A stretch of 60,985 bases of DNA, the filler included, from Nemertoderma westbladi (taxonomy: Eukaryota; Animalia; Xenacoelomorpha), in the NCBI GenBank assembly GCA_032718475.1. It is 2 parts of 2 records of this genome, joined end to end, with 100 filler letters (N's around TTAATTAATTAA, not from the genome) between each part and the next. Parts side by side here need not be neighbours in the genome. Positions count along the whole stretch, not along the records: positions 1 to 29,542 come from JAUCBJ010001916.1; 1 more part is not named here. One strand, written 5' to 3'. Within the stretch, counting starts at the first letter, position 1; every line of letters begins with the position of its first letter. Both the position numbers and the translations under genes were made by a program. The notes under the pieces are model-generated. The model was not told the origin of the DNA and ran no database searches. It worked only from the letters and a program-made list of their open reading frames with translations. This document shows, piece by piece, positions 1 to 60,985 of the stretch.

Positions 1-405
1 TGCGTGGACTCGCCAGGCCTCTCGCCACCGACGGAACGAGGTGAAGTCGACATCGCTATCGATTTTCTCGAGATCGCGGATATCGATAACGTGGCGTTGT
101 GGTTGACGTGTCGGTGCGGGTTGTATCGGACCGGCCCCGCCGGGATTGGTCACACCCGCGCCCGATTGGAGTGCGCCCATCAGTTGCGCGATCTGCGCAT
201 TGGCCTCGGCGCGCTCGCGTGCTGCACTGTCCTGCTGGTGTATCAGCATTTGAGTTAGTTTATCGAGGCGAGCGTCTGCGGCCGCCTCGCATTGAGTGGC
301 GTCAATGTCGCGTTTTGCCAACTCCTGACGCAAGTGGTTGAGAACGTCGATGGCGGGTTCAGTGTCGTCCGAGCCCTGTTCGGAGGGAGTTCTGTGGTCG
401 GCCAT
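1..405 (-). CDS. Gag-like N-terminus of an LTR retrotransposon (Ty3/gypsy-like), running off the window edge
   Basis: ATG at 405 opens a frame with no stop to base 1: MADHRTPSEQ...LNHLRQELAKR...DFTSFRRWREAWRVHA. It is GC-rich and lies just downstream of a primer-binding site and LTR. Confidence 0.65.
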   Translation of the reverse strand, partial: MADHRTPSEQGSDDTEPAIDVLNHLRQELAKRDIDATQCEAAADARLDKLTQMLIHQQDSAARERAEANAQIAQLMGALQSGAGVTNPGGAGPIQPAPTRQPQRHVIDIRDLEKIDSDVDFTSFRRWREAWRVHA

Positions 406-510
406 CGGTTCGCTTCTGCGTTACTGGGGGTTTGGGGTTATGCAGACAGGAGTACCGGTAGGTCCGTAGGTTTAGGAATGCGTGGTGGTTTCAGTTCACC
501 AACACAAACA

Positions 511-830
511 CAACTGCGCCATGTATGGAGGTCACGACTAACTGTGGAGCCGGAATAATGTCGGGCGTATAATATACAGGTAGTGACCACACAAGTACAA
601 ACAACAACAATGCTGTGCTGGGCCGTCTGTCTGGCAGTGCGCCCTATGACTGGAGACCTAATTGTACTGATTACTGGACTAGCTAACTGCTGTCTATTGG
701 TCGGTGGTATCCTGAGTCTGTGTCAGGGCGTAGTCTCTGAATCCTCGTGAGTCATCCCTACAGTACCGCAGTCCCTGAGTATCTGCTGGCATATGGGGCG
801 AGCCATGTGTGGCGAGTTTGTATCACTACA
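511..830 (-). mobile_element. 5' LTR (522-830) and primer-binding site (511-521) of an LTR retrotransposon
   Basis: 309 bp segment bounded by TGTA...TACA. On the minus strand it is followed directly by TGGCGCAGTTG (tRNA 3'-end complement). The flank from 831 matches the uninterrupted copy at 3771. Confidence 0.75.
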
Positions 831-2611
831 TCTACCTGACTAATATCATTCGCGACGATTTTAAGAGATATGATTAATTAATACATAATTAATATTTATT
901 TATTAATTCAAATTTTTACTTGTATTATATTATTTATTGACGCGGGGGTGGTCTAACGCATTCCACTAGATAGGCTCGTTCTTTGTCATTCCATGCTGGC
1001 TTTCTATTTCTTTTCGCCATCTTAATGTCTAAGTTAGTATGTAGTATAATGAGAGTCTCATTCGTATATTTAGGCAAGTCAATCTAGCATAAGACCCAAA
1101 ATATATTTCCTTCCTGTCATAAATTTTAGTGACAGAAAGATTTATTTTCTAATCACATTTTCTACATTTCTATGCTCGAACGCAGATCGAATACTGTAGG
1201 ACCGTAATACATACAGTAGACCTACATATAATTTGTATGAAATTATGTAAATAAATAAATCAATTTATAAACGCAAAAGTATATCTCTGTCATTGCGTTA
1301 TAAAAGTTTTAGTTTTAAGTTAAGGAGTTTAGTTTTAGCGAATTAGTTTTTGTTTACACGTTTTCCCCTTCTTTTCCTAGATTGAATGGACTACTTGTGG
1401 GCCTTTATTATTTTTTACAATTATAATACTCAAACTTGAATTCTAGAAATAGTGATAGAGCTATAGTGACGAGATGGTATTATTTATCATTTAATTACTA
1501 ATAGCGCTATTAAAGCCCTATTAGCACTAATAATCCTATTAGTAAAAAGGGCTATTAATAATGTTTCAGGCAACGCTTTTTAAAGTGGCTATTTACTAAT
1601 AGCACTATTTGTGCTAATAGCCCTTTTAATCCTAATAGCGCTTTTCCACTAATAGCGCGGCCAGCAACCCACCCCTGTATCTTTAAGATTAGGCGGCCTA
1701 TTTTCATTTCATTATATCCATTCATTTCATCCATATTTGGAGTCGGGAGTTGGAGCTCTTGCCATCAGGAAGAAACGTTAAGGAACACACAGACAGGCAG
1801 AAAGGGGCCGTCTAAGTATGACGTCTGCACTTTTCCCCAAAATGTTGACCCCCCTCCCTCACCTAAATCAGATGTCATCAGATAGGCGTTGACCCCCCCC
1901 CCCCCCCCCCCTAAATTAGATTAAAAAAATTTTCGCGTCCTAATCACTGAAACATGGTGACTGGTAACTGAAACAGAAGGTCGTGCTACGGCCTTCGGGG
2001 GCTTCGAACAATTAAAATAGGCAAGCTACTTACTCTTCTGCTACATCTCTTCTAGCACCTATAAATGAACACGCTGACGTCAGATTTTGGCTGACCCCCT
2101 CCCCTCCCCTCATCAGCACGTCATCAGATTTTCCCAACCCGCAACCCCCCTCCCCCCCCCCTAAAGTGCTGACGTCATACTTGGACGGCCCCAAACCCCT
2201 GGTGGCTGGTGCCTTAAACCTGTAAACATTTTGTAAATGTAAACTGTAAAATGTAAAATAATGTAAACTAAATAAAATAAATGTAAAATGTAAACATTTA
2301 TTGGTTTTGCTTTGCATATAACTGTATAACAGTATAAAGTCATTCATGATCAAGTGTATTTATTTGGTCACTTTTATGAAAAGCCGGAATGATGCCATCG
2401 ACAGATCGGTGGGCATCAAATCATCAATCCCCCAGCCCAACCTGATTATTGATATATTGAAAACAGTAAGACTGCAGTATTACAATAGGAATAGCAAGCA
2501 AAAAAAAACTGTCTGCCTGTTACAGTATTACATTACCATACAGCCATATAGGCCTATTAACTAACGAAATCAGCCAAAATATTTACTATAGGCAGGTAGG
2601 CCTTTCATCTG
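831..2611. repeat. Local segmental duplication, copy 1 (partner 3771-5790)
   Basis: TCTACCTGACTAATATCATTCG... through ...CCTTTCATCTG is near-identical in both copies once copy-specific insertions are removed. Confidence 0.9.
1804..2192. mobile_element. MITE, PIF/Harbinger-like
   Basis: TIRs GGGGCCGTCTAAGTATGACGTC / GACGTCATACTTGGACGGCCCC with a 3 bp AAA duplication. It is absent from the paralogous site near 5465. Confidence 0.8.
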
Positions 2612-3470
2612 CATTGCAGCTGCATTTTTAAGAATGCTGTGCCGCTTATCGATAAAATTGCACCGCCACAACTCCCTATCACCCATGACATTTGCTAGAT
2701 CATCCGCATCTTTAAGGCCAGTGTCCTTTAAGATGCGTCTCAAGAAAGTCATGGCTGTCCACCATGCTTATTCACTCCATGAGGCTGCCAAAGTACAAGA
2801 TTATGCACTGGCTGGTCCTCACGGCGAAAGCAATGTCCCGCAAAGCGGAGGCGATTTTGTTCTAGTGTCAAGCTCGGGGAACCAATGAGACACCTCCAAT
2901 GTTGTATAGTGTCTGGTTGGAGATGTGTGCATTGTACTTGACACAATGAACCCAGCGTAGCATTCTTGTGAATGTGCCTTCCAGAGATTTGGTGTCCCAG
3001 CATGGACTCCCATAGAGGAGTACTGGAACTACTGCTGCTCTAAATAATCGGACCTTAAGTTTCCGATTAATTCTCGGTGACTTCCAAATCCTGGAAAGCC
3101 TATTCAAGGCTGCCCATGCCTTTCCCTTACGTATTCGAAGGTCCTCACCTGACTTCCGGATCCATGATCCCAGGTACAGAAGTCATCCACATGCTCAAGC
3201 ATACCATCTTTTGAGCTTATGCTCATCCGATCAGAGACTTGCTGAGGACTTTCAAAGTTAACTGTCAAAATTTTGGTCTTTCTGGAGTTAATAAAAAGAC
3301 CAACACTAGAAGCAGCATGTTCTAATGAGCTGAGGAGCGGTTGGGCTCCCTCTAGTGATTCTGAGAGTACTCCTAAGTCATCAGTAAAGTCTAGATCAGT
3401 TAGGTACTTGGCAGGATTTCCTCGACTTCTGCAGCCAGTAGGTGGAGTTATCATCACCCCATCATCATTA
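2611..3470 (-). mobile_element. Degenerate 3' part of an RTE-clade LINE
   Basis: Frameshifted RT fragments: LTDLDFTDDL, GKAWAALNRLSRIWKS, RLRFAGHCFR, LVLWQP. Same family as 42154 and 49532. Confidence 0.85.
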
Positions 3471-3770
3471 TGATGATCTAAGGACATGCGTAGAACATGA
3501 TATGATTAATAATGTTGCTATGGGAACTAATCTTCTAGAAATCTCATTCAGAATAATTAACAAGAGCTGTGGCAATAGGTGCAAGGTCGCAGATTACCTC
3601 AAAATAAACATTGTATGCCGGTTGCTATGGAAACTTAGGTTAAGTGCTTTATAAAAAGTTCCCCAAAGGTGCCGAAGTGGCACCCGACGGATTTTGATTA
3701 CTCTAAGGTCCGACTAAAGTTTAAGCAAATAAAAATGCGTGATGACCCAAAGTCTCGGTGGACCCCTCTA

Positions 3771-5790
3771 TCTACCTGACTAATATCATTCGCGACGATT
3801 TTAAGAGATTATGTAATACATTATTAATACATGATTAATATTTATTTATTAATTCAACTTTTTACTTTTATTATATTATTTATTGACGCGGGGGTGGTCT
3901 AACGCATTCCACTAGATAGGCTCGTTCTTTGTCATTCCATGCTGGCTTTCTATTTCTTTTCGCCATCTTAATGTCTAAGTTAGTATGTAGTATAATGAGA
4001 GTCTCATTCGTATATTTAGGCAAGTCAATCTAGCATAAGACCCAAAATATATTTCCTTCCTATCATAAATTTTAGTGACAGAAAAATTTATTTTCTAATC
4101 ACATTTTCTACATTTCTCTGCTCGAACGCAGATCGAATAATGTAGGACCGTAATACATACAACAGTAGGCCTACATATAATTTGTATGAAATTATGTAAA
4201 TAAATAAATAAATTTATAAACGCAAAAGTATATCTCTGTCATTGCGTTATAGAAGTTTTAGTTTTAAGTTAAGGAGTTTAGTTTTAGCGAATTAGTTTTT
4301 GTTTACACGTTTTCCCCTTCTTTTCCTAGATTGAATGGACTACTTGTGGGCCTTTATTATTTTTTACAATTATAATACTCAAACTTGAATTCTATAAATA
4401 GTACGGTGGCTGAATTGTGCCACTTAATACTTTTTTTTATTTTTTTTTTGAAGCGACTTTTTGGTCGACCAAAAAGTACTTTTTGGTCGACCAATAAGTC
4501 GACTTTTTGGTCGACCAAAAAGTCTGGAAGTATTATCCAATAGAAAACATACAACTATTTTCGAGGCAAAATCAAATTACATTAAGTGAATTAGGTGGTT
4601 ATTTAAAACCGTAACACTATCATGATGAAGGATTAATATCCTAGGTACCGGTAGGCCTAGCGATCAATGTGTTTAACAAAGCTTTATGTACACCGGTACA
4701 GTAATTTGATTTTACCTCCAAAATAGTTATATATATGTTTTCTATTGGATAATACTTAAGTACTTTTTGGTCGACCATTAAGTATTTTTTGGTCGACCAA
4801 AAAGTACTTTTTGGTCGACCAATAAGTCGACTTTTTGGTCGACCAATAAGCAGATAAGTCGACTTTTTGGTTGAGCAATAAGTACTTTTTGGTCGACCAA
4901 AAAGTAGTTTTTGGTCGACCAATAAGTCGACTTTTTAGTCGACCAAAAAGAACTTTTTGGTCGACCAATAAATGACTTATTGGTCGACCAAAAAGTACTT
5001 CTTGGTCGACCAAAAAGTACTTATTGGTCGACCAAAAAGTACTTTTTGGTCGACCAAAAAGTCCCTTAAAAAAATAAATAAAAAAAAGTATTAAGTGGCA
5101 CAATTCAGCCACCGTAAAATAGTGATAGAGCTATAGTGATGAGATGGTATTATTTATCATTTAATTACTAATAGCGCTATTAAAGCCCTATTAGCACTAA
5201 TAATCCTATTAGTAAAAAGGACTATTAATATAATAATGTTTCAGGCAACGCTTTTTAAAATCGCTATTTACTAATAGCACTATTCACTATTAGTGCTAAT
5301 AGCCCTTTTAATCCTAATAGCGCGTCCAGCAACCCACCCCTGTCTGCCTGTACCTTTAAGATTAGGCGGCCTATTATCATTTCATTACATTATCTTTATA
5401 ACTTGGAGTCGGGAGTTGGAGCTCTTGCCATCAGGAAGAAACGTTAAGGAACACACAGACAGAAAGAAACCCCTGGTGCCTTAAACATAGAAAATCGTAT
5501 TGGTTTTGCTTTGCATATAACTGTATAACAGTATAAAGTCATTCATGATCAAGTGTATTTATTTGGTCACTTTTATGAAAAGCCGGAATGATGCCATCGA
5601 CAGATCGATGGGCATCAAATCATCAATCCCCCAGCCCAACCTGATTATTGATATATTGAAAACAGTATTACAATAGGAATAGCAGAATAGGCCTATCTGC
5701 CTATTACATTATTACATTACCATATATATTAGGCCTAACTAACGAAATCAGCCAAAATATTTACTATAGGCAGGAAGGCCCTTTCATCTG
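3771..5790. repeat. Local segmental duplication, copy 2, immediately upstream of the CLIP1-like gene
   Basis: Near-identical to 831-2611. Confidence 0.9.
4402..5116. mobile_element. Non-autonomous TIR/foldback element with internal palindromic subrepeats
   Basis: TIR TACGGTGGCTGAATTGTGCCACTTAATAC at both ends and a 6 bp duplication AAATAG (4396-4401, 5117-5122). The empty site is visible near 1447. Inside are arrays of TTTTGGTCGACCAAAAAGTAC. Confidence 0.85.
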
Positions 5791-5969
5791 TTCATTACTA
5801 CTGCATTAGCGATTGTATATATAAATTTATTTAGTAATTTATTTAGCAATTTATTACATTCAGATATTGGGAGTATTTATTAAGTGGATTAGTTTACTTA
5901 TTAATCCTGTAATCCAGTAATCAGCCACTACCGGCTGACCGGTAGGCTACACGATTACAGAGTTGCAGG

Positions 5970-8900
5970 ATGTCCGGCATACCGCGACGGCCCGGCATCC
6001 TAAAACCCCCCAGTCGGTTACCCCGACGGGGTTCAGCGCAGTCGCGTGGCGACGACCCCACCCCGCGATCTGACACGGCCAGCGTCGGATACTCCGAGAG
6101 CGATGTGCGCAGTCAGGGAACCGCCGGCCCCTTGGAGGATGTCCCGTCGTTTAAAATCGGCGACCGCGTGCTCGTGAGTGGAAGTAAACCGGGCGAGATC
6201 GTCTATCTCGGGGAGACTCTGTTCGCCGCGGGCGAATGGGCCGGGATCGTGTTGGACAAACCGGAGGGAAAGAACAACGGAAGCGTGGCGTCCACTGCTT
6301 ACTTCCATTGTCAACCTCTACATGGCATTTTCTGTAAACTCAACAAACTCATTAAAGACAACCGCGAAGCATCCTCTCGACTACACGATCTCCCCATAGG
6401 TAAACCAAATCAACAAAAACCAATCCTAGATAGCGGGTACTCGACGCCAGAGTTTAAAGTCGGCGATTTGGTTACCGTTTCCGGCAGTAAAGCTGGGATT
6501 GTTCGCTACACCGGGGAAACAAAGTTCGCTAAGGGTTACTGGGTGGGGGTTGAGTTGGACGATCCGTTGGGGAAGAACGACGGACAGGTTGGGGGTGTAC
6601 GGTACTTCCAATGCGAAGAGAAACACGGGTTGTTCGCTCCGGTGTCGAAACTCACAAAGACGGTTCTCAGCCGACCCAGCAGTCGGTTGTCTGTCGCGTC
6701 TGTTAGTAGCATCCCGGTAGCGGCGGTAGGGACCGTTAAAGGGCGCAAATCGAGCACCCCAGCGGCAGGGCAGGGGGGCACTGGGTTGGGGGGCACTGGG
6801 TTGGGTGGCACTGGCGGCAGTGGGTTTGGGAGCAGTCGGCGACTGGCTGGGAGTAGGGAGTCGTTAGCCTCGGTTAGCAGTGTTGGTAGCGGGATGGGTG
6901 GGAGCCGCAGACGCCGTGTCTCTGCCGACCTCCTAGGGGACCGGAGCCCTGGGACACGCAGCCCTGGGCCCCAACCGCGTCGGCTGATGTCCCTCTCGAC
7001 GCCGCCGCCTACCGAGCCAGTCGAAGCGGAGCTCGACAGACTGCGAACCCTCGTGGAGAACGCTGACAACGATAAGATGAAGTTGGTGTCCCTGTTGGAG
7101 GAGGAGAAACAGAAAGTGGAAGATCTGCAGTTCCGTTTGGAGGAGGAAAACATATTGAGAGGAGACCTCTCGGCCGAGGTGACTAAAGGGCAGAGCGAAG
7201 AGAGGGACAGAGAGGGTGAGATGGCGAGGTTACAGGACCACGTGGCCGACCTAGAGAGGAGACTGGAAGCGGCTGATCTAGCGAGGAAAGTAGCCGAGGC
7301 GGGAGGGAGGCAAGGAGGGGACCAGGAGAAACTGGTAGACAGTATGAAGGGAGATATTAGCGAACTAAATAGCGAGATTCTAAGGTTAAAGTCGAACAGA
7401 GAATCTCAAGATCAGTTGGTTTCTAATAAGGATGAGGCGGTTCGTTCATTGCAAGGGGAGTTGGGGAGTATGGGGGTGAAGGTGGGAGAGTTAGAAGGGG
7501 AGCTTAGGGAGGCTAGGGAGAAGCAGGATATGGTAGGTAGGGAGAGAGATGAGCTAGTGAGCTGTATGGATGGGTTGGAGCGGAGAAATGGGGAGCTCAA
7601 CAAACACAGTCGGAAACAGAGTTTGGTAATCAAGGAGAAAGAATCGCGTCTAGTGGAGGTTGAGACATCGTTGAGTCAGGCCAACCAGTCGGTTACCCAG
7701 ATGGTGGCCAGTCTTGGAGAAATAAAGGCAGATGCGAAGAAGGAAAGGGACCATATAATAGCCGAGTACGAGATTAAGCTGATGGAACAGGGTAATAAGG
7801 ACACGGAAGCGGGTGATAAAGATGCAGAGGCGGGGAATAAAGTTACAGAGGGGCATCATAAAGCTTTGGAGATGAAACACAAAAAATTGGAAACAGAACA
7901 CAAAACGTTGGAAACTGAACACACAAAGTTGGAAACGGGATACCATAAATTGGAAACAGAACACCAGAAATTGGAAAGAGAACACCAAAAATTGGAAACA
8001 GAACACCAAAAATTGGAAACAGATCACAAAAAAATGGAAACAGAATACAAAAAATTGGAAACAGAACACCAAAAATTGGAAACAGAACACCAAAAATTGG
8101 AAACAGATCACAAAAAATTGGAAACAGAATACAAAAAATTGGAAACAGAACACCAAAAATTGGAAACAGAACACCAAAAATTGGAAACAGAACACCAAAA
8201 ATTGGAAACAGATCACAAAAAATTGGAAACAGAATACAAAAAATTGGAAACAGAACACCAAAAATTGGAAACAGACCACAAAAAATTGGAAACAGAACAC
8301 CAAAAATTGGAAACAGAACACCAAAAATTGGAAACAGAACACCAAAAATTGGAAACACAACACAAAACGTTGGAAACAGACCACAAAAAATTGGAAACAG
8401 AACACAAAAAATTGGAAACAGAACACAAAACGTTGGAAACGGGATACCATAAATTAGAAATGGAACACAAAAATATTGAAACGGAATATAAAACGCGGGA
8501 AACTCAAAACAAAACTTTAAAAACAGACAATAAAAAGTTGGAAAATGACCAAAAAATGGTTGAAGCAGAACACAAAAAGTTGGAAGTGGAAAGCGACGAT
8601 CGGATACAGAGGCTGAACAAAGAGAATCTTGAACTCCGAGCTTCTATTGAGTGTCTAACGGCACAAGTACAAACGCTGACCCGATCTCTAAACGGAGCTC
8701 TGAGTAGACAACAACAAAACCAGGACGACAAACAGTTGGAACTCCGGATTGGTGAACTAACCAATGAAAATAATATGTTAATTAAAAAACGAGAGGAAAG
8801 TATGAAAATTAATGACGAGAAAGACTTGCAGATATCCAACTTCAACTCGATAGTAAATGAGTTAAATACGAAAAATCAGGAGTTGACAGAGTTTAAGGTA

Positions 8901-9881
8901 GAAGCCGTGGAGGTTGGTAAGGTGAGTGAGGAGGTTAAACGTACGAACAAGGAACTCATGGAAGCACAGAGACAGACAGATGTGTCAGTGAAGGATTTGG
9001 AACTACAAAGGGATTCTTTACTGAAGGAGTTGGCCAATGTCGAAGCCGATAAGGTTGACATCAAGTTGAATCGGGATCAGTTAGTGGCCCAAGTCGAGGT
9101 GTTCAAAGGGAAGTTGGAGATGCAGAAAGAAACGTTTGGTAAGGAGATGCGAGAAAACGAGGGAAAGTTAGATGAGTATCTGAAGAGGATGGAATCGTTG
9201 GAGAAATCCAGGGATGAAAGTTCCGAGAATCTCAGGGAGAAAAACTACGAAATGTCAAATAAAATAAAAGAATTTAATGTTCAGCGGGAACTTTGGTTAA
9301 AAAAAGACGATTTGCTAAAGTCCAATAAAAATGAACTCGATTTGGCGAAGAAAACTCTGGGTGAGTTTCGAGATAAGTTTATGGAAATTGAAAACTCGAA
9401 ATTGCAACTGAAATCGCAGAAACAGAAAGCCGAACAAAGCGTAAAAAAACTTAAGAATGAAGCCGAGGAAAGTAAGAAAAAGTTTGATAAAGAAATTGAG
9501 ACTTATAAGGCAGATATTAGCGTTTTAACTGCGCGGATTAATGATAAAGAAACCATTTCTGTTGATCCGAGCGTTCAGTTTCTCAACTCTGTAATTATTG
9601 AACTACAAGAGAAGAATAAACGATTGGAGTCGGAGTTACATTCAGCCCGGGATGATTCCTACATGTCGCCTCCGTCCAAGGGGGTCACCACGGCGCCTCG
9701 CATGTTCTGCGACATTTGCGACAGATTCGACTTACACGAGACCGAGGATTGTCCGACACAGGGGTCCGACAGTGAGGCCGACCACTCGCGTCACGGCAGT
9801 CTGCCCCAACGGCCCTACTGCGGGATCTGCGAGATGTTCGGTCATGCAACCGAAGACTGCGACGACGAACAGACGTACTGA
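5970..9881 (+). CDS. CLIP1: CAP-Gly domain-containing linker protein (CLIP-170/CLIP-190 homologue), single exon, 1303 aa
   Basis: Two CAP-Gly domains (GKNNGSV, GKNDGQV), Ser-rich linkers, a long coiled coil, two C-terminal zinc knuckles (CDICDRFDLHETEDC, CGICEMFGHATEDC) and an acidic-aromatic tail DDEQTY. Confidence 0.95.
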   Translation: MSGIPRRPGILKPPSRLPRRGSAQSRGDDPTPRSDTASVGYSESDVRSQGTAGPLEDVPSFKIGDRVLVSGSKPGEIVYLGETLFAAGEWAGIVLDKPEGKNNGSVASTAYFHCQPLHGIFCKLNKLIKDNREASSRLHDLPIGKPNQQKPILDSGYSTPEFKVGDLVTVSGSKAGIVRYTGETKFAKGYWVGVELDDPLGKNDGQVGGVRYFQCEEKHGLFAPVSKLTKTVLSRPSSRLSVASVSSIPVAAVGTVKGRKSSTPAAGQGGTGLGGTGLGGTGGSGFGSSRRLAGSRESLASVSSVGSGMGGSRRRRVSADLLGDRSPGTRSPGPQPRRLMSLSTPPPTEPVEAELDRLRTLVENADNDKMKLVSLLEEEKQKVEDLQFRLEEENILRGDLSAEVTKGQSEERDREGEMARLQDHVADLERRLEAADLARKVAEAGGRQGGDQEKLVDSMKGDISELNSEILRLKSNRESQDQLVSNKDEAVRSLQGELGSMGVKVGELEGELREAREKQDMVGRERDELVSCMDGLERRNGELNKHSRKQSLVIKEKESRLVEVETSLSQANQSVTQMVASLGEIKADAKKERDHIIAEYEIKLMEQGNKDTEAGDKDAEAGNKVTEGHHKALEMKHKKLETEHKTLETEHTKLETGYHKLETEHQKLEREHQKLETEHQKLETDHKKMETEYKKLETEHQKLETEHQKLETDHKKLETEYKKLETEHQKLETEHQKLETEHQKLETDHKKLETEYKKLETEHQKLETDHKKLETEHQKLETEHQKLETEHQKLETQHKTLETDHKKLETEHKKLETEHKTLETGYHKLEMEHKNIETEYKTRETQNKTLKTDNKKLENDQKMVEAEHKKLEVESDDRIQRLNKENLELRASIECLTAQVQTLTRSLNGALSRQQQNQDDKQLELRIGELTNENNMLIKKREESMKINDEKDLQISNFNSIVNELNTKNQELTEFKVEAVEVGKVSEEVKRTNKELMEAQRQTDVSVKDLELQRDSLLKELANVEADKVDIKLNRDQLVAQVEVFKGKLEMQKETFGKEMRENEGKLDEYLKRMESLEKSRDESSENLREKNYEMSNKIKEFNVQRELWLKKDDLLKSNKNELDLAKKTLGEFRDKFMEIENSKLQLKSQKQKAEQSVKKLKNEAEESKKKFDKEIETYKADISVLTARINDKETISVDPSVQFLNSVIIELQEKNKRLESELHSARDDSYMSPPSKGVTTAPRMFCDICDRFDLHETEDCPTQGSDSEADHSRHGSLPQRPYCGICEMFGHATEDCDDEQTY
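7866..8590 (+). repeat. Coding 21 bp minisatellite (LETEHQK heptad), about 30 copies
   Basis: TTGGAAACAGAACACCAAAAA repeated in frame within the CLIP1-like ORF. Confidence 0.95.
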
Positions 9882-10241
9882 TTCCAGGTAAACCGATATT
9901 CCGGACTCCGGTTAACCAAAATCTCAAACAACAACTTGCAAATAATTATTTACGTTATTATGATTTATTTATTTTGTTTACACGATATTGCTTGTAAACA
10001 TGTTTACCAAATGGATTTATGAATTTTTTTTGGTTACTTTGCTTGTTAATCGCTTCGATGCAGTATGTTTTTAATGTAATTATAGTTGAAGTTTAGTGTC
10101 ATACGTTATAATTTACATTAATATAATTTACATTTTGTTGAAATCTATTTTAAATGGTGCCATTAAGTTCCAGCTTACGTTTACACAGTAGATAACACTC
10201 ACCCAATATTCTATTATGCAGACAGGGTCGCCATCGTGTTA

Positions 10242-10652
10242 GGTGTCATCCATAAATGACGTCACCCGGTTACCCTGACAATATCGTTTATGAAGTAAAA
10301 ATAATATTTTTTTTAAATATAAAATTATTTTATCTATTTAATATATTTCTGATGTTCCCGCTGGTTTATAAACATAAAGACAAGAGGATCAGGTTGAACA
10401 TACAAGGTTGTCTGGCAACTAAATAAGCTGACATATTTATCATTAGACTTTGTAATGTGCGAGTAATATCTCAACAAAATATTATAAAATATATTTAATA
10501 GATATATAATAGTTCCAGCTATTAATGTCAGTAACGGGTTCGTGGGAGAAAATCAAATGCAGATAATAAATATGAAAAATATTGACAAATAAATTACGGG
10601 CTAGATTAAAAAAAGCTCCCAAAGAATGTGACGTCATTTACGGAAGACCGCT
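10242..10652. mobile_element. Degenerate Harbinger-like MITE
   Basis: Imperfect TIRs GTCATCCATAAATGACGTCAC / GTGACGTCATTTACGGAAGAC, similar to the 1804 element. Confidence 0.5.
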
Positions 10653-12168
10653 TTATTTATAATAACTTTCGCACCTCTTCAATTTCGATATAACAATATT
10701 TATTTATTTTGTTTCGACACACTTCCTGTAAACTAGGGATTGAGGTTGTGTATATTATTAACAATACGCCATTAGTGTATAGTTTATCGTTTAGGATGTA
10801 TCAAATATTTGTGCTATATTTTGCCGGGTAACTGTATCGTTACTCGTTTGTGTAATTTTTCCTGTAAATTGTCATCGAAGGAAATTAAAAACTATCGATT
10901 TACTTACTAAAAAACCATTTAAAGACAATCCAGTGTTTCTGTTTACTAACAATCCAGTGTTTCTGTTTACTAATAAATAGAAAATGGTCACCCAAAACTG
11001 CCTGACATTGACCCAATGTTGATGATGCATTATAGTCACAGGACCGGCTTGCTCTGTAATGCTTAGTGTTGTGGAGTTGTTGCAGGATATGTGGCCCGCC
11101 TGTTATATCCCATGATTTGTTCTACTAAATAACCTGCAATTTATTTACTTCATGTATCGTTTTTAATTAATAATTTTGAACCCAAATAGTTTGACAAAAT
11201 ACGAGTTAACCGCACTCAACTAATCATAACTCTTATCATATATCTTGTTTATGTTTATTGTTGGATGTTGGCAGACCCATTGTAATACTTATCGTCTCAG
11301 CAGTTTGGTGCTTTTGTCCACTTTTGCTGAGAATAACCCAATTCCAACTGAGAACCTGCTCATTAAATGACCTTTGATTCAATTTTGATTGGTTACTGGA
11401 ATTGAAGTCACTGACATGGTTTACTCGGGGGGTCTGGCAGACCTGTCTAGCGTAGCTTTACTATAATTGGACAAATATTTCCTAATGTTTGATTAAATTG
11501 TATAGAAATTCTATCATAGTCCAGTATAATATGGGTTTAAAATTAATAATGCACATGAAGTTAAACTGACTTGGCCCGAAGACAATGTCCACATATATTA
11601 AATCCGCAACTTTATTATGATTTTTGGTTAGGTTACATTTAGTTTTAATTATGGTTACGGCCGCCAGTGTGTGTAACTTTCGAATGTGTCGTCAGCTCTG
11701 CCACAGTATAGGCCAAGCCGACAGGGCCGTCGCTTTTCTTATCAGAAACTGTGGGTGAGTGGAAGGACTAAAGGTTAAAGTTAAAGTGTAATCAAACATA
11801 TATTTTTTCGTACATAAATATAGTTAGTTTACATAATAATATCGTACACACACCATAATGATTGATGCATTATCAAGACCATAGTGGGCTGCAATAGAAC
11901 AATATCATGCACTGGGGTTCTACGATAGCAGTGGTTGTCAAGACTTCCGTCGGGCCTGCAGGGTAGTGCTGTGTTTTGTCAATAGGCTGTTACAGAGGTT
12001 GATCTAATTTGTTAAATATTCAAAAATTGATGTACGTTAATTTATTCCAAAATTGTAACATTACTCACCGCCGTTAGTATTAACAGCGAGTTGTTATTTA
12101 GCACTTTACAACTTTAGAGGACATTACAGCATTGTATTGGCCTGTATATTTAGTATTGTATTTGGTGT

Positions 12169-12259
12169 TATTGTTTACGTGGTAACCCATGACGGCGTTA
12201 AGTAATGTCCACTAAGGGGACAATACTTAACGCCGTCATTGGTTACCACGTAAACAATA
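12169..12259. repeat. 91 bp near-perfect hairpin (tiny MITE-like palindrome)
   Basis: 42 bp arms with two mismatches around a 7 nt loop, TA at both ends. Confidence 0.85.
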
Positions 12260-12974
12260 GGTGGCAATTTGCCTGACAGCCAGATAGGCCTACTGCATTA
12301 CCTACCGGTAGGCGGGGGTATAGCTATTAATAACCAGTAGGGCCTAGCTATATTATTATATCATGGCTCCAAACGCCACCATAATTAAAAGCTAACTTAT
12401 TTATAACATAATTATGTCATTTTTACAATTATTTATACAGTAACTAATTTAATTTGTACAGTTTCTATCACTTATAATATATATGTACAATCATTTCGTA
12501 ATGTTACAATTTTGGAATAAAACTACATACATACTTGTTGCAAAATAGTTTACAGTGTTCTGATCCTCGTGGCTTTATTTTCACTCACTCACTAACGTAC
12601 CACTCGGATCATCACACTGTAAAGTGCTACTTCACACACAAGTATGTAAAGAGTTATAACGACGAAAAACTGATTAAGAAATATCGAAACAACAAAGGGC
12701 ATTCACGTCAAGTTCACCATCGCAAAAAGATATAACGTTTTAATTTATGTTTTCAAATATTCAGAATTCAAGTTTAAAATATTTCCTCCTAGTGGGTCTA
12801 TATGGTTGAGCTCGACCTTCACACCCAACTGTAGAAGTTTTGGTTACTTACACACCTACTCGCTATAACTTACACTCGGACCTATCCGACATTGTTCCCT
12901 ACAACTATGATGAGTGATGATAACAATTCTAACGTATCACTCAATTACCGGGCTAGGCCCTTCGGTATACTAAC

Positions 12975-13135
12975 TGGCAATCATCTTCTGTTAGCATCGA
13001 TTGGTCATTGCAGTGGAAGAATTTCCCTTTAAATAGTTGCACTCCAATTACAGCAAATATAAAATGGAATAGACTGTAAACAATGAGGATGTTGATAACT
13101 CTTTTAACCGAAGTCAGAACGCAGTCAAATACCGT
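12975..13135 (-). CDS. Cav2: Cav2 calcium channel alpha-1 exon, IIIS4-S5 linker and IIIS5
   Basis: [48 protein letters not shown] boundaries, phase 0 to 2. Confidence 0.92.
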
Positions 13136-13650
13136 CTGCAAAGAAGTAAAATAAAGTTGCGCGTCAATGTAATCTTGATAATATATGGTAACGGTGAGCA
13201 GCTCTGTAACCCGGGTTTTTAGTGAAAGTATTCCTCACATGGGGATAAACTGCAAAGTTAAATATATCAGGAGAAACTGTAAACCCTATAAACGCGTTCA
13301 GTGACTACAAGGACGTATAATAAATACTATTAATTATTATTATTAATCTAAATTTACACCATAACGTAAAACTAAGATAGTATGCTGACAAATTTAACTT
13401 AGTATTATGATGATGATGTTTCCCCCATAAAAATACCCAAAAATAGCTTGAGGACACTTGGCTCATGAAATGAAACAGGCCAATCCAGTCAGAGGAATAT
13501 GTACTCAAAATGATTGGTTTGGGAATTTTAATATTATGGGAATGGTTTCAGTAAAATGTGTCGTGAACCTATCTTTCAGTAACAATTTTCCATTTTAGTA
13601 TATTTATAGCAGGTACCGGTACCGCTATAGTTAATTTATGAGCGACTTAC

Positions 13651-13935
13651 TTTCAGTTTAGGCACTCTATTGATTGTCTTTAAGGGCCTGAGGACTCTGA
13701 GTACGCGAAGAGACTTCACGGCTCCGGCAGCGCCACCTTGTTTGCTACCGTGGCTGCTACTCCCGACCATAATGCAGAAGCTGACGATAGCGCAGATAAC
13801 GACAACGGCGTCGACGAGGTTCCAGAGGTCACGGCAGTACGCCCCGGGGTGCAGGACGAGGCCAAGGTCAACCACCTTGATTAGCAGTTCGAACGTAAAA
13901 ACCGCGGTAAAAAACCAATCAAACTTCTCCAAAAT
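13651..13935 (-). CDS. Cav2: Cav2 exon, IIIS2-S4 (voltage sensor)
   Basis: [16 protein letters not shown]...[22 protein letters not shown], 285 nt, TTTTAG acceptor and GTAAGT donor. Confidence 0.95.
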
Positions 13936-14218
13936 CTAAAATGTGATTTTCAAAATCTAATTAATAACATAAAAAAAACCGGTTTATCATGACTGTTTAT
14001 GTTCAATATATTACACACAATTTATTAAAATCTCACCAGCAGTTATTCTATCATAAATATTTTGAGAGAAAAATTGAAATCAGAGTAATATCAAAAAAAG
14101 TTTAGCAAAAACTTTAGAAACACACATCTTTGGAATTTATACAATTATTAGTAATCAGTATAGCAAGCGTACGATCTAGGATTTATAGTGAGTTACTTTC
14201 TTATAAATATGTAATTAC

Positions 14219-14348
14219 TTTGTTTCGGATTCCTTCTGTATAAACTGGATCTTCTAAAGCCAATGAGACACTGCTGAATATAATGAAGACCAAAATAACC
14301 GTCTCGAAATGTTTAAAACTGACGACTGCGTGAGCACCACGTCGAATC
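14219..14348 (-). CDS. Cav2: Cav2 exon, IIIS1 (not in the ORF track)
   Basis: (P)IRRGAHAVVSFKHFETVILVFIIFSSVSLALEDPVYTEGIRNK. Its phase-2 start completes the CC|G Pro codon of the previous exon. Confidence 0.93.
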
Positions 14349-14361
14349 CTATTGAAAACAA

Positions 14362-17300
14362 ATAAACAACGAGGTACGTGGGAGGGTCAGAATAACTTAC
14401 GGATTGGTCGGTCCCAGTATAAACAACGAGGTACGTGGGAGGGACAGAATAACTTACGGATTGGTCGGTCCCACCCAGTATAAACAACGAGGTACGTGGG
14501 AGGGACAGAATAACTTACGGATTGGTCGGTCCCAGTATAAACAACGATGTACGTGGGAGGGACAGAATAACTTACGGATTGGTCGGTCCCAGTATAAACA
14601 ACGAGGTACGTGGGAGGGACAGAATAACTTACGGATTGGTCGGTCCCAGTATAAACAACGAGGTACGTGGGAGGGACAGAATAACTTACGGATTGGTCGG
14701 TCCCAGTATAAACAACGAGGTACGTGGGAGGGACATAATAACTTACGGATTGGTCGGTCCCACCCAGTATAAACAACGAGGTACGTGGGAGGGACAGAAT
14801 AACTTACGGATTGGTCGGTCCCACCCAGTATAAACAACGAGGTACGTGGGAGGGACAGAATAACTTACGGATTGGTCGGTACTAGTATAAACAACGAGGT
14901 ACGTGGGAGGGACAGAATAACTTACGGATTGGTCGGTCCCACCCAGTATAAACAACGAGGTACGTGGGAGGGACAGAATAACTTACGGATTGGTCGGTCC
15001 CACCCAGTATAAACAACGAGGTACGTGGGAGGGACAGAATAACTTACGGATTGGTCGGTCCCACCCAGTATAAACAACGAGGTACGTGGGAGGGACAGAA
15101 TAACTTACGGATTGGTCGGTCCCAGTATAAACAACGAGGTACGTGGGAGGGACAGAATAACTTACGGATTGGTCGGTCCCAGTATAAACAACGAGGTACG
15201 TGGGAGGGACAGAATAACTTACGGATTGGTCGGTCCCAGTATAAACAACGAGGTACGTGGGAGGGACAGAATAACTTACGGATTGGTCGGTCCCAGTATA
15301 AACAACGAGGTACGTGGGAGGGACAGAATAACTTACGGATTGGTCGGTCCCAGTATAAACAACGAGGTACGTGGGAGGGACAGAATAACTTACGGATTGG
15401 TCGGTCCCAGTATAAACAACGAGGTACGTGGGAGGGACAGAATAACTTACGGATTGGTCGGTCCCAGTATAAACAACGAGGTATGTGGGAGGGACAGAAT
15501 AACTTACGGATTGGTCGGTCCCAGTATAAACAACGAGGTACGTGGGAGGGACAGAATAACTTACGGATTGGTCGGTCCCAGTATAAACAACGAGGTACGT
15601 GGGAGGGACAGAATAACTTACGGATTGGTCGGTCCCAGTATAAACAACGAGGTACGTGGGAGGGACAGAATAACTTACGGATTGGTCGGTCCCAGTATAA
15701 ACAACGATGTACGTGGGAGGGACAGAATAACTTACGGATTGGTCGGTCCCAGTATAAACAACGAGGTACGTTGGAGGGACAGAATAACTTACGGATTGGT
15801 CGGTCCCAGTATAAACAACGAGGTACGTGGGAGGGACAGAATAACTTACGGATTGGTCGGTCCCACCCAGTATAAACAACGAGGTACGTGGGAGGGACAG
15901 AATAACTTACGGATTGGTCGGTCCCACCCAGTATAAACAACGAGGTACGTGGGAGGGACAGAATAACTTACGGATTGGTCGGTCCCAGTATAAACAACGA
16001 GGTACGTGGGAGGGACAGAATAACTTACGGATTGGTCGGTCCCAGTATAAACAACGAGGTACGTGGGAGGGACAGAATAACTTACGGATTGGTCGGTCCC
16101 ACCCAGTATAAACAACGAGGTACGTGGGAGGGACAGAATAACTTACGGATTGGTCGGTCCCAGTATAAACAACGAGGTACGTGGGAGGGACAGAATAACT
16201 TACGGATTGGTCGGTCCCACCCAGTATAAACAACGAGGTACGTGGGAGGGACAGAATAACTTACGGATTGGTCGGTCCCAGTATAAACAACGAGGTACGT
16301 GGGAGGGACAGAATAACTTACGGATTGGTCGGTCCCAGTATAAACAACGAGGTACGTGGGAGGGACAGAATAACTTACGGATTGGTCGGTCCCAGTATAA
16401 ACAACGAGGTACGTGGGAGGGACAGAATAACTTACGGATTGGTCGGTCCCAGTATAAACAACGAGGTACGTGGGAGGGACAGAATAACTTACGGATTGGT
16501 CGGTCCCAGTATAAACAACGAGGTACGTGGGAGGGACAGAATAACTTACGGATTGGTCGGTCCCAGTATAAACAACGAGGTACGTGGGAGGGACAGAATA
16601 ACTTACGGATTGGTCGGTCCCAGTATAAACAACGAGGTACGTGGGAGGGACAGAATAACTTACGGATTGGTCGGTCCCAGTATAAACAACGAGGTATATG
16701 TGGGAGGGACAGAATAACTTACGGATTGGTCGGTCTCAGTATAAACAACGACGTACGTGGGAGGGACAGAATAACTTACGGATTGGTCGGTCCCAGTATA
16801 AACAACGAGGAACGTGGGAGGGACAGAAAAACTTACGGATTGGTCGGTCCCACCCAGTATAAACAACGAGGTACGTGGGAGGGACAGAATAACTTACGGA
16901 TTGGTCGGTCCCAGTATAAACAACGAGGTACGTGGGAGGGACAGAATAACTTACGGATTGGTCGGTCCCAGTATAAACAACGAGGTGCGTGGGAGGGACA
17001 GAATAACTTACGGATTGGTCGGTCCCAGTATAAACAACGAGGTACGTGGGAGGGACAGAATAACTTACGGATTGGTCGGTCCCAGTATAAACAACGAGGT
17101 ACGTGGGAGGGACAGAATAACTTACGGATTGGTCGGTCCCAGTATAAACAACGAGGTACGTGGGAGGGACAGAATAACTTACGGATTGGTCGATCCCAGT
17201 ATAAACAACGAGGTACGTGGGAGGGACAGAATAACTTACGGATTGGTCGGTCCCACCCAGTATAAACAACGAGGTACGTGGGAGGGACAGAATAACTTAT

Positions 17301-20300
17301 GGATTGGTCGGTCCCAGTATAAACAACGAGTTACGTGGGAGGGACAGAATAACTTACGGATTGGTCGGTCCCAGTATAAACAACGAGGTACGTGGGAGGG
17401 ACAGAATAACTTACGGATTGGTCGGTCCCAGTATAAACAACGAGTTACGTGGGAGGGACAGAATAACTTACGGATTGGTCGGTCCCAGTATAAACAACGA
17501 GGTACGTGGGAGGGACAGAATAACTTACGGATTGGTCGGTCCCAGTATAAACAACGAGGTACGTGGGAGGGACAGAATAACTTACGGATTGGTCGGTCCC
17601 ACCCAGTATAAACAACGAGGTACGTGGGAGGGACAGAATAACTTACGGATTGGTCGGTCCCAGTATAAACAACGAGGTACGTGGGAGGGACAGAATAACT
17701 TACGGATTGGTCGGTCCCAGTATAAACAACGAGGTACGTGGGAGGGACAGAATAACTTACGGATTGGTCGGTCCCACCCAGTATAAACAACGAGGTACGT
17801 GGGAGGGACAGAATAACTTACGGATTGGTCGGTCCTAGTATAAACAACGAGGTACGTGGGAGGGACAGAATAACTTACGGATTGGTCGGTCCCAGTATAA
17901 ACAACGAGGTACGTGGGAGGGACAGAATAACTTACGGATTGGTCGGTCCCACCCAGTATAAACAACGAGGTACGTGGGAGGGACAGAATAACTTACGGAT
18001 TGGTCGGTCCCACCCAGTATAAACAACGAGGTACGTGGGAGGGACAGAATAACTTACGGATTGGTCGGTCCCAGTATAAACAACGAGGTATGTGGGAGGG
18101 ACAGAATAACTTACGGATTGGTCGGTCCCAGTATAAACAACGAGGTACGTGGGAGGGACAGAATAACTTACGGATTGGTCGGTCCCAGTATAAACAACGA
18201 GGTACGTGGGAGGGACAGAATAACTTACGGATTGGTCGGTCCCAGTATAAACAACGATGTACGTGGGAGGGACAGAATAACTTACGGATTGGTCGGTCCC
18301 AGTATAAACAACGAGGTACGTGGGAGGGACAGAATAACTTACGGATTGGTCGGTCCCAGTATAAACAACGAGGTATGTGGGAGGGACAGAATAACTTACG
18401 GATTGGTCGGTCCCAGTATAAACAACGAGGTACGTGGGAGGGACAGAATAACTTACGGATTGGTCAGTCCCAGTATAAACAACGAGGTACATGGGAGGGA
18501 CAGAATAACTTACGGATTGGTCGGTCCCAGTATAAACAACGACGTACGTGGGAGGGACAGAATAACTTACGGATTGGTCGGTCCCAGTATAAACAACGAG
18601 GAACGTGGGAGGGACAGAAAAACTTACGGATTGGTCGGTCCCACCCAGTATAAACAACGAGGTACGTGGGAGGGACAGAATAACTTACGGATTGGTCGGT
18701 CCCAGTATAAACAACGACGTACGTGGGAGGGACAGAATAACTTACGGATTGGTCGGTCCTAGTATAAACAACGAGGTACGTGGGAGGGACAGAATAACTT
18801 ACGGATTGGTCGGTCCCAGTATAAACAACGAGGTACGTGGGAGGGACAGAATAACTTACGGATTGGTCGGTCCCACCCAGTATAAACAACGAGGTACGTG
18901 GGAGGGACAGAATAACTTACGGATTGGTCGGTCCCAGTATAAACAACGAGGTACGTGGGAGGGACAGAATAACTTACGGATTGGTCGGTCCCAGTATAAA
19001 CAACGAGGTACGTGGGAGGGACAGAATAACTTACGGATTGGTCGGTCCCACCCAGTATAAACAACGAGGTACGTGGGAGGGACAGAATAACTTACGGATT
19101 GGTCGGTCCCACCCAGTATAAACAACGAGGTACGTGGGAGGGACAGAATAACTTACGGATTGGTCGGTCCCACCTAGTATAAACAACGAGGTATGTGGGA
19201 GGGACAGAATAACTTACGGATTGGTCGGTCCCAGTATAAACAACGAGGTACGTGGGAGGGTCAGAATAACTTAAGGATTGGTCGGTCCCAGTATAAACAA
19301 CGAGGTACGTGGGAGGGACAGAATAACTTACGGATTGGTCGGTCCCAGTATAAACAACGAGGTACGTGGGAGGGACAGAATAACTTACGGATTGGTCGGT
19401 CCCAGTATAAACAACGAGGTACGTGGGAGGGACAGAATAACTTACGGATTGGTCGGTCCCACCCAGTATAAACAACGAGGTACGTGGGAGGGACAGAATA
19501 ACTTACGGATTGGTCGGTCCCAGTATAAACAACGAGGTACGTGGGAGGGACAGAATAACTTACGGATTGGTCGGTCCCACCCAGTATAAACAACGAAGTG
19601 CGTGGGAGGGACAGAATAACTTACGGATTGGTCGGTCCCACCCAGTATAAACAACGAGGTACGTGGGAGGGACAGAATAACTTACGGATTGGTCGGTCCC
19701 AGTATAAACAACGAGGTACGTGGGAGGGACAGAATAACTTACGGATTGGTCGGTCCCAGTATAAACAACGAGGTACGTGGGAGGGACAGAATAACTTACG
19801 GATTGGTCGGTCCCACCCAGTATAAACAACGAGGTACGTGGGAGGGACAGAATAACTTACGGATTGGTCGGTCCTAGTATAAACAACGAGGTACGTGGGA
19901 GGGACAGAATAACTTACGGATTGGTCGGTCCCAGTATAAACAACGAGGTACGTGGGAGGGACAGAATAACTTACGGATTGGTCGGTCCCACCCAGTATAA
20001 ACAACGAGGTACGTGGGAGGGACAGAATAACTTACGGATTGGTCGGTCCCACCCAGTATAAACAACGAGGTACGTGGGAGGGACAGAATAACTTACGGAT
20101 TGGTCGGTCCCAGTATAAACAACGAGGTACGTGGGAGGGACAGAATAACTTACGGATTGGTCGGTCCCAGTATAAACAACGAGGTACGTGGGAGGGACAG
20201 AATAACTTACGGATTGGTCGATCCCAGTATAAACAACGAGGTACGTGGGAGGGACAGAATAACTTACGGATTGGTCGGTCCCACCCAGTATAAACAACGA

Positions 20301-22156
20301 GGTACGTGGGAGGGACAGAATAACTTACGGATTGGTCGGTCCCAGTATAAACAACGAGGTACGTGGGAGGGACAGAATAACTTACGGATTGGTCGGTCCC
20401 AGTATAAACAACGAGGTACGTGGGAGGGACAGAATAACTTACGGATTGGTCGGTCCCACCCAGTATAAACAACGAGGTACGTGGGAGGGACAGAATAACT
20501 TACGGATTGGTCGGTCCCAGTATAAACAACGAGGTACGTGGGAGGGACAGAATAACTTACGGATTGGTCGGTCCCAGTATAAACAACGAGGTACGTGGGA
20601 GGGACAGAATAACTTACGGATTGGTCGGTCCCACCCAGTATAAACAACGAGGTACGTGGGAGGGACAGAATAACTTACGGATTGGTCGGTCCTAGTATAA
20701 ACAACGAGGTACGTGGGAGGGACAGAATAACTTACGGATTGGTCGGTCCCAGTATAAACAACGAGGTACGTGGGAGGGACAGAATAACTTACGGATTGGT
20801 CGGTCCCACCCAGTATAAACAACGAGGTACGTGGGAGGGACAGAATAACTTACGGATTGGTCGGTCCCACCCAGTATAAACAACGAGGTACGTGGGAGGG
20901 ACAGAATAACTTACGGATTGGTCGGTCCCAGTATAAACAACGAGGTACGTGGGAGGGACAGAATAACTTACGGATTGGTCGGTCCCAGTATAAACAACGT
21001 GGTACGTGGGGGGGACAGAATAACTTACGGATTGGTCGGTCCCAGTATAAACAACGATGTACGTGGGAGGGACAGAATAACTTACGGATTGGTCGGTCCC
21101 AGTATAAACAACGAGGTACGTGGGAGGGACAGAATAACTTACGGATTGGTCGGTCCCAGTATAAACAACGAGGTACGTGGGAGGGACAGAATAACTTACG
21201 GATTGGTCGGTCCCAGTATAAACAACGAGGTACGTGGGAGGGACAGAATAACTTACGGATTGGTCGGTCCCAGTATAAACAACGAGGTACGTGGGAGGGA
21301 CAGAATAACTTACGGATTGGTCGGTCCCAGTATAAACAACGAGGTACGTGGGAGGGACAGAATAACTTACGGATTGGTCGGTCCCAGTATAAACAACGAG
21401 GTACGTGGGAGGGACAGAATAACTTACGGATTGGTCGGTCCCAGTATAAACAACGAGGTACGTGGGAGGGACAGAATAACTTACGGATTGGTCGGTCCCA
21501 GTATAAACAACGAGGTACGTGGGAGGGACAGAATAACTTACGGATTGGTCGGTCCCAGTATAAACAACGAGGTACGTGGGAGGGACAGAATAACTTACGG
21601 ATTGGTCGGTCCCAGTATAAACAACGAGGTACGTGGGAGGGACAGAATAACTTACGGATTGGTCGGTCCCACCCAGTATAAACAACGAGGTACGTGGGAG
21701 GGACAGAATAACTTACGGATTGGTCGGTCCCAGTATAAACAACGAGGTACGTGGGAGGGACAGAATAACTTACGGATTGGTCGGTCCCAGTATAAACAAC
21801 GAGGTACGTGGGAGGGACAGAATAACTTACGGATTGGTCGGTCTCAGTATAAACAACGAGGTATGTGGGAGGGACAGAATAACTTACAGATTGGTCGGTC
21901 CCATTATAAACAACGAGGTACGTGGGAGGGACAGAATAACTTACGGATTGGTCGGTCCCAGTATAAACAACGAGGTACGTGGGAGGGACAGAATAACTTA
22001 CGGATTGGTCGGTCCCACCCAGTATAAACAACGAGGTACGTGGGAGGGACAGAATAACTTACGGATTGGTCGGTCCCACCCAGTATAAACAACGAGGTAC
22101 GTGGGAGGGACAGAATAACTTACGGATTGGTCGGTCCCAGTATAAACAACGAGGTA
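14362..22156. repeat. 57/61 bp minisatellite, about 134 units, filling a Cav2 intron
   Basis: Unit CCCAGTATAAACAACGAGGTACGTGGGAGGGACAGAATAACTTACGGATTGGTCGGT. I counted 35 units carrying a 4 bp CCCA insertion. Confidence 0.98.
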
Positions 22157-22473
22157 TAGGGCAGAATTGGTTTAGCGCCCTCAGATGCCTCAGAATCTTT
22201 ACTAATGCCTTTCATCTGTTCGAGTTTAGTGGAACCCCTTCGCGGTGAATTCTTGATATTATTATTATCCAACGGTTTCCCTGCTCCACCGATGGTGGGC
22301 GTGTCTTTGTAACGACCATTGAAGGAGGCACTTCGCTCTTGTTTCTGGAATGCCTCGAGTTCAGTTTGCAGTACCGAATAGTCGGGCCCTTCTGTTAGTG
22401 TCGGACGCTGTTGGCTGTTCGACGGACTCGCCGAAATGACATTGAATGAAGACGCCCGATTCTGATTTACGAA
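22124..22473 (-). CDS. Cav2: Cav2 exon, II-III cytoplasmic linker (not in the ORF track)
   Basis: 350 nt open frame ending EGAKPILPYTSLFILGPTNP, which matches the Cav2 pre-IIIS1 motif. ATTTCAG acceptor, GTAAGT donor, phases fit both neighbours. Confidence 0.9.
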
Positions 22474-22665
22474 CTGAAATTAAATATTTACAATATAATA
22501 CACGAGTGATTATAATCTTAGCTGTAAATATTTATCTACAGACATTTCGATGTCTCTAATATTAGAAACTTTTTATGGGGGGGGGGGGGGGGGGGTGGCA
22601 TGTTTATTAATAATTACTCCACCTGGTGCCCTGGTGCCCTGGTGCCCCGGAGCCGGTAGGCCTAC

Positions 22666-22796
22666 CTGTAGAGCGATCTCTTCCTCTTTGAATTTCCGCT
22701 CAGCATCAGCCTTCTCCTCATCTCGTGTCAGCTGTTGGGCGTTGGCAAGATTGTCCACAGCGATAGCCAAGAATACATTGAGCAATGTGTAATTAC
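22666..22796 (-). CDS. Cav2: Cav2 exon, IIS6 and start of II-III linker
   Basis: (G)[27 protein letters not shown]...EIALQ. GCAG acceptor, GTAGG donor. Confidence 0.95.
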
Positions 22797-22907
22797 CTGC
22801 GATTATAAATAATTCATTGAATCAAACGAAAAGTAAACTTTTATTTATAGTAACAATGTATTGGCAAACTGTATTTTTCGAGGTGTTTGTTATTATACAT
22901 TTATTAC

Positions 22908-23164
22908 AGGAAGGGATCTAGTGGTTGTAGTTTCGTCTTCCACCTCGAGGTCCCAGGTTCGAATCCGACACCACGCTGATGAGACCCAGTAAGGTCGAAA
23001 CGCGTACGTGGTTTGGAGAGATACGTGGTTTGGTTTCGCAGGTAAACTCTCTAAAATACAGCGGTGCAATCATATGGAACTCACTAAAAACAGAATTTAA
23101 AATGTGCAAATCAAAAAACACACTAGCTAGAAAATTAAAACTTCATATGTTAAGTGAACTTTAA
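22908..23164 (+). mobile_element. tRNA-derived SINE-like element with hammerhead body and LINE-like tail
   Basis: A-box-like TCTAGTGGTT and B box GGTTCGAATCC, then a hammerhead, then sequence translating as SLKYSGAIIWNSL...LARKLKLHML (L2/CR1-group ORF2 C-terminus). Confidence 0.65.
22970..23012 (+). ncRNA. Minimal type I hammerhead ribozyme
   Basis: ACCACG-CTGATGA-GACC-cagtaa-GGTC-GAAA-cgcg-TA-CGTGGT. The core is intact, stems I and II are perfect, and loop III is palindromic. Predicted cleavage after 23006. Confidence 0.85.
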
Positions 23165-24559
23165 TTCCAATATAGTTGCGTATCACTATTAAATTATAAA
23201 ATAAATAAAAATTATCCTAAATTTCGTAACTTCGTAATGCTATCACTCCATCGTCATCGTCAACGCTATTTGCATCATGACTAAATAATATATGAACTAA
23301 CATTTTTTTTTTTTCTTTTTTTTTTAAAACGTAAACGAAATTTAAAATAAAATTAAAATTGCAATTTCGGCACAATACAATACAGTTACTATTATTAGAA
23401 AAATAAACTTAAAATAAAATTTAAAACTGAAATTTCGGCACATTAAAATAAAGTTACTATTATTAGAAAAATTGCACTGATATATGGCATCGAAGAATAT
23501 ACTCAGGATCACTGGCAGACATCACCATAATAAGCCAACCGGTGTACCACATCACGATTCTCTGAGAAAAAGAAGGTAAGAGGCAAAACTAGCTATGCTA
23601 CTGCTTTCTCTCCTTTTTTTTTTTGAACAGAACATAAAACGAATAACGCACCCCCTAAAACCATATTACATCAGAACAAAACAAAAATTACAAACAAACG
23701 TTCACTGGTGCAATGATTTTATAATTAAATATTGTGGTATCCCATTATGCGAATAATACACGAGCTCGTTCGAGCTCCATTGATTGATTGAGATATGAGA
23801 TATTAATTTCAAGAAAAATTACGCGATTCCTAAATTTGTACACTACCCGGTTAAAAAGTACGCATGTGATGGGATTAGTCCTACAATTGCGCCAATTAAA
23901 GATAAGTTATTTTCGGTAAAATAAACTTATCATTCGAGGGTAAGACCCCTAGACTCCTTCCTATAATAAACTTTTATTTGGCCGTTAGGCCCGAGATTAA
24001 GCACTAAATCCGCAAAAAAAATTTACCCAAAAAAATATCCCCATAAAAACGAATTATACCAAGTTTCACAAAAACTTTCTTCAGCCTCCAACCTGTCTAT
24101 AGTTTTTCATATATATATCGCGATAGACCTGCAATGAATATTAAGCTCTACATGATGTTTAGACTTTACACGAACTAAATTGATCATTTCAGGTCGAACA
24201 AGCATGTTTTTAATTCTGCACGGTAATGTGAAACAGTTTATTTTATGATCGATGTTTATTACTTATCACTTTAACCTCAAATGTTGGGTTATGCCGGTTT
24301 GCTTCTTTTGCGCATTAACTTGGGAACTATCACTTATTTTAGGCGTCTGTCTACACCCACTAAATCGATCATTGCGCATTCAATAAGACAATTTTTGACC
24401 GAGTAGCGTTCTAAGACGTATCATTTATAGTGGACTTTCATATGACATCGATTTGACGCAACGATGTTAAGTTGAATATGACATTTATGACAAACCCCCC
24501 ATTGTGCAATATTTTTGGGCTAGTTCCTTTAAAGCATTTGTACCAAAACAAAAACTCCC

Positions 24560-24610
24560 CTGGCCCCCATGCGTGGGTCGAACCCACGACCTCCTGAGAG
24601 ATGTGCGACT
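24560..24610 (-). mobile_element. Degenerate tRNA-derived SINE head
   Basis: GGAGGTCGTGGGTTCGACCC (B-box and T-arm-like); no complete cloverleaf. Confidence 0.4.
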
Positions 24611-24710
24611 TTAATTAAATGTACATTAAGTGCTTTTAAGTCGATACCACTATAATATGATATTTGATGCAGATTTTTGAAATGGAAGTAGGAGCAGCTG
24701 CGCCACCTAC

Positions 24711-24919
24711 CGATGAGTGTAAGAACGATAAAGAAGGCTGAGTATGCCATGCTGGGTCCATCCAGACCCTCCCCGTCGCGGGGTTCCCCATTTACTGCCT
24801 TTATCCCGTCGTACATGACGGCATTCCAGTCCTCGCCAGTAAGGATTTGGAACACCGTTAGGATGGCGATGGGGAAAGAATCAAAATTAGCAGAAGGGCG
24901 GCCGTCACTGAAATTAAAC
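24711..24919 (-). CDS. Cav2: Cav2 exon, domain II pore loop and start of IIS6
   Basis: [39 protein letters not shown]...[10 protein letters not shown], containing the selectivity filter TGEDW. AG/GT boundaries. Confidence 0.95.
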
Positions 24920-25205
24920 CTAAAATAAATGAAAATAAACCTCGTTAAATTAAATGATTACATTATACAGATAATAGACTTATAAAGTGTGTTGCAAAAT
25001 AATTTCTTAACTGCAGTTTTGATAAGCATACACTATGTATCGGCGCGGCGTATTATTTATTTAATGGCTCAAAGTACACAGTTGCCTTAGATAATTACAT
25101 GATAATCATTATAAATTTAGACTTTGAGAGTAGCACTATCTAGGCCTATTTGTGATCGTTCTTATTAATGTTTTGTAATAAATCTCCATATCATATATAA
25201 TATTT

Positions 25206-25318
25206 TGAAAAAATAATATTAATATATAAAAAATAATATTAATATATAAAAAATAATATCAATATATAAAAATAATATTAATATATAAAAAATAATATTA
25301 ATATATAAAAATAATATT
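25206..25318. repeat. 21 bp pure-AT tandem repeat directly upstream of the sulfatase start codon
   Basis: AAAAAATAATATTAATATATA, about 5 copies. Confidence 0.85.
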
Positions 25319-25340
25319 TTGTTGACCGCAAAAAATCACG

Positions 25341-25573
25341 ATGTTTCTATATGTCATTTTATTATGGATGTGTTCTTATGCACAGATTACTGTGTCAGGT
25401 AGTAGCGAAACGAAACAACCAAATATTGTGGTAATTTTGGCCGACGACTTGGGATGGAATGACGTCAGTTTCCACGGCAACGGACAAATACCTACACCGA
25501 ATATAGATAAGCTCGCCTACGAAGGTGTTATCTTAGACAACTATTATGTCCAGCCCATATGCACACCGACAAG
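25341..25573 (+). CDS. ARSB: Arylsulfatase B/I/J-like, exon 1
   Basis: Signal peptide, [17 protein letters not shown], and the catalytic motif CTPTR split by an AG|GTAAG donor. Confidence 0.93.
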
Positions 25574-25910
25574 GTAAGAGCCACAAAAACACAGTTAGAT
25601 GCATGACTGTCAAAACAATGATAATTTCATACCATTTCGTACTGACATGGCTTAGTTATCAAAAATTCATACCGAATGTGGGTGGGTGGGAATATTGCCG
25701 CAATCAAAAATTAAATCACTGTAACATGTTTTCTTCATCTTCATGTATCAGTCAAATTCTTAACTCACCCAAATGGCATTTTCATCATTATCTCCACCCC
25801 CCCCCCCCCCCCCCACAATCTCTGCCTGGCATCAACAACTGTCTGATCACTCACTATTGCGTAAACACAATTTCAACGATAAGGCTGTCCCAAAACGTTG
25901 TATATTTCAG

Positions 25911-26870
25911 GAGCGCGATTTTGTCTGGTCGCTACCCTATACACACAGGTCTGCAGACCAGCGTCATCACAGCGGGGGCTCCTTACGGTCTACCCCTTGA
26001 CGTTCCTATCCTACCCCAATACCTAAAGAAACTAAATTATACTAATCACGCGGTAGGGAAGTGGCATATGGGGTTCTTATCCAAAGAATACACACCAACA
26101 TACAGAGGATTCAGCAGTTTCTATGGATACTACAACGGAATGGAGGATTACTACGATCATACTCATATGAATACGGAATCCATCTGGGGGTACGACTTTC
26201 ACGAAGACGAGATGGGAACACTTGGAATACCCCCGAGAAACGAAACTTTTGGGAAATACAGTACAGCGTTGTTCACAGATAGAGCCGTCAGTATAATTAA
26301 TAAACACGATGTTAGCAATCCCTTGTTTCTATATTTTGCTCACCAAGCTGTTCATTCAGGGAACGCGGATACAAAGTTACAAGCACCGCCCGAGTTAGCG
26401 TATAGGTTCGATAATATTTGGGAGGCGGGGAGGAGGAAGTTTGCAGGAATGGTATCTGCGATGGATGAATCGGTGGGGCAAGTGGTTGCCGCATTGCGGG
26501 AACGGAGTATGTTAGACAACACGTTGATTGTGTTCAGTAGCGACAATGGTGGTCCCGCGAACGGGTTCGATAGAAATTACGCGTCTAATTGGCCGTTACG
26601 GGGCGTTAAGAACACCCTGTGGGAGGGCGGAATAAGGGCGTCGGGGTTCGTCTGGGGGAATATGATCGAGAAGGGAGGGCGCGTGTCGCGGGATCTATTG
26701 CACGTCACGGATCTAACGGCTACAATAATAGGGGTGGCTGGAGGAGGGGCTGTAAAAAACTTGGACGGTATGAATGCGTGGGAGACAATCTCAAAAGGAG
26801 AGTCTTCGCCTAGGAGTGAAATACTTTACAATCTGGAAAGCAGCAGAGGAGATGACGTATATGCATTAAG
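25911..26870 (+). CDS. ARSB: Arylsulfatase B/I/J-like, exon 2
   Basis: (R)SAILSGRYPIHTG, VGKWHMG, PTYRGF, AHQAVH, SSDNGG, NWPLRGVKNTLWEGG. TTTCAG acceptor, GTAAG donor. Confidence 0.95.
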
Positions 26871-27289
26871 GTAAGAATTAGGGTTATCTCTACTGCGGTA
26901 CTAAGTAAGATTGATTGATGCCTGTTTTGTCTATTTACTTCCGCTTTCACTTTCATGATAAAAAAAATACTATAGATTCCCTGGAGGGGGATTTTTCTTA
27001 CCTTAGCGAATAATTAAATAACTGTGTAGAATATTATCAGGAATATATTACTCATTAAAACAATACAACCATCTACTATAATGCAGATGGAAAGCTATAC
27101 ATTCTGATCAAGGACATATTAAATATTTAAATAATAAATAATTTCGATTGAATTCAATACTCTGCACCGATTCAACAACTTCGTGGTATCTTACATGTCG
27201 ATTCCTTCTCCCCGACAGCGTTTGTAATGTTTATAGCAGACCTAGCAGTACTGTACGACTAAGTCAAGTTGGTTTTGCTCTATGGTTGA

Positions 27290-27440
27290 TATTTTTCGCC
27301 GACGATTTAGTTCTAAACTCAACCGACAGGTCGGTCATTAAATCTGGACTGAATGAATTATATAACTGGTGCGATGAAAATAAAATGTTTATTAACCTGA
27401 GTAAAACTAAAATCACGAAGTTTAGACGAGGGGGGTGTAG
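27290..27440 (+). mobile_element. Short LINE reverse-transcriptase relic in sulfatase intron 2
   Basis: IFFADDLVL...LNELYNWCDENKMFINLSKTKITKFRRGG. Confidence 0.7.
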
Positions 27441-27569
27441 GTGTATTGTATAGGTGATTGTGGGTGTAAATAAAAAAAAAACATAATAGAGTATGTAGTG
27501 AAGCGATGGGAGTTTCGATTGTCGATTATGATTGTTCGTTTAGCACATCGTAGAAAACTCGGCTTGAAG

Positions 27570-27635
27570 CCCGGGTTGAATCGAACTCGTGATCTCCAGA
27601 TTGGAAGTCTGACGCTCCCACAATTCCGATAGCAT
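27570..27635 (-). mobile_element. Degenerate tRNA-derived SINE head
   Basis: GAGCGTCAGACTTCCAATCTGGAGATCACGAGTTCGATTC (anticodon arm and B box-like). Confidence 0.45.
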
Positions 27636-27898
27636 TGTACAGGCAAAAGGGGGATCTGGATTTGCAATTTACGTCCTCATGGCCCCCAACAGTCACTACC
27701 AACCTGAGTTCCCTGTAATTATTCATCTTAGTACAGAATACCGAGTTTAATTGAGTTTCTGCCAATATACAATACCGTAGAAAGTTACAGCAATATATCC
27801 CCCCCCCCCCCCCCCCTCCGGTTAGGTTGTGGTGGTGTGAATATAACAGTAACATGCCAAAATCAAAATCTTATTAATTGTTCATTATATTTTCATAG

Positions 27899-28307
27899 GA
27901 ACGGAGCATGGAAGGTCATATTTGGGGACCACTACCGCAACAAATGGAGCGATTGGTACAGATCGTCGGGCAGGTACCCGGACACGGAGAATAACGAGAC
28001 GAACCCAGACCCGCGGGCAACCAGCGTCCATTGCGGACCTAAACCCACTAACGCGTCCACAAACTGCGACGTATTGACCAGCCCGTGTTTGTTTCACATC
28101 GATTCAGACCCATGCGAGTACCGCAATCTCGCCAATATACTACCAATGAAACTAAAGGAGTTGATTAAACGGGTTGACTCTTATAGACCTGGTGTAGTGC
28201 CGCCGTTAAACAAACCATACGACCCAAAGTCTAACCCGAAACTCCATGGTTACCGATGGGAGCCCTGGGTTAATACTGAAAGTTTCAAAAAAATGTTACT
28301 TGTATAA
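27899..28307 (+). CDS. ARSB: Arylsulfatase B/I/J-like, exon 3
   Basis: (R)NGAWKV...PCLFHIDSDPCEYRNLA...WEPW. The three exons sum to 1602 nt (533 aa plus stop). Confidence 0.93.
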
Positions 28308-29542
28308 CTTTTTTTCTGATCAAGGACAATTATTACGATGGCGAATTGCGGGTCAATATTACAGTGGTAGAGCCATTAGCGCGCAAAAACTTGAAATTTA
28401 AATGTGGGGCGAGACACGTATGGCGAGCCATCAGCGAACTGATATAATTATACTATGGCCGTTTTTCAAAAGTCTGTGTGTGTGTGTGTGACATGTGTGT
28501 GTGTCGGTAGCCATAAATGTCGGAAGCCATAATCTAAATTAATATATTCAGCTAAAGAGCACCAATCTGAGCGAATGATACATCGGTTAGCAAGGCAGCT
28601 AGCTACTTGCAGACCAATCATAGGTGGCCTGCAGCAGGCTGGGTTGGTTAAGTAGTAATCTCAATAAATAGGACCCAGCAGGAGAGCGGAGAGGATCTAC
28701 TGTGCTGTGATTGGTTCTTGACTTACATTGGTAAGAACCAGCAGTGAATCTTAGATTAGCTTTTTTCAGTTCACATATTGTTTATAATCATAAACACAAA
28801 ATGATTCAATTATTCAATTTTGCAATGTACCGGATGGGTGCTAGCGAGGTAGGCCTAGCAGGTCGTCAGTCCGTCATCCTACAAGTTGGATCTTGACTCT
28901 ATCATGTGCGTTCATCTATATGATGCAGACCATCCTGAGCCCGTGAACATGAATTGTAAAGGCTATCTCGAGGCTGATTATTTTACACATTTACTTGATA
29001 CTTGCATGAATGCGTCTTTGAGGTAAAATTGCATTATTCTACAGTTGTTTTGTTATCGGAGAAATTACTGATCAGCAAGCAGGAAATTATAACAGCATCA
29101 TCGTAACCACTCTGCTGACACTTTGCAGAATAAATTCTACCAGACCACAGCTGCGTGTTGGGAGGACGCCGACCAGTTTGCGGTTCTTCAGTCTGCCACT
29201 AGGAGGCGAAATGTCTGAAAGTGAAAATCTTATCCTATTTTGTTATTAATAATGATTTTTAGCTGATACTTAGGTCCTTTACACAATATGTTTATAATGT
29301 TTTTTTTTGCTGATACCAAGCAGAGTATACTACACCGTAAGGGTGTGTATTTGGGCTTGGGGAGACGATGATGACCAATCTACAGTTCCCCAGTCTGCCG
29401 CTATTAGGGGATGAAATGTCTGAATGAGGAAACCTACAATTTTGTTGTTTATGAATGCTTTTTTGCTGATACTTGGCACTTGGCAGGCAGTCTGTCACTA
29501 GGGGGCGAAATGTCTGAAATTACAACCTTCCATTTTAATACG

Positions 29543-29642
29543 NNNNNNNNNNNNNNNNNNNNNNNNNNNNNNNNNNNNNNNNNNNNTTAATTAATTAANN
29601 NNNNNNNNNNNNNNNNNNNNNNNNNNNNNNNNNNNNNNNNNN
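29543..29642. other. Assembly gap with artificial six-frame stop linker
   Basis: 100 bp block of N with TTAATTAATTAA at its centre (29587-29598). Confidence 0.9.
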
Positions 29643-29884
29643 ATATTTTCCCAAACTATCAAGGTGCATATCAGAATCATTAGCAAATCTATAATAATTG
29701 CAAGGAATTGAGACAATAGTGGAAGTTCAAAGTTATATGTTTTTAGGGTTAGATCACAAATTTTAATTCGATCTCTACATAATACCAAATAACAACATAA
29801 CATTAAAAATTACCACAGAAATGTAACTATAACAACACCTTAATACAACGCCCTTAATACAACAAACATTTTTAGCAGGCCGGA

Positions 29885-29917
<33 letters not shown>

Positions 29918-30453
29918 TTTATTTTAAAATTTCAATAATATGCTATGAAATTTGGTATGATTATAGATCGACACCTTTTCTTACTGCTGGCCGGGCCGGA
30001 TTTTAGTTATTTTAGATTTTCAGTTATTTCCGTACCGGTAGTTAGTTATTTATTGTCACTCCCGGGGATGAAATCTACACCAAACACAATATTACAAATA
30101 TTTACATTAGGACATCTACTGTAAGACGACGTATAAACACAAATCTAAATTTATCGGGGTTAAGACCAAATAATAAATCATAATCTATACATAGGACTAG
30201 TTATGGAAATTTCCTAACTATTACAATACAAAGAAAAATTCAATAGAAATACTACCGGTTGTTCCTTACAATATTTTACATATCTACTAATTTAATATTT
30301 CGACTTGATACATCATACTTGGACTTGGACTAATATGACCAAATGAACATTGAAGATTCGAGTATTTATTCATGGCTAAAGAATGATACATCCATGGTTG
30401 TTGGCCTGTAAACGCTTATTATAGCGTGACGACAAAATTTACACAGGTTGATA

Positions 30454-33449
30454 TTATAACAAACCAAAGGCTTCTATTATGCTGCAGTCTGACCAAACGG
30501 AAGCGGGGCCTAGATAAACATTCCTTGCTGCTTGGGATATTGGGCACTGTAAAACGATATGTTCATCTGATTGAATACTGCCACAATTACACATGCGCTC
30601 GTCATGGGGAATACGGGACCATCCAACTTTTTCCATTGGCAACGAGAGGGAGCTTAAGCGCAGCTGGGTAAACGAAATTCTCGCAAATTCTGAGACCTTT
30701 GGATCGCTGTAAACTAGATGGGAGTCCAAATCTGGATTGTACAGGAGATAATTCGAAATTCTGGATGAAGATCTGGGGTTGGTAATTGTCCGCAGTTTTA
30801 TGCTTTCCAATGATGTTTTATTCACCTCTAACATCAGTAATTTATTAATATATTTCCCCATGGTGCTTTTGCACATTATTGCGAGAGATATTGTAAATTC
30901 ATAATAACTTCCTGGATAATTGTCTCGTTTTGGTAACATAAAAATATATTTTTGTTGTCTTTTATTTACAATAACCGTTTCGATATATTCGAAGCCAGAC
31001 TCAATCCATACCAAATCGTTCGGGGTTGTACATCTTACACTTAATAAATGTTTTATGGATCGTAAACAGGCGTTTAAGGTCTCCACATAGCCACGTCTCG
31101 CAACCATAAAGTAGCGAGGATTACAATGCAGCGTTCCAGACTGTTTTCTTCACAGTAAAGGGTGCTTCAGAGTTTTTTTGACAGAAATGAAACAAACTTG
31201 TAATTGTTTGATGAGCGAAAGTCTACATCATCGGCAACAAAATCATCTGTATGGATTTAACAGAGATAACAGTTCCAAGGTAAACATAACTCACTACAAA
31301 TGTTATAGTGACATCGTTCAGTACTATAGGCTCCCTGCTCCACACACGCGTTCAGTTGTCATAAATTTAGACTTTGTCAGATGAATTTTCATTCCGATAT
31401 CATCGCTTTTTAATTTTAATTTCCACAGTTTCCTAATTAAAGCTTCCCTTGAGGTGGCCATTACACATGTGTGATGTGTGTTAATAATAATGAATGAAGA
31501 GATTTCAACCACCCATCTTCACCAAGAGAGTCGATTTCAAAAAAGATCGGATCTACATGTGCGCAAAACAATGGACAGCTTGAGGGCTTCCCCTGGCCCA
31601 CTCCCGAGGTGCTTTCAAAAATCTCCTTTCCGAGTTTATTTGTTGTGTGTATCATTAATTGCCCCAGAGCTTTAAGAAATCGTTTCCCACAGCCGAGATT
31701 GATCAACCTCTGAAGCAACTTTATTCTATTATCTTTTTCGTAGTCTATGAAGGCCAAAAACTGCTTCTTTTTTGCTTGAAGGGCTATATTGATTATAAGG
31801 CGAATACACAAAATTTGCTCAGTACACCCACGACCAGTTTGGCCTCCTGCTTGACAATACGATGTTTTATACCATAGGTTGAATCAAGATTCTAAAACAG
31901 CATTATACAGTTTAACAAGAACAGATGCTATGGAAATGCCTCTATAATTTCCAGGCAGTAACCTTGGGCCCTTTTTGTAAATTGTGAAGAAATTAGATAT
32001 AGACCACTCAGCAGGGAAAAGGACTTCTCCAAAGAATACTTTGTTAAAATATATAGTAATTGTAACCAACCATTCGTCATTTAACAAAGTTAACAGACCA
32101 GGTGGTAGTCCATCTGGACTGGCAGCATTATTGGGCTTTAATAATTTGATACAGTCAGCAACCTCATTCGGGTTTATATTGCCATCCAACATAGGTATTG
32201 AGATGGAAACTTTGGGTATTTCATTGGTAATGCTCTCATGTATCTCTGAAACTGATGACGTCAGGGTGACAACAGTTTTCTAAAATGTTCAGCAAACGCT
32301 TTATCAGAGGGGGTGTAGTTTGCTTCGTTTTGAGGGATATCATGTGATACATTTCCAGACCAATTTATTGACATCCACAATTTTGTGGGTCTCTTTCAGC
32401 AATTAGCCATTGCCACCTGGTTGATGCGTTTCTCTGAATATCGATCCTGTTTACAGCCATATTATTGATGTGCTTTGAAAGACTACATCTACTTGCCAAA
32501 CCATTTAATGATTGGGCGATATTAGAGTTAAATGATCTGGTTGTATTCGGGCAATCTATTGGTGGGATACATGGGATAGCAATACTATCCAGGGAATTCT
32601 TAAATAGGGCCGTATTCACATTACAACATTTCGTCAGATGACTTATAGTTTTATCAACCACCGATTCTCCCAACTGATCAGCACGTTCAAGCAAAGCATC
32701 AATGCTTCCATCAATACTAAGTTCAAAATGTAGGGCTGCATGATCGGTATATTCTATGGTTTGTACGATATTTAGAAATTTAAATCTATGAAATAACACC
32801 GGGCTGAATAAAACCCAATCAACCTGAGACATCCATCGCTCTCCCTGACGAAATTTACATCCGTCATCAAAACTAGTGGTACCATAAATTGTGCTGTTTA
32901 TGGCGTGATTGCGAGGTGTTAAACCACAAGCATTGCACAATCGTTTTATTTCACTACCGTTGCTGTTCCTATCTTTGTCTGGGTGGGCAGTGTAACGCAT
33001 ATTTTCATTATTAAATGAGTCCAAGATGCCCAATCTTGCATTCAAATCATCAAAGATTACAACCGAACTAAAGTCATGACACTGCTCGTTAATTATTGAG
33101 AACGCGGAATTATTGAAATATGGCGAGTCTGATGGTGTGATATATACGGCACCAAAACGACGCGTCGGGTCACTAACAAGTGAAAACTACACCTATAAAA
33201 AAAAACCACACATATACATTTACATTACATATGTACTTTACCAACCCCACCCAATTGGGATTCACCAGGAACAACTTGGCTGCGGACGAAATGAATTCCT
33301 GGAGTGGATATAGGGTAATTAGTTTTAAGTTCTAAAAAGGCAACTATATCAATATCTAAATCGAATAATACTTTACTGTAGTATGAACTCTCAAGTTTAC
33401 CAGATTTTCTGTGAATATTTAAAGATAAAAACTTTAGTGAGTATTTCAT
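30454..33449 (-). mobile_element. Degenerate non-LTR retrotransposon ORF2 (APE + RT + C-terminal Cys/His motif; RTEX/Proto2/L2-like)
   Basis: Fragments LKFLSLNI, LNARLG, SQVDW, YTDH, PGNYRGISI, FLAFIDYEK, GVGQG, QLRLSS...ERMCNCGSIQSDEHIVLQCP, broken by frameshifts. Confidence 0.85.
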
Positions 33450-33457
33450 CCCCTGAT

Positions 33458-35200
33458 TTAAAAAACCTGTGGTTGATAATGATCAACAACAATTCCATCA
33501 ACAGTTAGAACACAATTTGGCCAGTCTATTTTCACTTCTTTTCCTTGATTATCCGGTTTAACACTTTCGTCTTTAGCTCGCTGCCGGATTCGGAGCAGTA
33601 CCAACCAGACCCCTGGATGCGCGTCTCTACGGATAAAGACTTTATCTAACCTCGCGATACAGCGAGACAAAATGCTACGTTATTGTTTTATTTAGCGTTA
33701 TTGACTAATACTTATTTGGGAAAGCGATCCAGCAACAATACTATACATTGGTTTATATTAGAAGCGAAATACAAATATATTTTTTTTACGATGCCTGTTT
33801 TAAGTAACACGAATTAATTACAATTACTCTATCTGTTTCGAAACAGGTCAGATAAGTTGGGGGGGGGGGGGGGGGGGATAAACACCCTCTGGTTAAAATA
33901 TTAGTTTGTTTTTCTTATCTTTTCTGGTGTATAATTTGATTAGTATCTACGGTTTTCACTTTCAGGCATGTCGACCCTTAGTGACAGGCTGGTGAACTGC
34001 CGAATAATATACGTCCTCCCAAACACGCAACCGCCTGTGGTGTAATCTATATATGCCATGCATCAGCTCGAAAAGATTAAAAACAACAAAAACGCAGGAC
34101 TTTTTCACCTTCAGACATTCCACCTACTACCGGTAGACTGGAGAACTTCAGCTTCCTCCCAAACACGAATCCAATCTTGTAGTAGATCTTTCCCCAGTAT
34201 CAGATCAAAAACAATAAAATTGGTGATGGGAATGGTTTCACTCTCAGAGATTACACACCCAAGCAGCAGATTGAAGAACTGTAGGCTGGTCGGCGTCCTC
34301 TCACTCAAACAGGCAGCGTAAGATCTCTGTGGTACATACATACATACATACATACCTGCAAAGTTTCAGTTAGAACAGCCTTAGTCTTAGTCTAATGGTG
34401 AAACTGCAGTTACAAAGTCGCCTGAGTCCTGATTGCTGACCAGTAATATATTTTGGCCTAAAACGATGCAAAATAATCCACTTTGACCACATTCGATTCA
34501 CGCAAACAAATACTTAAAATATGACGAGATAGTGACGTGGCTCAAGTTAGCTTTTTATTATTGTATCGCGAGACTAGACTACTATACCACTATAGACCAT
34601 ACTATACTAGACCACTATACTAATGTTCTTCAATTCTTTTGCTAAGGACAATACACCCTTCGCTCATTCTTTAGATTTGAAAATGACTAATATGGGGAAG
34701 TTCCGCTTCCTTGTTGCAAAGGTCCTGGTATCGGAATCTGCTGTTTTTTTTCCAAGAGAGATGCTTAAATTTGCTAATATCGATAGTAGTCGTATCTATA
34801 CCATTGGAGCTTAATATCAGCATTAACTTTTCCTTGTCGTCTGTTGCAGTAACATTGTTAACACATAGATCCGAGTCGGAGGGCACACCGGTGATGATTA
34901 AATTATGACTCCGCTTATCCAAATCAACCCATTCTAAGTAGCGCTGCTGTTTCTCCACTGTTTCGCGTATAGCTGTTGGTTCTCGTTTTCCACCTTCTGA
35001 ATTGTTGTAATCCATACTGGTTGATTTCGTCGGGATGTTAACGGTATCTTGGGTACCAGTAACAGAACTGCATTGTGAATTTGGGTCACTAGCATCGTTT
35101 TCTTTTACAAGCTTTGTTAAAGCTTAATTTCAACGCCTCCTTATTCATTTTCCCAATTTCAGCTATAGTTAACGATGGCTGTGTACTAGTGGCCAATCTA
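33458..35200 (-). mobile_element. ORF1 remnants of the same LINE, interrupted by other repeats
   Basis: QQRYLEWVDLDKRSHNLIITGVP (34671-35015) and KVFIRRDAHPG...LTVDGIVVDHY (33458-33670), ending just before the ORF2 ATG. Confidence 0.65.
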
Positions 35201-36086
35201 TATTCGACAATTTAGTAATCCTGTAATCACTAGGCCTGTAATCATACAACCGGGTATCCAATACAGTAGTCACCTACAGTACGGTATGCCTGTATGTATA
35301 TATATATATGTATGTATGTATAGTAAATATATATAAGAACTGCTATAGAATCATACAAGCCCAAAAAAAAATGTATATATTATTTAGCAATATTTATCCA
35401 TCTCTGTTGGCTTTATTTTTCTTCTTTTTTAATGTAATCTAGATGAAATCCTTTAACTCCAGATTCCGAATCTGAAAGCCATTCTAAATTTTATCAAAAA
35501 TTGCGAAAGATGTTATCAAAACACTAAAATAACACACTGTAATTTTTGAGACATAAATCGCTATAATTCCAATGTTTTTTCTCTTTATTCTAGAATATTA
35601 ATTATTATTTAGTTGTGCCTTTAAACTCTCCATCTTTATTTTTACAACAGCGATTTACGTCTCAAAATTTACAGTGTGTTATTTTAGTATTTGATAATAT
35701 CTTTCGCAATTTTTGATGAAATTTAAAACGGCTTTCAGATCCAGAATCTGCGGATGAAGGCGGTTCTCATAATATCTAGACTACATTCAAAAGATGAAAA
35801 ATAAAGCTGACAGATATGGTGAAATATTTCTAAATAGACATTTTTTAAGGGCTCTTGTATGGAAATAATTGAGAAATTGAAAAATCCGTCCTGGCCAGCA
35901 GTAAGAAAAGGTGTCAAGCTATCATCATACCAAATTTCATAGCATTTTATTGAAATTTGATAAAATTAGGGGGGGGGGGGGTGGGGTGGGGGCGGGGGGG
36001 GGGGGGTGCTCCGGTCCGCTAAAAATGGTTGTATTATATTAAGGGAGATGGTGTAATATTGTGCTGTAGTTTAATCTTTTACATAC

Positions 36087-36174
36087 CAAATGTATAAACA
36101 GATCCCAAAGTCAGATGTACTAGAAATCCGCCAATTATCGCAAGGACAGCTTTCAACTCTATATTAGCCAGCAT
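36087..36174 (-). CDS. First coding exon of an oxalate:formate antiporter-like (OxlT/OFA family) MFS transporter (not in the ORF track)
   Basis: MLANIELKAVLAIIGGFLVHLTLGSVYTF(G) followed by a GTATGT donor; resembles TM1 of eukaryotic OFA-like transporters. Later exons were not found. Confidence 0.65.
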
Positions 36175-36863
36175 ATTTATCTCGAAATAATGAAACTAAA
36201 ATAATAGGCCTATTTCCTAATTATCCTAATAGACGTGCCGCTTGAATGTTATGAAAATTAGTTTATTGTTTTGGTTAGTCACTGTCACTGTAACTTCAAC
36301 CTAGAGCCACAAACATTAATAAAACATAGTCATAAACAATTAATATTAATAGGCCTAATAATTATACAACATTTCACTAATTAACGGAGAGTTGACACTG
36401 ACTGACCTTCATATCGTTATTATTGTAGTATTATTTTAAATGAGTAATCTAATCTATGAGATACTAAAGTCCAAATTGTATACTAGAGAAAGGAGGTCTT
36501 CATACATTGAGTACTTAATATGGACTCAATACCCTATTAAGTACTTAATCTTCGTTCAAGAACCAAGAACACCGTACTTTAGGAATAATTGAGAGAGTAA
36601 GCATGGACAAATGGATAGCACATGACTTTCTGGAGGAGCCTCTTAAAGGATACGGGACTTGGATAATCTCGTGAAAGTCACGGGTGATTGTGAGTTGTGG
36701 CGGAGCAATTTTGTCTATAAGTCGGCATAACATTATTAAAGCAACTGTACTGCAACGTGCTAAAAATAGATAGATAGATGCTATAATGCAATATTTATTA
36801 AATATGAAAAGCAAGGGATAGTAGGTATTGGTTCTCAAATAATCTCAGGCATGTGATTCACAA

Positions 36864-37020
36864 CGTTGTTGTGGTGGAGGCTCTGGGAGGATGGGATTCC
36901 CACTCTATACCATCCTTCAGTAAACCTGGAGACGAGTCTGAAACTTTGCATTTCTGTATCCGACCTTGTCAAGAACCTATTCCAGTGCTTGCCTGTGTCC
37001 TTGTGGCGTGGGAATTGCTT
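36864..37020 (+). mobile_element. Relic of a restriction-like endonuclease domain from a CRE/R2-group non-LTR element
   Basis: VVVEALGGW and, after a frameshift, KNLFQCLPVSLWRGN. Confidence 0.5.
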
Positions 37021-37909
37021 GATTGATTTTTTTCCCACATAAAAACATACTGCACAATACTGAATATATAAATAAATCACAATTTGCCGGTAATTAATTT
37101 TACCTTGTTTTTTTTAAGTAAATCGGGCTATGTCCAATTACTGTAAATTAATGGACGGCAGGATAATACATGTTTAAAATTATATAATAAAATTGACTTG
37201 CCGTTTTATTTATAGTTTATTGACAGCGTACCTTTGCACAGTAGTTTACGATATATCACGTGTATACATATAATAATCAAGTTAACTTTTCAGTTTAAAA
37301 TATATAAGTTACGTAAGTAGAGTTTAAAAAGTAGTACAGTATCACATAATAAAATTTACTTGACAAAGTTCAATAAAATAAATATGAACACGTAGTTTAA
37401 AATTTATCCCATGTACAGTAAAATTAACTCCGATGCACTAACATTTACTAGTAAAAAAAGCATATCAATATAATTTTATACAATTAACAAGGATTTATAA
37501 TCAATAAAACAGAACAATTAAATAAAAAAAACAAGTAAAAAATGTGCAAATAGATTAAAATGGAAGGATAGCCATTCCATAAGGGTCCCTGTTCTATATG
37601 CGGTAGACAATATTATTTGTACCAAAATTGTAATGTAATGGATTGGTGCCAATAAAAAGAAAGGCTAAAAGTAAGCTAAAAACAATACCACTAAATACCA
37701 AAATAAAAACACTGTTAGGCCTATAAAATAAATAATTATAAAGTTAAATAAAATACAATGTGTGTTACGTTAATGAATAATCTTAATAAACATATTCCGT
37801 TAGCAGATGTTGTAGGTTTGATTTGTTAAATAAATAAATATAAAGGTAAATAAAATACAATGTTTATTATGTTAATTAATAATCATAACAAATGTATTCA
37901 TTTGCATTT

Positions 37910-38945
37910 TCGGTTAGTCTTTGAGGTTGTGTTTGAATACTTCTAAAGTTTTCACGTTTGTTAAGTTTTGAAGCAGTTCGTTCCAAATTTTTGGGCCCAA
38001 GTAAGTGAACGCTTTCTCGCCGCAAACTGTCGTACAATGGGGGTGCACAGCCGATGACTCAGTATAACGCAGTGAGTGGGTATGACAACGAATGTTAACG
38101 ACGTCTGATATGTAATCGGGTGATATGTTGTTAACAATATGTGATTAATATATGTGATGCTTTAATATATCTAACACATTTCCTCTGCGCAGTGCTTCCA
38201 ATTGCATACGAAGGCGTTGAGTTATGCTGTAAAACCAAGTAGATGTGGCGTTATCGATATGTGGCTGTATCAGCTAGCACGGAGCCAAGGTAAGTGACCG
38301 ATTTTGAATTTTTTATACGTTGGCCACCACAATAGACTTCTAGTTCAGGGATGAAGCTATTTTTTATTGTGTTCCTATGAGTATGCTGTAGGTCTTATCA
38401 AAGTTTATTGCTAATATGTTTTGTACGCACCATTCGAATACATTCATTGGTTTTTATTAAGTTTGTTTGATCAGAAGAATTTGGATCCAGGGTGTCATCC
38501 TTTATTACCTACCATGTGGAAGTCGTTACTGTCTCCTTGGAGCAGTAGAACTACCAAAATAGATCCCTGGGGAACCCCATTTTTAATATGTTTAGTCTCC
38601 GCCGCCGATCGTGTGTTGCCAATAGCAACGTACTGTTCTCCATCAGAGAGATATGACTCCAAATAATCTTCTGTTTTATTGGTACCGGTAGCCTTTATTA
38701 GTTTTTCTAATAATATATTGTGATACACACAGTCAAAGGTTATTCGAAAGTCGATAGTGACCTGACCATACCAGTGAGTTTGCCATTGCCCATGCCATAT
38801 TGAATAGCGCTATCTACAAAGATTAATGCGGTTTCAGTTGAATATCCCTCCCGGCAGCCCGATTGTTAAGATATTTATTAGATTGTTACTGATATAGTAG
38901 TCTTGTAGCTGGTTAAATGCAACTCTTTCAAGTATTTTCAGAAAA
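37910..38945 (-). mobile_element. Degenerate CR1/L2-group LINE 3' fragment
   Basis: LESYLSDGEQYV, IKNGVPQGSIL, and C-terminal EKAFTYLGPKIWNEL...FKHNLK. Confidence 0.75.
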
Positions 38946-38985
38946 AACAATTTTTAAATTCTTTAAAAAATTTTAAATTAATATA

Positions 38986-40500
38986 GAAACAGAGGACTTC
39001 ACACCTGTCGAACTCCAAAGAAGCATTAAAAGCATGTCCAATAATAAAGCGAGTGGATTAGATGAAATCCCAGCGGAGGTATGGAATACCGGAGTGCTAA
39101 ATAGACCATTATTGAATGTTTGCAACCAGATGTTAAAAGAGGAAAAGCCACCACCAATTTGGACTAAAGGTCAACTAAAGCCTCTCCCCAAGAAAGGAGG
39201 CCTCGGCATAACAACAAACTATCGTGGGATCTGTCTGCTTGTGGTAGCTGCCAAAATATACAATAAAATGATTCTATATAGGATTAGTCCTCACATAGAG
39301 AAACTACTGCGTAAGAGCCAAAACGGATTTCGACCAAGTAGATCAACAATAGCTCAGATACTTGCACTACGGAGACTGATTGAAGGAATTAAGTCAAAGA
39401 ATCTCCCCGCAGTCATGACTATTGTGGACTTCAAGAAGGCATTTGACTCCATCCGTAGAGGTAAAATGCTTGAAATCCTAAGAGCTTATGGAATACCAGA
39501 AGTAATTGTTGCTGGCATTGGATGTTATATTGTGACACAGAACCGCAGGTACTCTCACCAGATAGTGAAACTGAGTTTTTCTCAATCCTGGCTGGCGTAC
39601 TGCAAGGTGACACATTAGCACCATTACTATTTGTAATTGTGCTGGATTACGAAATGAGGACGGCCACAAAGGGTGAAGATCTGGGATTCACACTTCAAGA
39701 ACGCAGAAGTAGTAGATATCCGGCAACTACAGTCACAGACACCGACTTTGCGAATGACATCGCCCTGCTCTCTAATACGCTAGCAGATGCACAGCTTCTA
39801 CTAAATAAAGTGGAGAGGGCTGCTAAGGAGGTTGGATTGCATATAAATGCTACCAAGACCGAATTCATGACCTTTAATGTTGATGGAAACTTGACAACCA
39901 TTGATAATAATCAACTAAGGAAGGTCGATGACTTCCAGTACCTTGGATCATGGATAGAGAGTAGCAAAAAGGACATAGAAGTTAGGAAAGCAAAGGCTTG
40001 GGTAGCTCTATCAAAAATGGATACCATTTGGAAATCAGATCTCTCCAGGCACCTGAAGACTAAGTTCTTTCGAGCCAAAGTGGAAAGTGTATTTTTATAC
40101 GGGGATGAGACCTGGACACTGACTAAATTACTTGAACAACGAATTGATGGTTGCTACACAAGACTACTAAGGGCAGCCCTAAACATCAGCTGGAGACAAC
40201 ACATGACAAACGCCGAGCTTTATGGTACAATACCACCTGCATCAACCACCCTCTGTGAACGCAGATTAAGATTGAGTGGGCACTGCTGGCGAAGTAAAGA
40301 CGAGGTCATACCAGATCTACTTCTCTGGCAACCAACTCATGGAAAGCTTAGTCGTGGACGACCTGCCATAACATATATAGATCAACTTGAAAGGGATACT
40401 GAACTTGGGAGAAACGAAATTGCGACAACTATGGAGAATCGGGAAGCCTGGAAGGATCTCATTTCCACTGTCCGAGTTCGCTCGACCTAGTAGTAGTAGT
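38986..40500 (+). mobile_element. 5'-truncated RTE LINE, recent insertion
   Basis: RT motifs NYRGI, SQNGFR, VDFKKAFDS, GVLQGD, DTDFANDI, RRLRLSGH, with one frameshift near 39520. (TAG)n tail and target duplication AAATTAATATA at 38975-38985 and 40501-40511. Confidence 0.92.
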
Positions 40501-42153
40501 AAATTAATATATTTTAAATTTTTGTTACTGCAACGATAATTCTGAATCATCCCTGTGGGGAGAAATATTTATTACTGCCGTATTTTTTAGGCATTTTTAT
40601 TGTTTCAAACTGAGGTTTTTATTATTTATATTTTGACCCCATGCACTTCCAGTAAACTCGGCCATGGGAATTGGAATAAGCCGGGTAATAAATATATATT
40701 TCAAATTGTACAAAACCAAAACAATAATTTCATAACAACATAAATTACAAATTATACTGTAAGTATTTCGTATTTTTGACTTGATAACGGACCCTTTGCC
40801 TATAGAGGTCCAGTTATTATAATTTATAAATTTTATAAATTAATTTAGAGACAAAAATACTGGAGAGGTAAAACGGTTAATATACAGTATCTATAACCTT
40901 TGTTCATAAATTTGTTGGTTAGAAATCCCGGTCATTCTGACTTTTTACTATAAAATTTGAAATGGAATTGATTTTTAAAAAATTTAAAAACTTTCACGAA
41001 TGGCATATTCCGACTTAGATCAGCATTATTGTTCCAAATATATGGTAATCGTAAAAACAACGTAAAATTTCACGCTTTTTAGAACGGCATCTTGTAATTG
41101 AAAACACAAGCAATTTATATGAATATATAATTTAATATTTAAACAATATATAATAATAATATTAATGAAATTAATTACACTAATTAAATAAACAAGAAAC
41201 AATCTGAAACAATCTCGACTTACAATTCATCACACAATAACCATGCCAACTTTTTTCCAATCCTCTCTGCCTCTCCTCTATTCTATATCAATGCAATAGC
41301 AGTACGGTAAGTTGACTTCACTACAATTGATTATATTAGCCAGTTTGCTAATATAATATTAATATTATTTAATATTTAATTTATTTAATTACTCTAAAAG
41401 ACACCGACGAAATATTATAAAATTAACAGATTCAAAATCAGGTTGATTGAAATTCTCGATAAATGCTATAATTTGGTCTGGGCATTTTTTATAATATATA
41501 TAGCATTATTATAAATAGTATTACTAATTTATTTAGTAATTTTAAGAAAAAGACACGAGCAAAAGATTTTAAAAATATCAGGGTCGGAACCAGGGTGTTG
41601 AAGTATACCAAAAAATGAAATCAGTTAGTTTGGGCATTTTTATTTTATAAAACGTTGGTTCAGCCCCACCGTGCCACCCTCCACCCCATTTTTGTGCAAG
41701 GAAACAACACTTATAATGCTCTCTGACATGTCTGGTGTGTTCCAAAAGTCACTGGGATTGAACAATTGTAATTGGAATACATCTTCATGGGGTTTTCTTT
41801 GTAATTAAGTAGAGCTTTAAAAGTTCAATATTAAATTTTTTATTAAATAATACTTTTTTGTTTTTTTTGTTAATTTGAGTATTCTGTATTTGCTGGTATT
41901 GTATTTTTGGTGTTTTATTTTGTTATTAATTTTGGTGTTAATTATTTTTTATTAATCCAGGGAACACTCGTATTAACTCAGGGTCCTCACACGTTAATTC
42001 AGGGCCACCCTTGTTAGCTCAGGGTCCACCCTTGTTAATTCAGAACCATCTCTATTACCTCAAAAAAATCGAATGAATTTTTTTTATATCATAAGGTTTT
42101 CTAAGGTGTTGAATTGATTGAAAATGGTTTTAAATAAGTTGCTTGTATATACA

Positions 42154-42760
42154 ATCCGGATCATGGATCCGGAAGTCAGGTGAGGACCTTCGAATACGTA
42201 AGGGAAAGGCATGGGCAGCCTTGAATAGGCTTTCCAGGATTTGGAAGTCACCGAGAATTAAGCGGAAACTTAAGGTCCGGTTATTTAGAGCAGCAGTAGT
42301 TCCAGTACTCCTCTATGGGAGTCCATGCTGGGCTCTAACTGCTGAGGACACCAAATCTCTGGATGGCACATTCACAAGAATGCTACGCCGGGTTCATTGT
42401 GTCAAGTTCAATGCACACATCTCCAACCAGACACTATATAACATTGGAGGTGTCTTATTGGTTCCCCAAGCTTGACACTAGAACAAAATCGCCTCCGCTT
42501 TGCAGGACATTGCTTTCGCCATGAGGACCAGCCAGTGCATAATCTTGTACTTTGGCAGCCTCATGGAGTGAATAAGCATGGTGGACAGCCCATGACTTTC
42601 TTGAGACGCATCTTAAAGGACACTGGCCTTGAAGATGCGGATGATCTTTCAAATGTCATGGGTGATAGGGAGTTGTGGCGGTGCAATTTTGTCGATAAGC
42701 CGGCACGGCATTCTTAAAAATGCAGCTACAATGCAGCATGCCGATCCTAGTAGTAGTAAT
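42154..42760 (+). mobile_element. RTE LINE 3' fragment
   Basis: GSWI...GKAWAALNRLSRIWKS...RLRFAGHCFR, followed by a TAG-repeat tail. Confidence 0.88.
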
Positions 42761-42782
42761 ACCATTTTGTGTGATGTGTTAT

Positions 42783-43195
42783 GTTAACAATTTCAGACGC
42801 GGGTTACCAATTTCAGTCCCCGGTTACCAATTTAAATCCGTGATTACCAATTCAAGTGACTGGTTACCAATTTCAGTCACTGGTTTCCAATTCAGTTTCT
42901 GGTTTCAAATTTCAGTCCCCGGTTACCGATTTCAGTTTCTGATTTCCAATTTCAGTCCCAGGTTACCAATTTCAGTCACTGGTTACAAATTTCAGTCACT
43001 GGTTACCAATTTCAGTCGCCGGTTACCAATTTCAGTCCCAGGTTACCAATTTCAGTCACCGGTTACAAATTTCAGTCACTGGTTACCAATTTCAGTCGCC
43101 AGTTACCAATTTTAGTCCCCGGTTACTAATTTCAGTTTCCAATTTCTAGTTACCAATTCAATTTCCGGTTACCAATTTCAGACCCCAGTTACCCA
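42783..43195. repeat. 20 bp minisatellite (GGTTACCAATTTCAGTCNCN)
   Basis: About 20 diverged tandem units. Confidence 0.9.
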
Positions 43196-45607
43196 ACCCC
43201 AGCTATAGTATATGGTTACCCCGACCCTTCCACCCCAAAATACCAACCCCCCCCCCCCCCCCACCAAAAAATGTTTCATTTAAAATATATTTACAATAAC
43301 TAATTGTTGTGGAATACTATATATATTATTATTGATGACTACTGATTCGTATGCATGGTTGAAATTTTGCACATAATTTCAAGAAGAATTCACTTTAGTG
43401 CAAAGAATTATAATTTATATAATGTTCTCTGGTATCTCTGGTGTGTTCCAAAAGACTTCCACTTCCACCAGCTTAGGGTTATGTGTTACTTCCACAAATA
43501 ATAATACACAAGTAATATAAATTGGGGGGGGGGGGGGGGGGTCTATGCGCCTGTCGATTTATACGAATCGACAGGCGCAACAAAAGTATTTGGAATATTA
43601 TGCCCATGTATATTTATATATGTAAGCCTTAAAGTATAAACAAATCTGACCTTAACAAAATCAAGGTAGGCATTTGTTATTTTCCATCAGCAACATGGGC
43701 TTTAACTTTTAACTTTACATGGGATTAATAATACTGTAATATTCTAAAACAATACCACATGGCCAACGCCGTCGGCCATGCGCTCGCACGGCGCAAATGC
43801 TCCATTTGCGCTCTCCACCTGGATGGTCTGGCTGCCACTGGAGAGCCAAAGGCTCGACAGAGTCTTATGAGGAATAAATAATGCAGCCTTTTTAATGGAA
43901 CTTAGCAAACCAACATAAACACCAAAGTAAAACCTCATAAGATAGCATTATATCGAACCCCTTGTCAAGTAGGCACTTTGCTTTGATCTTTTTTAGGTCG
44001 ATTTTTAAAGGATTTTTCCAGGAGAATGGCGAAAGCTAGAACGATTCTGTTTGCGCGATCTTATAGATGTCCCGAGCGCGCACAGCAGAGAAATTTTTGG
44101 CAAAAATCTGTTAATTAATTAATTAGTAATTAGCGATTAAAGATTTCTAATTGATTTTTCTCGAAAAGTATTTGGTTTTTCACCTAGCAACGGTGTTTTT
44201 TTTTGTTCATCTCGGTAAGATCTAAAAAAAGTTCAGTCATCGCTATGGCCCTCCTATTACTGTTAATTAGTACTAATTAGCCGAAAACTAATTAGCGTCG
44301 TAACTCGAAAACACTAAGAGCTATGAAAAAACGTAACATCACAAAGTTGTTCGGAATTTTATTCTACACAAAAAAGTCTCTGGCGCCGATGCCGTATCTC
44401 CTACCGTTAATTAGTAATTAACTAATTACTTAATTACCTAATTGGCGGGGGGGCTTTGTCCCCCCCGCCCCCAAATCCTTATTCACAAGGTGTATCAAAG
44501 CGGTTTACTATTTTACAAATGATAATTATTCTAAAATCTTTTGAATCGAACTAATTAACGATTTTACTAATTAGTAAAGTTTCCCAAATTAATTAATAAT
44601 TTATCCAATCCGGCTGCAATTATTAATAAGCTGATTGATCAGCCTGGTTCAGCAAAAGTCAGCAGTTGGTAGTATGCTCAAAAAACTGTGTTCATACTAC
44701 TGACCTATGCCGGTCTGCCGGTAGCTACTACCTAGCTCTGTCTGTATGTAGCTAATCATAGTCTGCAGTGCCGGTGTTCTCTGGGTCTGCTATCGGTACT
44801 GTCAGTCCGAGCTGTATGCACTGCTTGCCTAGAACAACCACATCCGGTACAGCCAGACAGCAGTACAGCGCCGCGGTACCGGGTACCTTTTGTCTGTTCT
44901 TAAGACATGTACAGATGTAAGGGGACGCTTTAGGCTTTCTGGCAGTTATTTAAAACGTTGTAGGCAGATGCCCAAGGTTGGCAATAATGTTCCCCATGTT
45001 CGGGCGCACTCTGAATGCCTAAATTACGGTTGTTTGGTGCAGTTAAAAGTTTCCCAACTTGTAGGCCTATGTAATTGCGTTATTTCAATACCTCACCCAG
45101 GGCTATCTGACGGAATGGATTTTGACCATCAAGGTGGGTAGAGGCCATTGATGGGTATCTGATGCATGCAACAGAAAATTTCATCAGACCGAAATCATGC
45201 AGTCAGGACATGATCTTTACTGACCGTGTACCGGTAGGTGTCCTGCCTATAGGCAATAACATTTTTTGATATAATATTATGTGAATATGTTTTGGCCGGT
45301 AATCTGAAGCTGCAGTCTGGGTCTCAGGTCGAGACAAGACCGTGGTCACCATATCTGGCACCTGATTGGCTCTTACTTTCAAACGTCGAAAATGTGCCCA
45401 GGCCTTGATATTTTACGGTACAATTTTATGCGAAAATGTTTTGGACGGTACTCTGAAGCTCCAGTTTGGGTCCCAGGTCGCGACCATACTGTGGTCACCA
45501 GATACGGCCTCTGATTGGCTGATTCTTTGAACGTTAATAACTCGAGTTTTATTCACGGATGATGCCCCGACAGCCCGACTCACTGATGATGTTTCATAGC
45601 TGTGACG

Positions 45608-45975
45608 ATGAGTTTAACTGGTGCATCGACTCTGCATACGAATTATCGAGCATGGCAATGAGTTTAACCACTGCGTCAACTCAGCGTACGAATTATCCTC
45701 TGTGTCAATGAGTTTAAGCGCTGCATTGACGCCGCGTACGAATTATCCTCTGTGTAAATTAGTTTAACCGCTGCGTTGATGCCGTGTACGAATTATAGAT
45801 CGTGGAAATGAGTTTAACCGCTGCGACGACGCCGCGTACTAATTATTGATCGTGGAAATGAGTTTAACCACTGCATCGACTACACGACACGAACAAATTA
45901 TTGATCGTGGAAATGAGTTTAACCACTGCATCGACTACACGACACGTACAAATTATTGACTGCGCCTACGAATTT
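45608..45975. repeat. ~40 bp diverged tandem repeat
   Basis: AATGAGTTTAACCRCTGCRTCGAC...CGTACGAATTAT, about 9 units. Confidence 0.85.
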
Positions 45976-47858
45976 TATTGCTGGGACAACTTTACGAATG
46001 AAATATTATCCTCGGCCACTAATGCAATAAATTAATATATAGTAATAATTTTTGCAATTTACGTAATTTACGTTTTGTAATTTTCAACAAATTTAAATTA
46101 AATTTATAGTACTGTAATGTTTTTGTTTTGTAATCATTTATTGTAATAAATGCCAATTAATCTCAATTTACTTCTTAGTTCAACCTCTTACCTAGATATA
46201 ACTACTAAAGTTAAATAAGAAACACAATTATGTGCTTATCAACCCCGCGGGATATATGTATTGGTTTTTTTTATTGGTATTATTGGTATTGTTTATACAA
46301 ATATTTTTTGGTAATTTTTTATTGCCGGTATATATATAATTGTTCATTTAATTTTGTGTGTAAACGCTACGCCGACAACCACTGCTAACAATGGGAAGTA
46401 TGAAAATGTATCCTGAGTTCGCGACTCTTGTTTATTGTTTTGGTTAGAATAACCTTCCACTGTAACCCGATCCGATTAATTTGTTTTAACAATGGTTGTC
46501 GGCGTTGGTTGTCGGTTGTCGGCATTTTTACACCCTTTAATTTTGCAGTTGTATATTAACGATGATTGTCGGCGTTGGTTGTCAATTGTCGGCGTTTTTA
46601 CACCCTTTAATTTTGCAGTTGTGTATATTACAACAGGGCGATATCCATTCATTTGAATTTTTTGTTATAAAACAGTTTTAATTAATGCAAAGTAGCAAAT
46701 GCCACGCTGTTATCCAACAACCACAGCTGAATTTGAAACTGAAACCTGTGCTAATGACTCTCGTTTATTGTTTTGGTTAAAATGACCTTCCGCTGTAACC
46801 TGTTCATTTACACTCATTTATGATTACCATTAATTAGTGCTAATAATGGTTGTTGGTTTTCAGCCTAGCGTTTACACCTTTGTAACGCCCGCATTTGTAT
46901 TTAAGTAATAGCGATTTCTTGCACGACGCCACTCATTATTTTGTAATTCCAAACAATTTTGTATAAAATATCATATACATATACATATTATATATATATA
47001 TTAGCAGGGTTGGCCTAACGAAACGAAACGAAAGAAATTTCAATTTCGTTTCATGTATATAGTAATTTACTATCAGTACCGGTATTGCCTTACAGTATTA
47101 TTGTGGAATGGGCAGCCTGGCACTAAGCTATTGCATTACAATAGTACCGGTACCAACCCCCCCCCCCCCCCCCCACCCCCCTCCCCCCAGGTACGGGTAC
47201 AACCCCCCCCCCCCCCCCGTCAGCCGTACCATATCTCTATTGTACGCTTTTACTGTAATGCATGAATGAATGCACGCCCCACTGCCATATTTTTAACAGT
47301 CTTTTCATGTTATCTTATTCAGTTATATACCAGTATGAATAACCCGAGTAGTAAAATTATAATTAATTAGTTAAATAGATTACAGTTGTTTTTTTTTATT
47401 AGTTTTAGTTTTATTATGATTTTGTTCTTTATTATTGAATTTTAAATAATAATATTATTACAGAAATAATATTGTGATGCAAGGCTGCTTGAGAGGTTGT
47501 GCGTAACTAGAATTGAAATCCGGAAATTATTTGACAGTTAGTCCGGTATATAGTTTGCTAAGTTCATTTCACTGGGCCGTGTTATGTTGTAACTGTTGTG
47601 TTGGTATAATGACTTTGTAACAAAAATTAATGTTTATAAATGATCGCAAAAACCAACTATGTGTTTATCGGGTTTGAAAAATTAATTTAATTTAAAACAT
47701 TAAGGAAAAGGCTACCCTTCCACCCCCCCCCCCCCCCCCCTTGCCACAGCTGTAGTTCAGGGTTATCCCGACCGTTCCACCCCCAACCCCAGCCCAGCTA
47801 TGGTTAAGGGTCACCACCGACCCTTCCAGCCCCAACCAGCCCCCCCCCCCCCCCCCCC

Positions 47859-49046
47859 CACAGTGGGGCTGAACCAACTTTTTATAAAAGAAAAATTCCC
47901 GGCCAAATTGGTTTCATTTCTTGGGGCACTTCAACGCCCTGATTCCAAACATAATATTTTCAAAATCTTTTGCCGGTGTCTTTTTCTTAAAATTACTAAA
48001 TAAATTAGTAATGCTATTTATAATAATGCTATATATATTATAAAAAAAATGCCTTTTAAAATGACTTTTAATCAACCTGGTTCCGAATCTGTTAATTTTA
48101 TAATATTTCGTCAGTGTCTTTTAGAGTAATAATATATTTTAAAATAATATTAAATTTATTAATATTATATAGCAGAACTGCCTAATACTCAATTGTAGTG
48201 AATATCAAATTCTCTTACTCCTATTGCACTGATATTAGTATCATTCGAACCGCAATGGTCAATTTAGTGGGTGTTGACATCATTCTCGAGATGTCGGTCA
48301 AATTGTGAGCACTGGCTTAATCTAAATTACACTAGGTAAGCTAGTTACGGTAATGCAATATATCACCATATCACTAAAAATCAGACTTCGACATAAATAA
48401 CAGACTTAGGGAATATGCTTATTTGAACCGCAATGGTCGAATTAGTAGTTGTAGACTCCATCAAAACAAGAGTAGTATAAGAAAATTGATATTTTTTGTG
48501 ATATTGTGATATATTGATAATGAATTGCTGAAGTTATGTGCTCATTTATGTGAATCGCGCTCACATTTTGACCAATATCTCGAGAAGCAATAACTCGACC
48601 ATTGTTTTGATGGTGTCTACCCCCACTAAATCGACCATTGCGGTTTGAATGATACTAATATAAATGCAATAGCAGTACGGTAAGTTGACTTCACTACAAT
48701 TGATTATATTAGCCAGTTTGCTAATATAATATTAATATTATTTAATATTTAATTTATTAAATTACTCTAAAAGACACCGACGAAATATTATAAAATTAAC
48801 AGATTCAAAATCAGGTTGATTGAAATTCTCGATAAATGCTATAATTTGGTCTGGGCATTTTTTATAATATATATAGCATTATTATAAATAGTATTACTAA
48901 TTTATTTAGTAATTTTAAGAAAAAGACACGAGCAAAAGATTTTAAAAATATCAGGGTCGGAACCAGGGTGTTGAAGTATACCAAAAAATGAAATCAGTTA
49001 GTTTGGGCATTTTTATTTTATAAAACGTTGGTTCAGCCCCACCGTG
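47859..49046. mobile_element. Non-autonomous Transib-like foldback element
   Basis: Ends CACAGTGGGGCTGAACCAAC / GTTGGTTCAGCCCCACCGTG, ~450 bp imperfect inverted arms, flanks CCCCC and CCACC (possible 5 bp duplication). Confidence 0.7.
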
Positions 49047-49531
49047 CCACCCTCCACCCCATTTTTGTGCAAGGAAACAACACTTATAATGCTCTCTGAC
49101 ATGTCTGGTGTGTTCCAAAAGTCACTGGGATTGATTGAACAATTGTAATTGGAATACATCTTCATGGGGTTTTCTTTGTAATTAAGTAGAGCTTTAAAAG
49201 TTCAATATTAAATTTTTTATTAAATAATACTTTTTTGTTTTTTTTGTTAATTTGAGTATTCTGTATTTGCTGGTATTGTATTTTTGGTGTTTTATTTTGT
49301 TATTAATTTTGGTGTTAATTATTTTTTATTAATCCAGGGAACACTCGTATTAACTCAGGGTCCTCACACGTTAATTCACGGGCCACCCTTGTTAGCTCAG
49401 GGTCCACCCTTGTTAATTCAGAACCATCTCTATTACCTCAAAAAAATCGAATGAATTTTTTTTATATCATAAGGTTTTCTAAGGTGTTGAATTGATTGAA
49501 AATGGTTTTAAATAAGTTGCTTGTATATACA

Positions 49532-50140
49532 ATCCGGATCATGGATCCGGAAGTCAGGTGAGGACCTTCGAATACGTAAGGGAAAGGCATGGGCAGCCTT
49601 GAATAGGCTTTCCAGGATTTGGAAGTCCCCGAGAATTAAGCGGAAACTTAAGGTCCGGTTATTTAGAGCAGCAGTAGTTCCAGTACTCCTCTATGGGAGT
49701 CCATGCTGGGCTCTAACTGCTGAGGACACCAAATCTCTGGATGGCACATTCACAAGAATGCTACGCCGGGTTCATTGTGTCAAGTTCAATGCACACATCT
49801 CCAACCAGACACTATATAACATTGGAGGTGTCTTATTGGTTCCCCCAAGCTTGACACTAGAACAAAATCGCCTCCGCTTTGCAGGACATTGCTTTCGCCA
49901 TGAGGACCAGCCAGTGCATAATCTTGTACTTTGGCAGCCTCATGGAGTGAATAAGCATGGTGGACAGCCCATGACTTTCTTGAGACGCATCTTAAAGGAC
50001 ACTGGCCTTGAAGATGCGGATGATCTTTCAAATGTCATGGGTGATAGGGAGTTGTGGCGGTGCAATTTTGTCGATAAGCCGGCACGGCATTCTTAAAAAT
50101 GCAGCTGCAATGCAGCATGCCGATCCTAGTAGTAGTAATA
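49532..50140 (+). mobile_element. RTE LINE 3' fragment (duplicate of 42154)
   Basis: Same sequence with one extra C near 49842 that keeps the frame open. Confidence 0.88.
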
Positions 50141-50160
50141 CCATTTTGTGTGATGTGTTA

Positions 50161-50615
50161 TGTTACCAATTTCAGACGCGGGTTACCAATTTCAGTCCCC
50201 GATTACCAATTCAAGTGACTGGTTACCAATTTCAGTCCCCGGTTACCAATTTCAATCCGTGATTACCAATTCAAGTGACTGGTTACCAATTTCAGTCACT
50301 GGTTTCCAATTCAGTTTCTGGTTTCAAATTTCAGTCCCCGGTTACCGATTTCAGTTTCTGATTTCCAATTTCAGTCCCAGGTTACCAATTTCAGTCACTG
50401 GTTACAAATTTCAGTCACTGGTTACCAATTTCAGTCGCCGGTTACCAATTTCAGTCCCAGGTTACCAATTTCAGTCACCGGTTACAAATTTCAGTCACTG
50501 GTTACCAATTTCAGTCGCCAGTTACCAATTTTAGTCCCCGGTTATTAATTTCAGTTTCCAATCTCTAGTTACCAATTCAATTTCCGGTTACCAATTTCAG
50601 ACCCCAGTTACCCAA
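50161..50615. repeat. 20 bp minisatellite, second copy
   Basis: Same unit as 42783, with about two extra units. Confidence 0.9.
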
Positions 50616-51206
50616 CCCCAGCTATAGTATATGGTTACCCCGACCCTTCCACCCCAAAATACCAACCCCCCCCCCCCACCCCCACCAAAAAATGTTTCAT
50701 TTAAAATATATTTACAATAACTAATTGTTGTGGAATACTATATATATTATTATTGATGACTACTGATTCGTATGCATGGTTGAAATTTTGCACATAATTT
50801 CAAGAAGAATTCACTTTAGTGCAAAGAATTATAATTTATATAATGTTCTCTGGTATCTCTGGAGTGTTCCAAAAGACCTCCACTTCCACCAGCTTAGGGT
50901 TATGTGTTACTTCCACAAATAATAATACACAAGTAATATAAATTGGGGGGGTCTATGCGCCTGTCGATTTATACGAATCGACAGGCGCAACAAAAGTATT
51001 TGGAATATTATGCCCATGTATACTAATATATGTAAGACTTTAAGTATAAACAAAACTGACCTTAACAAAATCAAGGTAGGCATTTGTTATTTTCCATCAG
51101 CAACATGGGCTTTAACTTTTACCTTTGCATGGGATTAATAATACTGTAATATTCTAGAACAATACCACATGGCCAACGCCGTCGGCCATGCGCTCGCACG
51201 GCGCAA

Positions 51207-52463
51207 ATGCTCCATTTGCGCTCTCCACCTGGATGGAGATTCTACACATTGGTGAGTTTCCTTATCGCCTTCCAATTGATACCAGGTTGGTGTACCAACT
51301 TACTAGAGTCCTTCTTCCCTATTGTGGTACATCAACGTGGCTGGTCTAACGCAATGATTGGCGCTCTACTCTCTGCCTTCGCTTTAGTCAGATTGTTGAT
51401 CTATATTGTTTGCCCTCATGCAATCAGTAACTGGGGGACACGAATTTCTATGGGAGTGTTCGGAATTATAGGATCAATTTCCCTATTGGCGTTTGGATTT
51501 GTGGAATATATACCAATTAATGAGTTTGGGTTGTATATTTTCGCGTGTTTTTCACTTCGAATTATTGAAGGCATCGGTCTCAACATAAGTTATACATATT
51601 CCTACAATCTATTGGTAGAGTTGATGCCAAACCATAGAAGTTCTATAAGCGGCATCGTTCTTATATTTGGCTCTCTGGGTTACACTCTTTCACCAATCTT
51701 CGGTTCCGCCATTTACGTAAACTTCGGGTTTGAATATCCATTCGTAATTTCTGGTTTGATGTTTCTCCTAATCGTCCTTTACATCTGGTACGAGGCACCG
51801 GGTTATCTTCATGACAGATGCGAAAACTCCGAAGATCGTCCAACTTATATTGGAATCCTCAAGAATCCAGGAATTACAGTTATATATATTCTGGAATTAT
51901 TCGCATCGATTTTGGGGTATTTTACAATGGCTAACTATGCTGCATATGTCCATAACTACTACCATGCAAGTCAATATAACATTGGTCTCTACTTTATGAT
52001 TTTTCCTGTTCTTAAATGTTCTATTAGTATCTTGCTGACTGTTTTGCTGAATAGACTGACTACAATTTACCCAACTATAATTGGTATAATATTAATGACA
52101 GCATCCATGCACCTAATGGGCCCAACTGAAGCCTTGGGTATTCCATATTCCTTAACTATTTCTCTAATTGGAATGGCAATACATGGAAGTGGTGCTGGGA
52201 TGTTTACCGTTCCAGCATTTGAAACACAAGCTCGATTGGCAACAAATGTCTGCGGTTTCCGAGACAACGTAGATACAAGGGCGGTTCTCCAACAAGGTCT
52301 AAGAATAACATACTCTGTTGGTTATATGGTGGGGGTAGCGTTTGGGGGTCTAATAAATGATCTAGAAGGATTCCAAGTTGCTTCATCGATAATCAGTCTT
52401 ATTGGAATCCCATTTGTTTTTGCTTTGATTTGCTTATTTTTCTGTAACTACGTTAATGAGTAA
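51207..52463 (+). CDS. SLC18B1: MFS transporter, SLC18B1-like, single exon, copy A (418 aa)
   Basis: About 12 hydrophobic segments; motifs LLESFFP, LRIIEGIG, LSPIFGSAIY..FGFEYPF, LMGPT, GGLINDLEGF. Confidence 0.75.
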   Translation: MLHLRSPPGWRFYTLVSFLIAFQLIPGWCTNLLESFFPIVVHQRGWSNAMIGALLSAFALVRLLIYIVCPHAISNWGTRISMGVFGIIGSISLLAFGFVEYIPINEFGLYIFACFSLRIIEGIGLNISYTYSYNLLVELMPNHRSSISGIVLIFGSLGYTLSPIFGSAIYVNFGFEYPFVISGLMFLLIVLYIWYEAPGYLHDRCENSEDRPTYIGILKNPGITVIYILELFASILGYFTMANYAAYVHNYYHASQYNIGLYFMIFPVLKCSISILLTVLLNRLTTIYPTIIGIILMTASMHLMGPTEALGIPYSLTISLIGMAIHGSGAGMFTVPAFETQARLATNVCGFRDNVDTRAVLQQGLRITYSVGYMVGVAFGGLINDLEGFQVASSIISLIGIPFVFALICLFFCNYVNE

Positions 52464-52844
52464 CATTGACCTATTAAATGTAACAACTACATGATGTAAT
52501 CAATTAAAAAAACAATGGCAATTAAAGTCAGAGGATGGTTGAAGGTTTAATGCGTTATATTACAAAAAGCTGAGCCCAACAAAAAGTTATAATAATATGA
52601 AACCACTCACTCATTCACCCATAACACCAATAATAAATTGTAAATCTTCATGGCAGCTATATAAACTTACTAAAATCCTACGCTTTTGTATTGTAAGTTT
52701 ATCATATTAAATCTTATATTATTAACTCCAATAATTGTGAAATTTTGTCAGATAATTTCGATATGGTAAAGTTTACTTCCGGTTAATCACTCAGGATATA
52801 TCCAGAAACGATCTTTACCTGCGATCATTTTTAGAGCCAGCTGG

Positions 52845-52925
52845 TGCCGCTGAACTGGTTAACGCTACACTCACTGATGAGGTCTGATAGGCCGAAACGC
52901 GCGTCTAACGCTGGTTCAACCCGCG
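52845..52925 (+). ncRNA. Minimal hammerhead motif of Penelope-like type, stem I degenerate
   Basis: CTGATGA-GGTCT-gat-AGGCC-GAAAC-gcgc-GTC at 52874-52905. Proximal stem I pairs poorly; distal TGAACTGG/CTGGTTCA could pair. Confidence 0.6.
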
Positions 52926-53627
52926 GTGACGTACTTCCATATGAAATCGTATTAAAATACCATCATAATTAATTGTGACAATTTCGCTAACTTTGTGGAT
53001 TGAACGAACCACTAATAGTATTTTTAAGGTTGGAGTTTATTGCGAAAAATTTAATGTTCAGTGTTACATGTTATGTGGTGCTTCATCAGATTTCGACTGG
53101 GTTACATGATAGAGGAAACGGAATAAAAACAATAAGGGGAGCACGGTTCAAAGACAGGACAGTGGACCTACGATTCATCTACTATCCATCCCTATTACTA
53201 CAAATTCGAAATCCAATGTTTAAAAAATCCAAAATATCAGATCATAATGTGGAAATAGTTAAATAAATTTACATTGAAATACAAACACTTGGATTAAAAT
53301 TAAACTTAATTTGAAATAGGGTTGGTGCGCGAAAAAAATTGTTGGGATAGAAATAATAGAATAAGAGGTAACAAGGTGCCCTGAATCGAGTGTTTTTTTG
53401 TAAAAACACGTGGAAACGGTCGAAATGGCGGGTTTAAGTAAGCCCGGCCCGGGAAGCAAATTTTGAAAATCGGCTGTGATTGGCTGCTACAGATTTGACG
53501 TCACTACGCAGTGCTCTGATAATTTCTTATATTGGTTTCTATGGGGGGTGATTTTAGATTCGTTCCAATATATATTTAATCTCAAACATTTCACCCGAGG
53601 CTTATATCAATTGAAAGCGGAGAGTCT

Positions 53628-55460
53628 TGCGCGTCTTTAGACACTAGGCCCTACAATTAATTAAATTCATGATCATGAACATTGATAAAATACTGTTTGC
53701 CATTTTGCAAACGTGGTGGATTGCCTGACCCCGCATACAAGCACTCACCAACTCAGCCCTAGCCACCTATTACATTGCAGTATCGGAGTAGGCCTATTGC
53801 TGTATTGTTGATTAAGTTCATTAAGTTGAGTAAACCTACCGCTGTACCACTCTTAGGTCACCGCTGACCGGTACGCGTATACTACTAGGAACACCTACTT
53901 GCATGAACATCTGGGATTGGTTAATTAACTATTATTTGATTGGACGATGAAATCATGTAAGGAATGTGGAGAGGGGCCGAACTAGTGTAAGGGTTTTATA
54001 CTCAGTTGGCAGGTAGAAAGTGTTCCAAACGCTGTAAGGAATGGTGAAATTGGGTGAAATCATGAAAGGGTTATCTGCCTATTAAACGGTTCATTGCCAG
54101 ACGACACTAAAAAATATATACGAATAGCAGTATAGAGTATACATATATTTAGAGTGGAAATAATGTTGTATAAAGAATCGTTTTACACACCATTTACTCC
54201 TTGAATTTTCTGATCGAATATATTATAATAATAAAGTAGTTTTATTGGTAGTATTTAATATGGAAATTAATTCATTTTAAATTCATATTTAAAAGCATTT
54301 CACAATATACTGTATGTAAACATAAAAGCTCCAATGAAATAAATTCTTAATTTTTGTAATGTGCTTAAGCATTTGTTCGATTTGCATTTTTGTTTATCAA
54401 CAAGTTTCTAGAGCGTTTTTTAGCGCTTGAAGTCTTATCAGTACCGCAGGTTGGCCAGCAACACAGCACGCATCCGTTTAATGTAGTCTTTTGTTAATGT
54501 CCGTTTAGTGCAGTTGGATGGACACGAATAGCAGACCGACTATTCCTAACCAAATACTACTATAATAATCGGCCTGCTGCATTGAAACTGCACATTGAGA
54601 TGCTATGCCAGCTTAACAAAAACATCATGTTCATCAGCACCATGCAAACCACAATTGGCAAGCGTAATCGTAAGGCAGCATGCATTAAGAATACTATGCC
54701 GGCTTATCAACAAAGTTGCACCGCCATAACTCCATATCCCCCATGAATTTCGCGCGAGATTATCCGCATATTCAAGGCCGGTGTCCTTAAGAGGCGTCTC
54801 AAGAAAGTCATGGACTGTCCATCATGCTTATTTTCTCCATGGGGCTGCCAAAGCATAAGATTGGGCACTGGCTGGTCCTCACGGCAAAAACAATGTCATG
54901 CAAAGGAATGTATCCCTAGACACTAGTATAGCCAATGTTCCAATCGTTTTAGCTTACTCATGCAGCCCTGTACAACGCAATGTTATACTGCCTAGAATAA
55001 TATCACATGTTAGTCTAAGTCTACTCTTCTAATACTGTTGGTACTGTAATAACCCTTACATGAATTCACCCAATTTCTCCATTCCTTACAGCGTTTGGAA
55101 CACTGCCAACTGAGTATAAAAACCCTTACACTAGTTCGACCCCTATCTCCATTCCTTACATGATTTCAACGTCCAATCAAATAATAGTTCATTAACCAAT
55201 CACAGGCTACAATTCAAGATGTGTTCCTACTAGTAGTGTAAGGATTGGGAATACGCGACCGGTACACATTTCAACTTAATGAACTTCAGCTGCAATACAG
55301 CAATACTCCGATAATGCAATGCAATAGGTGGATAGGGCTGAGTGGTTGAGTGCATGCATCTGTAATCAGGCAATCTGCGAGTTTATAATTGTGAATTGAT
55401 TCATTTTATCAACGTTTATCACCATGAATTAAATTAATTGTAGTGTCAAAAGACGCACGC
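53628..55460. mobile_element. Foldback element with ~440 bp inverted arms, containing an RTE relic
   Basis: 53628-54075 is the imperfect inverse of 55053-55460. 54678-54902 matches the RTE 3' end on the minus strand. Confidence 0.75.
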
Positions 55461-57134
55461 TAGGGTGGCTAGTCCCTTTTAAACATTCTTGCCGAAACGA
55501 AAACACCTCCAAAGGGGTGACTGACGGATTTAACCACTATCACGGCGCCAGTAGTGGTTGGAATTATTTCAACTAACTTTTGAATACGCGGTTCTTATTG
55601 AATAATAGTTCAGTATAATATTAAGAATCCAAATTGAGTTAGCAGAATAATGTTTTGCATTATTTTTTAACACATCATCAATGAATATAATAGCATAGAT
55701 TGTAGGGACTGTAAGGACGGTTCAATTTTGATTCCCCCCCCCCCCCCCCCCCCCCCTTCTATGTTCTATCTGGATGGCCTTCAATTACAGTATATTATAC
55801 AGAATCAACTTTATAAGTAGTGAAAGATCTGTATATTAATGTTATACATTTACAAACTCGATACCCTTAATTCCACACAAATAAACGCCCCACAATTGGA
55901 ATATTATTTAAACGCTCCTTATAATAATATTATTAGTATAAATACTGTACTATGCACTGTATGCATTTTATATACTGTATATACATTATAAAAATATTGT
56001 ACCGTAAAGGACCCTAACACCGATCACCACGATTGGCCACAAAAAGCAATACGTCCTACAGTATAACAAACCAATTTAAAAGTGGCTTACATTTTATTGT
56101 CTAACACATACTCTCCTTTCCACTTTGTTACACTTTTTTATCTATTGTGCTGACTTCGATTTACACATGTCCACTATTGTGGTAACGGTTAGTAAAATAT
56201 GGCAAAAAGAATGACGCTAGAGGGCGTAAGAGTATTGATAATGTGTGTTAAAAAGTGTGCAATGTGAATTTTCCTAACCCTTCGTCAAATTGTCCGAAAA
56301 AAATTTGGCAAAATTCCAGACCATCTTTCAAAAATGTTAGCACAATTGGTTAGGGCAATTTCATGGTAGCACAATGAATGTAGAAAGAGTGCAAACAGTA
56401 AGCACAATGACAGTTTGGCACACTCACACATAATCTTATTTTTGACAACAGTAACTCATGTCAAACCACACACACATAATGCAGCGGCATGGCAGTTTTT
56501 GTGAGCCACCGTACGTCCTGGCAGTGAATATCTTGCCAACTCGCAAGCAATATTGTGCCCTTTGTATGCACAATGATTTCCGTATACATACTGTATTATA
56601 CCCTCCTATTGTACAACAACCCACCACCGTATAATATATTGCACCCATTTACAAACTTATATATTTTAAGTTTAACTGCAATATACGCATAACAAATTTT
56701 GTCTTAATTCACCGAAATAAATAAATAGGATTCGTTCTATTGTTTACATGATTCAGATAATTAGTTTGCACTCTCAGTCAGATAATTATATTACGTGACA
56801 GTGGGGGAACTTAAAGTAAATCCCATTTCGGCAAATTAATATCTCTTCTCAATGTTAAGTTATCAATTAAAGGAAAGGGACAGGTTATAGTGGCACTTTA
56901 TTTTCATCAAAACAATAAACGAAAATCAATAGAAGAGGTTAGACTTGTATTATTTTTTTATAGTAATCAGCTGTTATTTGCGTCGATTTCCCCTGGTAAG
57001 GGGTGGATTTTGATTGCGTCAAGAGACCCCCCCCCCCCCCCCCCATCTGCATTTTAGCAAAGGCATACATTTTAGTCGTTTATTAGAAATAGTTGAAAAA
57101 CACCACCTGTAAGAACTCGCAACATACTTGTTAA

Positions 57135-58403
57135 ATGAAGACATCAAGTGGGAACGATATTGTTCTACCCGCATGGAGATTCTACACATTGGTGAGTTTC
57201 CTTATCGCCTTCCAATTGATACCAGGTTGGTGTACCAACTTACTAGAGTCCTTCTTCCCTATTGTGGTACATCAACGTGGCTGGTCTAACGCAATGATTG
57301 GCGCTCTACTCTCTGCCTTCGCTTTAGTCAGATTGTTGATCTATATTGTTTGCCCTCATGCAATCAGTAACTGGGGGACACGAATTTCTATGGGAGTGTT
57401 CGGAATTATAGGATCAATTTCGCAATTGGCGTTTGGATTTGTGGAATATATACCAATTAATGAGTTTGGGTTGTATATTTTCGCGTGTTTTTCACTTCGA
57501 ATTATTGAAGGCATCGGTCTCAACATAAGTTATACATATTCCTACAATCTATTGGTAGAGTTGATGCCAAACCATAGAAGTTCTATAAGCAGCATCGTTC
57601 TTATAATTGGCTCCCTGGGTTCTACTCTTTCACCAATCTTCGGTTCCGCCATTTACGTAAACTTCGGGTTTGAATATCCATTTATAATTTCTGGTTTGAT
57701 GTTTCTCCTAATCGTCCTTTACATCTGGTACGAGGCACCGGGTTATCTTCATGACAGATGCGAAAACTCCGAAGATCGTCCAACTTATATTGGAATCCTC
57801 AAGAATCCAGGAATTACAGTTATATATATTCTGGAATTATTCGGAGCTATTTTAGGGTATTTTACACTGGCTAACTATGCTGCATATGTCTATAACTACT
57901 ACCATGCAAGTCAATATAACATTGGTCTCTACTTTATGATTTTTCCTGTTCTTAAAAGTTCTATTAGTATCTTGCTGACTGTTTTGCTGAATAGACTGAC
58001 TACAATTTACCCAACTATAATTGGTATAATATTAATGACAGCATCCATGCACCTAATGGGCCCAACTGAAGCCTTGGGTATTCCATATTCCTTAACTATT
58101 TCTCTAATTGGAATGGCAATACTTGGAAGTGGTAACGGGATGTTTAGCGTTCCAGCATTTGAGACACAAGCTCGATTGGCAATAAATGTCTGCGGTTTCC
58201 GAGACAACGTAGATACAAGGGCGGTTCTCCAACAAGGTCTAAGAATAACATACTCTGTTGGTTATATGGTGGGGGCAGCGTTTGGGGGTCTAATAAATGA
58301 TCTAGAAGGATTCCAAGTTGCTTCATCGATAATCAGTCTTATTGGAATCCCATTTGTTTTTGCTTTGATTTGCTTATTTTTCTGTAACTACGTTAATGAG
58401 TAA
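57135..58403 (+). CDS. SLC18B1: MFS transporter, SLC18B1-like, single exon, copy B (422 aa)
   Basis: Matches copy A from WRFYTL onward except for 15 residues; different N-terminus. Confidence 0.78.
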   Translation: MKTSSGNDIVLPAWRFYTLVSFLIAFQLIPGWCTNLLESFFPIVVHQRGWSNAMIGALLSAFALVRLLIYIVCPHAISNWGTRISMGVFGIIGSISQLAFGFVEYIPINEFGLYIFACFSLRIIEGIGLNISYTYSYNLLVELMPNHRSSISSIVLIIGSLGSTLSPIFGSAIYVNFGFEYPFIISGLMFLLIVLYIWYEAPGYLHDRCENSEDRPTYIGILKNPGITVIYILELFGAILGYFTLANYAAYVYNYYHASQYNIGLYFMIFPVLKSSISILLTVLLNRLTTIYPTIIGIILMTASMHLMGPTEALGIPYSLTISLIGMAILGSGNGMFSVPAFETQARLAINVCGFRDNVDTRAVLQQGLRITYSVGYMVGAAFGGLINDLEGFQVASSIISLIGIPFVFALICLFFCNYVNE

Positions 58404-58989
58404 CATTGACCTATTAAATGTTGCAACTACATGATGTAATCAACTAAACAAACAATGGCAATTATGTAAGGTGTAATATGTAATATGCAAGGTTTAATGC
58501 ATTATATTACATTACCTATCTCAGATCCTAATTACCAAAGTTTAGGTGCTCCTCACCCATTCGGATCGCATCTGTCAAATATGTAACTGTGGTGAGATGG
58601 AGGTCAAATATTTGGTCGCATTCCCTAAGTACGATCCATTGAGATCCAAATACATAGATTATCAATAGAAAGCCAATCTTTCAGGAAATCATGAATTTCA
58701 AATGGCTCCGAAAACCGAAGGACTATAACTCCACTCTAGCTAACTATATTATGTAGTCGGTGTAACAACCATATCTGCAACACTGCAATGAATTTATATG
58801 TGTTGTTTTATGTTTATGTTTGTATTTGTTTTGTGTTTGTATTGTGTTTGAATGAAAGTAAATGTTTATGGCAGCTATATAAACTCCCTCTCCTACGTTT
58901 TAAATCTTACATTTTTACATTCTTACATAATATTCTTATTATTATTATATATGTGTTATTGTGTTTATATTTCATAGTTCAATAAGTCT

Positions 58990-60962
58990 GGTCAGGTCCC
59001 CAGATCCTGCTACCACTATGGCAGTAATGATGTAAAAACATGTAGCTGTCAGCCCAGTATGGCAGGCCCGATAAGCACCAGTAGCCTATTCATTATTTAG
59101 TTGATCAAGAGTGGGTTGGTTTTAGCCCCGTCAACTAAATAAGTCATTGAGGGCTACAGCGCCTAGGGCACTATTGAAGGCAAAGGCTTAAGTACGCATC
59201 TGCAATATAGATGATACACGCCCCGCTCTGTCTAAACTGGACGCTCCTCTACCAGTGTTAGGTAACCTAACCCAGGAGGCACACTTGGTTCAGGGTGTAA
59301 CAAAAGGACCCCTACAGTCAGCAGCAGGGCTGTAGGCCATGGATAGGTGGAAGGTAATCAACCAACGGCTAGACATGCTGACAAGGTCGGTGGAAGGTAA
59401 TCAACCAACGGCGACCTACTGCGAAGACGCTTGTAGGAGTTGTGACCACAAGCGGTTTACTCTCACAACTGAAAGATATAAGTATGAGAACCCTCCAGGA
59501 GAAATACCAGCTCGGTCTTCACCCGGGTCAACAAGGACCGCGTTCCTCAGTGGTACACCAGGCTGGGGTCGATAAATCGGCTACTGGAACAGAAGACAGA
59601 GAAGAAAGAAGAACCAACCTGTTGAAATGTAAAAAGACACTAAAGATTGCTACAATGAACGCACGCACGCTGAAAGCACATAGCAAACAGGATGACATGG
59701 TCGCTCTGGCAATGGAATATAACATCAACATCATCTGCATCCAAGAACATCGGATTTGCCATGAAGACACTGCCATGAAGTACAATGACATTGGAAATGG
59801 ATGGATGTTAGTAACAAGCTCAGCAGTAAGAAACTCGGCCAATGCATCAATTGGTGGAGTAGGAATTCTGCTAAGCCCATTTGCACTTAAGACCCTAAAT
59901 AACATCGAATCTATAAATTCCAGATCACAACATTTGATAGGAATCCCAAGACAACAGTAATATGTTGCTACAGTCCAACCAATGCCTCAGAGCCTGAACA
60001 AGCAGTCAAGTTTTATGAAGATCTGACTGGACTTATAAAGGACATTCCGAAACACAATGTTAAAGTCATTGCTGGTGACCTGAATGCGCAAATTGGCCCA
60101 GAAGACATCAAGGGTTACACCTATAACACCAGTTCTTATAGAAATGGGTACTTACTTTTAGACCTAATGGAAGAATGTGAATTGATACCAACAAACAACA
60201 CATTCGAAAAGAGTAAGGGGAAGCTAAGGACCTTTCAATACCCTAATGGAACCAAAGCAAAACTGGATTACATCTTTATGAACAAAAAGTGGAGAAACAG
60301 CATGATCAACTGCGAGGCATACAGCTCGTTGAACCTAAATGGTTCGGACCACAGAATTGTGACTGCAGAGTTTGCGAGAGTTTGTGACTCAGTTTGAGAG
60401 CAAGCAAACTCAGGACAAGCAAGCAAATCAACTATGACTGGAAGAAACTAGGGACTGGGACTACTGCATAAGAACCAAAACGGATTTCGACCAAGTAGAT
60501 CAACAATAACTCAGATACTTGCACTACGGAGACTGATTGAATGAATTAAGTTAAAGAATCTCCCTGCAGTCATGACTTTTGTGGACTTCAAGAAGGCATT
60601 TGACTCCATACATAGAGGTAAAATGCTTGAAATCCTATGAGCTTATGGAATACCAGAAGTAATGTTGCTGGCATTGGATTGTTGTATTGTGACACAGAAA
60701 CACAGGTACTCTCACCAGATGGTGAAACTGAGTTTTTCTCAATCCTGGCTGGCGTACTGCAAGGTGTCACATTAGCACCATTACTATTTGTAATAGTACT
60801 GGATCAGGCAATGAGGACGGCCACAAAGGGTGAAGATCTGGGATTCATACTTCAAGAACGCAGAAGTAGTAGATATCCGGCAACTACAGTCACAGACACC
60901 GACTTTGCGGATGACATCAACCTGCTCTCTAATACTCTCTAATACGCCAGCAGATGCACAGT
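58990..60962 (+). mobile_element. RTE LINE with 5' region, APE endonuclease, an internal deletion and partial RT
   Basis: LKIATMNARTL, ICIQEHR, GGVGILL, CYSPTN, AGDLNA, LDYI, SDHRIV. It jumps near 60450 to RT sequence matching 39304-39790, ending at DFADDI. 5' boundary is approximate. Confidence 0.88.
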
Positions 60963-60985
60963 GTCATATATTGATATTATGTGCC

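Follow-up and report, generated by a model that had tools for sequence, protein, structure and literature searches.

How can a calcium-channel gene carry an intron built almost wholly of copies of its own 5' splice site and the adjoining exon end? The question is raised by a Cav2 gene of Nemertoderma westbladi (assembly GCA_032718475.1), encoded on the minus strand of the window, the whole 60,985-nucleotide stretch of DNA (filler included) that was analysed. The explanation we favour, with fair confidence, is a donor-spanning minisatellite: 134 repeats of a piece made of the exon end and the intron start. Slippage and unequal exchange likely generated the array, and choice of the first donor likely makes it tolerable.

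The intron between the II-III linker exon and the IIIS1 exon (22123..14349, minus strand) is 7775 nt long and consists of 133 full units of 57/61 nt followed by a 52-nt last piece. Tandem Repeats Finder (TRF) describes a single array at 14362-22156, with a period of 57, 134.3 copies and 96% matches. Splitting the array at the donor context yields 97 units of 57 nt, 35 of 61 nt and one of 59 nt, and a 4-nt insertion is present in 35 units. Each unit, arranged head-to-tail and within the ~10-100 bp range of minisatellite units, is composed of the last 33 nt of the exon (22156-22124) and 24 nt of the intron. The first unit covers the true exon-intron border, the position of which is fixed by protein collinearity, and the splice site is thus repeated inside the intron. 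Among the 134 donor positions, 132 read GTAAGT (the real donor and 131 copies), one TTAAGT and one ATAAGT, leaving the hexamer intact in 131/133 copies downstream of the real donor. The anatomy and arithmetic of the initial annotation, including its roughly 130 intact donors beyond the real one, were reproduced. Near the unit border, exon end and intron start share a homology of 10/11 nt (ATTCTG-CCCT), and a 15-nt partial unit lies at the far end of the array. Only 13 nt of non-repeat sequence separate the array from the acceptor, with which the last copy forms a 52-nt mini-intron; where short introns are defined, such a mini-intron could be preferred over one that starts at the first donor. 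The last unit and one other contain CTGAC in place of the consensus CTGTC, and the variant letter of the last unit is also found in contigs of runs X1 and X2. The branch-point consensus is YTRAY, from which a function for CTGAC may be proposed. The local background is repeat-rich, tandem repeats occupying 3618/53190 bases of the window outside the array.

Table 1. Features of the Cav2 gene and of its intron array, in window coordinates.
Feature	Position	Strand	Basis
Cav2 exon, domain II pore loop and start of IIS6; first exon in the window	24711..24919	-	tblastn and HMM matches; AG/GT borders, open frame
Cav2 exon, end of IIS6 and start of II-III linker	22666..22796	-	tblastn and HMM matches; open frame
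Cav2 II-III linker exon, 350 nt; last 33 nt (22156-22124) in first repeat unit	22124..22473	-	exon/array border, open frame
Minisatellite, 57-bp unit, 134.3 copies	14362..22156	-	TRF and unit splitting; multi-copy in DNA contigs of X1-X4
First, frame-preserving 5' splice site TCC/GTAAGT, phase 2 (predicted use)	22118..22123	-	sole frame-keeping position among 134
Branch-point-like CTGAC; A at 14387, 38 nt before intron end	14386..14390	-	sequence match; putative function
Non-repeat intron end, 13 nt, acceptor TAG	14349..14361	-	unique contigs of X1, X2 and X3 cross into array
Cav2 exon, IIIS1, 130 nt	14219..14348	-	tblastn and HMM matches; open frame
Cav2 exon, IIIS2-S4, 285 nt	13651..13935	-	PDB match, homologs, PF00520
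Cav2 exon, IIIS5 and start of domain III pore loop; last in the window	12975..13135	-	tblastn and HMM matches; open frame

The gene itself looks alive. Its six exons, running from the IIS5 pore to the IIIS5 pore (24919-12975), form an open frame of 421 aa with GT-AG at all five introns, and when 22124 is joined to 14348 the product reads ...GPTNP-IRRGAH... and aligns collinearly with Cav2 proteins of invertebrates. The best PDB match of the IIIS2-S4 exon is domain III of Cav2.3 (95.4 bits vs 63.1 for domain III of Cav1.3), its top homologs are named Cav2 type A alpha-1, and the channel-type names among the matches listed are type A or cacophony, which by sequence similarity places the gene closer to Cav2 than to Cav1 in domain III. 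None of the best 120 of 1103 homologs of this exon, in a search of proteins of up to 2000 aa, exceeded 65% identity, and the linker exon gave 0 matches among 1.84 billion representatives; a protein of the species itself was not among the matches listed in either search. All four exonic differences of run X2 are synonymous (4/4, where 23% of possible changes are synonymous; p about 0.003); three of them fall in the linker exon (22180, 22327 and 22363) and the fourth is at 24844. The differences listed for X2 number 4 in 1072 exon bases vs 17 in 1458 other bases, and those of run X3 number 0 in 415 vs 4 in 307. Since the 421-aa frame is open and the exonic X2 differences are uniformly synonymous, the coding sequence looks to be under constraint. 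It is therefore improbable that the six exons are a partial, unexpressed Cav2 copy, in which case the array would have no splicing consequence. For such a copy speak the exons of domain I, early domain II, late domain III and domain IV, which were not found in 36 kb upstream or 13 kb downstream, and a scaffold gap at 29543-29642; the intact splice borders and the lower divergence of exons than of introns speak against it. The remaining genes of the window have long single reading frames on the strand opposite to the Cav2 exons, an arrangement that fits genes nested in long introns, which are often opposite-strand and of this form. Weak HMM matches at 41948-41820, 49325-49197 and 35327-35434 (E 0.66-1.5) were dropped as noise.

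The array is real multi-copy DNA. Unique contigs of runs X1, X2 and X3 end precisely at the start of the repeat, with both flanks running into the unit, and the single-unit contig has a depth of 499 in X1 (flanks 17-26), 1249 in X2 (flanks 11-23) and 708 in X3 (flanks 14-35). An assembly artefact, which the initial annotation had entertained, is dispelled by these contigs of three DNA runs, in which the unit stands at 20-110 times flank depth. Run X4, from a third study and of presumed kind, contains the unit as a circular contig of depth 22.5 without unique flanks and attests to presence only; X4 and X5 covered no Cav2 exon. The ratio of unit to flank depth, a rough proxy for copy number that covers all but four of the X1 contigs, is 20-30 in X1, 20-50 in X3 and 55-110 in X2 (before correction for variant units), where the assembly predicts about 98-110. 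Short-read depth backs tens of copies and not 134 specifically, which is the assembly's count. Copy number seems to differ between samples, about 2-3-fold on this rough measure. Because the ratio differs among samples and lies mostly below the assembly's ~98-fold, the array looks to be a minisatellite of variable length, and the ratio in X2 suggests that long alleles exist.

The depth data also give some weight, short of making it likely, to a real array whose length the assembly overstates, a reading compatible with the favoured explanation. Run X1 is identical to the window flanks over 369, 1177 and 777 nt, and the 4-nt insertion is about as frequent in it (24%) as in the assembly (26%), yet the X1 unit lies at only 20-30 times flank depth, and X3 likewise falls below the predicted ratio. 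However, X2 reaches the predicted range on this rough measure, and X1 and X3 share a sample label but carry different flank alleles, so the sample may be heterozygous or pooled. Internal order argues in the same direction: rare variants recur as ordered multi-unit blocks with no scattered indels, which is how a real minisatellite map looks.

Two observations speak for turnover: blocks have been duplicated inside the array, as shown by a 10-unit variant block that recurs at units 22 and 71 (matched by 0/300 shuffles), and CpG transitions are in excess (5/23 alleles vs 1.1 expected). Changes of donor bases occur in 2/23 alleles vs 2.4 expected, so that donors are altered about as often as the remaining bases of the unit, in a test of low power with 23 alleles, and the retention of donors in the array matches the expectation from 0.6% substitution per base. 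Donor bases are thus without sign of selection.

Splicing from any of the 133 downstream donor positions would bring a stop right after TNP (CCG TAA-type), and the frame stays open only through donor 1; the stop foreseen in the initial annotation for every donor but the first is confirmed at 133/134 positions. This stop is the TAA within GTAAGT in its phase-2 context, and no selection is therefore needed to account for it. Later donors would lengthen the exon to 411-8073 nt, and skipping of either flanking exon (350 or 130 nt) shifts the frame. The exon side of the real donor is weak (TCC), with 6/11 positions matching the U1 complement vs 6-8 for the other five donors. In six units, a new TAG after a pyrimidine tract creates possible cryptic acceptors. 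An array for recursive (ratchet) splicing was considered and rejected, YAG being present in only 6/133 units and followed by GT in one (GTGGGA). The sense strand of the intron holds 0 AATAAA or ATTAAA signals for premature polyadenylation, and RNA structure that might mask the copies is predicted to be of little stability for 1, 2 or 4 units (-9, -19 and -38 kcal/mol, with no shuffle control). Long stop-free frames traverse the array because of its 57-nt period; no test pointed to coding genes.

The initial annotation implied that such an arrangement is unique. This is incorrect: arrays of this kind have been described and given a name, and the Cav2 array is a large example of the donor-spanning minisatellite ('mirage' or F7-IVS7 type), for which the human cases show a dominant first donor. 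In the available portions of the report on human F7, a 37-bp VNTR in intron 7 uses only its most upstream donor with 1-12 units, and the same design is given for 6-16 (25 pseudo-sites), CBS intron 13 (15-20), LMNB2 (10-15 x 100 bp) and PDGF intron 4 (16-18 x 81 bp); 6-16 and CBS also make use of the one or two donor copies that follow the first (PMC1557585, Borensztajn et al. 2006). As in F7 IVS7, which is polymorphic in copy number, the first Cav2 unit spans the exon-intron border and identical donors follow the real one. F7, in contrast, has 5-9 copies with 4 exon nt per unit, where Cav2 has 134 copies with 33; the Cav2 array, unlike that of F7, leaves just 13 nt of intron before the acceptor and seems to contain the branch point; and donor use was measured in F7, whereas for Cav2 it is predicted. 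In human ABCA7, the 25-bp VNTR of intron 18 comprises between 12 and ~427 units, with a maximum of 10.7 kb, and greater length is associated with skipping of exon 19 (3.2-fold) and with expression reduced by 33%; use of its second-unit donor leads to a premature stop and NMD, and one-unit retention and donor choice are not length-dependent, according to the parts of the sources available (PMC5954066, De Roeck et al. 2018; PMC13747324). The ABCA7 array, of the same scale or larger, also begins at the donor and likewise meets a premature stop through its second-unit donor. Unlike the Cav2 unit, that of ABCA7 starts at the GT and is not described in those parts as a copy of the exon end, and its length effects were measured. 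Among invertebrates, 'mirage' minisatellites of amphioxus in Adh3, globin, troponin C and PGBD5 genes are similarly border-spanning repeats that carry splice signals; in the accessible text they are unstable in length, their end units escape homogenisation and splicing is apparently undisturbed (PMC3087553, Ebner et al. 2010; PMC3902484). Globin mirages consist of 2-6 units, each roughly 150 bp long, and in some cases it is the acceptor side that is copied, whereas the Cav2 array copies the donor side. A donor-spanning minisatellite in a Cav2 gene was not found in the literature searched, which lacked most subscription papers.

These precedents weigh on whether the array does anything. A selected, copy-number-tuned switch or U1 landing pad, as the initial annotation proposed, would lead to NMD or to a two-domain product (domains I-II and the linker) that suppresses the channel. 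Any downstream donor would indeed close the reading frame where the II-III linker ends, GTAAGT is widely kept, and constructs of domains I-II of mammalian Cav2.2 associate with the full channel and lower its level at the cell surface, in the excerpts available (PMC4940211). The stop and the donor retention both arise without selection, however, donor choice in F7 and ABCA7 is independent of length, and border-spanning arrays in globin, Adh and troponin C genes, as far as the portions available describe them (PMC3087553; PMC3902484), point to a mutational process and not to a channel-specific device. The switch is unsupported and very improbable, and the array is probably tolerated. The fallback of the initial annotation, a neutral expansion tolerated through exon definition, is supported.

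An array can be unselected and still not be silent: long alleles may lower full-length Cav2 by leaking to donors 2-3, by leaving out the IIIS1 exon or by slowing splicing. We regard this as unlikely, although the length effects in ABCA7 (PMC5954066, in the part available), the seeming copy-number difference between samples, the possible cryptic acceptors and the frame shift on skipping of either flanking exon are in its favour. The use of downstream donors is unchanged with length in F7 and ABCA7, as far as the available portions report (PMC1557585; PMC5954066), and long arrays in the assembly and X2 coexist with a constrained coding sequence. With quite low probability, a natural, length-variable array of more than a hundred live donors could determine what fraction of Cav2 transcripts carry a stop after the II-III linker. 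Allele length would then tune the dose of a presynaptic calcium channel in this animal by NMD or a dominant-negative two-domain protein, and the array would also have displaced nearly all of the intron and come to provide its branch point.

Under the favoured explanation, the donor-spanning minisatellite, the array would be tolerated because the spliceosome picks the first donor and removes the other copies as intron. The array may have been born from the short homology of exon end and intron start, with the partial unit as a further trace; turnover would be ongoing, with length differences between individuals. Donor 1 would win as the only one 350 nt from the upstream acceptor (exon definition) and as the first transcribed; against this count the weak exon side of donor 1 and the length of the linker exon, which weakens exon definition. 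Rare slips to donor 2 or 3 would meet the stop codon and likely be removed by NMD, and the last unit would supply the branch point through its CTGAC variant. First-donor use in the Cav2 intron is likely, as predicted by analogy with other species, mostly mammals. A claim of 'no effect' may be too strong, since 6-16 and CBS use the next copies and ABCA7 shows effects of length.

If neutral, the locus would offer a neat natural experiment on first-donor choice in a non-mammal: in a constrained gene, the real donor is farther from the acceptor than 131 identical decoys, of which the last is just 52 nt away. Length-variant alleles also seem to exist, and the locus would make it possible to ask whether exon definition or transcription order protects the first donor in this lineage. 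The array would acquire greater importance only if its length proves to change Cav2 output.

The third Cav2 intron (22123-14349, minus strand; 7775 nt) is nearly all one tandem array (14362-22156; period 57, 134.3 copies), in which each unit joins the last 33 nt of the II-III linker exon to the first 24 nt of the intron. The 133 full units measure 57 nt (97 units), 61 nt (35) or 59 nt (one), and the rest of the intron is a 52-nt end piece, in which 13 unique bases precede the IIIS1 acceptor. There are 134 donor positions, 132 of them GTAAGT; only donor 1, at 22123, keeps the frame, and the remaining 133 lead to a stop immediately past ...GPTNP. The initial annotation, made from the sequence alone, had described the 7775-nt intron, the 33 + 24 nt unit, the 13 unique nucleotides and the downstream stops, and was right in all details checked. 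Rare unit variants reappear as blocks in a fixed order: one word of 10 units is present at units 22 and 71, with 8-9 of its units at 35-36, and was matched by 0 of 300 shuffles. Such blocks are the pattern expected of unequal exchange in a real minisatellite. Separately, six units (20693, 19875, 19175, 18760, 17836 and 14883, minus strand) carry a G>A change that creates a TAG downstream of a pyrimidine tract; four of these TAGs would start a cryptic micro-exon of 13 nt ending at the next donor copy, and one is followed by GT.

One search listed four sequencing runs, from three studies and none recorded as RNA, that contain part of the upstream flank. Contigs of runs X1 to X4 (X1 and X3 share a sample label) were compared with both array flanks, each query including about one unit. 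The unique upstream contig stops at 22127 in X1 and X2, the exact branch point of a 31-mer graph for an array starting at 22156. In X1, X2 and X3, upstream contigs match the repeat unit and unique downstream contigs cross the acceptor into the last unit. One full circular unit forms an 87-nt contig in X2, X3 and X4 (depth 1249, 708 and 22.5), while the unit is in pieces in X1 (main piece at depth 499 among the contigs listed). Because X2 comes from a different individual (21 differences from the window listed), the array is not an artefact of one sample. X1 has flanks identical to the window, may be its source and therefore gives no independent evidence; X3, despite the same label, carries other flank alleles. 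Unit-to-flank depth ratios were 55-110 in X2, 20-50 in X3 and 20-30 in X1, and are read only as tens of copies, probably unequal between samples, contig depth being no copy number. The assembly predicts ~98 for a whole consensus unit. Given the low X1 ratio, the assembly's count of 134 may be an overestimate, or the X1 sample may be heterozygous or pooled.

The six minus-strand exons listed in the table join into an open 421-residue frame, which extends over a voltage-gated calcium channel from the pore of domain II to that of domain III. By sequence comparison the Cav2 label is correct, since the IIIS2-S4 exon matches domain III of Cav2.3 at 95.4 bits versus 63.1 for Cav1.3, and its homologs, among the matches listed, are invertebrate Cav2 'type A' channels (identity up to 65%). 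All four exonic differences of X2 are synonymous, as are 23% of possible changes (p ~0.003); listed differences number 4 in 1072 exon bases versus 17 in 1458 other bases for X2, and 0 in 415 versus 4 in 307 for X3. By these counts the gene looks alive. Against that, the window shows no further Cav2 exons in the 36 kb on the upstream side or the 13 kb on the downstream side, and the gene is at most presumed complete. In the gap at 29543-29642, two runs of N flank a 12-nt spacer with stops in all frames, and connection of the exons to the window's upstream half across it is not guaranteed. A short duplication at 13936-13960 (minus strand) places another AG 21 nt ahead of the IIIS2-S4 acceptor; splicing at that AG would add an in-frame stop.

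Cav2 exons and neighbouring features
Feature	Position	Strand	Remarks
Cav2 exon	24919-24711	-	GT-AG introns, open frame
Cav2 exon	22796-22666	-	GT-AG introns, open frame
Cav2 linker exon, 350 nt	22473-22124	-	GT-AG introns, open frame
Cav2 exon (IIIS1)	14348-14219	-	GT-AG introns, open frame
Cav2 IIIS2-S4 exon	13935-13651	-	GT-AG introns, open frame
Cav2 exon	13135-12975	-	GT-AG introns, open frame
CLIP-170-like frame	5946-9881	+	1311 codons, apparently intronless; two CAP-Gly domains, CLIP1 zinc knuckles
Coding repeat in CLIP-170-like frame	7876-8585		21 bp x 34; 7-residue HQKLETE-type heptads
Sulfatase gene (PF00884)	25537-28307	+	directly upstream of first Cav2 exon found
Two MFS transporter genes	51150-52564, 57135-58511	+	single-frame; 96.5% identity
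Duplicated 2.6-kb segment	41285-43826, 48658-51236		97%; includes LINE remnant and 20-bp minisatellite
Two short interspersed elements	22850-23025, 23790-23970		summed contig depth several hundred thousand in X1 and X2 vs ~20 for unique DNA
22-bp minisatellite	4454-5062		unit with palindrome around GTCGAC

The CLIP-170-like, sulfatase and MFS genes all lie opposite to Cav2, which fits nesting inside long Cav2 introns; the CLIP-170-like gene is possibly nested in a Cav2 intron, and the sulfatase gene possibly in Cav2. The MFS pair and the 2.6-kb segment are recent local duplications, and both short interspersed elements are very high-copy families of this genome.

Over 11 nt, 10 bases of the unit's intron part agree with exon sequence immediately upstream of the unit border; 170 of 20000 shuffles and none of 1090 other exon windows score as high. 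The array terminates in a 15-nt partial unit. Short homology may have seeded a duplication across the exon-intron border, or most of the unit's 'intron' part may be a modified copy of the exon. The unit would then have been amplified by slippage and unequal exchange. CpG transitions are in excess among the array's variant alleles (5 of 23 versus 1.1 expected), as in methylated DNA. Outside the array, tandem repeats occupy 3618 of 53190 bases, and the neighbourhood also has duplications.

Because all copies share one donor strength, sequence cannot decide the winning donor; position can. Donor 1 is transcribed first and closes a 350-nt exon having an upstream acceptor, and would probably win; donors 2, 3 and 134 would give exons of 411, 472 and 8073 nt. 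Against first-donor use, the exon side of the donor is weak, the linker exon is long, the last copy makes a tempting 52-nt intron, and the precedents are mostly mammalian. In human F7, the first 37-bp unit is reported to span the exon 7 border, with the most upstream donor alone used for 1 to 12 units, also with improved downstream copies (PMC1557585); in 6-16 and CBS, cited there, the next one or two donor copies are used too. Amphioxus repeats of this kind, named mirages, apparently leave splicing undisturbed (PMC3087553, PMC3902484). Border-spanning arrays are already published and named; in the literature searched, none was listed for a Cav2 gene. The 7775-nt intron has just three places with a branch-like word. 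The last unit has a branch-point-like CTGAC (CTGTC in the consensus unit), which lies 38 nt from the intron end and is separated from the acceptor by no other AG; the letter is common to X1 and X2. This fits a working intron, or may be an ancestral base in an end unit spared from homogenisation. The sole other CTGAC-variant unit (19250-19280, minus strand) also has a dead donor, TTAAGT.

We consider the array likely to be a tolerated expansion. A selected switch is very improbable; the initial annotation had offered a copy-number-tunable switch as one reading, beside a neutral expansion. The downstream stop is simply the TAA inside GTAAGT, needing no design, and the donor copies show no sign of protection or removal: 2 of 23 variant alleles fall on donor bases where 2.4 are expected, as do 2 of 43 changed bases where the expectation is 4.5 (p 0.32), both weak tests. 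A side effect on splicing or expression would have its model in ABCA7, whose 25-bp array starts at the donor and reaches ~427 units; there, longer arrays reportedly show more next-exon skipping and lower expression, while one-unit retention is low-level, NMD-sensitive and independent of length (PMC5954066). By this analogy such an effect is conceivable in Nemertoderma, though unlikely. The Nemertoderma case stands apart in having Cav2 as its host gene, an intron replaced almost entirely by the array and a length that appears to vary. Since domain I-II of mammalian Cav2.2 is reported to suppress the full channel (PMC4940211), a hypothetical truncated domain I-II product from downstream donors would be of interest.
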